DNA from: a virus
Taxonomy: Duplodnaviria > Heunggongvirae > Uroviricota > Caudoviricetes
IMG/VR virus record: IMGVR_UViG_2802429225_000008
Length of the DNA stretch: 38,441 nucleotides
Direction: 5' to 3' (one strand)
Shown here: positions 1 through 38,441 of the stretch, in pieces
How the letters are laid out: each line of letters begins with the position of its first letter
How positions within the stretch are numbered: the first letter of the stretch is position 1
Made by a program: the position numbers and the translations under genes
The notes under the pieces: model-generated
Told to the model about the DNA's origin: nothing
Database searches by the model: none
Seen by the model: only the letters and a program-made list of their open reading frames with translations

Positions 1-723
1 TTACGGGGTAATGCCAACCGCTGCCGCCACTTTGTCGCCACTAGTGCTTTGTTTTTCGAATTCATCTAAGGCTCTTTCAACATCAGAAAGATACTCTTTG
101 AATGAGTTCAAGATCATGCTTAACGAGCCCCCCATAAATAGGACCTGTTTTCCATCTTTTTTAAAAAAATCAGGATATTTTTCTATAAGTTCAATAATGC
201 TTTTAATATTTTGCCCATCGTTTTCTAAGTATTTTGCATCATTATGCGCACAACTGTTTCTTAATTTTGTTATTTTTTTGATATTCGAATAGTGGGATGT
301 TGACTTCATCCCTATCATTTTTTTGATAAATAGATGGCTCCTCTCAAATCCACTTCCTTTGAGATCTGAAACATTTATAGGAGAATGATGTCTATTAGCA
401 AAGTTGTTACAGAATTTTTCTATTTCGTGCTCAAAAATTCCGAATATAGTTAAGAATACTGACCTGCGGATAATACTTGGGTAGTATTCTAAAAACATTT
501 CATCGAGATCTAGCGATGAGCTGGTGAGTCCCATGTAATGATCAATTGACTGGTATACACCATCTTCCGGAGATATTTCAATTATATATTCTTCAGGTCC
601 TTTGTCTTTATATTCTGCTATGCCCTTAGCGATTGATGATTCGCTATGAGTGATTAACGTCTCGATAATATCAAATGTTAAGGAGAAGTCGAATATTGGT
701 AATTGAAACAAAAACTTAACCAT
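1..723 (-). CDS. HEPN-motif protein (Rx4H: RNSCAH), AT-rich cargo gene between attL and int; C-terminus runs off the window
   Basis: ORF 1..756 on the minus strand contains ...KLRNSCAHND..., a canonical HEPN Rx4-6H motif. Likely start is the second ATG at 723 (AAGG 7 nt upstream); an ATG at 756 would overlap int by 23 nt. No stop codon before position 1. Confidence 0.55.
   Translation of the reverse strand: MVKFLFQLPIFDFSLTFDIIETLITHSESSIAKGIAEYKDKGPEEYIIEISPEDGVYQSIDHYMGLTSSSLDLDEMFLEYYPSIIRRSVFLTIFGIFEHEIEKFCNNFANRHHSPINVSDLKGSGFERSHLFIKKMIGMKSTSHYSNIKKITKLRNSCAHNDAKYLENDGQNIKSIIELIEKYPDFFKKDGKQVLFMGGSLSMILNSFKEYLSDVERALDEFEKQSTSGDKVAAAVGITP
19..42. repeat. attL: Putative attL core (cgctgccgccactttgtcgccact), direct repeat of 35585-35608
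   Basis: 22 of 24 positions identical to the sequence immediately after the ogr stop codon; lies beyond the int/cargo end of the prophage. Confidence 0.5.
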
Positions 724-733
724 GCTTGAACCT

Positions 734-1765
734 TTAAGAATCTGATTTAGTAACATCCAAAGTTGCTAGTGGATTGAAACGAAGAGCTGTCTCTAAGTGA
801 TCAGGTGATAGATGAGCATAACGCATAGTCATTTTTATGTCGTGATGTCCGAGGATTTTTTGCAAAGCAAGGATGTTTCCACCCGACATCATGAAATGCG
901 CCGCAAACGTATGACGCAGAACGTGTGTAAGTTGACCGCGAGGGAGCACGATAGACGTTTTTTCCATCACGGATAAAAATTGAAAATAGCAGTCTGTGAA
1001 GAAATTGAACCCATCAAGCGCCATGATCTCTTCATAAAGCTCTTTACTGATAGGGATGCTTCTGTTTTTCTTCCCCTTCGTTCTTACAAAGGTAATTCGG
1101 TATTTGGTCACCTGTGATCGGGTAAGGTTTATTGCTTCTCGCCAGCGTGCGCCTGTGCTTAAGCATATCTTGACTACCAGTGCCAGAATTGGGTCCTGAC
1201 GTTTGCAATCATCCAGCAGTTCAACAATCTGCTCATGGGTAAGCCATGCCATCTCTTTTTCTGCGATGGTGAATTTTCGCATGTTCTCCAGTGGGTTTGG
1301 ATACGACCATTCGCCCAGGCGGGATAGTTCGCTAAAAACACTACTTAGATAGCTTTGCTCTAGGTTAATGGTGACCGGGCTGGCCCCTTTCTTCCATTTC
1401 TCGCTGAAATAGATCTCACCTGTCAGTCGTTTATCTCGATAATGGGCAAACATTTTAGATGTGAGATCGGTTGCAAGGGGATTGCCCAGAGCGTCAACCA
1501 TCAGCAGCAATTTGTCATAGACATGCTGCCCAGCAGTCAGAGATTTACCATGTAGTTTGAACCATAGCTCAACCACGTCTTTCAGGGTTCGACGATCTAC
1601 TGATTCGCCCAGCCAGGGCTTTGCTTCGGTTTCTTCCATCGTGTGACGCTCAAAAGCCAGTGCTTCGCCTTTGGTGGCGAATTGTTTACGCACACGACGC
1701 CCACTACGTCCGGCGGGGTAACATTCGCAAAGCCATTTTCCTGTGGTGAGTTTTCGTACTGCCAT
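734..1765 (-). CDS. int: Tyrosine recombinase, P2-type phage integrase
   Basis: Translation carries the conserved C-terminal integrase box (...LTHVLRHTFAAHFMMSGGNILALQKILGHHDIKMTMRYAHL...) and resembles P2 Int throughout; start taken at the internal ATG 1763-1765 (MAVRKLTTGKW...). Confidence 0.9.
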   Translation of the reverse strand: MAVRKLTTGKWLCECYPAGRSGRRVRKQFATKGEALAFERHTMEETEAKPWLGESVDRRTLKDVVELWFKLHGKSLTAGQHVYDKLLLMVDALGNPLATDLTSKMFAHYRDKRLTGEIYFSEKWKKGASPVTINLEQSYLSSVFSELSRLGEWSYPNPLENMRKFTIAEKEMAWLTHEQIVELLDDCKRQDPILALVVKICLSTGARWREAINLTRSQVTKYRITFVRTKGKKNRSIPISKELYEEIMALDGFNFFTDCYFQFLSVMEKTSIVLPRGQLTHVLRHTFAAHFMMSGGNILALQKILGHHDIKMTMRYAHLSPDHLETALRFNPLATLDVTKSDS

Positions 1766-1951
1766 AAAAAATGCCCTCCAGTAGAGAGCATTTTTACTGT
1801 ATGTATAACCAGTGTCAATGTATGAAATCCTGCGACCATACATCTCACTGAAGCCATAATGAAGTTAGCTATTTTTTGCTATGTGAGTATGTGACTTTTG
1901 CGGTTAGCCTGCGGCTCATTGTTATATTAGGCGCAGATATAAAAGCAAAAT

Positions 1952-2143
1952 TTATCGCGAGTTTTTAGTACAGATTTTTTTTGATTTACTAATAGTTCCA
2001 TCATTGCAAACGAACTTTCCATCGGAGGTACAGTGAGAGACACCTCCCTTTTTCCCAGAACAAGGATAATTTTTAGCATAGGTAGTTAGTGGGTTTAATA
2101 ACAAAGAGCATGATAAAACCACAAAAAATACCTTACCAAGCAT
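1952..2143 (-). CDS. Small secreted Cys-rich peptide (63 aa; predicted signal peptide, 4 Cys in the mature part)
   Basis: Strong RBS (GGGAGGA) upstream of the ATG; hydrophobic N-terminus [23 protein letters not shown] followed by KNYPCSG...C...C...C; sits in AT-rich DNA between int and cI. Confidence 0.5.
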
Positions 2144-2158
2144 AGTTTCCTCCCGGTA

Positions 2159-2815
2159 TTACCTAACGTACTTAATTGTTAAACTTATAATTTTCCCAAT
2201 TATTTCAACATCTTCTATCTTGCACTCGAAGGCTCTGTTTCCACCTTCAACGAAGATTCTTCCACCGGGTAAACGAGTAATGTCGCGGATTGTTATTTCG
2301 CCATCAATACTTATTACCCATTTACCATCACGTATATCATCAAATTCTTTATCACAAATAAATTCAGAATTGTTATCTGTGATGACAAAAGGTTTTTTAA
2401 ACGTAGAGGGTAGAAATCCCTTATCAAAAATATAAAAACCGTCTTCACGCAAGGCACCATCAGATAATACATATTTAGCAACTTCCATAGTATTTGTATT
2501 ACCTGAAGTTTGCTTTGAACCATTTCCAGTTGTGAGCCAATTAAGCGAGGTGCCCGTTTCAAGGGCGCACTGGATTACCCAATCTGCCGGAAAAATATCA
2601 CGCATATAGCGCGTTGCCATGGTGCTCTTAGAAACACCTAAATGATCACAGAGAGCCTGACGGGTACCGAACCCATATGCTTCAACTAAACGTTCTATGG
2701 CTTTCTTACCGCCGCTATTGAAATCCACAAGTCCTCCAAAGAAATCCAAAATTCGTTGGCAGATTCCAAAAGCGATCTTAAAGTTGAACCAGAAGTGTTC
2801 TTTTGGAGCCTTCAC
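2159..2815 (-). CDS. cI: CI-type immunity repressor (HTH), 186-like
   Basis: HTH-like segment GFGTRQALCDHLGVSKSTMATRYMRD; divergent from apl/cox and cII as in phage 186. True start may be an internal GTG after a GGAGG (giving ~189 aa) rather than the first ATG. Confidence 0.7.
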   Translation of the reverse strand: MKAPKEHFWFNFKIAFGICQRILDFFGGLVDFNSGGKKAIERLVEAYGFGTRQALCDHLGVSKSTMATRYMRDIFPADWVIQCALETGTSLNWLTTGNGSKQTSGNTNTMEVAKYVLSDGALREDGFYIFDKGFLPSTFKKPFVITDNNSEFICDKEFDDIRDGKWVISIDGEITIRDITRLPGGRIFVEGGNRAFECKIEDVEIIGKIISLTIKYVR

Positions 2816-2873
2816 TACTAATCACGACAAACAACGGCTCGCCACAAGCCATATCTAGAAGGAATGTTGCCTT

Positions 2874-3077
2874 ATGACACCTAACATTTCAATTACTCTG
2901 AATACACCACATGTCACAATCGAACGTTATAGCGAACTGACTGGCCTTTCTATTGATACGATTAACGACATGTTGGCTGATGGCCGACTACCTCGTCATC
3001 GTCTTCGTAAAGACAAAAAACGTGAAAAGGTAATGATTAACCTGGCTGCTCTGACTGTTGATGCTTTGTCTGCTTAA
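2874..3077 (+). CDS. Apl/Cox-like excisionase and transcriptional regulator (small HTH protein)
   Basis: 67-aa ORF divergent from cI with RBS AAGGAA; position and size match apl of 186 and cox of P2. Confidence 0.65.
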
Positions 3078-3141
3078 TAGACGTCTATTTTCGCAATAAG
3101 ACGCTGAGTTCGATTTTGCGATAAGTTCGGAGTTGAAAACC

Positions 3142-3651
3142 ATGTTTGATTACCAAGTTTCCAAACATCCACATTTTGATGAAGCCTGTCGTGCATTCGC
3201 GTTGCGCCACAACCTGGTGCAACTGGCAGAACGTGCTGGCATGAATGTGCAGATTCTGCGAAACAAGCTGAACCCAGCTCAACCTCATTTATTAACCGCA
3301 CCAGAAATCTGGCTGCTTACCGATCTGACTGAAGATTCAACGCTGGTAGATGGTTTTCTGGCTCAGATTCACTGCCTGCCATGCGTACCGATTAATGAGG
3401 TAGCAAAAGAGAAACTGCCGCATTACGTCATGAGTGCAACCGCAGAGATCGGGCGTGTTGCTGCTGGTGCGGTATCTGGTGATGTGAAAACCAGCACAGG
3501 TCGTCGTGATGCTATCAGCAGCATTAACTCTGTAACACGACTGATGGCGCTGGCTGCTGTTTCATTGCAGGCCCGTTTACAGGCTAATCCTGCGATGGCG
3601 AGTGCAGTTGATACCGTGACTGGCCTCGGTGCTTCATTCGGTTTGCTGTGA
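3142..3651 (+). CDS. cII: Phage 186 CII-like regulatory protein
   Basis: [24 protein letters not shown]...[34 protein letters not shown]... closely resembles 186 CII as I remember it; ATG at 3142 preceded by GGAG. Confidence 0.8.
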
Positions 3652-3658
3652 GGTGCTT

Positions 3659-3955
3659 ATGCTGACGAAAGAACCATCATTTGCATCGCTGCTGGTAAAA
3701 CAAAGCCCGGCAATGCACTACGGTCACGGCTGGATCATGGGTGAGGATGGTAAACGCTGGCATCCGTGCCGTTCACAAGATGAATTGCTGTCTGAATTGA
3801 CCACGGGGAAACGGAGAAAGTCAAAATGTATGCAGCGGAAAGTGAAGTGGTTTATCAGTTTCGTTACAGAGGGGAGAGTTATTCAGTACCTGAAGATGAT
3901 TTGCTCTGTTGTTATCCGTCGTTGTCGGGCGATGGCAGTTACTTTTTCACGCTAA
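3659..3955 (+). CDS. Hypothetical early protein (Fil-like position)
   Basis: ORF with RBS AGGTG before ATG 3659; overlaps the next ORF by 130 nt in another frame, so its extent is uncertain. Confidence 0.4.
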   Translation: MLTKEPSFASLLVKQSPAMHYGHGWIMGEDGKRWHPCRSQDELLSELTTGKRRKSKCMQRKVKWFISFVTEGRVIQYLKMICSVVIRRCRAMAVTFSR

Positions 3956-4050
3956 AGGATGGGACGTTTTTACGGGGAGAGCAGGTTAAAGAGATGATAC
4001 GAAAAAATATATCTCCTCTTGAGCGTTACCGTAAGAACAAAGAGCGATAG
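3826..4050 (+). CDS. Hypothetical early protein
   Basis: ATG 3826 preceded by GGAGAAAG; 74-aa ORF. Confidence 0.5.
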   Translation: MYAAESEVVYQFRYRGESYSVPEDDLLCCYPSLSGDGSYFFTLKDGTFLRGEQVKEMIRKNISPLERYRKNKER

Positions 4051-4072
4051 TTGCGTTTTGGGGATATGAATT

Positions 4073-4414
4073 ATGGCAATTAATGGCGCTGCGGCGACTG
4101 TTCCATTAAGCCCAGGTGAACGCCTGAATGGACTTAATCATATTGCGGAATTAAGGGCGAAAGTATTTGGCCTGAATATTGAGTCAGAGCTTGAGCGGTT
4201 TATTAAAGATATACGTGATCCACGGGATGTTAATTATGAACGAAATAAACGGGCACTGGCTGCTATATTCTTTATAGCAAAAATTCCAGCTGAACGTCAT
4301 AGCATCAGCATTAATGAGCTGACCACTGACGAAAAGCGGGAGTTGATTAAAGTAATGAATCATCTTCGTGCAGTGGTGAGCTTATTTCCCAGACGGCTAG
4401 CCATGCCGAATTAA
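4073..4414 (+). CDS. Hypothetical early protein
   Basis: 113-aa ORF with RBS GGGGA, same orientation as the early operon. Confidence 0.55.
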   Translation: MAINGAAATVPLSPGERLNGLNHIAELRAKVFGLNIESELERFIKDIRDPRDVNYERNKRALAAIFFIAKIPAERHSISINELTTDEKRELIKVMNHLRAVVSLFPRRLAMPN

Positions 4415-4481
4415 CCAATTAATGAAATTCATGGCGTAAACCCGCCGGGCATTCCTTTATCTAAATTCAGGAGAATTGATT

Positions 4482-4715
4482 ATGCGTAATATTGAAACCC
4501 TCTCGACTAAAACCGGACCGGATGACGCAGGACTTAATATTTTACTGACAGAGGCTCGTCTGGAAGAACGTCGGGCAAGGGCTGAGGCAATGGCTGCCCG
4601 CCTTGATAGCCTTGCGTGTCATATTACATCCCGCCAGCTAAACCACGTCGAAGCAGCAGAACTGCTGCGTGTGACCGCTGAAGCAATCCAGAACGAAGCG
4701 CAGGAGGTCCACTAA
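4482..4715 (+). CDS. Hypothetical small protein
   Basis: ATG 4482 preceded by CAGGAGAA; the ORF-track start at 4476 is a TTG. Confidence 0.55.
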   Translation: MRNIETLSTKTGPDDAGLNILLTEARLEERRARAEAMAARLDSLACHITSRQLNHVEAAELLRVTAEAIQNEAQEVH

Positions 4716-4942
4716 TGGCTGATGCAATGGATCTCGTACAGCAGCGCGTTGAAGAAGAACGCCAGCGCCATATCCGTGCTGCCCGTACCAAAACGCCGGG
4801 CGTATCCCGCGTACTTTGCATTGAATGTGAAGCACCAATTCCGCCAGCACGACGCCGCGCCATTCCGGGTGTGCAGCTTTGCATTACCTGTCAGGAAATC
4901 GCAGAGCTGAAAGGCAAGCACTACAACGGAGGTGCTGTATGA
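4715..4942 (+). CDS. TraR/DksA-family C4 zinc-finger protein
   Basis: Paired CxxC motifs (CIECEAPIP ... CITCQEI) in a 75-aa protein, as in phage TraR-like proteins. Confidence 0.75.
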
Positions 4943-5241
4943 CAAGGGCAGTGCGTATCCATCAATTAAAAATTGCACCTAAGTATTTCAACGCTGTGGT
5001 TGCAGGTCAAAAGACGGCTGAACTTCGTAAAGACGATCGTGGCTATAAAGTTGGTGATGTTCTTTCTCTTTGCGAATGGAAGCATGGCGTATTTACGGGT
5101 AGGGAATGGGCCGCTGTTATCTCTCATGTGCTTCCGGTTAATGACGTCATGTCAGTTTCAGAACAATGGGTGATGCTATCAATTCGCCCATTAACCCCAT
5201 TAGAAGCTTTAGGATATGTTATTGCAGGAGGTGCTGTATGA
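4939..5241 (+). CDS. DUF3850-like (ASCH/PUA-like) protein
   Basis: [44 protein letters not shown]; start ATG 4939 after GGAGG; the gene is bracketed by identical 15-nt junctions (4928-4942 and 5227-5241). Confidence 0.6.
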
Positions 5242-6095
5242 GCACCATCCTGAAATGGGCGGGAAATAAAACCGCCATTATGTCCGAACTGAAAAAACAC
5301 CTTCCTGCTGGCCCGCGACTGGTTGAACCTTTCGCGGGTTCCTGTGCTGTGATGATGGAGACGGATTACCCCAGCTATCTGGTTGCGGATATTAATCCTG
5401 ATTTAATCAACCTCTATAAAAAGGTTGCCGCTGATTGTGAATCGTTTATATCTCGCGCCAGAGTTTTATTTGAGATCGCAAACAGGGAGGTGGCTTATTA
5501 CAACATAAGGCAGGAGTTTAATTACTCAACTGAAATTACTGATTTCATGAAAGCGGTATATTTCCTGTATCTCAATCGTCACGGTTACCGTGGTTTATGT
5601 CGCTATAACAAGAGCGGGCATTTCAACATTCCCTACGGTAATTATAAAAATCCGTATTTCCCTGAAAAAGAAATTCGCGCATTTGCAGAAAAAGCCCAGC
5701 GAGCAATGTTTATCTGCGCCAGCTTTGATGAAACGCTGGCGATGTTGAAGGCGGGGGATGTGGTGTATTGCGATCCGCCGTATGACGGTACGTTTTCCGG
5801 CTATCACACTGATGGTTTCACTGAAGATGACCAGTATCACCTGGCATCCGTTCTTGAACATCGGTCATCAGAAGGACATCCGGTCATTGTTTCTAACAGT
5901 GACACATCCCTGATCCGTTCGCTGTATCGCAATTTTACTCACCACTATATCAAGGTAAAACGCAGCATCGGTGTGGCAGCTGGCGAGGGTAAATCAGCAA
6001 CAGAAATCATTGCTGTTTCCGGGCCGCGCTGCTGGGTGGGATTTGATTATTCGCGTGGCGTGGATAGTTCTGCCGTGTACGGAGTGCGTGCATGA
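5238..6095 (+). CDS. dam: DNA adenine methyltransferase (Dam-like, D12 class)
   Basis: ILKWAGNK N-terminal motif, FAGS motif I and DPPY catalytic motif; start ATG 5238 after GGAGG. Confidence 0.85.
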
Positions 6096-8506
6096 GCCAT
6101 GCTGATATGAACAACTGCAGCGGCTTTAACGAGGCCGCCGCAGCATTCTCATGGAACAGCCCGAAAAAGGCGATTAACCCTTATCTGGACCCGGCGGAAG
6201 TTGCGCCGGTTTCTGCGCTTTCAAACCTGATCACTCTGTACGCTGCCGATAACAAGCAGGAACAACTGCGCCGCGAGGCACTGAGTGATCAGGTCTGGGA
6301 GCGTTATTTCTTTAATGAATCCCGTGATCCTGTCCAGCGCGAAATGGAGCAGGATAAGCTCATTAGCCGGGCAAAGCTGGTGCATGAGCAGCAGCGTTTT
6401 AATCCGGACATGGTCATACTGGCGGACGTTAACGCCCAGCCTTCCCATATCAGCAAGCCGCTGATGCAACGTATTGAATACTTCAGCAGCCTGGGCAGGC
6501 CAAAGGCTTATTCCCGCTATTTGCGTGAGACGATTAAACCATGTCTGGAACGACTGGAGCATGTACGCGACAGCCAGCTATCTGCATCTTTTCGTTTTAT
6601 GGCAAGCCATGAAGGGCTGGACGGCCTGCTGATCTTGCCTGAAATGAGTCAGGATCAGGTGAAGCGCCTGTCTACCCTTGTTGCCGCGCATATGAGCATG
6701 TGCCTTGATGCAGCTTGTGGTGATTTGTATGCCACCGATGACGTTAAGCCAGAAGAAATCCGCAAGACATGGGAAAGGGTGGCGGCGGAAACCCTGCGTC
6801 TGGATGTCATCCCTCCTGCGTTTGAGCAACTCCGCCGGAAAAGAAACCGCCGTAAACCCGTACCCTATGAACTCATTCCGGGTTCGCTGGCGCGTATGTT
6901 GTGCGCCGACTGGTGGTATCGGAAATTATGGAAGATGCGTTGCGAATGGCGGGAAGAGCAGTTGCGTGCTGTTTGCCTGGTCAGCAAAAAAGCATCTCCC
7001 TATGTCAGCTATGAAGCCGTGATGCATAAACGTGAGCAGCGCCGTAAGTCGCTGGAGTTTTTCCGTTCTCATGAACTGGTGAACGAAGACGGCGACACGC
7101 TGGATATGGAGGACGTGGTAAACGCCAGTAGTAGCAACCCGGCGCATCGCCGCAATGAGATGATGGCATGTGTTAAAGGTCTGGAGCTTATCGCGGAAAT
7201 GCGCGGTGACTGCGCCGTTTTCTACACCATCACCTGTCCGTCACGTTTCCATTCCACGCTAAATAACGGCAGGCCCAACCCGACTTGGACAAATGCGACG
7301 GTAAGACAAAGCAGTGATTATCTGGTCGGCATGTTTGCTGCATTTCGTAAGGCGATGTACAAAGCCGGATTGCGCTGGTATGGCGTGCGGGTGGCTGAGC
7401 CGCATCATGACGGTACAGTTCACTGGCACCTGTTGTGTTTTATGCGCAAAAAAGATCGCCGCGCCATTACTGCTTTGTTGCGTAAGTTTGCCATTCGTGA
7501 AGACCGCGAGGAGCTGGGTAATAACACAGGACCACGCTTTAAGTCTGAGCTGATAAACCCGCGCAAAGGTACACCAACAAGCTACATCGCGAAATACATC
7601 AGTAAGAACATTGACGGGCGTGGTCTGGCTGGCGAGATCAGCAAGGAAACGGGTAAATCTCTGCGTGATAACGCTGAATACGTTAATGCCTGGGCGTCTC
7701 TGCATCGTGTTCAGCAATTCCGCTTCTTTGGCATTCCGGGGCGTCAGGCTTACCGTGAACTGCGATTGCTGGCTGGTCAGGCGGCAAGGCAACAGGGTGA
7801 CAAAAAAGCAGGTGCGCCGGTACTGGATAACCCGCGCCTTGATGCCATTCTGGCTGCAGCTGATGCTGGTTGCTTTGCCACCTACATCATGAAGCAGGGC
7901 GGCGTACTGGTTCCCCGTAAATATCACCTCATCAGAACCGCTTATGAAATCAACGAAGAGCCGACCGCCTATGGCGATCACGGTATTCGTATTTATGGCA
8001 TCTGGTCACCCATTGCAGAGGGCAAGATCTGCACTCATGCAGTGAAGTGGAAAATGGTCCGTAAAGCCGTTGACGTTCAGGAGGCGGCAGCCGACCAGGG
8101 CGCTTGCGCCCCTTGGACTCGTGGCAATAACTGTCCCCTTGCTGAAAATTTGAACCAACAAGGGAAAGACAAATCAGCTGATGGGGATATCAGAACGGAC
8201 ATTACCCGCATGGATGACAAGGAGTTGCACGAATACCTGCACAGTATGAGCAAAAAAGAGCGCCGGGAACTGGCTGCAAGGTTACGCCTGGTGAAACCGA
8301 AACGGCGTAAAGACTACAAACAGCGAATTACAGACCATCAGCGACAGCAGCTCGTCTATGAACTGAAGTCCAGAGGATTTGATGGCAGCGAGAAAGAGGT
8401 CTATTTACTCCTTCGTGGCGGCAGTATTCCGTCAGGAGCAGGCCTGCGTATCTTCTATCGGAACCAGCGTTTGCAGGAAGATGATAAGTGGCGGAACCTG
8501 TATTAA
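6092..8506 (+). CDS. A: Replication initiation endonuclease (P2 gpA / 186 RepA family, rolling circle)
   Basis: 804-aa protein with the His-hydrophobic-His type block ([11 protein letters not shown]) and key-tyrosine region ([11 protein letters not shown]) typical of P2 A. Confidence 0.85.
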
Positions 8507-8600
8507 TTACGCGGGTTAACAATTCGTGCTCTTAATAATACCAGGCATTTCAGGCTGATGAACGTAAAAAAACGTTTTACATCAGTAAGATTATTATATA

Positions 8601-8616
8601 CTGTAAATATAAACAG
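8601..8616 (+). promoter_or_regulatory. LexA (SOS) box CTGTAAATATAAACAG
   Basis: Exact match to CTGT-N8-ACAG, 43 nt upstream of the ATG at 8659; a weaker half-site (TATACAGTA) follows at 8627-8636. Confidence 0.7.
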
Positions 8617-8658
8617 TGGTTATGTATACAGTATTGCTTTGGTGTCATAGGAGGAAAG

Positions 8659-8847
8659 ATGCAGGACTATTTTTTGGAGTCTTTGAAGCTCCAGCGCATT
8701 GATTTTTTTCTTAAGCTTGTAGCGGCTAGTGAGTGTAGTGATGAAGAGAAGGGGCTGGCTCTGCAGTGGGTATCTGAATTGACTGATGAACTCATGGCAA
8801 AAATCAGAACCCACGAATACAACCGCTCAATGGATGTCATCAGTTGA
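8659..8847 (+). CDS. Small protein of an SOS-controlled operon (Tum-like antirepressor candidate)
   Basis: Strong RBS AGGAGGA; immediately downstream of the LexA box; same position as tum in 186 (after A, before cos). Confidence 0.55.
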   Translation: MQDYFLESLKLQRIDFFLKLVAASECSDEEKGLALQWVSELTDELMAKIRTHEYNRSMDVIS

Positions 8848-8857
8848 GGTGACTTTT

Positions 8858-9091
8858 ATGCGCATTGAAATAATGATCGATAAAGAGCAGAAGATTAGCC
8901 AGTCTACCCTGGACGCCCTTGAATCCGAGCTTTACCGCAATCTGCGCCCCCTGTATCCCAAAACGGTAATTCGCATTCGCAAAGGTAGCTCTAACGGTGT
9001 GGAACTAACCGGACTGCAACTGGACGAAGAAAGAAAACAAGTGATGAAAATTATGCAGAAGGTGTGGGAAGACGACAGCTGGCTGCATTAA
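8858..9091 (+). CDS. DinI-family protein
   Basis: MRIEIMIDKEQKISQSTLDALESELYRNL...VWEDDSWL resembles E. coli DinI; RBS GAGGTGA before ATG 8858. Confidence 0.75.
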   Translation: MRIEIMIDKEQKISQSTLDALESELYRNLRPLYPKTVIRIRKGSSNGVELTGLQLDEERKQVMKIMQKVWEDDSWLH

Positions 9092-9226
9092 GAAACGTTG
9101 CTGGCGTCTGAACTTGCTTCTGGCGTCAGCAAGGTTGAACAACGAGCCCTTGCGAGGCGTTAGCTCTGTAGTGCATGTCTATGCCGCATGAGATCGCATG
9201 ATCGTTTGAGGATCGTTTTTGCTAAG

Positions 9227-9250
9227 GCCCGCCAGAACTGGCGGGCTTTT
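9227..9250 (+). terminator. Rho-independent terminator (gcccgccag-aac-tggcgggc-tttt)
   Basis: 8-bp GC-rich perfect stem, 3-nt loop and a T run, downstream of the tum/DinI operon. Confidence 0.6.
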
Positions 9251-9285
9251 GCGTAGATCATGCAGGTGCATGAAAACCACTACAT

Positions 9286-9304
9286 AAAGCGGGCAGGCGT
9301 GGCG
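9286..9304. other. cos: Candidate cos site (GGCGTGGCGGGGATACGAG)
   Basis: First 13 nt identical to the 186/P2 cohesive-end sequence as I recall it (GGCGTGGCGGGGAAAGCAT / GGCGAGGCGGGGAAAGCAC); lies between the early region and the packaging genes as in P2/186. Confidence 0.45.
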
Positions 9305-9505
9305 GGGATACGAGCGCGCGCTGAAAAGGTTTAGCTAAATTTTTGTCGATAGGTGGTTTTAGTTGTTATACAAAAGTGTCACTGGTTTTGTTTTGAGCAT
9401 TTGTGGTGCTAAAAATATTTTTTTTGGTTCAAAATTACCTTAAAAAGGTTTTTTTGGTGTATGATTGTTTGAAAAGTGGTTCGGTTTTGCCATAAGGGTG
9501 GTTAG

Positions 9506-10588
9506 ATGATAAACGTTACAAACGAAATGCTCATTGATGTTGTCAGTGATGCTCTTACCGGGAAGAGGGAAAGTCTCCTCATGCGGTTGCGGATTATGGC
9601 AAAAAAACTAAAAAAAGAATCTCCTGAATTAGCGGGTAAATTAGAAGATTTACTTATTAATACAGGTGGCGCAATTGCAGTCGAAAGGGCTAATCCAGTT
9701 GTTCCTAAAATAACACCTGTTGATGCGGATACAAGACAAAAGCTGCTAGTTGAAACATATCCTGTGGTCATTGATGTTGAACCTGTTTGGCCAACAAAAA
9801 CTGATGTTCAACTGAATCGATTTGTGGCTGAGTGGGAAATGAAAGAACGCCTTTATAAAGAAGGGTTGCATCCGTCCAAATCTCTTCTTATGGGAGGACC
9901 ACCCGGTGTGGGGAAGACTTTGGCTGCAAAGTGGCTCGCTTTTAAACTCGATATGCCATTGTTAACATTAGATCTCGCAAGTGTAATGAGTAGCTACTTG
10001 GGGAAAACGGGTAATAATATTAAGGCAGTCCTCAATTATGCTTCGTCATTCCCTTGTGTACTGCTTCTTGACGAATTTGATGCGATTGCTAAAAAAAGGG
10101 ATGATGCAACAGATGTTGGAGAACTAAAAAGATTAGTTACAGTATTATTGCAAGCAATTGATGAATGGCCAAATACGTCTGTTCTTATAGCAGCAACTAA
10201 CCATGCGGAGCTGCTTGATCCTGCTGCATGGAGAAGATTCGATCGAGTTATTGATTTTGAATATCCAACACAAGACCTAATGAGAAGATATCTCTGTTCT
10301 AAAAATATTGGAGATAGCTTATCGTACTATATTGCTACAAAACTCGAAAAAGTTTCATATGCAGTTCTTGAGAGAGCTATAAATCAAGCTAAAAGAAATG
10401 CCATTATAGAAGATATTCCTTTAAGTTCAGCTTTAATTGATGAGTTGTTAGATGGCGTGTCACTTGATGATGTTATAAAAAACATGTCAAACAACAATGT
10501 ATCACAAAGAAAAATCGCTTTAGATTTGGGGATTTCAAGGTCACAAGTACGTAAGGTTTTGACGGTTGAGGATGAAGACAATGAATGA
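9506..10588 (+). CDS. AAA+ ATPase (IetA-like) of an ATPase/subtilase pair
   Basis: Walker A GPPGVGKT, Walker B LLLDEFD, sensor-1 ATNH, then AAWRRFD; AT-rich by eye; 8-nt overlap with the downstream protease gene. Confidence 0.8.
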   Translation: MINVTNEMLIDVVSDALTGKRESLLMRLRIMAKKLKKESPELAGKLEDLLINTGGAIAVERANPVVPKITPVDADTRQKLLVETYPVVIDVEPVWPTKTDVQLNRFVAEWEMKERLYKEGLHPSKSLLMGGPPGVGKTLAAKWLAFKLDMPLLTLDLASVMSSYLGKTGNNIKAVLNYASSFPCVLLLDEFDAIAKKRDDATDVGELKRLVTVLLQAIDEWPNTSVLIAATNHAELLDPAAWRRFDRVIDFEYPTQDLMRRYLCSKNIGDSLSYYIATKLEKVSYAVLERAINQAKRNAIIEDIPLSSALIDELLDGVSLDDVIKNMSNNNVSQRKIALDLGISRSQVRKVLTVEDEDNE

Positions 10589-11690
10589 TAAAAATATGCT
10601 TCTTGGCTATGGTGAAACACTAACTAACCCTGTTAAACTTAACAGAGGTGGAGGTGAAAAGAATAAACCTTACTCTTATTCAGAAAATAAACCAGTGATA
10701 TCTGCTCAACTGGAAGAGTTGATTGAGGAAATTAATACCCTTCCATTGTTAGCAATGCCTGAAGGTAAGGCTGTAGCAAAATTTGTTTTGCATCCGGCAT
10801 TCTTAGCAAAAAGTTATTTTCCAGTAAGTCTTTTTGAGCGATTTTCCCTAGAAAGCATAGGCAGTAAGGCTGTAAAAGTAAAACCTAGAAAAGATATTAA
10901 AAAAAGAGGGCGAAAAGAGGAATACACTACAGCGTGTATTTATGTTTCTGGCAAAAAAGAAAGTTTTCAATCATTCTTAGACTCTGTAAATCAAGATACC
11001 CTAACGAAAGGGCAGCAAAATGATTTTGTCACCTTAGAAAATATTTCAATACTGGAAGTTTCAGATAAAGTAAAAACGATTAATAGCAATGAAGTTATGA
11101 GTATTGAGGTCGCCTTACATACTCCTGATACAATTTCCTCTATTGTCGATAGTTTTGAAGTTTTTGCTTCGCAAAATGGTGCTGTTATAGATAAGGCAAG
11201 AAGTATAAAGGTTAAGGGGCTAACCTTTATGCCTATTAAGGCTAGTAAAGATGTAGCTTTAAAAGTTGCAGAGTTTTCATTTCTCAGGACTTTGAGAGAA
11301 CTTCCTGAATTAAGGCTAAGTGAGCCTGTTATATCACGTTCTGTGATTCAAACATCTAACCTTAGTTTACCATCTGAAGGAGCGGTAAACCCACACATAA
11401 AGGTTGCCATATTCGATGGTGGATTGGGGATCGATGATTTCAATCCTTGGGTAACAGAGTACACTTTCAACGGTAATGCTAGTACTAATGCAAAACTTCT
11501 TTCTCATGGACAGGATGTCACCTCTACTGTGTTATTTGGTGTTCTTGGCTCTGAAACGGAAAAATTAAGTGTTCCTTATTGTAATATTGACCATTATCGT
11601 GTACTGGATTCTAATGTTAATAACTCAGATGTCGATCTTTTTGACGTTCTGATCCGTATTAAAAGTGTATTAGAACAAAAAAAAATATGA
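10581..11690 (+). CDS. S8 subtilisin-like serine protease (IetS-like), N-terminal part; interrupted by a frameshift at the A9 run 11677-11685
   Basis: Contains the catalytic Asp motif (VAIFDGG) and His motif (SHGQDVTS); ends ...LEQKKI* directly after a run of nine A. Start ATG 10581 preferred (GAGGA 9 nt upstream). Confidence 0.7.
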   Translation: MNDKNMLLGYGETLTNPVKLNRGGGEKNKPYSYSENKPVISAQLEELIEEINTLPLLAMPEGKAVAKFVLHPAFLAKSYFPVSLFERFSLESIGSKAVKVKPRKDIKKRGRKEEYTTACIYVSGKKESFQSFLDSVNQDTLTKGQQNDFVTLENISILEVSDKVKTINSNEVMSIEVALHTPDTISSIVDSFEVFASQNGAVIDKARSIKVKGLTFMPIKASKDVALKVAEFSFLRTLRELPELRLSEPVISRSVIQTSNLSLPSEGAVNPHIKVAIFDGGLGIDDFNPWVTEYTFNGNASTNAKLLSHGQDVTSTVLFGVLGSETEKLSVPYCNIDHYRVLDSNVNNSDVDLFDVLIRIKSVLEQKKI

Positions 11691-11739
11691 TTATATCAAT
11701 CTGAGCTTAGGACCTAGATTACCTGTTGATGACGATGAC

Positions 11740-12774
11740 GTGCATGTGTGGACCTCAACTCTTGAGGAGATACTTGCATCAGGAGAAACACTTTGTACTG
11801 TCGCGGTTGGAAATGATGGTCAGCTGCCTGCCAAGTTAAATCGAATTCAACCACCTGCTGATTTAGTTAATGGTCTGTCAGTAGGTGCAGCAACCTCTTT
11901 ATCTGATAGTTGGGAAAGATGTTCTTACAGTTGTATTGGTCCTGGACGAAGCCCTGGCTTTGTGAAGCCTGATGGAGTTGCATTTGGAGGACATTCTGAT
12001 GAGCCATTCCAGGTATACAGCCCTATGGTTAATGGTCTTGCCCGCACTGCGGGGACTAGCTTTTCAGCTCCATTAGTCCTGAGGCAAGCAATCGCGTTAA
12101 GTGCTTCTCTAAATTACAACATTACACCACTTACGGCTAAAGCTCTGCTTATACATCATGCGGAGAGCAATAATATCAATCGTGCTGAAGTTGGTTGGGG
12201 ACGATTTCCTCATGATCTTAGTGAAGTAATATTTTGTGATGATGATGAAGTTAAAGTTATATATCAAGGTACTTTAAAACCATCACAACACATGCGAGCA
12301 CCTATTCCGTTTCCAGATGTACCTATGCGTGGATGTGTAAATTTAAGAGCGACATTCTGCTTTTCCAGTCCTGTAGATGCGGAACATCCTTTGAATTATA
12401 CAAGAAGCGGTCTAGAAGTAACCATGAGAAAAGGTGTTTCAGATAGTTCCGGGTTAACGTTTCCTCTTTTTAATCTAAAAAATGTTTATGCAGATGAAAA
12501 TGAGCAACGTGTTGATGCACATAAATGGGAGACTACGTTAAGAAGTGAACACAAATTTAAACCGAATGAGCTGACAAACCCATGCTTTGATATTATCTAC
12601 TATGGTAGAGACTGTGGTATGCCTATTGATGTTGACGAGTTAGAAGAACTACCATATGTTCTTGTCGTGACTTTATCTGCTGAAGAAATGCCGGATTTAT
12701 ATAACCTAATTAGGCAGAAATATCAAACCTTACAGCCTATCCAAGTTCAACAGCAAATTATGTTACGTACTTAA
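11740..12774 (+). CDS. S8 subtilisin-like serine protease (IetS-like), C-terminal part in the +1 frame
   Basis: The frame is open from 11674 and reads KKKYDYINLSLGP...CTVAVGNDG...GTSFSAP, i.e. the subtilase INLSLG block, oxyanion-hole Asn and catalytic Ser. Continuous with the upstream ORF if one A is removed. Confidence 0.7.
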   Translation: MHVWTSTLEEILASGETLCTVAVGNDGQLPAKLNRIQPPADLVNGLSVGAATSLSDSWERCSYSCIGPGRSPGFVKPDGVAFGGHSDEPFQVYSPMVNGLARTAGTSFSAPLVLRQAIALSASLNYNITPLTAKALLIHHAESNNINRAEVGWGRFPHDLSEVIFCDDDEVKVIYQGTLKPSQHMRAPIPFPDVPMRGCVNLRATFCFSSPVDAEHPLNYTRSGLEVTMRKGVSDSSGLTFPLFNLKNVYADENEQRVDAHKWETTLRSEHKFKPNELTNPCFDIIYYGRDCGMPIDVDELEELPYVLVVTLSAEEMPDLYNLIRQKYQTLQPIQVQQQIMLRT

Positions 12775-12781
12775 CAATGTG

Positions 12782-12804
12782 GAGGGGTTCCCCCTCCTTT
12801 ATTA
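12782..12804 (+). terminator. Hairpin terminator (ggagggg-ttc-cccctcc followed by a T-rich run) between convergent genes
   Basis: 7-bp perfect stem followed by TTTATT, between the protease gene stop (12774) and the portal gene stop (12813). Confidence 0.5.
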
Positions 12805-12812
12805 AGCTTTAT

Positions 12813-13865
12813 CTATGTTGATTGTGGGTCATCGTTTATTAAGTTATATTTTTCAAAATGGATAATATTAATTCCTAACCATTCATTAAATTCCTGTAAT
12901 CGTTTTTGTAAAGGCATTAATTCATTTCGAACAAACACTCGACTCGCCTTCTCTACATCTCCAAATCCTCCAACATTACTTGGCATAATCCCCATCATTT
13001 GCGGCGGCACACGGTGTGCCGCCATCATGTCGTCTCGGCTCACGTTCTTGATGTTCAGAAATTCATCCTTCGCTGCGACTTCTGACAGCGGGATGATCTG
13101 AAGCCCGTCCTTTTTGCCGTTAGGCGAGTACATAAACAGGTTGCGGAAGTTGCCTGGACCTTTGGCGCTTTTCATCGCGTTGCGGAGGTTGTTCACATCT
13201 TCCTGGTTCTGCGCGGCGTCGGTCATATACATGATGAAGCCAGCATGACTGCCGTTAATGTAATACTTTCGACGGAACAGCGTGGCGGACTCATTGAGCA
13301 GGGCGGACGGAATGGCAGAAAGATAGCCGGGCAAGCCGTAGATCTCCTGGTTAATGTCCGGTTCCATCAGATGAAAAATGCTGCCTTTCGTGAACTGATA
13401 TGGCTGGGTTGTCATACCGTATTGCACAAACCAGTAGGTATCCAGGTCTAACCCGCGTCGGGTGTATTTTGCCAGCGCAGGCTCAAGGGCGATAACTTCA
13501 CCGAAGCGGTTCGTGCGTTTCTCCAGGTAGGCGTTACCAAAAACCAGATAGTCCTGCACAAAACGCGAAAAAGCCTGCTGGCTGAGCAGCGGGTGAGGGA
13601 TGTAGGTGCTGGTCAAAATGTTGCATTTCACCGCAATCGGTGAGCTGTGATGCACGGCGGCGCGGAAGGTTCGTGCCAGTCCGTCAAAGCTGACGGGCGG
13701 CTCATACCAGCGATCCATCTGTACGCATTCCACATAGTCCAGCAGTTCGCGGCGGTCCAGAACAGGAACGGGATCACCGAAGCTGAATGCTTCGGCTGAA
13801 GTCTGGCTTTTATGCTGGTTCTGGTTCGTCGACGCAGCGCGGTTCTTCTTACTCTTTCCCATCAA
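12813..13865 (-). CDS. Q: Portal protein (P2 gpQ family)
   Basis: 350-aa ORF resembling P2 Q; first gene of the packaging block, adjacent to and co-oriented with the large terminase. Confidence 0.85.
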   Translation of the reverse strand: MMGKSKKNRAASTNQNQHKSQTSAEAFSFGDPVPVLDRRELLDYVECVQMDRWYEPPVSFDGLARTFRAAVHHSSPIAVKCNILTSTYIPHPLLSQQAFSRFVQDYLVFGNAYLEKRTNRFGEVIALEPALAKYTRRGLDLDTYWFVQYGMTTQPYQFTKGSIFHLMEPDINQEIYGLPGYLSAIPSALLNESATLFRRKYYINGSHAGFIMYMTDAAQNQEDVNNLRNAMKSAKGPGNFRNLFMYSPNGKKDGLQIIPLSEVAAKDEFLNIKNVSRDDMMAAHRVPPQMMGIMPSNVGGFGDVEKASRVFVRNELMPLQKRLQEFNEWLGINIIHFEKYNLINDDPQST

Positions 13866-15628
13866 AAAATCTCCACAATATTGCTGGCATTGGCGGACTC
13901 GCCCTGCAGCGGTTCGTTAAACAGTGCGTGCATTGTTGCCCAGGCCAGATCGGCATGGCTGGCTTCTTCGCTGCGGCTGGCTTCATAGGTCGGGCGGTTG
14001 CCGCTGGCGGTGGTGGCGCGACGGATTGCCATGAATGACTGCGCAATGTCGGTGTGTCCGGCGTCAAATTCCAGGCGGCGGTGACTGATAATGTCGTAGG
14101 CCTTGAGTACCAGGGCGTTTTTAACGTTGGGGTTGTAGACAAACTCCCGGACGGCAGGAAAAAACGCTTTCACGTTCTCGTAAACCCCGTGACCGACGCC
14201 GGTCGAGTCGATGCCGATATAGGTCACGTTATACTGTTCGGTCAGTTTTTTGATGGCGTCAGCCTGGGCGCGGAAGTCCATTCCGCGCCACTGGTGACGC
14301 TCAAGAATGCGGAACTTACCGCCCGGCACGGCTGGCGGTGCCACCACCACGCATCCGGCGCTGTCGCCGTTCTGCGTACCTTTTGCCGGGTCATAACCGA
14401 TCCACACTTCGCGCCAGCCAAACGGGCGCAGGGCCAGTGCATGAAAGTCGGTCCAGACTTCCCAACTGTCCACCATGCACGCCTGCAGCTCGCTGAGTGG
14501 GAACACGGACGCGAGATCGTCCACGAACTCACACATCAGCAGGTTCTGGTATTCGTCCGGGCTGTATTCCATGCGCAACTGGTCAAGGTCGAACAGGTTA
14601 CAGCCGCCGCGCACCGCATCTTCTACGGTGACTATCTGGCGGTATTGCCCGTCTGCGCACAGCAGGCCGGGGGCCAGATTGCTGTGGGACAGGTCGATGT
14701 CCACCTTGTCGGCTTTGTTGCGTCCACGGTTGAACAGCGCACCGGACCAGAACGGATAAGCACTGTGGGTCAGGCTGGATGGCGTGGAAAAATAGGTTTG
14801 TCGCCATTTTTTGTGAATAGCCATACCGGAAGCCACTTTGCGCAGCTCCTGGAATTTCGGTATCCAGAAATATTCATCCAGATACAGGTTGCCGTGGTAA
14901 CTCTGGGCAGTGCGGGCATTGGTGCCGAGGAAATACAGTGTGGCCCCGTTGGGAAGCACCATCGGATCGCCTTTCAGCTCCACTTCCACTTCTTTGGCGA
15001 AGTCGATGATGTACTGCTTAAAGACGTGCGCCTGTGCCTTACTGGCAGAAAGGAAAATCTGGTTACGTCCGGTTAGCAGGGCGTCAATCAGGGCTTCACG
15101 GGCAAAATAGAAGGTCGCGCCGATCTGGCGTGACTTCAGCAGGTTGCGGATGCGGTTGGTTTTTCCGGCTTCCCACCAGTGACGCTGGTAGTTGAACATG
15201 GAGGAATGGAAGATTTCTTCCAGCTTCTCAATCTGTTCATCGGTGAAAACATTCTTTTCAGGCTGACGGCGCGGGCCTTTGTTGCGGTTGGCGACGTTAG
15301 GGTTTAAGTCGGCTTCGTTGCCGCCATTGTTAAACTTGCCGATCCGCGCGTGGCGCTCAGACTGGCGCGCCAGCAGGTCAATCTCTTTGAAATCTTTCCC
15401 TTCTTTGTGCTCCTTCATAATGAGCTGGCAGTAGCGTGCGGCAGTGGTGAGCTGCATCTGATCCAGCGGCCCATAGTCACCCCACTTGTCGCGTTTTTTC
15501 CAGCTGTGAACGGTTGCAACTTTCTCGCCCAGCATTTCAGCAATGCGGGCTACGCGGTATCCCTGAAAGTACAGCAGCATGGCCTGCCGACGGGGATCGA
15601 GATCTGCGGGTGTCAGTGTGGTGTTCAT
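13862..15628 (-). CDS. P: Terminase large (ATPase) subunit (P2 gpP family)
   Basis: 588-aa ORF resembling P2 P; overlaps the Q start by 4 nt. Confidence 0.9.
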   Translation of the reverse strand: MNTTLTPADLDPRRQAMLLYFQGYRVARIAEMLGEKVATVHSWKKRDKWGDYGPLDQMQLTTAARYCQLIMKEHKEGKDFKEIDLLARQSERHARIGKFNNGGNEADLNPNVANRNKGPRRQPEKNVFTDEQIEKLEEIFHSSMFNYQRHWWEAGKTNRIRNLLKSRQIGATFYFAREALIDALLTGRNQIFLSASKAQAHVFKQYIIDFAKEVEVELKGDPMVLPNGATLYFLGTNARTAQSYHGNLYLDEYFWIPKFQELRKVASGMAIHKKWRQTYFSTPSSLTHSAYPFWSGALFNRGRNKADKVDIDLSHSNLAPGLLCADGQYRQIVTVEDAVRGGCNLFDLDQLRMEYSPDEYQNLLMCEFVDDLASVFPLSELQACMVDSWEVWTDFHALALRPFGWREVWIGYDPAKGTQNGDSAGCVVVAPPAVPGGKFRILERHQWRGMDFRAQADAIKKLTEQYNVTYIGIDSTGVGHGVYENVKAFFPAVREFVYNPNVKNALVLKAYDIISHRRLEFDAGHTDIAQSFMAIRRATTASGNRPTYEASRSEEASHADLAWATMHALFNEPLQGESANASNIVEIF

Positions 15629-15675
15629 GGCATAAACCTACAGCCTTGAATGACGGCTTTCCCCGCCTGCGGTTT

Positions 15676-15693
15676 GTGTGGTTGTCGGTACAA
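15676..15693. promoter_or_regulatory. Ogr/Delta-type late promoter element (TGT-N12-ACA) in the P/O divergent region
   Basis: tgtgtggttgtcggtaca between the P and O starts; matches the P2 late-promoter activator site pattern. Confidence 0.5.
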
Positions 15694-15770
15694 ATACCGC
15701 GCATTGTTTCACTGCCCCCATCACCGCAACCATAAGGCTCCAGTAAGTTTTTTCTAACGGAGCACGGCTC

Positions 15771-16604
15771 ATGACAGTGAAAGCAAAGCGTTTTCGCATC
15801 GGGGTGGAAGGTGCCACCACCGACGGACGCGAAATCCAGCGTGAATGGCTGGAACAGATGGCAGCCAGCTACAACCCGGCGGTGTATACCGCGCTGATTA
15901 ACCTTGAGCACATCAAGTCTTATCTGCCGGACAGCACCTTTAACCGCTACGGCAAGGTGACGGCGCTGTTTGCTGAAGAAATCACGGAAGGTCCGCTGGC
16001 AGGCAAGATGGCGCTGTATGCCGACGTTGAGCCAACGGAGTCCCTGGTGGAACTGGTGAAAAAAGGCCAGAAATTATTCACCTCTATGGAAGTCAGCCCG
16101 AAGTTCGCTGATACGGGCAAAGCCTACCTGGTCGGCCTGGCTGCCACTGATGACCCTGCCAGTCTGGGTACGGAAATGCTGACATTCAGCGCCAGTGCAG
16201 CCCATAACCCACTGGCAAACCGCAAGCAGAATCCTGCCAATCTCTTTACCGCTGCAGAGGAAACGGTGATCGAACTGGAAGAAATCCAGGATGACAAACC
16301 GTCCCTGTTTGCCCGTGTCACGGCGCTGTTTACAAAAAAAGAGCAGTCCGACGATGCCCGGTTTTCTGATGTGCATAAGGCCGTGGAACTGGTCGCCACT
16401 GAGCAGCAAAACCTGAGTGTGCGCACCGAAAAATCCCTTTCTGAGCAGGAAGAACGTCTGTCTGAGCTGGAGACAGTTCTGCAGGCACAACAGGCCGCCT
16501 TTAACGAACTGGTGGACAAGCTGAGCCATGAAGACAGCCGCCAGGACTACCGCCAGCGTGCAACGGGCGGTAACGCCCCCGCTGACACTCTGACCAATTG
16601 CTGA
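15771..16604 (+). CDS. O: Capsid scaffolding protein (P2 gpO family)
   Basis: MTVKAKRFRIGVEGATTDGREIQREWLEQMAASYNP... resembles P2 O. Confidence 0.9.
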   Translation: MTVKAKRFRIGVEGATTDGREIQREWLEQMAASYNPAVYTALINLEHIKSYLPDSTFNRYGKVTALFAEEITEGPLAGKMALYADVEPTESLVELVKKGQKLFTSMEVSPKFADTGKAYLVGLAATDDPASLGTEMLTFSASAAHNPLANRKQNPANLFTAAEETVIELEEIQDDKPSLFARVTALFTKKEQSDDARFSDVHKAVELVATEQQNLSVRTEKSLSEQEERLSELETVLQAQQAAFNELVDKLSHEDSRQDYRQRATGGNAPADTLTNC

Positions 16605-16620
16605 TGGAGCACAAAACCTG

Positions 16621-17679
16621 ATGAAGAAGAATACCCGCTTTGCTTTTAACGCTTACCTGCAGCAGCTGGCGCGTCTGAACGGTGTGGCAGTTGAAGAACT
16701 GTCCAGCAAGTTCACCGTGGAGCCGTCTGTACAGCAGACGCTGGAAGACCAGATCCAGCAGTCCGCCGCTTTCCTGACGCTGATTAACGTCACGCCAGTG
16801 ACTGAGCAGTCCGGTCAGCTGCTGGGGCTGGGTGTTGGCAGCACCATTGCCGGAACCACTGACACCACCGCGAAAGAGCGTGAACCTGTCGATCCGACGC
16901 TGATGGTCGATGTGGAATACAAATGCGAACAGACCAACTTTGACACAGTGCTGACCTACGCGAAGCTGGACCTGTGGGCGAAGTTTCAGGATTTCCAGGT
17001 GCGTATCCGTAACGCCATCGTGAAACGTCAGGCACTGGACCGCATCATGATCGGCTTTAACGGCGTGAAGCGTGCGAAAACCTCCAACCGCAGCGAAAAC
17101 CCGCTGCTGCAGGATGTGAACAAAGGCTGGTTGCAGAAAATCCGTGAGGATGCACCGGATCACGTCATGGGCAGCACCACCACGGGCGGTGAAACCACAC
17201 CGGGTGCGGTGAAAGTCGGGAAAGGTGGCGAATATGCCAACCTGGACGCCGTGGTGATGGATGCCGTTAACGAGCTTATCGACGTGGTCTATCAGGACGA
17301 TGACGATCTGGTTGTGATTTGCGGTCGTGAACTGCTGTCTGACAAGTATTTCCCGCTGGTCAACAAAGAGCAGGAAAACAGTGAAAAACTGGCTGCCGAT
17401 ATGATCATCAGTCAGAAACGCATGGGTGGCCTGCAGGCCGTGCGTGCGCCGTTCTTCCCGCCGAATGCGCTGCTGATCACCCGTCTGGATAACCTGTCCA
17501 TCTACTGGCAGGAAGACACCCGCCGTCGTTCGGTTATCGACAACCCAAAACGTGACCGGATTGAAAATTTTGAATCCGTTAACGAAGCCTATGTGGTTGA
17601 GGACTACCGCTGCGCTGCACTGGTGGAAAACATCCAGATTGGCGACTTCAGCGCAGCCGCAGCAGAAGCCGGAGCGTAA
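16621..17679 (+). CDS. N: Major capsid protein (P2 gpN family)
   Basis: Similarity along the whole length to P2 N (e.g. FTVEPSV, ...ISQKR..., ...VVEDY...). Confidence 0.9.
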   Translation: MKKNTRFAFNAYLQQLARLNGVAVEELSSKFTVEPSVQQTLEDQIQQSAAFLTLINVTPVTEQSGQLLGLGVGSTIAGTTDTTAKEREPVDPTLMVDVEYKCEQTNFDTVLTYAKLDLWAKFQDFQVRIRNAIVKRQALDRIMIGFNGVKRAKTSNRSENPLLQDVNKGWLQKIREDAPDHVMGSTTTGGETTPGAVKVGKGGEYANLDAVVMDAVNELIDVVYQDDDDLVVICGRELLSDKYFPLVNKEQENSEKLAADMIISQKRMGGLQAVRAPFFPPNALLITRLDNLSIYWQEDTRRRSVIDNPKRDRIENFESVNEAYVVEDYRCAALVENIQIGDFSAAAAEAGA

Positions 17680-17682
17680 TCC

Positions 17683-18333
17683 ATGAGCCTGAGTCCCGCA
17701 CGGCAGCATCGCCTGCGCGTTCAGGCTGAACAGGCCGCCCGCGAGGGCGGCAGTGTTCGCCACGCGTCGGGCTATGACCTGATGCTGCTGCAACTGGCGG
17801 AAGACCGCCGTCGTCTCAAGGGCGTTCAGTCCACGGTCAAAAAAGCGGAAATCAAAGTGGAGCTGCTGCCGAAGTACGCCGCCTGGGCGGAGGGTGTCCT
17901 GGCTGCCGGAGGCGCTCAACAGGATGACGTGCTGATGTACGTGATGCTGTGGCGCATTGATGCCGGAGATTATGCCGGGGCGCTGGAGATCGGGCGTCAT
18001 GCCCTGCGTCATGGCTGGGTGATGCCGCTGGGTAATCGCAACGTGCAGACCGTGCTGGCAGAGGAAATGGCAGACGCCGCACAGAGCGCAATGCTTGCCG
18101 CCACCGGCTTTGATGTCGATCTGTTGCTGCAGACGCTGGAGCTGACAGACGGTCTGGATATGCCGGACCAGTCACGGGCGCGTCTGCATAAAGCGATTGG
18201 CGCGGTCCTGAGTGAAAGCAATCCGGCTTCCGCCCTTAATCATCTCAACCATGCGTTACAGCTCGATCCCCGCTGTGGCGTGAAAAAAGACAAACAGCAG
18301 CTGGAGCGCAGACTGCGCAATGACAGCTGCTGA
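17683..18333 (+). CDS. M: Terminase small (endonuclease) subunit (P2 gpM family)
   Basis: Position after N and size in the P2 late operon. Confidence 0.8.
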   Translation: MSLSPARQHRLRVQAEQAAREGGSVRHASGYDLMLLQLAEDRRRLKGVQSTVKKAEIKVELLPKYAAWAEGVLAAGGAQQDDVLMYVMLWRIDAGDYAGALEIGRHALRHGWVMPLGNRNVQTVLAEEMADAAQSAMLAATGFDVDLLLQTLELTDGLDMPDQSRARLHKAIGAVLSESNPASALNHLNHALQLDPRCGVKKDKQQLERRLRNDSC

Positions 18334-18428
18334 CAGAACGTGCCCCCGCGCACGGGCGGCACGGGGTGGCGAAAGGCACTGCTACATCAAAACCCCGTCC
18401 ACCGCCCTCTATTTCAGGAGAAAGCAGC

Positions 18429-18893
18429 ATGAAGTTTGTTGCGCCAGAACAGGCACCGGAACAGGCGGAAATCATCAGAAATACGCCGTTCTGGCCTGAT
18501 GTGGACCTGTCGGAGTTTCGCAGTGTCATGCGCACTGACGGCACGGTGACGCAGCCGCGTTTAAAGCAGGTTGCGCTGTCGGCAATTTCGGAGGTCAACG
18601 CAGAGCTGTATGAGTTTCGCAGACGCCAGCAGATGCTGGGATATTCCTCGCTGGCAGAGGTTCCGGCTGAACAGCTGGACGGCAAAAGTGAGCGCATTCA
18701 TCACTATTTCAACGCGGTTTACTGCTGGGCACGCGCCATGCTCAACGAGCGTTATCAGGACTATGACGCCACGGCATCCGGTGTGAAGCGGGGCGAGGAA
18801 CTGGCGGAAGCAAGCGGTGATTTGTGGCGTGATGCCCGCTGGGCCATCAGCCGGGTGCAGGATGCGCCGCACTGCACAGTGGAGCTTATCTGA
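18429..18893 (+). CDS. L: Head completion/stabilisation protein (P2 gpL family)
   Basis: Start ATG 18429 preceded by CAGGAGAAAG (the ORF-track start at 18366 is a GTG); position after M. Confidence 0.8.
   Translation: MKFVAPEQAPEQAEIIRNTPFWPDVDLSEFRSVMRTDGTVTQPRLKQVALSAISEVNAELYEFRRRQQMLGYSSLAEVPAEQLDGKSERIHHYFNAVYCWARAMLNERYQDYDATASGVKRGEELAEASGDLWRDARWAISRVQDAPHCTVELI

Positions 18894-38441: not shown

What the first reader, a model, noticed from the sequence alone, without database searches (positions are those of the whole stretch)
1..756. HEPN-motif cargo gene wedged between attL and the integrase
A low-GC ORF on the minus strand abuts the int stop codon and carries a canonical HEPN Rx4H motif (KLRNSCAHND). 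Genes at the att-int junction of P2-like prophages are typically horizontally acquired, and HEPN proteins are frequently RNase effectors of abortive-infection or toxin-antitoxin systems. The ORF reads through the putative attL core and off the window, so its 3' end and any partner gene are not visible.
Basis: partly seen in the sequence, partly recalled or inferred. Interest (0 to 1): 0.6.

Follow-up and report, generated by a model that had tools for sequence, protein, structure and literature searches.

The report
Prophage HEPN gene inserted in integrase tail
A complete 240-residue gene for a predicted HEPN-type RNA-cutting enzyme has been inserted into the last few codons of the integrase gene of a 186/P2-like E. 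coli prophage; it is most likely an untested single-gene anti-phage defence, a new member of a known kind.

Summary
The low-GC ORF is real, but it is complete: ATG at 723, stop codon at window 3..1. It does not run off the window.

**HEPN assignment.** It is a HEPN-fold protein.
- R155 is kept in 90/90, N156 in 87/90 and H160 in 89/90 homologues that share 20-48% identity.
- It falls below the thresholds of every Pfam and PADLOC model.

**It is phage cargo.** The same gene with the same integrase sits at two different chromosomal sites. attL lies about 75 nt to the left of the window, in the 3' end of rybB.

**New finding.** A ~713-bp, 33% GC cassette (window ~45-757) was inserted inside the 3' end of int. 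The HEPN ORF reads in frame into the old Int tail (GDKVAAAVGITP*) and uses its stop codon. Window 1-42 is identical in about 1,100 E. coli genomes. It contains a 21-nt repeat that occurs on both attP arms.

**Variable slot.** Related prophages are empty at this junction or carry other small genes there.

**Context of homologues.**
- 45-47% identical alleles sit at the same junction in Salmonella, Serratia and Rouxiella.
- One lies in a P4-like satellite.
- One lies inside a type I R-M locus.
- One lies beside Dsr1.
- No conserved partner gene was found.

**Verdict.** This is probably a solo abortive-infection RNase, co-transcribed with int in lysogens. Function is inferred, not shown.

The parts
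1..723 (-). Complete gene for a 240-aa HEPN-fold protein (WP_000238244.1 with one substitution, L8F). ATG at 723..721, TAA stop at 3..1.
   Evidence: ORF list and RefSeq annotation. Homologues all start at MVKF. AlphaFold model pLDDT 86.2.
244..261 (-). Codons for R155-N-S-C-A-H160, the Rx4H (RNxxxH) motif predicted to be the RNase active site.
   Evidence: R155 90/90, N156 87/90, H160 89/90 in alignment A2.
424..480 (-). Codons for the second conserved block, P82-S-x-x-R86-R-S...E98-H-E (long helix 73-111).
   Evidence: P82 88/90, R86 90/90, E98 89/90. Helix assignment.
45..757 (-). Inserted low-GC cassette of about 713 bp. It supplies a new Int C-terminus (DVTKSDS*), a 10-nt spacer with a ribosome-binding site, and the HEPN ORF except its last 12-14 codons.
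   Evidence: Alignment with cargo-free and other-cargo relatives. GC 33.0%.
1..44 (-). Former 3' end of int (codons ...GDKVAAAVGITP plus the stop). It is now the 3' end of the HEPN ORF and part of the attP P' arm.
   Evidence: Identical over window 1-42 in about 1,100 E. coli genomes, where it is annotated inside int. Cargo-free Int ends ...ATLPSGDKVAAAVGITP*.
20..40 (+). 21-nt repeat GCTGCCGCCACTTTGTCGCCA, copy on the P' arm. Probable Int arm-type binding site (inferred).
   Evidence: Two copies in the window, 0 expected in shuffles.
35586..35606 (+). Second copy of the 21-nt repeat (one mismatch to the first), just after the ogr stop on the P arm.
734..1765 (-). Tyrosine integrase (343 aa) whose last 7 codons (734-757 including the stop) come from the cassette.
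   Evidence: Pfam Int_N 2.7e-32 and Phage_integrase 4.1e-22. C-terminus comparison.
35662..35675 (+). attR core AACAAAAAACCCAT, which is the 3' end of the RybB sRNA gene. The matching attL core lies outside the window, 75-88 nt left of position 1.
   Evidence: Comparison of L002 and L015 flanks with the window end. Rfam RybB at 35662..35740(-), 106.5 bits.

Best explanation
**What it is.** Window 1-723(-) encodes a stand-alone HEPN-fold protein that is mobile cargo of a 186/P2-like prophage integrated at rybB.

**How it got there.** A cassette of about 713 bp was inserted within a ~6-nt stretch of the integrase gene, between the last codons common to all the compared integrases (...NPLATL) and the DNA of the P' arm of attP. 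Int acquired a new 7-residue tail. The HEPN ORF runs in frame into the old Int tail and stops at the old int stop codon.

**How it is probably expressed.** No promoter-like or terminator-like site lies between int and the gene. It is therefore probably transcribed with cI and int in the lysogen. The transcript probably ends at a hairpin plus U-run formed at attL.

**What it probably does.** The protein is most likely a metal-independent endoribonuclease with R155, N156 and H160 (plus R86 and E98) at its active site. It would stay inactive in the healthy lysogen and cut host or phage RNA (tRNA or mRNA) when an infecting phage triggers it, stopping the infection. This is abortive infection by a single protein, as in HepS or AbiD/AbiF.

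**Shown:** gene completeness, insertion anatomy, mobility, motif conservation, predicted HEPN-like fold, and defence-type neighbourhoods of homologues.

**Inferred:** co-transcription, RNase activity, trigger, and defence phenotype.
For: - **Complete ORF:**
- **Insertion inside int:** cargo-free Int ends ...ATLPSGDKVAAAVGITP*. The window's Int ends ...ATLDVTKSDS* and the HEPN protein ends ...QSTSGDKVAAAVGITP*.
- **Old int end retained:** window 1-42 is identical in about 1,100 genomes.
- **Mobility:** the same gene plus int sits beside rcdA/rybB in one genome and inside a TonB-dependent receptor gene near ptsG in another. Sequence identity starts at the att junction.
- **Variable slot:** the junction is empty, or holds an 89-aa gene, a 110-aa gene (BL21) or this gene.
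- **Published hotspot:** a 2026 survey lists int-att as a minor P2 defence hotspot holding 3% of P2 systems (PMC13586616).
- **HEPN, family size:** the family has 2,068 clusters at E<=1e-3.
- **HEPN, conserved residues:** R86 and R155 are invariant. E28, P82, E98, C105, N156 and H160 are kept in at least 94% of 90 members.
- **HEPN, profiles:** PADLOC RTasHEPN hits 70/90 members (best 7.5e-10) and Pfam PF18735 hits 16/90 (best 4.2e-8).
- **Defence association, same junction:** diverged homologues (45-47% identical to this protein) follow int or int fragments in Serratia, Salmonella and Rouxiella.
- **Defence association, other contexts:** homologues lie in a P4-like satellite beside a DUF4238 gene, between HsdR and HsdM of a type I R-M locus, and next to Dsr1 and an LA2681-HEPN gene.
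- **Persistence:** the gene stays intact where int has decayed.
- **No internal signals:** no promoter-like or terminator-like site between int and the gene.
- **attL terminator:** 9-bp hairpin plus U-run.
Against: - No experiment exists for any family member. No paper mentions the accession.
- The window protein is below threshold for every HEPN model: PF18735 scores 17 bits against a cutoff of 28.4, and the best PADLOC E-value is 0.005.
- No sequence relative has a solved structure.
- No hit in 50,697 deposited phage genomes.
- How a toxic RNase would be kept silent without an antitoxin is unknown.
- Only about 20 homologous loci were inspected, so the defence association is anecdotal, not statistical.
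Confidence: 0.6

Rival explanations
1. It is the toxin of a toxin-antitoxin or addiction module that stabilises the prophage. The antitoxin would be a small protein or an RNA that was not recognised.
For: - Many short HEPN proteins are toxins paired with MNT antitoxins, and these are the best structural matches.
- The gene persists next to decayed integrases.
Against: - Int lies 10 nt upstream. Downstream there are only 74 nt of attP arm, which are also present in cargo-free prophages.
- No neighbour is conserved across loci.
- Rfam finds no RNA family here.
- The protein is about 100 residues longer than HepT toxins and has an extra N-terminal helix and beta-hairpin.
Confidence: 0.1
2. It is a phage-benefit gene rather than a host defence. 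Examples are an RNase used in host takeover or counter-defence, or a regulator of the prophage's own lysis-lysogeny or excision decision.
For: - It lies in the int operon and overlaps attP arm DNA.
- It carries Int's former C-terminal tail.
- HEPN domains can be non-catalytic RNA binders (PMC3710099).
Against: - Most related prophages lack any gene at this junction, so it is dispensable for the phage.
- Homologues occur outside phages, in an R-M locus, beside Dsr1 and on plasmids.
- The catalytic-type residues are strictly conserved.
- The Int-derived tail is absent from all of the aligned homologues below 74% identity and is modelled as disordered.
Confidence: 0.15
3. It is host DNA outside the prophage, or a spurious ORF in AT-rich junction DNA.
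For: - It sits at the very edge of the element, and the att core is not in the window.
Against: - It lies between int and the att junction in two different chromosomal sites.
- More than 2,000 homologous clusters exist, with conserved residues.
- The fold prediction is confident.
Confidence: 0.01

Closest known systems
HepS of Salmonella prophage Gifsy-1 (PDB 9oik; PMC13043305)
   Same: - Both are prophage-encoded single proteins of about 220-240 residues with a HEPN domain and no antitoxin.
- HepS was shown to be an abortive-infection tRNA anticodon nuclease.
   Different: - No detectable sequence similarity: no PDB hit at E<=10 with either profile.
- The host phage type (myovirus-like 186/P2) and the locus are different.
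- The trigger (tail-tip protein J for HepS), the oligomeric state and the RNA target are unknown here.
RiboL-PSP-HEPN family (Pfam PF18735), said to be distantly related to AbiD/AbiF (PMC3710099)
   Same: - It is the best Pfam match for the window protein and for 16/90 family members (best 4.2e-8).
- The match covers the RNxxxH helix.
   Different: - The window protein scores 17 bits against a cutoff of 28.4. A central family member scores 26.9 bits.
- Only the C-terminal third of the model aligns.
- No L-PSP fusion or ParB neighbour was seen in the loci examined.
MNT-HEPN (MntA-HepT) toxin-antitoxin systems
   Same: - These are the best structural matches (1jog, 5yep, 7ae2, 8xdj, 7bxo).
- Both have the Rx4H motif.
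   Different: - There is no MNT partner.
- The protein is about 100 residues longer and has an N-terminal helix and beta-hairpin module.
- It sits in a phage operon.
Defence hotspots of P2-like phages (old/tin and Z/fun loci in PMC9122126; the int-att minor hotspot in PMC13586616)
   Same: - The cargo is variable among otherwise similar prophages.
- The location between int and att matches the minor hotspot reported in 2026.
   Different: - Here the cargo lies inside the integrase reading frame, in a stretch of about 6 nt. It replaces Int's tail and borrows its stop codon.
- The gene is not recognised by PADLOC v2.

Membership tests
HEPN superfamily | Conserved Rx4-6H motif | tested here: met
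   R155 90/90, N156 87/90 and H160 89/90 in 90 homologues at 20-48% identity. The motif alone would occur by chance in 19% of shuffles.
HEPN superfamily | All-alpha helical-bundle HEPN fold | tested here: met
HEPN superfamily | Metal-independent endoribonuclease activity, usually from a dimeric composite site | not testable with these tools
   Needs biochemistry.
Pfam PF18735 RiboL-PSP-HEPN | Score at or above the gathering cutoff (28.4 bits) | tested here: not met
   17.1-17.4 bits for the window protein and 26.9 bits for family-centre member P0190. One of 90 members reaches E 4.2e-8, which by extrapolation is about 34 bits.
Pfam PF18735 RiboL-PSP-HEPN | Fusion to endoRNase L-PSP or an operon with ParB (PMC3710099 Table 1) | tested here: not met
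   Not seen in the window or in about 20 homologous loci.
MNT-HEPN toxin-antitoxin | Adjacent minimal nucleotidyltransferase antitoxin gene | tested here: not met
   Int is upstream and attP arm then host DNA is downstream. No conserved neighbour.
HepS-like single-protein HEPN abortive infection | Sequence homology to HepS | tested here: not met
HepS-like single-protein HEPN abortive infection | Phage-protein-triggered tRNA cleavage that causes abortive infection | not testable with these tools
   Needs phage challenge and RNA analysis.
Catalogued defence systems (PADLOC-DB v2) | Significant match to a system model | tested here: not met
   Best hits are HEC-01A at 0.005, Cas13a at 0.016 and RTasHEPN at 0.025, all confined to the motif region.
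P2-like int-att cargo hotspot | Located between int and att, with different content in related prophages, and mobilised with the phage | tested here: met
   Four states of the junction, two chromosomal sites, and the published hotspot.

The most novel reading that the evidence does not exclude
**Reading 1.** The protein founds a large, unstudied family (over 2,000 clusters at 50% identity) of single-protein abortive-infection RNases. Its N-terminal helix and beta-hairpin module would sense a phage component.

**Reading 2.** The last few codons of the integrase are a previously undescribed, narrowly defined cargo slot, bounded by Int's functional end and an attP arm site. Cargo placed there is automatically expressed from the lysogenic cI-int operon.

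**A bolder variant, about 5% likely.** The Int-derived tail on the HEPN protein, or Int binding to the arm site inside its coding sequence, couples nuclease activity or expression to Int.
Probability: 0.35. Interest if true: 0.55.

Novelty: new member of a known kind. Interest (0 to 1): 0.4.

Why it matters
If the defence role is confirmed, three things follow.
- It would add an uncatalogued single-gene HEPN defence family. The family is widespread in Enterobacterales prophages, satellites and plasmids, and much more widely in metagenomes.
- Defence-finding tools currently miss this protein.
- It would show that temperate phages can carry cargo inside the dispensable tail of their integrase gene, between the enzyme's functional end and an attP arm element. 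This helps when delimiting prophages and when mining int-att junctions.

It is not surprising in kind. HEPN nucleases in prophage hotspots are well known.

Tried and rejected
- **Partner gene off-window:** rejected. The left flank, read in L001 and L002, holds 74 nt of attP arm and then host genes.
- **Repeats downstream as an RNA antitoxin:** the AACAATAAGTTAG x2 repeats are also present in cargo-free prophages, so they belong to attP. Rfam finds only RybB.
- **Dazbog-like pairing with DUF4238:** seen only in the Raoultella satellite. The homologue does not hit DzbB, and the neighbour hits the DUF4238-Pers model only weakly.
- **RT-associated system:** the PADLOC RTasHEPN model matches the family, but no reverse transcriptase lies near the gene in any locus examined. 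'RTasHEPN' appears in no paper.
- **Deposited phage genomes:** no match.
- **PDB sequence searches with two profiles:** nothing meaningful.
- **AFDB fold library:** unavailable.
- **The search for related loci with the broad alignment:** failed. The narrow alignment gave only 9 loci.
- **Own promoter for the gene:** none found between int and the ATG.

Full report
**1. What is in the sequence**

Window 1-756 holds a minus-strand ORF.

- *The ORF is complete.* Its TAA stop is window 3..1. RefSeq annotates exactly this gene (window 1-723, 240 aa, WP_000238244.1, 'hypothetical protein') in 25 complete E. coli genomes at 99.4-99.6% DNA identity. The window copy differs by one residue, L8F.
- *The start is ATG 723 (MVKF...).* It lies 10 nt after the int stop (734-736) and is preceded by AAGG. 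All homologues begin there. ATG 756 lies inside int.
- *The attL core is not in the window.* This is set out in section 2.

Other points hold. The cassette is 33.0% GC, against 46.8% for int and 49.3% for the prophage. KLRNSCAHND is present, with R155 to H160 encoded at 261..244.

**2. Where the prophage ends**

- The neighbours are a 186-type CI repressor, CII, Fil, a replication endonuclease and P2-type structural genes.
- The right end of the window holds ogr, then the RybB sRNA gene (35662..35740(-), Rfam 106.5 bits), then ybjL.
- Comparing the left flank in L002 with the window's right end gives a shared core, AACAAAAAACCCAT. This is window 35662-35675 at attR and L002 5913-5926 at attL, which is 75-88 nt left of window position 1.
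- The core is the terminator tail of RybB.
- In strain DSM 103246 the same int-HEPN end abuts a truncated TonB-dependent receptor gene next to ptsG. Identity to the rcdA-site copy begins at the att junction.
- The gene therefore moves with the phage and is not host DNA.

**3. The gene sits inside the old integrase reading frame**

- Window 1-42 is 100% identical in about 1,100 of 5,426 E. coli genomes. In most of them it is annotated as part of int.
- The protein ends compare as follows:

| Sequence | C-terminus |
|---|---|
| Cargo-free Int (L015, 350 aa) | ...RFNPLATLPSGDKVAAAVGITP* |
| Window Int | ...RFNPLATLDVTKSDS* |
| Window HEPN protein | ...EKQSTSGDKVAAAVGITP* |

- A cassette of about 713 bp (window ~45-757) was therefore inserted between the ATL codons and the GDK codons.
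- The HEPN ORF continues in frame through the old Int tail to the old stop codon.
- Two other cargos occupy the same place. One is an 89-aa protein (L016) and the other a 110-aa protein in BL21 (L017). Both leave window 1-40/45 as a non-coding remnant.
- All three insertions break within about 6 nt of each other.
- From evenly spaced rows, roughly 70% of related prophages are empty at this junction. This is a rough sample, not a count.

*Why the stretch is so narrow (inferred).*
- To the right lies the part of Int shared by all four integrases compared, which ends 19 residues after the catalytic Tyr in RYAHL.
- To the left lies a 21-nt sequence, GCTGCCGCCACTTTGTCGCCA (window 20-40). It recurs with one mismatch just after ogr (35586-35606). 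There are two copies, with none expected by chance.
- In the circular phage the two copies flank the core on the P and P' arms in the same orientation.
- Each contains two GYCGCCA heptamers 11 nt apart.
- This is the layout expected of Int arm-type binding sites. That is an inference from general knowledge of tyrosine-recombinase attP sites and was not tested.

*The Int-derived tail is a by-product.*
- It occurs only in homologues at least 74% identical (Raoultella, Cronobacter, Phytobacter, Citrobacter, Enterobacter). It is absent from all of the aligned, more distant homologues.
- It is modelled as disordered, with pLDDT below 50 for residues 231-240.

**4. Is it a HEPN protein?**

*Direct profile searches on the window protein are sub-threshold.*
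- Pfam RiboL-PSP-HEPN: 17 bits against a cutoff of 28.4. Abi_2: E 0.04.
- PADLOC: HEC-01A 0.005, Cas13a 0.016, RTasHEPN 0.025.
- PHROGs: an unannotated family at 9e-10 and an 'abortive infection resistance' family at 0.0026.
- NCBIfam: nothing.

*The family gives the evidence.*
- There are 40 close clusters in Enterobacterales.
- A profile search of 1.84 billion representatives finds 2,068 clusters at E<=1e-3 and 523 at E<=1e-10. Most of the full-length proteins among the 150 listed are about 205-250 aa and match over nearly their whole length.
- In 90 members at 20-48% identity to the window protein, R86 and R155 are invariant.
- E28, E98 and H160 are kept in 89/90, P82 in 88/90, N156 in 87/90 and C105 in 85/90.
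- 70/90 members hit the PADLOC RT-associated HEPN model (best 7.5e-10). 16/90 hit PF18735 (best 4.2e-8). Others hit Cthe_2314-HEPN, CARF-HEPN, AbiD and Cas13 models.

*The structure model agrees, with moderate strength.*
- The AlphaFold model is confident: pLDDT 86.2, pTM 0.81.
- It has long helices at 14-41, 73-111, 145-161 and 200-236, and two beta-hairpins.
- Most of the best Foldseek PDB hits are HepT toxins, but with E>=0.4.
- No solved structure is related by sequence.

*Conclusion.* It is a HEPN-fold protein with a catalytic-type motif. It is an outlier of, or neighbour to, the RiboL-PSP-HEPN family, which Anantharaman et al. place near AbiD/AbiF (PMC3710099). It is not a formal member of any curated family.

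**5. Partner genes and context**

No neighbour is conserved across loci. The contexts found were:

- *Same int-att junction, diverged alleles.* Serratia marcescens has an intact int followed 48 nt later by a homologue 45% identical to the window protein. Salmonella and Rouxiella have homologues 46-47% identical to it that follow int fragments.
- *Enterobacter.* 75%-identical copies sit where int is fragmentary or not called, while the HEPN gene is intact.
- *Raoultella.* A homologue lies in a P4-like satellite between the primase and a DUF4238 gene. DUF4238 is a class of single-gene defence found in P4 hotspots.
- *Alteromonadaceae.* A homologue lies between HsdR and HsdM of a type I R-M system.
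- *Serratia inhibens.* A homologue lies next to an LA2681-HEPN protein and Dsr1.
- *Plasmids.* 147 plasmids carry homologues, including IncHI2 plasmids and Klebsiella plasmids of about 110 kb that carry phage-like genes.
- *Deposited phage genomes.* None has the gene.

This is the pattern of a mobile defence gene, but it rests on about 20 loci.

**6. Expression (inferred)**

- No promoter-like or terminator-like site lies between int and the ATG.
- In P2 and 186, int is transcribed with the immunity repressor from the lysogenic promoter. This is established knowledge, not tested here.
- The gene should therefore be expressed in lysogens.
- Downstream, the phage arm plus core forms a 9-bp hairpin (AACCCGUUU/AAAUGGGUU) followed by UUUUUGUU. 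This looks like an intrinsic terminator and mirrors RybB's own terminator.

**7. Mechanism and rivals**

- *Best explanation:* a solo abortive-infection endoRNase, analogous to HepS of Gifsy-1. HepS is a single HEPN protein and a tetramer. Tail-tip protein J activates it, and it cuts tRNA anticodon loops (PMC13043305).
- *Rival 1:* a toxin with an unseen antitoxin. No candidate was found.
- *Rival 2:* a phage-benefit RNase or regulator. Most relatives lack the gene, and homologues occur outside phages.
- *Rival 3:* host DNA or a spurious ORF. This is refuted.

**8. Novelty and score**

- The kind of element, a HEPN nuclease in a prophage hotspot, is well known, and the locus was recently flagged.
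- New here are the uncatalogued family and the precise anatomy: cargo inside the int reading frame, borrowing Int's tail and stop codon and bounded by an arm repeat.
- Interest is 0.4.

Noticed in passing
window 9506-12774 (+): The main P2 hotspot, between the DinI-like gene and the portal gene, carries an IetAS defence system. IetA (9506-10588) hits at 6.7e-84. IetS appears split into two ORFs (10566-11690 and 11740-12774) that match the N- and C-terminal halves of the IetS model, so it may be disrupted.
   Followed up: partly
window 35662-35740 (-): The RybB sRNA gene (Rfam 106.5 bits) overlaps the attR core. The prophage integrates into the 3' terminator of rybB and leaves an intact copy at attR.
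   Followed up: partly
window 20-40 and 35586-35606 (+): A 21-nt direct repeat lies on both attP arms. Each copy holds two GYCGCCA heptamers 11 nt apart. These are probably Int arm-type sites, and one copy lies inside coding sequence.
   Followed up: partly
L002 5927-6000, the 74 nt left of window position 1: The attP P' arm holds two direct AACAATAAGTTAG repeats and a GGTGGTCAGTGGTGG element. These are also present in cargo-free prophages. They may be IHF, Int or Apl binding sites.
   Followed up: no
window 1952-2143 (-), and the same slot in L015, L016, L018 and L023: The slot between cI and int is also variable. It holds a 63-aa YdcA-family ORF here. Relatives hold a DUF4041 protein, a DUF4276 gene with an AAA ATPase, a KAP NTPase (PADLOC PDC-S20, 2e-84) or a TIR-effector-like protein.
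   Followed up: partly
L001 5028-5927: In strain DSM 103246 the same prophage end lies inside a truncated TonB-dependent siderophore receptor gene next to ptsG. The junction resembles the att core only loosely (about 7 of 12 bases). It may be a secondary attachment site or a rearrangement.
   Followed up: no
L018-L022 about 3900-5000; L006 and L009 upstream of the homologue: In Enterobacter and Salmonella the integrase next to the HEPN homologue is fragmentary or not called, while the HEPN gene is intact. This suggests the gene is retained in decaying prophages.
   Followed up: partly
window about 5500-8500 compared with L026: The replication endonuclease ORF lies at 6092-8506 in the window but at 5509-7923 in strain SHP24. 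The window's early region is therefore about 580 bp longer. SHP24 also carries a different hotspot cargo (DUF6236 plus a PIN-domain protein) and a truncated tail-fibre gene.
   Followed up: no

Follow-up and report, generated by a model that had tools for sequence, protein, structure and literature searches.

The gene located between the cI repressor gene and the integrase gene (int) described here is very probably a cargo gene of the lysogenic-conversion type, encoding an exported mini-protein of the YdcA family. It is carried on a stretch of 38,441 nucleotides from a virus of the Caudoviricetes (IMG/VR record IMGVR_UViG_2802429225_000008); this whole stretch is called the window in the following. 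Our main reading, to which we give a probability of about one half, is that the product is a periplasmic YdcA binding module which is made in the lysogen, perhaps for superinfection exclusion. Judged by its sequence the gene is no orphan: its membership of the named YdcA family was missed in a preliminary description of the locus. It can now be listed as a catalogued prophage cargo gene, present in about one ninth of the complete E. coli genomes, and as a candidate member of two known kinds, the YdcA family and the exported cargo of lysogeny modules. The leads which come out of the analysis are the tight coupling of the gene to cI, the finding of its domain at the N-terminus of secreted nucleases from three unrelated families, and a possible relationship to the Legionella protein Dis2.

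The features of the locus are collected in Table 1. The 63-aa ORF of the preliminary description is present and its translation is exactly the one quoted there; the range originally given, 1850-2158, also takes in 3' spacer DNA (the spacer is 1766-1951). The genes cI, ydcA and int have one orientation, all leftward, with cI immediately upstream of ydcA and with ydcA 186 nt upstream of int. On the minus strand the junction between cI and ydcA reads TAA (the cI stop)-TACCGGGAGGAAACT-ATG, which places the ydcA start 15 nt past the cI stop. The ribosome binding site had been called very strong, and this holds: there are 5 nt from the GGAGG core to the start, the ideal spacing, and GGGAGGA is kept in 78 of 80 related IMG/VR loci, the other two having GGGAGTA. 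The gene had also been placed in AT-rich DNA, correctly, as the GC content is 0.35-0.37 across 1801-2200 (ydcA), while int and cII have 0.46-0.51; a GC content as low as that of ydcA is also seen in the 3' half of cI.

Table 1. Features of the cI-ydcA-int region (positions in the window)
Feature	Position	Strand	Basis
cI repressor gene, 186 type	2159..2728	-	Pfam Phage_CI_repr + Phage_CI_C; RefSeq annotation
Shine-Dalgarno GGGAGGA	2148..2154	-	direct reading
YdcA-family CDS (63 aa + stop)	1952..2143	-	ORF list, sequence, HMM matches
Predicted signal peptide, residues 1-23; SPase I cleavage predicted after TYA	2075..2143	-	homolog alignment
Mature 40-residue domain, 4 Cys, net charge +7	1955..2074	-	alignment, AF2 model, variant counts
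A8 homopolymer within CDS, codons ~54-57	1975..1982	-	sequence
AT-rich spacer ydcA/int, 186 nt	1766..1951	-	between ydcA and int
Tyrosine integrase (int), downstream of ydcA	734..1765	-	Pfam Int_N + Phage_integrase; RefSeq annotation

The spacer between ydcA and int is without an ORF of note. It contains a hairpin (1898-1914) and a weak promoter-like site (1818-1790, minus strand), both of which come from consensus scans only. A consensus scan found no T-tailed terminator on the minus strand between cI and int, and an Rfam scan of 1600-3000 gave no family at E <= 1. It may be noted here that cI is presumed to be the first gene of the lysogenic operon. A RefSeq locus of 99.8% identity carries the same gene annotations, and the RefSeq entries for the ydcA ORF are WP_001321204.1 and WP_000900883.1, the second of which is named 'YdcA family protein'. 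In E. coli genomes RefSeq names the ORF either 'hypothetical protein' (many cases) or 'YdcA family protein'.

The protein matches the NCBIfam model NF007463 (PRK10040.1-2) with 116.1 bits against a cutoff of 93, over profile positions 1-58 of 58 (E ~4e-34), and it matches phrog_6000 with E 4.6e-34. Pfam family PF27300 ('YdcA') is precomputed on a cluster representative with a sequence identical to the window protein; the Pfam copy which we searched gave only a sub-threshold match to GULLO2, and it missed PF27300 because that family is newer than the copy. The protein shares 57% of its residues with YdcA of E. coli K-12 (b1419), and 73% within the mature domain (E 1e-19). For K-12 YdcA, which has 57 aa, a periplasmic location is predicted, and no function is known (bioRxiv 10.1101/2024.02.12.579971). 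From its 57 positions NF007462 (PRK10040.1-1) appears to be the equivalog model for K-12 YdcA. With this model the window protein reaches 68 bits where the cutoff is 118, and this shortfall indicates that it is a paralogue, not an orthologue, of K-12 YdcA. When 1.84 billion cluster representatives were searched with a profile, 422 family clusters came out at E <= 1e-3, 261 of these at E <= 1e-10. The lpg1681 family (NCBIfam NF052673) was tried and rejected as a chance match, with E 0.11 for the window protein and E 0.066 for one of 18 homologs. The UniRef cluster name 'Conjugal transfer protein' was set aside as an unverified submitter label without support in the HMM libraries.

Four Cys, two Gly and one Ser are invariant across 113 domain sequences, and these four cysteines are the ones of the mature region of about 40 residues which had been pointed out before. 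The consensus for the end of the domain in the same 113 sequences is (2-5)-F-V-C-N-D-G-S-x-S-x-S-K-K-x-C, and all columns which are invariant or near-invariant in alignments of 18 and of 113 sequences are found in the window protein. Its mature cysteines are C28, C38, C46 and C58; an extra one, Cys12, lies in the signal peptide and is not conserved. The predicted leader has a K-containing n-region, a hydrophobic core of 12 residues and T-Y-A at -3 to -1. Alignment of the 18 homologs bears out this signal peptide, which the preliminary description had predicted: the Ala at -1 (Ala23) is invariant, the hydrophobic core is variable, and the cleavage context is x-A-x-A followed by K/R/A/N. The invariant Ala together with the unconserved Cys12 points to an ordinary SPase I signal peptide with no lipobox. 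A lipoprotein like the exclusion factors of the Cor or Llp type was considered and rejected, as the sole early cysteine, C12, is inside the h-region and unconserved and no lipobox is found at the cleavage site. The domain starts at most 45 residues from the N-terminus in 131 of 146 family representatives (median residue 26). AlphaFold (AF2) predicts the mature domain as a beta-hairpin braced by disulfides (pLDDT 80), and the domain has no catalytic features. We infer that the product is exported and periplasmic and that it contains two disulfides.

The ORF is short, its surroundings are AT-rich, it is often annotated as a 'hypothetical protein' and frameshift alleles occur, all of which would suit a chance ORF in spacer DNA which is no gene at all. 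The frameshift alleles in public assemblies (P0002, P0004, P0068, P0037) arise at the A8 run, and the frameshifted cluster members enter an overlapping frame after SKSKK; P0068 has 71 aa and is found on 14 contigs. The reading as a chance ORF can practically be dismissed, and the conservation pattern refutes it. The int-ydcA-cI segment of 1151 nt is found with at least 80% coverage in 624 of 5,426 complete E. coli genomes, the exact protein is deposited on at least 1000 public contigs, and 524 IMG/VR contigs carry a related locus. Polymorphism was analyzed in the best 80 of these IMG/VR loci, which are all of one prophage type with 98-100% identity and are not informative on the diversity of contexts. 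The ORF is intact in all 80. They contain 10 nucleotide alleles, in which 19 codons vary synonymously and 4 non-synonymously. The non-synonymous changes are all in residues 5-24; the only one outside the signal peptide is K24R, at the first mature residue. To this come the HMM E-values of about 1e-34 and the 422 family clusters at 50% identity.

The comparison with a sister E. coli prophage (P0010 type) carries the argument further. Its int is 98% identical to that of the window, its cI just 64%, and the DNA flanking ydcA is unrelated on both sides (23-27% identity). In the mature part of ydcA 19 codons are identical, 17 differ synonymously and 2 non-synonymously, while 16 of the 23 signal peptide codons differ non-synonymously with hydrophobicity retained. 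This codon pattern is that of a coding cassette in which the mature product is tightly constrained and the leader is merely kept hydrophobic. The ydcA gene is under strong purifying selection. The preliminary description had proposed a search for homologs in other prophages and had taken lack of conservation as a ground for giving the gene up; homologs are found, and that ground clearly falls away. A megablast search of the segment against sequenced phages gave no close isolate, matching just 74 nt at the 5' end of int in Klebsiella phages.

In the annotated record of phage 186 the cI and int genes share one base, and the lysogenic pL operon is cI-int-orf69. Since cI and int abut in 186, ydcA is an addition to the core lysogeny module, in agreement with the earlier view that no gene is known here in core P2/186 genomes and that this one looks like a moron. 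Relatives hold different cargo at the same place. The cI/int junction of Klebsiella phage 4LV2017 has a hypothetical gene of 1050 nt, that of Escherichia phage 813R9 has an 'ATPase' gene of 1677 nt, and the sister prophage of the P0010 type has the order cI-YdcA-KAP NTPase-int, in which the KAP NTPase matches the PADLOC candidate PDC-S20 with 570 bits. The window protein itself matches no family of PADLOC-DB 2.0 at E <= 0.01. In a 2026 survey of P2-like prophages the integrase-primase and integrase-att intervals were minor defence hotspots (PMC13586616). The window gene fits the layout of superinfection exclusion (sie) genes in lysogeny modules: it is in the interval between repressor and integrase, on the same strand, with no terminator and with a predicted exported product.

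The gene follows directly after a cI gene of the 186 type in three lineages. The distance from the cI stop to the ydcA start is the 15 nt given above in the window type and 23 nt in the P0010 type (L009), and the two overlap by 1 nt in the Haemophilus HP2/S2 type (HP2 and L025). The record of Haemophilus phage HP2 has the YdcA ORF without annotation. Between the window and HP2 the identity is 76% for the mature YdcA domain, 36% for cI and 50% for int, which makes YdcA the best-conserved lysogeny-module protein between the P2-family phages of E. coli and Haemophilus. Other placements occur as well. In Acinetobacter and Moraxella prophages the YdcA gene is in the tail module, between the tail tube and tape-measure genes, and a DUF4236 gene comes next after it in all four A. 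baumannii prophage loci examined; in a Citrobacter lambdoid prophage it is in the nin region. Such placements mean that expression there need not be lysogenic. Outside phages, members of the family occur on chromosomes as well as on plasmids of Acinetobacter and rhizobia, and from these members it follows that the core function of YdcA is not phage-specific.

Information on what this core function could be comes from larger proteins which begin with the domain. Among the best 150 family representatives an Endonuclease_NS domain is fused C-terminal to the YdcA domain in 5-6 proteins (P0185, P0217, P0123, P0182, P0150 and, by eye, P0131), an SNase domain in 2 (P0114, P0206) and a PLD-like domain (PLDc_2) in 1 (P0178); a further one (P0189) has a weak HNH match. 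The layout is YdcA domain, linker, then nuclease, and some proteins have two or three YdcA copies in tandem. One N-terminal module on three unrelated nuclease folds suggests a part in localisation or binding rather than in catalysis. The mean net charge is +3.9 for stand-alone domains and +1.3 for nuclease-fused ones, several of which are at 0 to +1; the window mature peptide has +7. The nearly neutral charge of the nuclease-fused copies weakens electrostatic DNA binding as the conserved function.

[quoted passage not shown] A phmmer search gave E 3e-5 with the Cys/Gly motif aligned (C-S-K-x-G-G-I-x-x-C-...-L-V-C-N-N-G-x-x-S) and a weaker match to the second lobe. In a Foldseek search of the PDB the top two matches were Dis2 (probability 0.9, TMq 0.58-0.64, 38% identity) and all others had a probability of at most 0.11. 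The link is weakened by a profile search of the PDB, where Dis2 appeared with E 0.079, about the level of LDL-receptor class A repeats; on this score it should be called a look-alike of the YdcA family and not a member. A homology search which started from the first Dis2 lobe found no candidate. The two lobes of Dis2 are similar and are pinned by five disulfides, and the protein adjoins the outer membrane (PMC8486379); it contacts the lipoproteins DotK, DotC and DotD, and the assembly proceeds without it (PMC12716638). The Dot/Icm papers describe Dis2 as Legionella-specific and report no structural relatives (PMC8486379, PMC12716638).

The model which we propose starts from the ydcA cassette as cargo (a 'moron') which a 186-like prophage has taken up at the junction of cI and int; ydcA would be expressed during lysogeny, together with cI, from the repressor (pL) transcript. 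The same orientation, the 15-nt gap, the gene's own strong ribosome binding site and the missing terminator make expression from the pL transcript most likely, and co-transcription of ydcA with cI is considered probable from this arrangement. After export the signal peptide would be cleaved, and the basic domain of about 40 residues would fold in the periplasm with two disulfides. The domain would then dock to the outer membrane from the periplasmic side by binding an envelope component. A docking or binding role at the underside of the outer membrane may be proposed because the small domain always stands directly behind a signal peptide, because it is the N-terminal module of secreted nucleases with three unrelated folds, and because Dis2, an accessory subunit, is clamped on outer-membrane lipoproteins. 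The likeliest benefit to the prophage would be superinfection exclusion, in which the entry of foreign phage DNA would be blocked. This last step is tentative, a reasonable guess more than an expectation; it is suggested by the periplasmic exclusion protein Glo, which is encoded at the same place in phage K139, and also by sie genes like ltp. A much wider formulation would make YdcA a general docking module of the outer-membrane underside which stations nucleases there, was duplicated as Dis2 on a T4SS, and was captured in free-standing form by temperate phages of several families and linked to the repressor transcript, so that in the lysogen it would occupy the docking site and block entry of foreign DNA, from phages and possibly by transformation or conjugation. 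We offer it as a speculation that is improbable as it stands. If it were true, ydcA and Legionella Dis2 would share a function, and the gene would be a new, very small and widespread exclusion factor.

A different model is that the product acts as a fitness factor in envelope or acid stress, the prophage copy being an added dose or a variant of the host YdcA function in tolerance to acid and organic acids. It is based on the finding that deletion of ydcA in E. coli W gives sensitivity to 300 mM 3-hydroxypropionate (3-HP) (PMC7642389), and on earlier work which, according to the same paper, reported induction of ydcA at pH 5 under the control of YdcI. The 73% identity of the mature domains and the wide occurrence of the family outside phages are in line with it. 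However, the 3-HP phenotype is suppressed by deletion of yieP (PMC7642389), the prophage protein belongs to the other equivalog, NF007463, as its low NF007462 score tells, and a gene found repeatedly right behind cI, with defence candidates as neighbours, looks more like cargo for exclusion or defence. We regard the stress model as unlikely. A somewhat different use of the periplasmic location is hypothesized if the peptide binds nucleic acids, serving as the substrate module in the nucleases and, when it stands alone, trapping or shielding incoming DNA, which would act against transformation or block injection. The fusions to Endonuclease_NS, SNase, PLDc_2 and, weakly, HNH would then be explained, and the charges of +7 for the window peptide and +3.9 on average for stand-alone domains would fit; Haemophilus, Moraxella and Acinetobacter, which are naturally competent, are among the phage hosts, and in a Citrobacter type VI secretion (T6SS) cluster a YdcA-domain gene adjoins a GIY-YIG nuclease gene. 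This is at variance with the charge of the nuclease-fused domains, which at a mean of +1.3 are the least basic, the opposite of the electrostatic expectation. Also, it is Cys, Gly and Ser which are invariant and not Lys or Arg, and Dis2, the only solved look-alike, binds proteins and not DNA. DNA binding is a rather unlikely explanation on this balance.

Two further models may be considered for a peptide of this size. One makes it a periplasmic protease inhibitor on a small cystine-stabilised scaffold. Six chains of potato type II (Pin-II) inhibitors were matched weakly in the PDB sequence search (E 0.24-2.2), and one metagenome annotation names the homolog P0330 after a 'serine proteinase B / inhibitor complex'. 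The Pin-II matches are not significant, though, and Pin-II inhibitors have eight cysteines in a different pattern against four here; a conserved reactive-site loop is lacking, Foldseek did not return inhibitor folds, and the nuclease fusions would be left unexplained. The protease inhibitor is accordingly very improbable. The other, which deserves still less credit, is a secreted cationic antimicrobial peptide or bacteriocin-like toxin against competitors. The predicted product is indeed small, cationic, Cys-stabilised and exported, but an immunity gene, a dedicated exporter, a lysis gene and a route over the outer membrane are all absent nearby, the same species has housekeeping chromosomal paralogues, and the domain heads larger enzymes.

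The Ltp protein of Streptococcus thermophilus phage TP-J34 prevents superinfecting phages from injecting their DNA; it is exported, and its gene belongs to the lysogeny module and is transcribed in the prophage (PMC3952083). Ltp is unrelated in fold and sequence and comes from a phage of a Gram-positive host; it is a lipoprotein, whereas the window protein is without a lipobox. The position is matched more closely in Vibrio cholerae phage K139 of the P2 family (Peduoviridae), in which the lysogenic genes are ordered PL-cI-orf2-glo-int and the annotation of glo reads 'periplasmic protein; involved in phage exclusion'. Glo is cited as a soluble periplasmic sie protein in PMC3952083. Glo, like the window protein, has a signal peptide and is encoded between cI and int in a leftward lysogenic operon of a P2-family phage. 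It differs in having 137 aa, in not being Cys-rich and in having orf2 between cI and glo, and it has no sequence similarity to the window protein (BLASTP E 0.17). As the two are not homologous, the parallel rests on position and compartment only.

Dis2 resembles the predicted window product in being a small periplasmic disulfide-pinned unit with an aligned Cys/Gly motif. The window protein is a single lobe with four cysteines, in contrast to the two tandem lobes and five disulfides of Dis2, and its gene has cI and int as neighbours with T4SS genes absent, whereas Dis2 belongs to the Dot/Icm T4SS. K-12 YdcA with its family (Pfam PF27300; NCBIfam PRK10040 group NF007462/63/64; phrog_6000) is also among the closest known systems. 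K-12 ydcA is chromosomal, whereas the window gene is phage-borne, and the signal peptide and the genomic context differ. Like the window protein, K-12 YdcA and the family consist of a signal peptide and one four-Cys domain of about 35 residues, and the motif PCSGxKGG[IV]xxC...F[VI]CxDGxxSxSKKxC is common to the window protein and the YdcA family.

The YdcA domain, encoded by the 63-codon ydcA gene between cI and int, is also found as a building block of larger proteins. In nine of the family representatives (P0185, P0217, P0123, P0182, P0150, P0114, P0206, P0178 and P0189) it forms an N-terminal module located right behind the signal peptide. The nucleases fused to the domain, which are predicted to be secreted, belong to three unrelated folds, Endonuclease_NS, SNase and PLD-like; besides these there is one weak HNH case. 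Other members of the family carry a PBCV_basic_adap-like cysteine motif at the C-terminus. A Citrobacter plasmid carries, within a type VI secretion cluster, the gene for a 133-aa protein whose YdcA domain is N-terminal; this gene adjoins one of the GIY-YIG nuclease family. Coordinates of the features discussed are presented in the table.

Table. Location of the features in the window and in other loci carrying YdcA-family genes (L-numbers)
Feature	Location	Strand	Remark
251-aa ORF	window 1..756	-	between int and prophage end
A8 run inside the ydcA coding sequence	window 1975-1982	-	
fil homolog, annotated as truncated (C-terminus missing)	window 3659-3814		from RefSeq locus 99.8% identical
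74-aa hypothetical ORF after the truncated fil homolog	window 3826-4050		from RefSeq locus 99.8% identical
YdcA-family ORF, complete, 59 aa	L003, NC_003315.1 ~2489-2668	- in record	Haemophilus phage HP2
YdcA gene, then second gene 8 nt on	L007 3938-4578		Moraxella phage Mcat17
cI, YdcA allele P0010, 443-aa KAP NTPase, int (in this order)	L009-L013 5001-6529		sister E. coli 186-like prophage
133-aa protein with N-terminal YdcA domain	L020 4926-6727, NZ_CP053574.1		Citrobacter sp. TSA-1 plasmid
YdcA gene and DUF4236 gene	L021-L024 6001-6600		A. baumannii prophages

In the prophages of Acinetobacter baumannii the YdcA gene is followed downstream by a DUF4236 gene in all four loci read; the gap measures 91 nt in L022 and 8 nt in each of the other three. 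The pair is situated within a variable block that lies between the tail-tube and tape-measure genes. The A. baumannii YdcA protein is indexed in 4,261 blocks of the collection. Here and in the Moraxella phage, the YdcA gene and the gene downstream of it possibly constitute a two-gene unit. The records of the Haemophilus phages HP2 and S2 have no annotation for the 59-aa ORF (product sequence, 60 protein letters, not shown); in HP2 its ATG overlaps the stop codon of cI by one base.

The A8 run is the place where ydcA alleles in public assemblies are frameshifted: an overlapping frame is entered after ...SKSKK and the fourth cysteine is absent. One of them, P0068, is 71 aa long and present on 14 contigs, and P0002, P0004, P0037 and P0058 are frameshift alleles resembling it. 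These alleles could be homopolymer sequencing errors or the result of real slippage.

At the position corresponding to the truncated fil homolog, relatives have an intact Fil of 98 aa. The 251-aa ORF shares 23 nt with the 3' end of int, and its DNA is very AT-rich (GC 0.30-0.38). The matches to HEPN RiboL-PSP (Pfam) and to HEC-01A (PADLOC) are both weak, with E values of 0.005, and among the best 80 related IMG/VR loci only about 3 have the corresponding extra ~700 nt past int. The ORF has the look of variable cargo, for defence or abortive infection, placed in the int-att interval that PMC13586616 describes as a hotspot.

In the sister prophage, int is 98% identical to that of the window whereas cI is only 64% identical, and the KAP NTPase scores 570 bits to the candidate defence system PDC-S20 in PADLOC.

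What the first reader, a model, noticed from the sequence alone, without database searches (positions are those of the whole stretch)
8581..9091. SOS-controlled Tum/DinI-like module downstream of the replication gene
A perfect LexA box (CTGTAAATATAAACAG, 8601-8616) precedes a two-gene operon: a 62-aa protein with a strong RBS and a DinI-family protein (8858-9091). Phage 186 is induced by the LexA-controlled antirepressor Tum, whose C-terminal part is DinI-like as I recall. Here the arrangement is split into two ORFs, which suggests a variant SOS-induction module.
Basis: partly seen in the sequence, partly recalled or inferred. Interest (0 to 1): 0.5.

Follow-up and report, generated by a model that had tools for sequence, protein, structure and literature searches.

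The report
LexA-controlled tum–dinI prophage induction operon
This is the known DNA-damage switch of a Fels-2/DuoHS-type P2-family prophage of E. coli: a LexA-repressed promoter drives a small Tum-type antirepressor gene and a DinI-like gene. A version that is all but identical has already been shown genetically to be needed for prophage induction.

Summary
A strong LexA box (core 8601-8616) lies 40 nt upstream of a 62-aa ORF (8659-8847, AGGAGG RBS). A 77-aa DinI-family ORF (8858-9091) follows, just downstream of replication gene A.

- PSP3 carries annotated tumA/tumB genes, and Lemire et al. 2011 state that Fels-2 and PSP3 have tum split by a stop codon.
- The window is a close relative of prophage DuoHS of E. 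coli HS: ORF1 differs by 1 of 62 residues, DinI is identical, and box 1 and both promoter hexamers are identical.
- In DuoHS, the published Δtum primers fuse exactly this ORF's ATG to its TGA and leave dinI intact. Δtum and lexA(Ind-) both abolish mitomycin-C-induced lysis.
- ORF1 has no BLASTP match to 186 Tum, but profile comparison places it on Tum residues 3-44 (hhalign 95%, E 3e-8). DinI aligns from Tum residue 71, the internal start annotated in 186.
- The module occurs in about 1,150 of 5,426 complete E. coli genomes.

Side observations of modest interest:
- a conserved second, overlapping LexA box at the tum promoter;
- a second LexA-gated promoter in front of int;
- a near-invariant TumA paired with CI repressors conserved only in their N-terminal domain.

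Verdict: real, correctly read, already known.

The parts
6092..8506 (+). Replication gene A (context; the module lies immediately downstream of it)
   Evidence: Pfam Phage_GPA, E 1.5e-127. Same position as gene A in 186, PSP3, Fels-2 and DuoHS.
8576..8604 (+). Putative promoter p_tum (equivalent of 186 p95). The -35 is TTTACA at 8576-8581. The -10 is either TATACT at 8597-8602 (15-nt spacer) or TACTGT at 8599-8604 (17-nt spacer, the hexamer annotated for p95).
   Evidence: Read from the sequence. TTTACA and TATACTGT are conserved in SopEphi, YpMLG42 and KpST437phi4.1 while the spacer between them diverges. The 186 annotation places the p95 -10 on TACTGT. The simple consensus scan did not call a promoter here. 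No transcript start is known.
8599..8618 (.). LexA box 1 (core CTGT-N8-ACAG at 8601-8616), overlapping the -10 region
   Evidence: Best-scoring site in the window at 23.4 bits. Identical in DuoHS and Fels-2 and conserved in all relatives.
8614..8633 (.). LexA box 2, degenerate (core GTGGTTATGTATACAG at 8616-8631), overlapping the core of box 1 by 1 nt
   Evidence: 16.0 bits, third best in the window. Only 0.1 sites of 16 bits or more are expected per shuffled window. Present at the same 15-nt offset in DuoHS, Fels-2, SopEphi, YpMLG42 and KpST437phi4.1 at 14.7-18.9 bits. Absent in 186, PSP3 and the ESSI2 types. LexA binding is inferred.
8649..8654 (+). Shine-Dalgarno AGGAGG of ORF1
   Evidence: Conserved.
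8659..8847 (+). tumA-type antirepressor gene (62 aa; orthologue of DuoHS tum ECHS_RS04495 and Fels-2 STM2728)
   Evidence: 98.4% identical to ECHS_RS04495. The published delta-tum primers map onto its ATG and TGA. Assigned to phrog_698. hhalign to 186 Tum residues 3-44, 95%. Predicted helical hairpin, pLDDT 88.
8858..9091 (+). dinI-like gene (77 aa; the tumB equivalent)
   Evidence: Pfam DinI, E 6.6e-23. 41% identical to 186 Tum residues 71-145. Matches E. coli DinI 1GHH at E 2.7e-6. 100% identical to ECHS_RS04500.
9098..9132 (+). 11-bp stem-loop just after dinI, in the position of 186 t95a. No U tract follows, so its function is uncertain.
   Evidence: RNA fold. Position of t95a in 186.
9224..9250 (+). 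Probable intrinsic terminator ending the SOS operon: GC-rich 11-bp stem followed by UUUU
   Evidence: RNA fold. It lies in the block 9173-9321 that is conserved in Fels-2, DuoHS and 813R9, just before the variable cargo.
2159..2728 (-). 186-type CI immunity repressor, the inferred target of TumA
   Evidence: Pfam Phage_CI_repr (E 2.8e-31) plus Phage_CI_C (E 2.7e-28). 88% identical to DuoHS CI.
1790..1818 (-). Putative second SOS-controlled promoter, P_int: TTGACA-17-AAAAAT, with a LexA box (1795-1814) filling the spacer, 25 nt upstream of the int start codon (1765)
   Evidence: Promoter scan, 10 of 12. Weight-matrix score 23.0 bits. Conserved in DuoHS, 4LV2017 and ESSI2_ev129, where it is a perfect CTGT-N8-ACAG.

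Best explanation
The region is the SOS operon of a Fels-2/DuoHS-type P2-family prophage, the counterpart of p95-tum in coliphage 186. In the lysogen, host LexA occupies an operator that overlaps the -10 region of the promoter. The operator is a strong box, probably reinforced by an overlapping weaker one, and it keeps the operon silent. DNA damage activates RecA, LexA cleaves itself and the operon is transcribed.

The first product is a 62-aa acidic helical hairpin homologous to the N-terminal half of 186 Tum. It acts as an antirepressor: it binds the non-cleavable 186-type CI repressor and stops it holding the lytic promoter, so the prophage switches to lytic growth. I infer that it contacts CI's conserved N-terminal DNA-binding domain.

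The second product is a free-standing DinI homologue, equivalent to the C-terminal half of Tum, which 186 also makes separately from an internal start. It is accessory. It probably tunes RecA-filament activity and thereby the size or duration of the SOS signal.

Shown by published genetics on a 98-100% identical module: tum and cleavable LexA are both required for induction. Inferred: LexA binding to these particular boxes, direct TumA-CI binding, the CI domain contacted, and the role of DinI.
For: Anatomy and conservation
- Box, RBS and the two ORFs are as described.
- A LexA box is found at the same position in 10 phages despite divergent flanks.

Homology to 186 Tum
- DinI ORF: 41% identity to Tum residues 71-145. 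Residue 71 is the annotated internal GTG start of the truncated Tum product.
- ORF1 family profile against Tum: 95% probability, E 3.2e-8, residues 3-44 on 3-44.
- Cross-hits between phrog_698, phrog_8554 and phrog_1993 link ORF1, the Tum N-terminal half and PSP3 TumA.
- The target is present: a 186-type CI with the Phage_CI_repr and Phage_CI_C domains.

Published function
- 186: p95 is LexA-regulated and Tum inhibits or sequesters CI (PMC7708051; annotation).
- PSP3 and Fels-2 have split tum, and in PSP3 the upstream gene carries the antirepressor activity (PMC3121763).
- DuoHS: delta-tum and lexA(Ind-) abolish mitomycin-C lysis (PMC12055606). The primers show that the deletion removes exactly the ORF1 orthologue and leaves dinI.
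- The window and DuoHS share 98.4% TumA identity, 100% DinI identity, and identical box 1 and promoter hexamers.
- Fels-2 STM2727, listed in that paper's LexA-regulon table and grouped with STM2726 and STM2728 in one operon (I take it to be the dinI homologue from its position in that numbering; this was not checked), is induced 5.5- to 14.8-fold by the mutagen MX (PMC2225428).

DinI is dispensable for the core switch
- ESSI2-type phages carry the tumA homologue behind a LexA box with no dinI.

CI domain contacted
- TumA identity tracks identity in the CI N-terminal domain: 100% TumA goes with 74-83% NTD, 41-49% TumA with 58-69%, and remote TumA with 38-51%. The CI C-terminal domain stays at 23-40% throughout.
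Against: - Nothing was measured on this exact sequence.
- The promoter hexamers are imperfect and the simple scan called no promoter here.
- ORF1 has no BLASTP similarity to 186 Tum or PSP3 TumA. Its hhalign match to PSP3 TumA alone is weak (E 0.003, probability 10%).
- Direct TumA-CI binding has been shown biochemically only for 186 Tum, not for the Fels-2 clade.
- The correlation between TumA and the CI N-terminal domain rests on 12 non-independent phages. It could simply reflect overall relatedness together with a generally better-conserved HTH domain.
- The role of DinI is unproven. Non-polar dinI deletions in Gifsy prophages had no measurable effect on induction.
Confidence: 0.9

Rival explanations
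1. The DinI-like protein, not the 62-aa protein, is the effector of induction, for example by acting on RecA filaments. ORF1 would then be an unrelated small protein or a leader peptide.
For: DinI is the only product with a Pfam domain. ORF1 has no Pfam, PADLOC or PDB match and no BLASTP similarity to Tum.
Against: The DuoHS delta-tum allele removes only the ORF1 orthologue and keeps dinI and its RBS, yet induction is lost. ESSI2-type phages have the ORF1 homologue behind a LexA box with no dinI. Profile comparisons tie ORF1 to the N-terminal half of Tum. In PSP3 the upstream gene carries the antirepressor activity.
Confidence: 0.04
2. TumA triggers induction without touching CI. It might act on another lysogeny factor (CII or Apl) or on a host protein. 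Its homology to the Tum N-terminal half would then reflect a shared fold rather than a shared target.
For: No biochemical data exist for the Fels-2 clade. The DuoHS paper says only 'inhibiting pro-lysogenic regulators'. An identical TumA co-occurs with CI proteins only 39-56% identical overall. That is unexpected for a specific binder.
Against: The CI N-terminal domains of those phages remain 71-83% identical, with long invariant stretches, so a common binding surface is available. Homology to Tum is colinear and significant. 186 Tum acts directly on CI.
Confidence: 0.06
3. The LexA box is a chance or vestigial match, and the operon is expressed from read-through of the early lytic transcript after gene A rather than under SOS control.
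For: The core pattern alone occurs twice in the window against 0.46 expected. No consensus promoter was called.
Against: The 20-mer score is far above the shuffles. The box is conserved at this position in ten phages, while neighbouring non-coding DNA diverges among the Fels-2-clade relatives and is unalignable with 186 and PSP3. lexA(Ind-) blocks DuoHS induction. Fels-2 STM2727, listed in the LexA regulon and taken here to be the dinI homologue, is mutagen-induced.
Confidence: 0.01

Closest known systems
DuoHS prophage of E. coli HS: tum (ECHS_RS04495) and the DinI-like gene ECHS_RS04500 (Phollow paper, PMC12055606)
   Same: Same prophage type at the same chromosomal site. TumA differs by 1 of 62 residues, DinI is 100% identical, LexA box 1 and both promoter hexamers are identical, and CI is 88% identical. 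A genetic requirement for tum and for cleavable LexA has been demonstrated.
   Different: DuoHS keeps an orf97-like gene after dinI, which the window lacks. The downstream cargo also differs: the window carries IetA and IetS.
Fels-2 STM2728 / STM2727 (annotated as STM2726.1 in the phage record)
   Same: TumA is 98.4% identical. The module is 97% identical at the DNA level with the same LexA box. Described as a split tum.
   Different: Fels-2 CI is only 39% identical overall, 71% in the N-terminal domain. An orf97-like gene is present. int is adjacent to cI, so there is no room for a separate LexA-gated int promoter.
Coliphage 186 p95-tum SOS operon
   Same: Same genomic position after gene A, a LexA operator over the -10, and an antirepressor domain followed by a DinI-like domain. 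The target is a 186-type CI.
   Different: In 186 the two domains are fused in one 146-aa ORF, and the DinI part is also made from internal starts. There is a single, stronger LexA box (27 bits). The N-terminal domain is only remotely similar (19% identity in the hhalign match).
PSP3 tumA / tumB
   Same: Split two-gene arrangement behind a LexA box. tumB is a DinI homologue and tumA is a 60-aa protein.
   Different: TumA belongs to a different PHROG (phrog_1993 against phrog_698). It links to ORF1 only weakly or through profiles. The gap between the genes is 3 nt rather than 10 nt.
Gifsy-1/2/3 LexA-controlled dinI-antirepressor (gfoA/gftA/gfhA)-irsA operons
   Same: A LexA-repressed promoter drives a DinI homologue plus a small antirepressor that inactivates a non-cleavable repressor.
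   Different: The gene order is reversed, with dinI first. These are lambdoid phages with unrelated repressors. Homology of the antirepressors to ORF1 was not tested here.
E. coli DinI (PDB 1GHH)
   Same: Same family and length, with an alignment over the full length.
   Different: The phage copy is diverged (E 2.7e-6), and its C-terminal helix carries more basic residues (read from the sequence). RecA binding is untested.

Membership tests
186-type SOS operon (LexA-controlled Tum antirepressor module of P2/186-like phages) | A LexA operator overlapping the promoter of the operon | tested here: met
   Met at the sequence level only. The box at 8599-8618 scores 23.4 bits, overlaps the candidate -10 hexamers and is conserved in 10 phages. 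Actual LexA binding cannot be tested with these tools. lexA(Ind-) blocks induction of the near-identical DuoHS.
186-type SOS operon (LexA-controlled Tum antirepressor module of P2/186-like phages) | Location directly downstream of replication gene A in a P2/186-like genome | tested here: met
   gpA ends at 8506 and the operon starts around 8576. The order is the same in 186, PSP3, Fels-2 and DuoHS.
186-type SOS operon (LexA-controlled Tum antirepressor module of P2/186-like phages) | A product homologous to the N-terminal (antirepressor) part of Tum | tested here: met
   hhalign of A2 against 186 Tum: 95.1%, E 3.2e-8, residues 3-44 on 3-44. The N-terminal half of 186 Tum hits phrog_698 at E 5.9e-6, and ORF1 hits phrog_1993 at E 0.0022. 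Pairwise BLASTP is negative.
186-type SOS operon (LexA-controlled Tum antirepressor module of P2/186-like phages) | A non-cleavable 186-type CI repressor as the target | tested here: met
   CI at 2159-2728 carries Phage_CI_repr and Phage_CI_C.
186-type SOS operon (LexA-controlled Tum antirepressor module of P2/186-like phages) | The product binds CI and prevents operator binding (antirepressor activity) | not testable with these tools
   There is only indirect support. DuoHS delta-tum is non-inducible. TumA identity co-varies with the CI N-terminal domain.
Split tumA/tumB arrangement (PSP3, Fels-2) | The antirepressor and DinI-like parts are encoded by two adjacent ORFs separated by a stop codon | tested here: met
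   TGA at 8845-8847, a 10-nt gap, then ATG at 8858. PSP3 annotation. Statement in the literature.
DinI family (Pfam PF06183) | A full-length match to the DinI model above the gathering threshold | tested here: met
   81.3 bits against a cut-off of 24.2, covering model positions 1-63 of 63. Matches 1GHH.
DinI family (Pfam PF06183) | Binds RecA filaments and modulates co-protease activity | not testable with these tools
The 186 record says that the truncated Tum (DinI part) 'modulates SOS induction'.

The most novel reading that the evidence does not exclude
The Fels-2/DuoHS-clade TumA may be a broad-specificity antirepressor aimed at the conserved N-terminal DNA-binding domain of 186-type CI repressors that are otherwise highly divergent (23-40% identity in the C-terminal domain). 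If so, one SOS-induced TumA could cross-induce different co-resident P2-family prophages. In this phage lineage the SOS input would also be wired in at two further points not described in the papers I could read: a double, overlapping LexA operator at p_tum (colicin-like tight repression) and a separate LexA-gated promoter for int.
Probability: 0.35. Interest if true: 0.35.

Novelty: already known. Interest (0 to 1): 0.13.

Why it matters
The module decides when a very common family of E. coli, Salmonella and Klebsiella prophages leaves the chromosome after DNA damage, for instance after quinolones or mitomycin C. This region matches about a fifth of complete E. coli genomes. The module also sits next to a defence-gene hotspot, so it matters for annotation: the 62-aa gene is still labelled "hypothetical" or "levan regulatory protein" in nearly every record and should be called tumA.

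As a discovery it adds nothing to what 186, PSP3, Fels-2 and DuoHS have already established. The side observations (a double operator, a LexA-gated int, and an invariant TumA with variable CI) are cheap to test. They would refine the model rather than overturn it.

Tried and rejected
- Pairwise BLASTP of ORF1 against 186 Tum and PSP3 TumA, and of PSP3 TumA against 186 Tum, gave no alignment. These peptides are too short and too diverged, so profile methods were needed.
- ORF1 has no match in Pfam or PADLOC, and its family profile has none among PDB sequences.
- Foldseek of the ORF1 model against the PDB returned only generic helical hairpins, all with E > 2. This is uninformative.
- The consensus promoter scan found no promoter at p_tum. 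I assigned the hexamers by eye and by analogy with the annotated 186 p95, so they remain tentative.
- The scan flagged a terminator-like hairpin at 8836-8853 that spans the ORF1 stop codon and the dinI RBS. I considered it as a translational-coupling or attenuation element. The stem is not conserved in SopEphi, YpMLG42 or KpST437phi4.1, so I dropped it.
- The second CTGT-N8-ACAG match, at 10630-10645 inside the cargo gene, scores only 7.3 bits and is taken as chance.
- The library-wide search with ORF1 (66 representatives at E ≤ 0.001) found only short stand-alone proteins. None is fused to DinI. The fused form therefore seems confined to the 186-type N-terminal domain.
- Bunny, Liu and Roth 2002, the primary Fels-2 lexA/tum paper, could not be retrieved. 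It is cited only through PMC3121763.
- A literature search for a LexA-controlled int in P2-like phages found nothing.

Full report
**1. What is in the sequence**

The window is a P2/186-family (Peduoviridae) prophage with bacterial flank. The 804-aa ORF at 6092-8506 is replication protein A (Pfam Phage_GPA, E 1.5e-127). Several features follow it:
- an A/T-rich non-coding stretch containing CTGTAAATATAAACAG at 8601-8616;
- AGGAGG at 8649-8654;
- a 62-aa ORF at 8659-8847;
- a 10-nt gap;
- a 77-aa ORF at 8858-9091, a full-length DinI-family protein (PF06183, 81 bits against a cut-off of 24).

The DinI ORF aligns from its first residue with E. coli DinI (1GHH). This supports the 8858 start over the overlapping 101-aa reading from 8786.

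**2. Is the LexA box more than chance?**

The 8-base core pattern alone is not compelling: there are 2 matches in the window against 0.46 expected. I therefore scored 20-mers with a weight matrix built from E. coli SOS boxes recalled from memory, which is a caveat.
- The site 8599-8618 scores 23.4 bits, within the range of strong chromosomal boxes and the best in the window.
- In 30 shuffled windows the best site averaged 12.3 bits, and the highest seen was 17.0.
- A box lies 18-48 nt upstream of the first gene of the module in all ten relatives examined: DuoHS, Fels-2, SopEphi, a Yersinia phage, a Klebsiella phage, two ESSI2-type phages, 186 and PSP3.
- Among the Fels-2-clade relatives the spacer between the conserved TTTACA and TATACTGT has diverged freely.

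The promoter hexamers are imperfect: TTTACA, then either TATACT after 15 nt or TACTGT after 17 nt. TACTGT is the hexamer annotated as the -10 of 186 p95. The generic scan did not call a promoter, so the exact promoter remains an inference.

**3. Identity of the two genes**

The DinI ORF is 41% identical to residues 71-145 of 186 Tum. Residue 71 is the GTG at which the 186 record annotates a separately translated "truncated Tum". The split point in the window therefore coincides with a natural domain and translation boundary in 186.

ORF1 has no Pfam hit and no BLASTP similarity to 186 Tum or PSP3 TumA. Profile methods connect them:
- ORF1 belongs to phrog_698.
- The first 70 residues of 186 Tum hit phrog_698 (E 5.9e-6), phrog_8554 and phrog_1993.
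- PSP3 TumA is in phrog_1993, which ORF1 also hits (E 0.0022).
- A 30-sequence alignment of diverse ORF1 relatives from a library-wide search aligns to 186 Tum with 95% probability, E 3.2e-8, residues 3-44 on 3-44.
- The shared motif is visible by eye: QRI-x-L-x2-RLVA-x3-C-x3-DK-x-LAL-x-W-x2-EL in the ORF1 family against ERVEMIARLTAEGTCQERDREIALNLIAEI in 186.

AlphaFold predicts a two-helix hairpin (helices 2-23 and 28-61, pLDDT 88). It has no informative structural neighbour.

**4. The target and the published function**

The window encodes a 186-type CI (2159-2728, minus strand; Phage_CI_repr plus Phage_CI_C), a CII (Phage_CP76) and an Apl/Cox-position ORF. In 186, LexA represses p95, and Tum inhibits or sequesters CI.

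Lemire et al. (PMC3121763) state that Fels-2 and PSP3 have tum split by a stop codon. [quoted passage not shown] The PSP3 record annotates tumA and tumB.

The most direct evidence comes from DuoHS. The window is a close relative of the DuoHS prophage of E. coli HS and lies at the same chromosomal site.
- TumA is 61/62 identical and DinI 77/77.
- LexA box 1 and both promoter hexamers are identical.
- CI is 88% identical.

In the Phollow study (PMC12055606), an in-frame Δtum (ECHS_RS04495) and a lexA(Ind-) allele each abolish mitomycin-C-induced lysis and virion production. The published primers fuse ...ATAGGAGGAAAG-ATG directly to TGA-GGTGACTTTTATGCGCATTG. These sequences map onto window 8639-8661 and 8845-8867. 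The deleted gene is therefore exactly the ORF1 orthologue, and dinI with its RBS was left intact.

In Salmonella, Fels-2 STM2727 is listed in the LexA regulon, grouped in one operon with STM2726 and STM2728, and induced 5.5- to 14.8-fold by the mutagen MX. I take STM2727 to be the dinI homologue from its position in that numbering; I did not check this against the genome record.

**5. Mechanism and how far it is shown**

Shown, on a 98-100% identical module: cleavable LexA and TumA are both necessary for induction.

Inferred: LexA binds the operator at 8599-8633, and TumA binds CI and releases it from its operators. DinI is accessory, and two observations support this. ESSI2-type phages carry the tumA homologue behind a LexA box with no dinI at all. 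Non-polar dinI deletions in Gifsy prophages had no effect on induction.

On the CI surface contacted: TumA is 98-100% identical in phages whose CI proteins are only 39-56% identical to the window's. Aligning those CI proteins shows that the N-terminal HTH domain is 71-83% identical, with long invariant runs. The C-terminal oligomerisation domain is only 23-40% identical. Across 12 phages TumA identity falls in step with identity in the N-terminal domain and not the C-terminal one. This fits an acidic hairpin (net charge about -5) that blocks the DNA-binding domain. The sample is small and phylogenetically non-independent, so this is a hypothesis.

**6. Extent of the module**

Homology with Fels-2, DuoHS and 813R9 runs from gene A to 9321. 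Fels-2, DuoHS and 186 carry an orf97-like gene between dinI and the terminator. In the window, 9090-9172 replaces it.

An 11-bp stem-loop (9098-9132) sits where 186 has t95a. A GC-rich hairpin followed by UUUU (9224-9250) is the probable operon terminator. Beyond 9321 lies variable cargo.

**7. Comparison with what is known, and novelty**

The features that define the 186-type SOS operon and could be tested by sequence are all met. Antirepressor and RecA-binding activities cannot be tested here. The split tumA/tumB form is already described (PSP3, Fels-2), and this very allele has been functionally dissected (DuoHS).

This region matches 1,146 of 5,426 complete E. coli genomes, and 735 of them cover at least 80% of it. 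It is nearly always annotated "hypothetical protein" plus "DinI-like family protein".

The finding is therefore real and correctly interpreted, but already known, and interest is low. The residual novelty lies in the details listed under side observations: a conserved overlapping second LexA box in the Fels-2 clade, a LexA box filling the spacer of a strong int promoter, and the invariant-TumA/variable-CI pattern.

Noticed in passing
window 1790-1818 (- strand), upstream of int (734-1765, -): A near-consensus promoter, TTGACA-17-AAAAAT, has its spacer filled by a LexA box (1795-1814, TACTGTATGTATAACCAGTG on the + strand, 23.0 bits). This is the second-best site in the window. It lies 25 nt upstream of the int start codon. 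It is identical in DuoHS, conserved in Klebsiella phage 4LV2017, and a perfect CTGT-N8-ACAG in the more distant ESSI2_ev129, where the flanks diverge. This suggests SOS-gated integrase expression, as is known for integron intI (from my own knowledge). Fels-2 has int adjacent to cI and no room for such a promoter. I found no paper describing this.
   Followed up: partly
window 8614-8633: A second, degenerate LexA box has a core (GTGGTTATGTATACAG, 8616-8631) that overlaps the core of box 1 by 1 nt. It scores 16 bits and is conserved at the same offset throughout the Fels-2 clade (14.7-18.9 bits). It is absent from 186, PSP3 and the ESSI2 types, which have a single stronger box. The layout resembles the overlapping double SOS boxes of colicin operators (my recollection) and would give tighter repression of tum.
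   Followed up: partly
window 8659-8847 against CI at 2159-2728; loci L012-L023: TumA is 98-100% identical in phages whose CI repressors are only 39-56% identical overall. The conservation of CI is confined to the N-terminal HTH domain (71-83%), against 23-40% in the C-terminal domain. This suggests a broad-specificity antirepressor and possible cross-induction between co-resident P2-family prophages.
   Followed up: partly
window 9506-12774: The variable cargo after the SOS operon is an IetAS-type defence system. IetA is an AAA ATPase at 9506-10588 (PADLOC IetA, E 6.7e-84). IetS appears to be split into two ORFs. The first (10566-11690) matches IetS model positions 25-349. The second (11740-12774) matches positions 383-634 and carries the Peptidase_S8 C-terminal half. 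This could be a disrupted gene or a sequencing error. Relatives carry other cargo at this position.
   Followed up: partly
window 9090-9172, compared with L002 3591-4433, L024 20050-20892 and L003 5605-6336: The orf97-like gene that follows tum/dinI in 186, Fels-2 and DuoHS is absent from the window. In 186, plasmid expression of orf97 blocks 186 infection. Only about 80 nt with a stem-loop remain between dinI and the conserved terminator block.
   Followed up: partly
L007 1501-1713 and L008 about 1501-1700: ESSI2-type Peduoviridae carry a tumA homologue (41-49% identical to ORF1) behind a strong LexA box, with no dinI gene downstream. In Cronobacter phage ESSI-2 this ORF is not annotated at all.
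   Followed up: partly
window 1-756 (- strand): A 251-aa ORF lies at the int-proximal end of the prophage. It has only a weak HEPN_RiboL-PSP hit (E 0.005, below the cut-off). This stretch has no counterpart in DuoHS, since the megablast match to HS starts at window 762. It may be another accessory or defence gene at the attachment-site end.
   Followed up: no
window 1952-2143 (- strand): A 63-aa ORF with an apparent N-terminal signal peptide sits between cI and int. A counterpart is annotated in DuoHS (ECHS_RS23290, hypothetical). It separates int from the cI transcript, which may be why int has its own promoter here.
   Followed up: no

What the first reader, a model, noticed from the sequence alone, without database searches (positions are those of the whole stretch)
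9286..9304. cos-like sequence between the early region and the ATPase/protease insert
GGCGTGGCGGGGATACGAG matches the first 13 nt of the 19-nt cohesive-end sequence of 186/P2 as I remember it. If this is cos, the ATPase/protease pair lies between cos and Q, inside the packaged genome and immediately at the genome end.
Basis: partly seen in the sequence, partly recalled or inferred. Interest (0 to 1): 0.45.

Follow-up and report, generated by a model that had tools for sequence, protein, structure and literature searches.

The report
Cos packaging site of P2-like prophage
This is the ordinary DNA-packaging cut site (cos) of a P2/186/Fels-2-type prophage, with an already catalogued anti-phage gene pair (IetAS) sitting just after it in a known slot for foreign genes.

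Summary
The 19-mer GGCGTGGCGGGGATACGAG is real and unique in the window, but lies at 9296-9314, 10 bases right of the reported coordinates. Its first 13 bases equal the annotated cos of phage 186 (12/13 to P2). It sits inside the 55-bp cos core shared by P2 and its satellite P4 (window 9267-9321; 42-44/55 identical to P2, 186 and P4). That core lies in a 152-bp conserved island (9171-9322) between DinI/Tum and the portal gene. The same 19-mer is the published, predicted cos of Salmonella phage SEN8, whose record starts with it, and it was the commonest variant in my P2-family surveys. It goes with terminases about 95% identical to the window's. Homology to relatives stops at 9321/9322 and resumes inside the portal gene's 3' end, so the low-GC 3.5-kb IetA/IetS insert does lie between cos and Q, at the left end of the packaged genome. 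It is not new: foreign DNA between cos and Q has been described since 1996, and this exact DinI + AAA + S8-peptidase arrangement is in Rousset et al. 2022's P2-hotspot table. I found no experimental end-mapping for this overhang variant. IetS is frameshifted in this window.

The parts
9296..9314 (+). Predicted 19-nt cohesive-end sequence (cosN overhang) GGCGTGGCGGGGATACGAG. The predicted top-strand nick is between 9295 and 9296, and the bottom-strand nick between 9314 and 9315.
   Evidence: 13/13 identical to the first 13 nt of the annotated 186 cos and 12/13 to P2; identical to bases 1-19 of the phage SEN8 record, annotated as putative cos. Nick positions are inferred by homology and not measured.
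9267..9321 (+). 55-bp cos core: 29 bp left arm, 19-nt overhang, 7 bp right. It contains a GCGNGC hexamer at positions -7 to -2 upstream of each predicted nick, one per strand (AGCGGGCA^ on top, AGCGCGCG^ on the bottom).
   Evidence: the block shared by P2 and P4 (52/55) is this size and in this register. The window is 42/55 identical to P2, 44/55 to 186, 43/55 to P4 and 54/55 to SEN8. cite the 55-bp core of Ziermann & Calendar 1990. The half-site symmetry is read directly from the sequences.
9171..9322 (+). Whole conserved cos module, a 152-bp island flanked on both sides by points where relatives carry different DNA.
   Evidence: the conservation profile runs from -127 to +27. L031 matches 8700-9163, then has its own roughly 730-bp insertion, then matches 9171-9322. 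L129, L048 and L085 lose homology at 9321/9322.
9173..9272 (.). Cluster of five GCATG/CATGC motifs (starting at 9173, 9186, 9196, 9259 and 9268) in the left arm. These are candidate small-terminase (gpM) binding sites.
   Evidence: 5 motifs in 127 bp against 0.21 expected from the window. 127-bp stretches with 4-5 motifs are very rare in the window (50 of about 38,300). 186, P4 and SEN8 have 4-5 GCATG/CATGC motifs in the same arm; P2 has one, plus four of the related TGCAT/ATGCA motif. The proposed function is inference only.
9227..9250 (+). GC-rich hairpin (GCCCGCCAG...CTGGCGGGC) followed by TTTT, inside the cos module. It is probably the terminator of the DinI/Tum transcript and may also be part of the terminase-binding arm.
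   Evidence: minimum free energy -23.4 kcal/mol, z-score -4.9; the positions are conserved within the lineage.
8786..9091 (+). DinI/Tum-like gene, the last conserved phage gene before cos (at the right end of the virion genome).
   Evidence: Pfam DinI, E=1.3e-22; the 186 tum gene is at the equivalent position.
9323..12851 (+). Variable cargo segment with low GC (33-41% against 53-59% in the neighbouring structural genes).
   Evidence: Different cargo occupies the same slot in 813R9, Cartapus and SEN8.
9506..10588 (+). IetA, an AAA ATPase of the IetAS defence pair.
   Evidence: Pfam AAA, E=5.4e-30. PADLOC IetA, E=6.7e-84.
10581..12774 (+). IetS, an S8 subtilase, disrupted here by a +1 frameshift in a run of A's at about 11676-11684. 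It reads as two ORFs, 10566-11690 and 11740-12774.
   Evidence: the two ORFs match IetS profile positions 25-349 and 383-634; relatives have a single 730-aa CDS; the window has an extra A, 9 A's against 8.
12781..12797 (.). GGAGGGG-TT-CCCCTCC hairpin between the convergent IetS and portal genes. It is a likely bidirectional terminator.
12813..13865 (-). Portal protein (homologue of P2 Q and 186 W).
   Evidence: Pfam Phage_portal; 76-98% identical in loci that carry the same overhang.
13862..15628 (-). Terminase large subunit (P2 gpP homologue), the enzyme expected to cut at cos.
   Evidence: Terminase_5, Terminase_6N and Terminase_6C domains; 100% identical to several IMG/VR loci that carry the same 19-mer.
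17683..18333 (+). Terminase small subunit (P2 gpM homologue), the expected cos-recognition subunit.
   Evidence: Pfam Phage_term_smal, E=2.6e-40.

Best explanation
Window 9171-9322 is the cos packaging site of a P2-family (186/Fels-2-like) prophage. After excision and replication as a circle, the phage terminase (small subunit gpM-like at 17683-18333, large subunit gpP-like at 13862-15628) recognises the conserved arm left of the cut. It then nicks the two strands 19 nt apart, between 9295/9296 on top and 9314/9315 on the bottom. This gives linear virion DNA with 5' overhangs GGCGTGGCGGGGATACGAG and its complement. All conserved sequence lies on the DinI side plus about 7 bp on the portal side. 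DNA from about +27 onward is therefore free to vary, and serves as a slot for foreign genes. Here that slot holds the IetA/IetS defence pair, which becomes the extreme left end of the packaged genome. Shown here: the sequence homology, the position, the conservation boundaries, the linkage of overhang type to terminase type, and the identity of the cargo. Inferred: the exact nick positions, the role of the GCATG motifs, and that this prophage is still packaging-competent.
For: The 19-mer is unique in the window and matches 186 cos 13/13. The 55-bp core is 42-44/55 identical to P2, 186 and P4 in exact register, and the left arm is conserved. The gene order gpA-DinI-site-(cargo)-portal-TerL is the same in every informative locus among 120 IMG/VR loci. 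In a survey anchored only in the left arm, 105 of 108 unique sites were followed in register by GGCGNGGCGGGG and 95 of 108 by GCGCGC at +21 to +26, with conservation collapsing after that. The overhang type tracks the terminase: window-type ends go with TerL at a median 95% identity to the window, and P2/186-type ends with about 64%. The SEN8 record is linearised exactly at this site, with an identical 19-mer named as cos. Window 9215-9321 is 100% identical to phage vB_EcoM-813R9. The terminase and portal genes are intact. Cleavage of closed circles at the 55-bp cos to give 19-nt ends is described for this family (PMC2231350).
Against: I found no experimental mapping of virion ends for this overhang variant. 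SEN8, Cartapus and Smp131 were all assigned by analogy with P2. The last 6 overhang bases differ from both P2 and 186. attL is not in the window, so I could not confirm that the prophage is complete or give its exact packaged length. The frameshift in IetS shows that some mutation, or a sequencing error, has occurred in this copy.
Confidence: 0.9

Rival explanations
1. The site is the true ortholog of cos but is no longer used, because the prophage is defective or cryptic. On this reading it is a relic and not a working packaging site.
For: IetS carries a frameshift. No att repeat was found in the window. There are no induction data.
Against: The cos module is 100% identical over 9215-9321 to phage vB_EcoM-813R9, and the core is 54/55 identical to SEN8, a phage isolated as virions. 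TerL, TerS and portal are full-length with all domains. TerL is 100% identical to several other loci. The frameshift is in cargo, not in a phage function, and lies in a homopolymer that could be a sequencing error.
Confidence: 0.06
2. The site is a functional cos, but in this lineage the cuts are placed differently from P2/186, giving a different overhang length or an offset. The altered last six bases would then not all be part of the overhang.
For: Positions 13-19 differ from P2/186 and were never mapped experimentally.
Against: The GCGNGC hexamers upstream of each predicted nick keep exactly the same spacing as in P2, 186 and P4. This argues for the same cut geometry. Only the interior of the overhang varies.
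Confidence: 0.03
3. The match is a chance GC-rich similarity with no relation to packaging.
For: Only 13 of 19 bases match the reference phages.
Against: No shuffle of the window gave a match. Conserved flanks, conserved gene context and more than 100 orthologous sites all point to homology.
Confidence: 0.01

Closest known systems
cos of coliphage 186 (Eganvirus) and of P2 (Peduovirus), with experimentally determined 19-nt 5' cohesive ends
   Same: It has the same position (after the gpA and tum/DinI region, before portal and TerL on the opposite strand). The first 13 overhang bases are the same (186) or 12/13 (P2). It has the same 55-bp core, the same left arm with GCATG/TGCAT motifs, and the same GCGCGC after the overhang.
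   Different: Overhang bases 14-19 are TACGAG instead of AAGCAT (186) or AAGCAC (P2). P2 keeps its cargo (old, tin) on the gpA side of cos, and 186 has orf97 there. Both have only about 190 bp between cos and the portal gene. The window has 3.5 kb there.
Predicted cos of Salmonella phage SEN8, and the Fels-2-type phages in general (Fels-2, RE2010, SopEPhi, Cartapus, 813R9)
   Same: The 19-mer is identical and the core is 54/55 identical to SEN8. These phages also carry cargo genes between cos and portal: a hypothetical protein plus an HNH endonuclease in SEN8, a DUF4145 protein in Cartapus, and a Hypoth_Ymh-domain protein in 813R9.
   Different: The cargo differs (IetAS here). In those records the cos is annotated only as putative, by homology.
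P2 cos-proximal defence hotspot (Rousset et al. 2022), and the cos-to-terminator replacement slot of 186-related prophages (Dodd & Egan 1996)
   Same: Variable, low-GC cargo lies between gpA and gpQ, next to cos. [quoted passage not shown]
   Different: Nothing substantive differs. The published hotspot is defined by its flanking genes and is not resolved into the two sides of cos.
cos of satellite phage P4
   Same: P4 has the same 55-bp core (43/55), the same left arm next to psu, and variable cargo (gop, beta, cII) starting right after the overhang on the same side as in the window.
   Different: P4 carries the P2-type overhang and has no terminase of its own. Some P4-like satellites in IMG/VR carry CTACGAG-type ends.
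Lambda cos (cosQ-cosN-cosB)
   Same: It works in a similar way. Staggered nicks by terminase lie at a partly symmetric site, with recognition sequences lying to one side of the cut.
   Different: There is no sequence relationship. From general knowledge, lambda has a 12-nt overhang and packages from concatemers, whereas the P2 family cuts closed circles.

Membership tests
P2-family (Peduoviridae) cos site | GC-rich 19-nt cohesive-end sequence homologous to GGCG(A/T)GGCGGGG... | tested here: met
   13/13 identical to 186 and 12/13 to P2 over the conserved part. Bases 14-19 are a known variable part.
P2-family (Peduoviridae) cos site | 55-bp conserved core around the overhang, shared by P2 and P4 | tested here: met
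   window 9267-9321 aligns without gaps. It is 42/55 identical to P2, 44/55 to 186 and 43/55 to P4.
P2-family (Peduoviridae) cos site | Location between the end of the early/replication region and the portal and large-terminase genes on the opposite strand | tested here: met
   gpA, DinI, portal and TerL domains; the same order is seen in every informative locus among 120 loci.
P2-family (Peduoviridae) cos site | Cognate terminase (gpP-like large and gpM-like small subunits) encoded by the same element | tested here: met
   Terminase_5/6N/6C and Phage_term_smal; overhang type co-varies with TerL identity.
P2-family (Peduoviridae) cos site | Virion DNA actually ends here with 19-nt 5' overhangs | not testable with these tools
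   This needs virion DNA. I found no published mapping for this variant.
P2 cos-proximal cargo/defence hotspot | Variable non-phage genes between gpA and gpQ, adjacent to cos, replaced by other genes in close relatives | tested here: met
   The exact arrangement is in the published table.
IetAS defence system | AAA ATPase IetA adjacent to S8 subtilase IetS | tested here: met
   IetA E=6.7e-84; the IetS halves score E=2.3e-13 and E=1.7e-27. AAA and Peptidase_S8.
IetAS defence system | Intact IetS reading frame | tested here: not met
   a +1 A in a homopolymer run splits the 730-aa protein in this window. It is intact in at least two of the 10 other full-length E. coli copies that I checked. This could be a real mutation or a sequencing error.
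IetAS defence system | Protective activity against phage or plasmid | not testable with these tools
   This needs an experiment.

The most novel reading that the evidence does not exclude
The P2-family cos may be strongly one-sided. All recognition sequence would sit on the gpA side, and only about 6-7 bp would be needed past the overhang. Position +26/+27 would then be a nucleotide-sharp, family-wide docking point for cargo exchange, in phages and in P4-like satellites alike. Lineages also differ in which side of cos they load: Fels-2-type on the portal side, P2/186-type on the gpA side. If the arm-bearing end is packaged first, as with lambda cosB, portal-side cargo such as IetAS would be the last DNA in and plausibly the first DNA into a newly infected cell. 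None of this is excluded by my data. The sharp boundary and the lineage bias are observed, and the rest is speculation.
Probability: 0.3. Interest if true: 0.3.

Novelty: already known. Interest (0 to 1): 0.12.

Why it matters
It matters little beyond correct annotation. Fixing cos at 9296-9314 sets the ends of the virion genome and shows that IetAS is packaged and transmitted with the phage, at its left end. That fits the published picture of cos-adjacent defence hotspots in P2-like phages. The only mildly useful additions are three details. The cargo boundary is sharp at +26/+27. Lineages differ in which side of cos carries the cargo. The overhang interior varies together with the terminase lineage and is also found in some P4-like satellites.

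Tried and rejected
I looked for a second cos-like site nearer the portal gene and found none, even with GGCGNGGCGGGG and one mismatch. I looked for experimental end-mapping of the TACGAG variant. SEN8, SEN4/5, Smp131 and Cartapus were all assigned by analogy or not mapped, and a PhageTerm search gave nothing relevant. I tried to read Ziermann & Calendar 1990 and Dodd & Egan 1996 directly, but neither is held, so I relied on how later papers cite them. I looked for att direct repeats to size the prophage and found none of 14 bp or more in the window, and no tRNA or tmRNA. The prophage length is therefore only a lower bound of about 35.7 kb. I searched for literature on which P2 DNA end is packaged first and found nothing usable. 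My first family survey fixed part of the overhang and the GCGCGC, so conservation there was circular. I repeated it with a left-arm-only anchor. I considered equating the 9227-9250 hairpin with the annotated 186 terminator t95b and rejected it, because t95b lies further upstream in 186.

Full report
OBSERVATION. The reported string GGCGTGGCGGGGATACGAG occurs once in the window, on the + strand, at 9296-9314 (readable). The reported coordinates (9286-9304) are 10 too low. The reference records annotate P2 cosL as GGCGAGGCGGGGAAAGCAC and 186 cos as GGCGTGGCGGGGAAAGCAT. No shuffle of the window produced a match within three mismatches. There is no second GGCGNGGCGGGG-like site in the window.

IT IS HOMOLOGY, NOT CHANCE. 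I rebuilt the circular junctions of P2, 186, P4 and SEN8 and laid them next to the window without gaps. The similarity extends far beyond the 19-mer. P2 and its satellite P4 are cut by the same terminase. They share 29 bp to the left, the 19-nt overhang and 7 bp to the right, at 52/55 identity. That is the size of the '55-bp core' that later papers attribute to Ziermann & Calendar 1990. The window's version is 9267-9321, TGCATGAAAACCACTACATAAAGCGGGCA|GGCGTGGCGGGGATACGAG|CGCGCGC. It is 42/55 identical to P2, 44/55 to 186, 43/55 to P4 and 54/55 to SEN8. Read directly from these sequences, each predicted nick is preceded on its own strand by a GCGNGC hexamer at positions -7 to -2: AGCGGGCA^ on the top strand and AGCGCGCG^ on the bottom. 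The spacing is the same in all five sequences. This explains why the interior of the overhang can vary while the cut geometry is kept.

CONTEXT. Pfam identifies gpA (6092-8506), DinI/Tum (8786-9091), portal (12813-13865, minus strand), large terminase with all three domains (13862-15628, minus strand) and small terminase (17683-18333). It also identifies integrase, a 186-type CI repressor, tail gene D and Ogr. This is a P2-family prophage in the usual order, and the site lies where cos lies in 186 and P2.

FAMILY SURVEY. An IMG/VR scan with GGCGWGGCGGGG-N8-GCGCGC returned 120 loci. Wherever the flanks were informative, gpA and DinI lay upstream and portal and TerL lay downstream on the opposite strand. 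The window's exact 19-mer was the commonest variant (26 of 120). The overhang type tracks the terminase lineage. Ends of the form xTACGA(G/T/C) go with TerL at a median 95% identity to the window's. P2/186-type ends go with a median of 64%. Because that pattern forced part of the site, I repeated the survey anchored only in the left arm. Of 108 unique sites, 105 were followed in register by GGCGNGGCGGGG and 95 by GCGCGC at +21 to +26. Information content then falls to zero. Within the window's lineage, the conserved block runs from about -127 to +27.

BOUNDARIES. Direct blastn comparisons define the module. Relatives with different cargo (813R9, L048, L085) match the window up to 9321/9322 and again from 12852-12897. 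L031 has its own insertion upstream and matches 8700-9163 and then 9171-9322. The cos module is therefore a discrete 152-bp island (9171-9322) with a variable point on each side. The module holds five GCATG/CATGC motifs, where 0.21 would be expected; 186, P4 and SEN8 have 4-5 in the same arm, and P2 mostly the related TGCAT/ATGCA form. I suggest these are small-terminase binding sites, but that is untested. It also holds a stable hairpin followed by a T-run at 9227-9250.

PUBLISHED STATUS OF THIS VARIANT. The Salmonella phage SEN8 record stops exactly at the base equivalent to 9295 and begins with the identical 19-mer, annotated 'putative cos site'. The genome announcement names ggcgtggcggggatacgag as the cos site, found by annotation. 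Cartapus and Smp131 were likewise assigned by analogy. I found no experimental end-mapping for this variant, and that is the one real gap.

THE INSERT. The segment from 9323 to about 12851 has 33-41% GC, against 53-59% in the structural genes. It encodes IetA (PADLOC E=6.7e-84) and IetS, an S8 subtilase. IetS is a single 730-aa CDS in E. coli relatives. In the window an extra A in a homopolymer run (9 A's against 8, at about 11676-11684) splits it into two ORFs. Eleven of 5,426 complete E. coli genomes have the same cos-IetAS-portal arrangement at 99.5% identity or more. About 1,277 genomes match at least part of the query, mostly only the cos block at its start.

IS THE ARRANGEMENT UNUSUAL? 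No. In the window's lineage, the distance from cos to the portal stop has a median of 1,801 bp and exceeds 400 bp in 24 of 27 loci. In P2/186-type loci the median is 199 bp, and the cargo sits on the gpA side instead. This sample is not dereplicated. SEN8, Cartapus and 813R9 all carry other genes in the same slot. The position between cosL and the gpQ homologue has been called a hotspot for foreign genes, with citations to Dodd & Egan 1996 and Nakayama 1999. Rousset et al. 2022 describe the gpA-gpQ cos-proximal locus as a defence hotspot. [quoted passage not shown] One of the genomes listed with it is NZ_CP025849 (my hit H156), and the system is labelled ietAS.

MECHANISM. For this family, closed circular DNA is cleaved at the 55-bp cos to give linear DNA with 19-nt cohesive ends. 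By homology, the window's terminase should nick between 9295/9296 and between 9314/9315. Virion DNA would then start with the overhang and run through IetA, IetS and the portal gene. It would end with gpA, DinI and the conserved arm. Which end enters the capsid first could not be established from the literature I could reach.

VERDICT. The feature is an ordinary, already described cos site next to an already catalogued cargo. Confidence that this is the functional or orthologous cos with P2-like cut geometry is about 0.9. The remainder is split between a relic site in a defective prophage and a shifted cut.

Noticed in passing
window 11676-11684 (within 10581-12774): IetS is split by a +1 frameshift in a run of A's: 9 A's here against 8 in E. 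coli relatives, where it is one 730-aa S8 peptidase. This is either a real inactivating mutation or a homopolymer sequencing error.
   Followed up: yes
window 9173-9272: Five GCATG/CATGC motifs lie in the conserved arm left of the cut, against 0.21 expected. 186, P4 and SEN8 have 4-5 in the same arm; P2 has one, plus four of the related TGCAT/ATGCA motif. They may be small-terminase binding sites.
   Followed up: partly
IMG/VR loci L007-L126: Lineages differ in which side of cos carries cargo. Loci with the window-type overhang load the portal side (median 1,801 bp). P2/186-type loci load the gpA side (median 199 bp to the portal gene and about 2,250 bp from gpA). The sample is not dereplicated.
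   Followed up: partly
L020, L067, L126; L009, L086, L125: P4-like satellites (alpha primase, int, and sid/psu homologues) carry non-P2 overhang variants: CTACGAG, close to the window's type, and AGAGCAT. This suggests satellites match the cos variant of particular helper lineages.
   Followed up: partly
window 12813-12897: Homology to relatives with other cargo resumes 40-85 bp inside the portal gene's 3' end. Cargo replacement therefore also swaps the last roughly 13-28 portal codons and the downstream hairpin at 12781-12797.
   Followed up: partly
window 26817-28028 (-): An opposite-strand Acyl_transf_3 gene lies between ORFs that, by P2 gene order, should be the tail-fibre and tail-sheath genes (I did not identify those ORFs). 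By position it looks like a second cargo gene, possibly for surface-polysaccharide modification.
   Followed up: partly
window 21621-22373 (-): An opposite-strand 250-aa ORF sits inside the late gene block and has no Pfam or PADLOC hit.
   Followed up: partly
window 1-756 (-): A 251-aa ORF overlaps the end of the integrase ORF (734-1843) by 23 bp. It has no Pfam hit and only a weak PADLOC HEC-01A match (E=0.005). attL was not found in the window, so this gene may still be inside the prophage.
   Followed up: partly
E. coli NZ_CP018995 and NZ_CM176496: In two genomes, an IS421-family IS4-like element is annotated within the stretch that matches the window's IetAS segment.
   Followed up: no
L073 and L145: Two copies of the left-arm cos core occur within one locus. 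This may reflect a phage next to a satellite, or tandem elements.
   Followed up: no

What the first reader, a model, noticed from the sequence alone, without database searches (positions are those of the whole stretch)
9506..12774. AT-rich AAA+ ATPase plus S8 subtilase pair (IetAS-like candidate anti-phage system) between cos and the portal gene
Two translationally coupled genes (8-nt ATGAATGA overlap) lie between the cos-like site and Q, in DNA that looks AT-richer than the phage core. The first encodes a classical AAA+ ATPase (Walker A GPPGVGKT, Walker B LLLDEFD, sensor ATNH). The second encodes a subtilisin-like protease with a ~280-aa N-terminal region of unknown function followed by the Asp (VAIFDGG), His (SHGQDVTS), INLSLG, oxyanion-Asn (VAVGNDG) and Ser (GTSFSAP) motifs. 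This architecture matches what I recall as the IetAS defense system (Gao et al. 2020); I have not confirmed that by search. Its position corresponds to the accessory slot that holds tin/old in P2.
Basis: partly seen in the sequence, partly recalled or inferred. Interest (0 to 1): 0.85.

Follow-up and report, generated by a model that had tools for sequence, protein, structure and literature searches.

The report
Frameshifted IetAS defence pair in P2-like prophage
This is a known two-gene anti-phage system (IetAS: an AAA+ ATPase plus a subtilisin-like protease) in the known cargo hotspot of a P2/186-like prophage, and in this copy a one-base slip in a run of A's has broken the protease gene.

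Summary
ietA (9506-10588, 360 aa) and ietS (10581-12774) overlap by 8 nt.

PADLOC models identify both proteins as IetA (6.7e-84) and IetS. The intact allele in other genomes scores 1.8e-48.

Related P2/186-like phages share only the flanks and carry other cargo in this slot (AIPR, a retron-type RT, Hypoth_Ymh). It is therefore variable cargo.

None of this is new. Rousset et al. 2022 list ietAS as the 7th commonest system in the P2 gpA-gpQ hotspot (400 of 18,150 loci). Their table contains this very protein pair, WP_001513123 + WP_001513122.

The local twist is that ietS is split at an A9 run (11677-11685). Four fetched E. coli relatives have A8 and an intact 730-aa protein. The break separates Asp279 and His309 from Asn411 and Ser493. 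The identical A9 allele occurs in three assembly records, so it is probably real.

Added detail:
- The IetS N-terminal region models as subtilase-prodomain-like.
- IetA is Cdc48/VAT-like, with a probable C-terminal HTH.

Verdict: interpretation supported, already known, probably inactive here. Low interest.

The parts
9296..9314 (+). cos-like site, GGCGTGGCGGGGATACGAG. It marks the left boundary of the cargo slot.
   Evidence: 15/19 bases identical to the phage 186 cos and 14/19 to P2 cosL. The flanking bases are also shared: AAGCGGGC upstream and GCGCGC downstream.
9322..12876 (.). Variable cargo segment. Homology with related P2/186-like phages is lost inside these limits.
   Evidence: blastn against L005-L008: the left flank ends at 9321-9324 and the right flank resumes at 12877-12906. 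GC is 0.35-0.41 here against 0.53-0.60 in the phage core.
9322..9505 (+). AT-rich leader upstream of ietA. The promoter is presumably here but was not identified.
   Evidence: The simple sigma-70 scan found no match at 9 of 12 or better in this stretch. Only short chance-level repeats were found. That a promoter lies here is inferred only.
9506..10588 (+). ietA: intact AAA+ ATPase, 360 aa.
   Evidence: Pfam AAA 5.4e-30. PADLOC IetA 6.7e-84. The exact sequence occurs on at least 1000 public contigs. The closest solved relatives are VAT, Cdc48 and p97 (2.9e-41).
9896..9919 (+). IetA Walker A, GPPGVGKT (residues 131-138).
   Evidence: invariant in 7 IetA sequences.
9995..10003 (+). IetA pore-loop-1-like Y-L-G (residues 164-166).
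   Evidence: Aligns with WVG and YYG of VAT domains D2 and D1. Across 7 IetA sequences the first position is Y, F or L, and the following LGKTG is invariant.
10061..10081 (+). IetA Walker B, LLLDEFD (residues 186-192).
10193..10243 (+). IetA sensor-1 ATNH (residues 230-233) and the WRRFD arginine-finger region (residues 242-246).
   Evidence: Invariant in alignment A3. Aligns with the second region of homology of VAT.
10487..10561 (+). Probable C-terminal helix-turn-helix of IetA (about residues 328-352).
   Evidence: Several sub-threshold Pfam HTH hits fall on the same residues. A precomputed HTH_23 hit is recorded on the Vibrio homologue and a weak one on the Pseudomonas homologue. The S-x-R-x-I core is invariant. 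Rousset 2022 labels the protein AAA/HTH_50.
10581..11690 (+). ietS 5' piece, 369 aa then a stop. It encodes the N-terminal prodomain-like region plus catalytic Asp279 (11415-11417) and His309 (11505-11507).
   Evidence: PADLOC IetS 2.2e-13, profile positions 25-349. The exact product is WP_236942056.1.
10581..11402 (+). IetS N-terminal region (residues 1-274): two alpha/beta modules. The second (about residues 173-240) has a beta-alpha-beta-beta-alpha-beta order like subtilase propeptides.
11677..11685 (+). A9 homopolymer: site of the +1 insertion that splits ietS at about codons 366-368.
   Evidence: Four fetched E. coli relatives have A8. All 11 E. coli matches span 3512 or 3493 nt, one base shorter than the query range they cover. 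The run is not conserved in Serratia, Vibrio or Leptospira ietS.
11692..12774 (+). ietS 3' piece in the +1 frame. It encodes INLSLG, Asn411 (11812-11814), Ser493 (12058-12060) and a C-terminal beta-sandwich domain. The ORF listing entry begins at GTG 11740.
12781..12797 (.). GC-rich hairpin GGAGGGGTTCCCCCTCC between the convergent ietS and Q genes. It looks like a terminator.
   Evidence: A terminator is annotated just downstream of the portal gene in P2 (tQ) and in 186 (tW).
12813..13865 (-). Portal gene Q: right flank of the slot.
   Evidence: Annotated as phage portal protein in relatives.
8786..9091 (+). DinI-like gene: conserved left-flank gene. RefSeq calls a shorter 77-aa version.
   Evidence: Pfam DinI 1.3e-22. 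Annotated in relatives.

Best explanation
The locus is an IetAS anti-phage and toxin-antitoxin-like module. It is carried as horizontally acquired cargo in the cos-proximal gpA-gpQ hotspot of a P2/186-like prophage in an Escherichia genome.

In intact copies, ietA and ietS are co-transcribed and translationally coupled (shown).

IetS is a cytoplasmic subtilase. It has an N-terminal tandem alpha/beta region that resembles subtilase prodomains, an S8 catalytic domain and a C-terminal beta-sandwich (from the model).

IetA is a classical-clade, Cdc48/VAT-like AAA+ ATPase with a pore-loop-like motif and a probable C-terminal HTH (shown by sequence).

From the literature, IetS is the toxic effector and IetA restrains it. 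A phage protein can trigger the system, and a Bacillus homologue protects by abortive infection.

My inferred mechanism is this. IetS is held latent by its own prodomain-like region and by IetA, which remodels it with ATP. Phage infection removes that restraint, and IetS then cleaves cellular or phage proteins and aborts the infection.

In this window a +1 slip (A8 to A9) at 11677-11685 separates Asp279 and His309 from Asn411 and Ser493. This copy is therefore most likely an ietS pseudogene next to an intact ietA, and not an active defence. At most it is leaky through transcriptional slippage.
For: Family identity:
- PADLOC IetA 6.7e-84, and the two IetS pieces fall on consecutive parts of profile PDLC02197. 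The intact allele scores 1.8e-48.
- Pfam AAA and S8 hits.
- In 5 distant genomes (Vibrio, Leptospira, Pseudomonas, Serratia, Methylophaga) an AAA gene of 357-369 aa lies directly upstream of the S8 gene with a 1-8 nt overlap.

Cargo status:
- Related phages share only the flanks. Hypoth_Ymh, RT or AIPR genes occupy the slot in the three annotated examples.
- GC is 38% against 56%.
- 11 of 5426 complete E. coli genomes carry the pair.

Already catalogued:
- PMC9122126 Table S5B lists system 7, 'Peptidase_S8 | AAA', with 400 occurrences, labelled ietAS. Table S5A lists WP_001513123 + WP_001513122 in NZ_CP025849, which is my hit H5.

Frameshift:
- A9 here against A8 in 4 fetched relatives.
- The repaired product is 726/730 identical to P0001 with no gaps.
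- The identical A9 allele is found in GCA_002965135.1, SRR3989727 and ERR13763643.

Mechanism:
- The NAR 2026 paper describes the protease as toxin and the ATPase as antitoxin, reports that ietA mutants of its helicase-containing ietHAS variant could not be cloned, and states that the anti-phage mechanism is unknown (PMC13069673).
- The B. cereus ietAS system acts by abortive infection and is triggered by SPbeta yosG (10.1101/2022.08.27.505566).
- IetA aligns with VAT, Cdc48 and p97, including the pore loop.
Against: - No experiment was done on this allele, and neither the trigger nor the substrates of IetS are known.
- The aromatic pore-loop position is Leu in 2 of 7 IetA sequences.
- E. coli EC102 carries a nonsense codon in ietA (Arg247 to stop) with an intact ietS. 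That fits poorly with IetA being an indispensable antitoxin.
- A9 runs are prone to transcriptional slippage, which can restore disrupted ORFs at the mRNA level (PMC1088944). 'Inactive' is therefore not proven.
Confidence: 0.85

Rival explanations
1. The locus is still a working, attenuated or switchable defence system. RNA polymerase slippage on the A9 run makes a fraction of A8 or A11 transcripts, or DNA slippage flips the run between A9 and A8 within the population. Either route would yield some full-length IetS.
For: Runs of nine A or T are the length at which transcriptional slippage becomes significant in many bacteria, and slippage can restore disrupted ORFs (PMC1088944). Removing one A restores the full frame exactly. 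ietA and the whole 3' piece of ietS show no other damage. The only coding difference from the E. coli allele WP_001513122 is S185I.
Against: The A run is not conserved in more distant ietS genes, so it is not a designed slippery site. All 11 complete E. coli genomes have the shorter form, which was checked as A8 in 4 of them. No mixed A8/A9 population was observed in the three datasets with the A9 allele; all three are A9.
Confidence: 0.1
2. The extra A is a homopolymer sequencing or assembly error, and the real locus is an intact IetAS.
For: Homopolymer length errors are common in some sequencing chemistries. Every other public allele examined is A8.
Against: The same 3513-nt sequence, including A9 and two private SNPs (11134, 11612), appears in one NCBI assembly and in two separately assembled read sets. 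NCBI holds the truncated products under the label 'MULTISPECIES ... unclassified Escherichia'.
Confidence: 0.07
3. The main role of the pair is prophage addiction and stabilisation as a toxin-antitoxin module, as first described for ietAS on a plasmid. Anti-phage defence would then be secondary.
For: IetAS was first described as a plasmid-stabilising toxin-antitoxin system, as cited in PMC13069673. About a quarter of P2-like hotspot loci carry plasmid-partition genes (PMC9122126). The direction of decay here, toxin lost and antitoxin kept, is what a toxin-antitoxin module predicts.
Against: Homologues have measured anti-phage activity and an abortive-infection phenotype. The slot holds mostly defence genes in relatives. 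The two roles are not mutually exclusive.
Confidence: 0.15

Closest known systems
IetAS defence system (named in PADLOC after Gao et al. 2020; first described as a Ti-plasmid toxin-antitoxin pair, as cited in PMC13069673)
   Same: The gene order is the same: an AAA+ ATPase followed by an S8 subtilase, translationally coupled. The protein sizes match (about 360 and 730 aa). Both proteins give strong matches to the IetA and IetS HMMs. Catalytic and ATPase motifs are conserved.
   Different: ietS in this window is interrupted by a +1 frameshift in an A9 run, so no single polypeptide carries the whole catalytic triad. No activity data exist for this allele.
P2-like prophage gpA-gpQ cos-proximal defence hotspot (Rousset et al. 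2022, PMC9122126)
   Same: The flanks are the same: A replication endonuclease, a small ORF, DinI and cos on the left, portal Q on the right. The cargo is AT-rich and is replaced by other systems in relatives. The very pair WP_001513123 + WP_001513122 is listed in their Table S5A, and ietAS is system 7 in Table S5B.
   Different: Nothing differs at the level of the hotspot. Within it, this cargo lies between cos and Q, whereas P2 tin/old lie between A and cos.
ietHAS (Liu-DS4), the helicase-containing IetAS variant (PMC13069673)
   Same: It shares the IetA and IetS modules. In that system protease activity is required for defence and ietA mutants could not be cloned.
   Different: There is no SNF2-type helicase gene here. 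The slot holds only two genes between cos and Q.
Pro-subtilisins and the intramolecular prodomain (I9) control of S8 proteases
   Different: IetS has no N-terminal hydrophobic stretch of the signal-peptide kind (first 40 residues; not formally tested), so it is probably cytoplasmic. Its N-terminal region is about 270 aa with two modules. It is paired with an AAA+ ATPase rather than being auto-processed after secretion. Autoprocessing was not tested.

Membership tests
IetAS | The IetA component matches the IetA profile over most of its length. | tested here: met
   PADLOC PDLC02196 6.7e-84, protein residues 7-355 on profile positions 5-371 of 374. Pfam AAA 5.4e-30.
IetAS | The IetS component is an S8 subtilase that matches the IetS profile. 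| tested here: met
   The two pieces hit PDLC02197 at profile positions 25-349 (2.2e-13) and 383-634 (1.7e-27). The intact allele scores 1.8e-48. Pfam S8 scores 2.9e-17 on the repaired protein.
IetAS | The two genes are adjacent on the same strand as one operon, ATPase first. | tested here: met
   8-nt overlap, ATGAATGA. The same arrangement, with 1-8 nt overlaps, is seen in 5 distant genomes.
IetAS | IetS is encoded as one uninterrupted protein carrying Asp, His, Asn and Ser. This is needed for function, not for homology. | tested here: not met
   The A9 run at 11677-11685 shifts the frame after about codon 366. Asp279 and His309 end up in one ORF, Asn411 and Ser493 in another. The locus is therefore filed as a pseudogenised member, not as an intact system.
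IetAS | Protects against phage, with dependence on the protease active site. | not testable with these tools
   Only literature on homologues is available.
IetAS | IetS is toxic and IetA neutralises it (toxin-antitoxin behaviour). | not testable with these tools
   Literature only. The natural ietA nonsense allele in EC102, which has an intact ietS, is a possible counter-example.
P2-like gpA-gpQ hotspot cargo | Lies between the replication gene A and the portal gene Q, next to cos, in a P2-family prophage. | tested here: met
   A at 6092-8506, cos-like site at 9296-9314, Q at 12813-13865, P at 13862-15628. Annotations in relatives agree. An integrase and a CI repressor lie upstream.
P2-like gpA-gpQ hotspot cargo | The content varies between otherwise similar phages, and its composition is atypical. 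| tested here: met
   62 phage records match only the flanks, and the four fetched hold other genes in the slot. GC is 0.38 against 0.56.
CBASS-associated TRIP13/HORMA regulators (considered because of weak PADLOC hits) | A full-length TRIP13 profile match together with HORMA and CD-NTase neighbours. | tested here: not met
   The TRIP13 hits are only 3e-12, against 7e-84 for IetA, and cover only the AAA core. No HORMA or CD-NTase gene fits in the slot; its only other large ORF is ietS.

The most novel reading that the evidence does not exclude
IetS may be a cytoplasmic zymogen whose tandem prodomain-like N-terminal region is the handle that the Cdc48/VAT-like IetA ring grips. IetAS would then be an 'unfoldase-gated protease' immune switch. 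In this lineage the A8/A9 tract would additionally act as a slippage-based attenuator, leaving trace amounts of full-length IetS. No solved structure of either protein turned up in the PDB sequence searches, and a 2026 paper still calls the anti-phage mechanism unknown.
Probability: 0.2. Interest if true: 0.5.

Novelty: already known. Interest (0 to 1): 0.15.

Why it matters
It matters little as a discovery. Both the system and its location in P2-like prophages are published, down to these protein accessions.

It has some use as an annotation point. A defence-finder tool would probably flag this lysogen as IetAS-positive, although the protease gene is broken.

Three observations bear on the still-unknown IetAS mechanism:
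- In this lineage the toxin is lost and the antitoxin is kept.
- One E. coli genome shows the opposite: an ietA nonsense codon with an intact ietS.
- The N-terminal region of IetS looks like a subtilase prodomain.

Tried and rejected
- Programmed frameshift. I checked whether the A run is conserved in Serratia, Vibrio and Leptospira ietS. It is not; the longest A runs there are 6-7 nt and lie elsewhere. Rejected as a designed site.
- Operator repeats upstream of ietA for the putative HTH. Only short chance-level repeats were found. No conclusion.
- Sigma-70 promoter scan. Nothing at 9 of 12 or better in 9322-9505, and the overall count is below the shuffle mean. The promoter is not located.
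- Solved structures. No IetS or IetA entry was found by sequence; the only IetS hit is subtilisin E at 5e-3, and IetA hits generic Cdc48, p97 and VAT.
- TRIP13 and generic 'subtilase' PADLOC hits. Dismissed as core-domain similarity.
- Near-identity search of the phage collection. No phage record carries this ietAS at megablast level. I did not run a protein-mode search of phages or plasmids.
- Three paper-tool calls failed because a search term was shorter than three characters, and one more later.
Full report
**Observation**

The window carries a P2/186-like prophage. It has an integrase (734-1843, minus strand), a CI repressor (2159-2815, minus strand), a Dam-type methylase (5166-6095) and the replication endonuclease A (6092-8506). 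These are followed by a DinI-like gene (8786-9091), then portal Q (12813-13865, minus strand) and terminase P (13862-15628, minus strand).

Between DinI and Q lie the two genes of the finding. ietA is an intact ATG ORF at 9506-10588 (360 aa). ietS starts at ATG 10581, so the two overlap by the 8 nt ATGAATGA.

In IetA they are GPPGVGKT at residue 131, LLLDEFD at 186 and ATNH at 230. In IetS they are FDGG (Asp279), SHGQ (His309), INLSLG, GNDG (Asn411) and GTSF (Ser493). The four catalytic residues are invariant in an alignment of 32 homologues down to 42% identity.

The pair has 38.1% GC, against 56.3% for the structural genes at 13000-21000.

A cos-like site, GGCGTGGCGGGGATACGAG, lies at 9296-9314. 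It matches 15 of 19 bases of the phage 186 cos and 14 of 19 of P2 cosL, and the bases flanking it on both sides are also shared.

**The subtilase gene is broken**

The ORF listing gives two ORFs, 10566/10581-11690 and 11740-12774. The break is at a run of nine A's at 11677-11685. Deleting one A yields a 730-aa protein that aligns without gaps to the database representative P0001, 726/730 identical.

Eleven of 5426 complete E. coli genomes carry the same locus at 99.7% identity or better. Each match is one base shorter than the query range it covers (3512 or 3493 nt). In the four I fetched, the run is A8 and RefSeq annotates an intact 730-aa S8 peptidase, for example WP_001513122.1.

The frameshift falls at about codon 366. 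It lies between His309 and Asn411/Ser493, so no single product has a complete active site.

The exact truncated products exist in NCBI as WP_236942056.1 and WP_236942055.1, labelled 'unclassified Escherichia'. The whole 3513-nt segment, including A9 and two private SNPs, is 100% identical in GCA_002965135.1 and in separate assemblies of SRR3989727 and ERR13763643. The frameshift is therefore probably a real lineage-specific mutation rather than a random error. I could not inspect reads.

**Identity**

Pfam finds AAA (5.4e-30) in IetA and Peptidase_S8 in IetS: 9.9e-12 on the 3' piece and 2.9e-17 on the repaired protein.

PADLOC models give IetA 6.7e-84 over almost the whole profile. For IetS they give two hits on consecutive parts of PDLC02197, profile positions 25-349 and 383-634. 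The intact E. coli allele scores 1.8e-48.

The IetS family is large, with 1030 hits at E <= 1e-5 among the candidates scored. Its length is strikingly constant at about 723-742 aa across Proteobacteria and beyond.

In five distant genomes (Vibrio cholerae, Leptospira kmetyi, Pseudomonas alcaligenes, Serratia, Methylophaga) an AAA gene of 357-369 aa sits directly upstream with a 1-8 nt overlap. The surroundings are often mobile or defence contexts: integrases, IS elements, a CD-NTase/Cap15 pair, or another P2-type A gene.

**Cargo status**

A megablast of 8500-13900 against 50,697 phage records finds 62 P2/186-like phages that match only the flanks, about a third of the query.

In the four records I fetched, left homology ends at 9321-9324, a few bases after cos. 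Right homology resumes at 12877-12906, which is 64-93 nt inside the 3' end of Q.

The slot holds a Hypoth_Ymh-domain gene in Escherichia phage vB_EcoM-813R9. It holds a reverse-transcriptase pair in Klebsiella phage 4LV2017. It holds an AIPR abortive-infection gene in Klebsiella ST11-VIM1phi8.4. In p13P477T-2 it holds a frameshifted hypothetical gene.

One correction applies. P2 tin and old lie between A and cosR, at P2 positions 30684-33380 with cosR at 33575-33593. The present cargo lies on the other side of cos, between cos and Q. In P2 and 186 that interval holds only about 170 bp and a terminator.

**Comparison with what is known**

Rousset et al. 2022 (PMC9122126) analysed exactly this cos-proximal gpA-gpQ region in all E. 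coli genomes. They found 1,650 gene arrangements in 18,150 loci.

[quoted passage not shown] That is my hit H5 / locus L002.

Wu et al. (10.1101/2022.08.21.504612) also point to a prophage location as the possible reason ietAS and Zorya II are mutually exclusive in E. coli.

The system, its location and even this allele are therefore already catalogued.

**How it most likely works**

From the literature:
- IetAS was first described as a plasmid-stabilising toxin-antitoxin pair, with the serine protease as toxin and the ATPase as antitoxin.
- In the related ietHAS system, protease activity is needed for defence and ietA mutants could not be cloned.
- As of April 2026 the anti-phage mechanism is stated to be unknown (PMC13069673).
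- A Bacillus cereus ietAS acts by abortive infection and is triggered by expression of the SPbeta protein YosG (10.1101/2022.08.27.505566).

From my analysis of IetA:
- Its closest solved relatives are VAT, Cdc48 and p97 (2.9e-41).
- A Y-L-G motif aligns with the pore-loop-1 WVG/YYG of VAT. Across seven IetA sequences the first position is Y, F or L, and LGKTG is invariant.
- The C-terminus gives several sub-threshold HTH hits on the same residues. It has an invariant S-x-R-x-I core. Precomputed HTH_23 hits are recorded on two homologues.

From my analysis of IetS:
- Its first 40 residues contain no hydrophobic stretch of the signal-peptide kind. This was not formally tested.
- The AlphaFold2 model (pLDDT 82, pTM 0.86) shows an N-terminal region of two alpha/beta modules, the S8 domain and a C-terminal beta-sandwich.

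My inference, which is not shown, is as follows. IetS is a latent cytoplasmic protease restrained by its own prodomain-like region and by ATP-dependent remodelling by IetA. A phage cue lifts that restraint and IetS proteolysis aborts the infection. The HTH may autoregulate the operon, as antitoxins often do.

**Status in this window**

With the triad split, the copy is most likely inactive. It would be an orphan ietA next to an ietS pseudogene. Loss of the toxin with retention of the antitoxin is the expected path of decay for a toxin-antitoxin-like module.

Two caveats apply:
- Runs of 9 A are the length at which transcriptional slippage becomes significant, and slippage can restore disrupted ORFs at the mRNA level (PMC1088944). 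Low-level full-length IetS cannot be excluded.
- The A run is not conserved in more distant ietS genes, so it is an incidental mutational hotspot rather than a programmed site.

**Verdict**

Novelty is 'already known', and the local copy is probably defective. Interest is low (0.15).

The most novel reading my evidence leaves open concerns the family mechanism, an unfoldase-gated zymogen, rather than this window.

Noticed in passing
window 21621-22373 (minus strand), island 21500-22500: A 250-aa ORF sits in a 29-34% GC island embedded in the 55-60% GC late-gene block. It has no Pfam or PADLOC hit. It may be another cargo gene of unknown function.
   Followed up: partly
window 26817-28028 (minus strand), island 26000-28500: An Acyl_transf_3 family gene (1.6e-27) lies in a 30-38% GC island just downstream of the tail-fibre assembly gene (26325-26753). 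From memory, this is where P2 carries Z/fun. It is probably a surface-polysaccharide acyltransferase acting in lysogenic conversion.
   Followed up: partly
window 1-756 (minus strand): A 251-aa AT-rich ORF (GC about 0.34-0.39) lies next to the integrase at the prophage edge. It has no Pfam or PADLOC hit.
   Followed up: partly
L001 (E. coli EC102, NZ_CP196706.1), equivalent to window 10244: A CGA to TGA change at IetA codon 247 truncates IetA just after the WRRFD arginine-finger motif, removing the C-terminal third including the putative HTH, while ietS stays intact. A viable strain with this genotype fits poorly with IetA being an essential antitoxin.
   Followed up: partly
L004 (E. coli Ecol_AZ147) 6548-7660: An IS421 transposase is inserted between ietS and the portal gene. 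This is further evidence that the spot tolerates insertions.
   Followed up: no
window 9716-9736 (IetA residues 71-77): An invariant P-V-D-x-D-x-R motif lies in the otherwise variable N-terminal region of IetA, across 7 sequences from Escherichia to Leptospira. Its role is unknown.
   Followed up: no
window 12813-12906: Homology to related phages resumes only 64-93 nt inside the 3' end of portal gene Q. The last 20-30 codons of Q either travel with the cargo or diverge unusually fast.
   Followed up: no
window 9089-9173, against L006/L007 2091-2936: Klebsiella relatives carry a second insertion of about 845 bp (a hypothetical gene of 678 nt) between DinI and cos. Both sides of cos can therefore hold cargo.
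   Followed up: partly
window 5166-6095: A D12-class adenine methyltransferase matches the PADLOC orphan-MTase model (3e-111). It is a conserved prophage gene in relatives and may protect against restriction.
   Followed up: no
L017 (Pseudomonas alcaligenes) 5590-7298: In this genome ietAS sits next to a CD-NTase plus Cap15 (CBASS) pair, which is a defence-island context.
   Followed up: no

What the first reader, a model, noticed from the sequence alone, without database searches (positions are those of the whole stretch)
11671..11742. Subtilase gene split by a frameshift in an A9 homopolymer
The protease reading frame ends ...LEQKKI* at a TGA (11688-11690) directly after nine consecutive A (11677-11685). 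The +1 frame is open from 11674 and continues KKKYDYINLSLGP..., which is the expected continuation of a subtilase (INLSLG block, then the oxyanion Asn and catalytic Ser). Removing one A gives a continuous ...EQKKYDYINLSLG... protein of about 730 aa. This is either an inactivating mutation in the defense gene, a slipped-strand on/off switch, a sequencing error in a homopolymer, or a translational frameshift site.
Basis: seen in the sequence. Interest (0 to 1): 0.7.

Follow-up and report, generated by a model that had tools for sequence, protein, structure and literature searches.

The report
Frameshifted phage-defence protease gene in prophage
A prophage-carried anti-phage protease gene (ietS of the Iet defence system) is broken by one extra A in a run that is eight A's long in almost all other copies; this is a real, inherited knock-out at a mutation-prone spot and not a sequencing error or a programmed recoding signal, so it is an ordinary pseudogene.

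Summary
An A9 run (11677-11685) is followed by TGA (11688-11690), the +1 frame continues KKYDYINLSLGP, and deleting one A gives a 730-aa S8 peptidase. The gene is ietS. It is paired with an intact ietA AAA+ ATPase (9506-10588) in the gpA-gpQ defence hotspot of a P2-like prophage. The host is a cryptic-clade Escherichia.

All 11 near-identical loci in complete E. coli genomes, the Salmonella allele and 2 metagenome contigs carry A8 and an intact gene. Intact proteins sit on about 780 contigs. A9 is confined to one haplotype but recurs base-for-base in at least two independent sequencing runs, so it is a real mutation.

A separate haplotype carries A7, so the tract is a recurrent indel hotspot. 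The same operon is also knocked out elsewhere by a nonsense codon in ietA and by IS or other-element deletions, which indicates plain loss of function.

The Lys-Lys pair and the A run are not conserved in the family. No recoding signals are present, and no homologue is split. The break separates Asp279/His309 from Asn411/Ser493.

Verdict: an ordinary homopolymer frameshift pseudogene. It could revert, and it may be slightly leaky through slippage. Low interest.

The parts
10581..12774 (+). ietS pseudogene (S8/subtilase protease of the Iet defence system). It reads as 730 codons if one A is removed.
   Evidence: PADLOC IetS PDLC02197 E=4.9e-48 and Pfam Peptidase_S8 E=2.9e-17 on the repaired protein. 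99.9% DNA identity to intact 2193-nt genes in 11 E. coli genomes.
11677..11685 (+). A9 homopolymer. It is A8 (CAA AAA AAA = Gln366-Lys367-Lys368) in intact alleles, so there is one extra A.
   Evidence: A8 in 11/11 E. coli genomes, in Salmonella L020 and in 2 metagenome contigs. A7 in L015, L021 and L023.
10581..11690 (+). 5' fragment: a 369-aa product ending ...LEQKKI*. It holds the N-terminal domain plus catalytic Asp279 (11415-11417) and His309 (11505-11507). The stop is TGA 11688-11690.
   Evidence: The exact product is P0122 / WP_236942056.1, found on 3-5 contigs. Invariant D279 and H309 are from alignment.
11686..12774 (+). 3' fragment in the +1 frame. It holds the INLSLG substrate-binding strand, oxyanion Asn411 (11812-11814), nucleophile Ser493 (12058-12060) and the C-terminal domain. 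Its first possible starts are GTG 11740 and GTG 11746, neither with an RBS.
   Evidence: Annotated elsewhere as 342- or 344-aa 'S8 family peptidase' fragments P0121 and P0123.
9506..10588 (+). ietA, AAA+ ATPase partner gene. It is intact (360 aa) and its stop overlaps the ietS start by 8 nt.
   Evidence: PADLOC IetA PDLC02196 E=6.7e-84; Pfam AAA E=5.4e-30. Identical to WP_001513123.1 loci.
6092..8506 (+). P2 gpA-type replication endonuclease: left border of the prophage defence hotspot.
   Evidence: Annotated as 'replication endonuclease' in L001. Phage_GPA Pfam. Hotspot described in PMC9122126.
12813..13865 (-). P2 gpQ-type portal protein: right border of the hotspot.
   Evidence: Annotated as 'phage portal protein'. 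Phage_portal Pfam.

Best explanation
ietS, the subtilase component of a two-gene Iet (IetA ATPase + IetS protease) anti-phage system, is carried as cargo in the gpA-gpQ hotspot of a P2-like prophage. It has been inactivated by a genuine +1 insertion (A8 to A9), most plausibly by replication slippage. The insertion lies in an incidental Gln-Lys-Lys-coding A run.

Translation stops two codons after the run. The 369-aa product keeps Asp279 and His309 but lacks the substrate-binding strand, oxyanion Asn411 and nucleophile Ser493. The downstream 3' part has no ribosome-binding site. The protease, and hence the system, is therefore expected to be off in this lineage.

The allele is inherited within one haplotype. 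The same tract has independently contracted to A7 in another haplotype, so it is the most mutable site of the gene.

Shown here: the lesion, its reality, its derived state, its recurrence, the absence of recoding signals, and the position of the break relative to the catalytic residues.

Inferred: loss of defence function; replication slippage as the cause; possible reversion to A8; and possibly a small amount of full-length protein, made either by RNA-polymerase slippage or by a +1 ribosome slip on AAA-A before the rare AUA codon.
For: All close comparators are A8 and intact. This covers 11/11 complete E. coli genomes at 99.7-99.9% identity, Salmonella L020 and 2/2 metagenome contigs. Intact proteins sit on 618 + 99 + 21 + 9 + 8 + 7 + 6... 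contigs.

More than 1000 homologues are nearly all single ORFs of 723-738 aa.

A9 is reproducible. L012/L017 (GCA_002965135.1), L013 (SRR3989727) and L014 (ERR13763643, one SNP at 14498) all carry A9. A9 is linked to two private substitutions, 11134 (S185I) and 11612 (synonymous).

An independent A7 allele lies on a different haplotype in L015, L021 (a complete 5.5-Mb genome) and L023 (a metagenome). P0135 is on 7 contigs.

There are other unrelated knock-outs of the same operon: ietA R247* in EC102, an IS-associated deletion in L024, and replacement of the 5' part in L022.

The EQKK loop is the variable part of an otherwise conserved region. The A run is broken by CAG in an 88% homologue.

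There is no stimulatory RNA structure (z=+0.81), no SD-like motif upstream of the tract, and no RBS before GTG 11740/11746.

The break lies between His309 and the INLSLG strand, Asn411 and Ser493.
Against: No expression or phenotype data exist, so loss of defence is inferred and not shown.

A9 is the run length at which bacterial RNA-polymerase slippage becomes appreciable (PMC1088944). Some full-length protein may therefore be made, and the gene might be hypomorphic and not null.

The existence of A7, A8 and A9 alleles (and possibly A6) is also what a contingency locus would show.

SRR3989727 may be the read set behind GCA_002965135.1. Independent confirmation of A9 therefore rests mainly on ERR13763643 and the other contigs counted.
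Confidence: 0.82

Rival explanations
1. Contingency locus (phase variation). The A tract is maintained as a slipped-strand switch that turns the prophage's Iet defence on (A8) and off (A7, A9) at high frequency. This would let lineages escape the system's cost or autoimmunity and regain it under phage attack.
For: Three, possibly four, tract lengths exist in otherwise 99.7% or more identical genes: A7, A8, A9, plus one weak A6 contig. Both expansion and contraction occurred, on different haplotypes. Two of about six independent knock-outs of a 3.3-kb operon map to these 9 bases. Reversion by a 1-nt change is possible.
Against: Each frameshift allele is fixed on a single haplotype. It is stable enough to be linked to private SNPs and to be found in several isolates. 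A7 and A9 were absent from five other protein haplotypes, including the 99-contig Salmonella one. About 98% of contigs are A8. The tract is short for a switch in a mismatch-repair-proficient enterobacterium (my knowledge: typical switches use longer runs and show mixed populations). It is not conserved in the family: QK, TK, NK and KH occur at the site, and CAG breaks the run in an 88% homologue. The operon is also lost by nonsense and IS lesions, which are irreversible.
Confidence: 0.08
2. 'Pseudo-pseudogene'. The A9 allele still yields useful amounts of full-length IetS. One route is RNA-polymerase slippage producing A8 or A11 transcripts. The other is a +1 ribosomal slip of tRNA-Lys on AAA-A, stalled before the rare AUA codon and UGA. 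The allele would then be a low-expression variant and not a null.
For: Runs of 9 A are the threshold for appreciable transcriptional slippage in many bacteria, and disrupted genes with such runs have been called 'pseudo pseudogenes' (PMC1088944). An A11 run rescues about 20% of Citrobacter tssM (PMC4256274). Either route would give the exact wild-type sequence ...EQKKYDY.... The 0-frame codon after the run is AUA, followed by UGA.
Against: E. coli RNA polymerase slips poorly on poly(A) in the sense strand. It gave no detectable one-base-deletion rescue on the poly(A) runs tested, which went up to A8 (PMC6260861). The alternative, a +2 insertion, adds a Lys to a loop whose length is invariant in 38 homologues. 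No stimulatory element is present. A9 is not conserved in any other lineage, so there is no sign of selection for it.
Confidence: 0.08
3. Sequencing or assembly artefact: the real genome has A8.
For: Homopolymers are error-prone. One related assembly, CP164120.1 (L016), clearly has homopolymer miscalls: 1-nt deletions in a T8 and an A7 run and an 'A7' call at this tract.
Against: A9 is identical in an NCBI assembly and in two Logan re-assemblies of different runs, one of which differs by a SNP and so is another isolate. The window shows no other indel against 11 reference loci over 3.45 kb. The allele is annotated in RefSeq as separate proteins in multiple 'unclassified Escherichia' genomes.
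Confidence: 0.02
4. The two ORFs are a functional split protease whose halves reassemble.
For: Both fragments remain open, and gene callers annotate them as separate proteins.
Against: No homologue among more than 1000 is split. The cut runs through the catalytic domain between His309 and the substrate-binding strand, Asn411 and Ser493. The 3' ORF has no RBS and only weak GTG starts 50 nt or more downstream. The fragments are open simply because the mutation is recent.
Confidence: 0.01

Closest known systems
Iet (IetA-IetS) anti-phage defence system (Gao et al. 2020; model names from PADLOC)
   Same: Same two-gene architecture: an AAA+ ATPase immediately upstream of, and overlapping, an S8 subtilase of about 730 aa. 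Both match IetA and IetS profiles strongly. An E. coli ietAS operon (from ECOR52) has been cloned and tested against phages (bioRxiv 10.1101/2022.08.21.504612).
   Different: Here the protease gene is frameshifted, so the system is predicted to be non-functional. The molecular mechanism of Iet itself is not established in anything I could read.
Homopolymer frameshift pseudogenes, or 'pseudo pseudogenes', at 9A/9T runs (Baranov et al. 2005, PMC1088944)
   Same: An orthologue is intact in other strains, one extra A in an A run disrupts the ORF, and the run length is 9. Their Figure 5 shows exactly this situation for an E. coli gene.
   Different: Restoring frame here needs a 1-nt deletion or a 2-nt insertion in the mRNA. 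Insertions are the favoured slippage class, and the E. coli polymerase is poor on poly(A) (PMC6260861). Rescue is untested and likely small.
Citrobacter rodentium tssM1 A11 transcriptional frameshifting (Gueguen et al. 2014, PMC4256274)
   Same: A poly-A run lies just upstream of a premature stop in an enterobacterial gene whose homologues are single ORFs.
   Different: In tssM1 the run is longer (11 A), about 20% frameshifting was measured, both products are needed, and the arrangement is conserved in Yersinia. Here A9 is confined to one lineage and nothing suggests that both products are used.
Phase-variable contingency loci (slipped-strand mispairing in Neisseria, Haemophilus, Campylobacter, Helicobacter)
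   Same: Length polymorphism of a coding homopolymer toggles the reading frame. The A7, A8 and A9 alleles were observed.
   Different: The tract is short and not conserved, the off states are fixed per haplotype, and there is no evidence of within-strain heterogeneity. High-frequency switching, the defining feature, could not be tested.
P2 old/tin hotspot cargo (Rousset et al. 2022, PMC9122126)
   Same: The system sits between gpA (replication) and gpQ (portal) of a P2-like prophage. This is the documented defence hotspot.
   Different: Iet is not mentioned in that paper's main text: a search for 'Iet' returned 0 occurrences. Here the cargo is decayed.

Membership tests
Iet defence system (IetA + IetS) | AAA+ ATPase gene matching IetA profiles | tested here: met
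   9506-10588: PADLOC IetA PDLC02196 E=6.7e-84 over 7-355 of 360 aa; Pfam AAA E=5.4e-30.
Iet defence system (IetA + IetS) | Adjacent S8 subtilase gene matching IetS profiles, same strand and operon | tested here: met
   The repaired 10581-12774 product matches IetS PDLC02197 E=4.9e-48 (25-617) and Pfam Peptidase_S8 E=2.9e-17. Its start overlaps the ietA stop by 8 nt.
Iet defence system (IetA + IetS) | Intact IetS ORF with a complete catalytic Asp/His/Asn/Ser set on one polypeptide | tested here: not met
   The frameshift at 11685 puts D279 and H309 on one ORF and N411 and S493 on another. The locus is an Iet system by descent but a pseudogenised one.
Iet defence system (IetA + IetS) | Confers phage resistance | not testable with these tools
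   This needs plaque assays with the A8 and A9 alleles.
Programmed ribosomal frameshift / programmed transcriptional slippage site | Shift site and two-ORF arrangement conserved among homologues | tested here: not met
   All comparators outside the one haplotype are in-frame A8. Homologues are single ORFs. KK is not conserved.
Programmed ribosomal frameshift / programmed transcriptional slippage site | Stimulatory element (downstream structure or upstream SD-like sequence) | tested here: not met
   The downstream 90 nt fold at -13.6 kcal/mol, z=+0.81 versus shuffles. There is no SD-like motif upstream of the tract.
Phase-variable contingency locus | Repeat-length polymorphism that toggles the frame among closely related strains | tested here: met
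   A7 (L015, L021, L023), A8 (majority) and A9 (window, L012-L014), with one weak A6 contig.
Phase-variable contingency locus | Recurrent switching in many lineages, and the tract conserved by selection | tested here: not met
   There is one event each for A7 and A9, each on a single haplotype. Both are absent from five other haplotypes. The tract is not conserved across the family.
Phase-variable contingency locus | High switching rate with mixed tract lengths within a clonal population | not testable with these tools
   This needs read-level data or fluctuation assays.
Subtilase (MEROPS S8 / Pfam PF00082) | Asp-His-Ser triad in subtilisin order, plus the oxyanion Asn | tested here: met
   Invariant D279, H309, N411 and S493 in a 38-sequence alignment. 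Alignment to subtilisin E 6pak_A covers the Asp, His, INMSLG and GNEG blocks.

The most novel reading that the evidence does not exclude
The A7/A8/A9 tract could work as a reversible population-level switch, or the A9 allele could be a deliberately leaky, slippage-dependent low-expression state, for a prophage-borne Iet defence system. Either would let the prophage or host silence a costly or self-toxic protease and recover it by a single-base slip under phage attack.
Probability: 0.1. Interest if true: 0.5.

Novelty: already known. Interest (0 to 1): 0.15.

Why it matters
The main value is practical. Defence-system finders will score this genome either as Iet-positive or as carrying two odd ORFs, but the protease is broken, so phage-susceptibility predictions for this lineage should treat Iet as off.

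The finding also gives a small, clean example of how prophage defence cargo decays. One 3.3-kb operon is lost independently by two homopolymer indels, a nonsense codon and IS or other-element deletions, and a third of those events fall on 9 bases. The tract is an obvious place to look if anyone wants to test whether defence genes are reversibly silenced.

It does not reveal a new mechanism.

Tried and rejected
- **Phage GenBank collection.** A megablast of ietAS found nothing.
- **P0135 look-up.** I reached those loci instead through the 249-aa C-terminal fragment that the window also encodes.
- **Naming the host.** A 50-mer from the ybjL flank found nothing in the species-representative genomes. 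The host is therefore only placed as a cryptic-clade or 'unclassified' Escherichia, based on 90.7% flank identity to 5420 E. coli genomes and on the RefSeq names.
- **Tract pattern scans.** The pattern found no hit in species representatives and only two A8 hits in metagenomes.
- **Other tract variants.** Exact look-ups of in-frame A5 and A11 products, of A10 products, and of A7/A9 products on five other haplotypes were all negative.
- **CP164120.1 (L016).** I rejected it as evidence for an A7 allele on the window's haplotype, because the same 4 kb has 1-nt deletions in two other homopolymers.
- **Selection test.** I considered a dN/dS test of relaxed selection after the frameshift. With only two private substitutions, one non-synonymous, it has no power.
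- **Literature.** The first search for 'IetS/IetA' was swamped by unrelated words. Wagner et al. 1990 (PMC331007) is not held.
- **Structure prediction.** Not run, because the sequence alignment to subtilisin E already places the break.
Full report
**1. The observation**

The window reads ...GTA TTA GAA CAA AAA AAA ATA TGA.... Nine A's occupy 11677-11685 and the TGA is at 11688-11690.

The upstream ORF (TTG 10566, or the ATG 10581 used in RefSeq annotations of orthologues) ends ...SVLEQKKI*. The +1 frame is open from 11674 and continues KKYDYINLSLGPRLPVDDDD... to TAA 12772-12774. Deleting one A yields a 730-aa protein.

This is the only homopolymer of 9 or more bases in the window. The ietAS segment is 38% GC against 50% for the rest of the window. 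On composition alone, 0.2-0.4 runs of 8 or more A/T are expected there. A long A run is therefore not surprising; the extra base is what matters.

**2. What the gene is**

The repaired protein matches PADLOC IetS (PDLC02197, E=4.9e-48) and Pfam Peptidase_S8 (E=2.9e-17). The gene immediately upstream (9506-10588, overlapping by 8 nt) matches IetA (PDLC02196, E=6.7e-84) and Pfam AAA. This is an Iet (ATPase + subtilase) anti-phage system.

It lies between a P2 gpA-type replication gene (6092-8506) with a DinI-like gene, and the divergently oriented portal (12813-13865) and terminase (13862-15628) genes. That interval is the old/tin position, described as a defence hotspot of P2-like prophages (PMC9122126).

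The prophage also has an integrase, a CI repressor, a Dam-type methyltransferase and a full set of long late-gene ORFs. On this coarse check it is not generally degraded.

The chromosomal flank (ybjL-ybjM-grxA) is only 90.7% identical to each of 5420 E. coli genomes. RefSeq names the window's exact truncated products as 'unclassified Escherichia'. The host is therefore a cryptic-clade Escherichia. The ietAS cargo, in contrast, is 99.7-99.9% identical to E. coli copies, which implies recent horizontal spread of the prophage.

**3. Ancestral state**

Megablast of 9400-12850 found 11 of 5426 complete E. coli genomes, all at 99.7% identity or better. All 11 carry A8 and an annotated intact 2193-nt 'S8 family peptidase', which is WP_001513122.1 in nine of them.

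Across 3451 bases the only indel between the window and any of these is the extra A. The window also has two private substitutions: 11134 (Ser185Ile) and 11612 (synonymous).

The Salmonella allele (L020) and two metagenome contigs found with a tract-length-agnostic pattern are also A8.

Contig counts for intact proteins of this 90% cluster:

| Protein | Contigs |
|---|---|
| WP_001513122.1 | 618 |
| Salmonella representative | 99 |
| Other intact variants | 21, 9, 8, 7, 6 and fewer |

Beyond the cluster, more than 1000 homologues are almost all single ORFs of 723-738 aa. A8 and an intact gene is the ancestral and overwhelmingly common state.

**4. Real mutation or artefact**

The exact 369-aa N-fragment and the 342- and 344-aa C-fragments of the window exist in public collections. 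Loci carrying them were fetched and compared:

| Locus | Source | Comparison with the window |
|---|---|---|
| L012/L017 | GCA_002965135.1 | 100% identical over 7.1 kb; probably the window's own genome or clone |
| L013 | Logan re-assembly of SRR3989727 | 100% identical |
| L014 | Logan re-assembly of ERR13763643 | one SNP, in the terminase gene; a different isolate |

All three carry A9. SRR3989727 may be the read set behind the NCBI assembly, so the firmest independent replicate is ERR13763643. A one-off assembly error is excluded, and a systematic error is very unlikely.

**5. The tract is a recurrent indel site**

Loci reached through the C-terminal fragments revealed A7 alleles. L015 (GCA_048093515.1), L021 (OZ038621.1, a complete 5.5-Mb chromosome) and L023 (an ENA metagenome assembly) share a haplotype different from the window's. 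It has G11134 and C11612 plus seven other SNPs, and its nearest A8 relative is L009. Their 373-aa N-fragment (P0135...EQKNMIISI*) is on 7 contigs. This is an independent contraction event.

One short Logan contig carries the predicted A6 product (P0137), which is weak evidence.

CP164120.1 (L016) shows 'A7' on the window's own haplotype. It also has 1-nt deletions in a T8 and an A7 run within the same 4 kb, so I treat its homopolymer calls as unreliable.

Exact look-ups found none of the following:
- A9 on the common haplotype
- A7 or A9 on five other haplotypes, including the Salmonella one
- A10 products
- in-frame A5 or A11 products

In total there are two well-supported independent events, each fixed on one haplotype. 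Together they account for about 12 contigs (5 with A9 and 7 with A7) against about 780 intact ones, roughly 1.5%.

**6. The operon is also lost in other ways**

- E. coli EC102 (L004) has ietA Arg247 changed to a stop codon.
- In L024, an IS transposase replaces 10571-11981.
- In L022, everything upstream of 11899 is replaced next to another integrase.
- Pairs of 'partial' 142-aa and 588-aa products at contig ends in 3-5 draft genomes suggest an insertion inside the gene.

These irreversible lesions argue that Iet is simply dispensable or costly in many hosts. The A tract is its most mutable site, not a dedicated switch.

**7. No sign of programmed recoding**

In a 38-sequence alignment, the four residues EQKK are the variable stretch between two highly conserved blocks, DLFDVLIRIK-VL and YDYINLSLGP. 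QK, TK, NK, KH, QH and DY all occur there, while the loop length is invariant.

At DNA level the run is CAA AAA AAA. An 88% homologue has CAG AAA AAA (A6). A 72% homologue keeps A8 and elsewhere tolerates an in-frame A9.

Signals around the tract:
- The 90 nt downstream fold no better than shuffles (z=+0.81).
- There is no SD-like motif upstream of the tract.
- The first in-frame starts of the 3' ORF (GTG 11740 and 11746) have no ribosome-binding site.

**8. Consequence for the protein**

The invariant residues of the family are Asp279, His309, Asn411 and Ser493. Alignment to subtilisin E (6pak_A) places the break just before the INLSLG strand, which corresponds to subtilisin's INMSLG substrate-binding strand.

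The 369-aa product therefore has Asp and His but lacks the substrate-binding strand, the oxyanion Asn, the nucleophile Ser and the whole C-terminal domain. Loss of protease activity, and with it Iet defence, is the expected outcome. This is inference and has not been measured.

**9. Possible leakiness**

Restoring frame needs either an mRNA with A8 or A11, or a +1 ribosomal slip.

The literature read here says three relevant things:
- Runs of 9 A/T are where slippage becomes appreciable in many bacteria, and such disrupted genes may be 'pseudo pseudogenes' (PMC1088944).
- An A11 run gives about 20% rescue in Citrobacter tssM (PMC4256274).
- E. coli RNA polymerase is weak on poly(A) and gave no detectable one-base-deletion rescue on the runs tested, up to A8 (PMC6260861).

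A +1 slip of tRNA-Lys from AAA (11682-84) to AAA (11683-85) ahead of the rare AUA codon would give the exact wild-type sequence. This is my own inference from general knowledge of +1 shifting at slow codons, and it is unsupported by any signal here. I expect at most a few percent of full-length protein.

**10. Verdict**

This is a genuine, lineage-specific +1 frameshift at a replication-slippage hotspot. It pseudogenises the protease of a known defence system in a known prophage hotspot.

It is a well-known kind of event ('already known'), useful for annotation and for phage-susceptibility prediction, and otherwise of low interest. The residual novel reading is a reversible or leaky silencing of a defence system. 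The A7/A8/A9 polymorphism keeps that reading alive, but I give it about 10%.

Noticed in passing
window 36100-38441 (ybjL-ybjM-grxA flank) versus 9400-12850: The host flank is only 90.7% identical to all 5420 E. coli genomes, which indicates a cryptic-clade Escherichia. The prophage's ietAS cargo is 99.7-99.9% identical to copies in E. coli and about 99% at protein level to Salmonella. This implies very recent cross-species spread of this P2-like prophage.
   Followed up: partly
L004 (NZ_CP196706.1, E. coli EC102), equivalent to window 10244: The partner gene ietA carries a C>T change turning Arg247 into a stop codon. RefSeq annotates it as two ORFs. This is an independent knock-out of the same defence operon.
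   Followed up: yes
L024 (GCA_028314905.1), L022 (Logan SRR20664511), L005/L008 (IS421 downstream of ietS): Mobile elements cluster at this hotspot. In L024 an IS transposase replaces window-equivalent 10571-11981. In L022 everything upstream of 11899 is replaced next to a different integrase. In two complete genomes IS421 sits between ietS and the portal gene without disrupting either.
   Followed up: partly
L016 (CP164120.1, 4.7-Mb 'E. coli' chromosome): This locus carries the window's private ietAS haplotype, but the prophage is a remnant. Sequence jumps from window-equivalent 13221 (inside the portal gene) to about 34873 (gpD/ogr), and the right side is only 93% identical. The assembly has 1-nt deletions in three homopolymers within 4 kb, which suggests uncorrected long-read errors. 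It is absent from the RefSeq complete-genome set searched.
   Followed up: partly
window 26817-28028 (-): A 403-aa Acyl_transf_3 / O-antigen-acetylase-like gene (31% GC) sits on the opposite strand just after the tail-fibre and tail-fibre-assembly genes. It is probably a serotype-converting moron in the second P2 cargo site.
   Followed up: partly
window 21621-22373 (-): A 250-aa ORF on the opposite strand sits inside the late (tail/baseplate) gene block. It is 30% GC and has no Pfam, PHROG or PADLOC match. It is a candidate unknown cargo gene at the position where P2 carries orf30 (that position is from memory).
   Followed up: partly
window 5166-6095 (+): A Dam-like D12-class N6-adenine methyltransferase lies just upstream of gpA. 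Its best PADLOC match is 'orphan methyltransferase' (E=3e-111). It is a likely anti-restriction or epigenetic cargo of the prophage.
   Followed up: no
P0129 (142 aa) and P0130 (588 aa), cluster members from 3-5 E. coli draft genomes: These complementary 'partial' IetS products end and start at residue 142/143 at contig ends. This suggests a repeated element, probably an IS, inserted inside ietS in another lineage.
   Followed up: no
L019 (ENA ERZ27276675 k141_90276): A 72%-identical ietAS pair sits in a different place in a P2-like element, directly after gpU and gpD and not between gpA and gpQ. Its ietS has an in-frame A9 run near the 5' end as well as the A8 at the homologous site.
   Followed up: no
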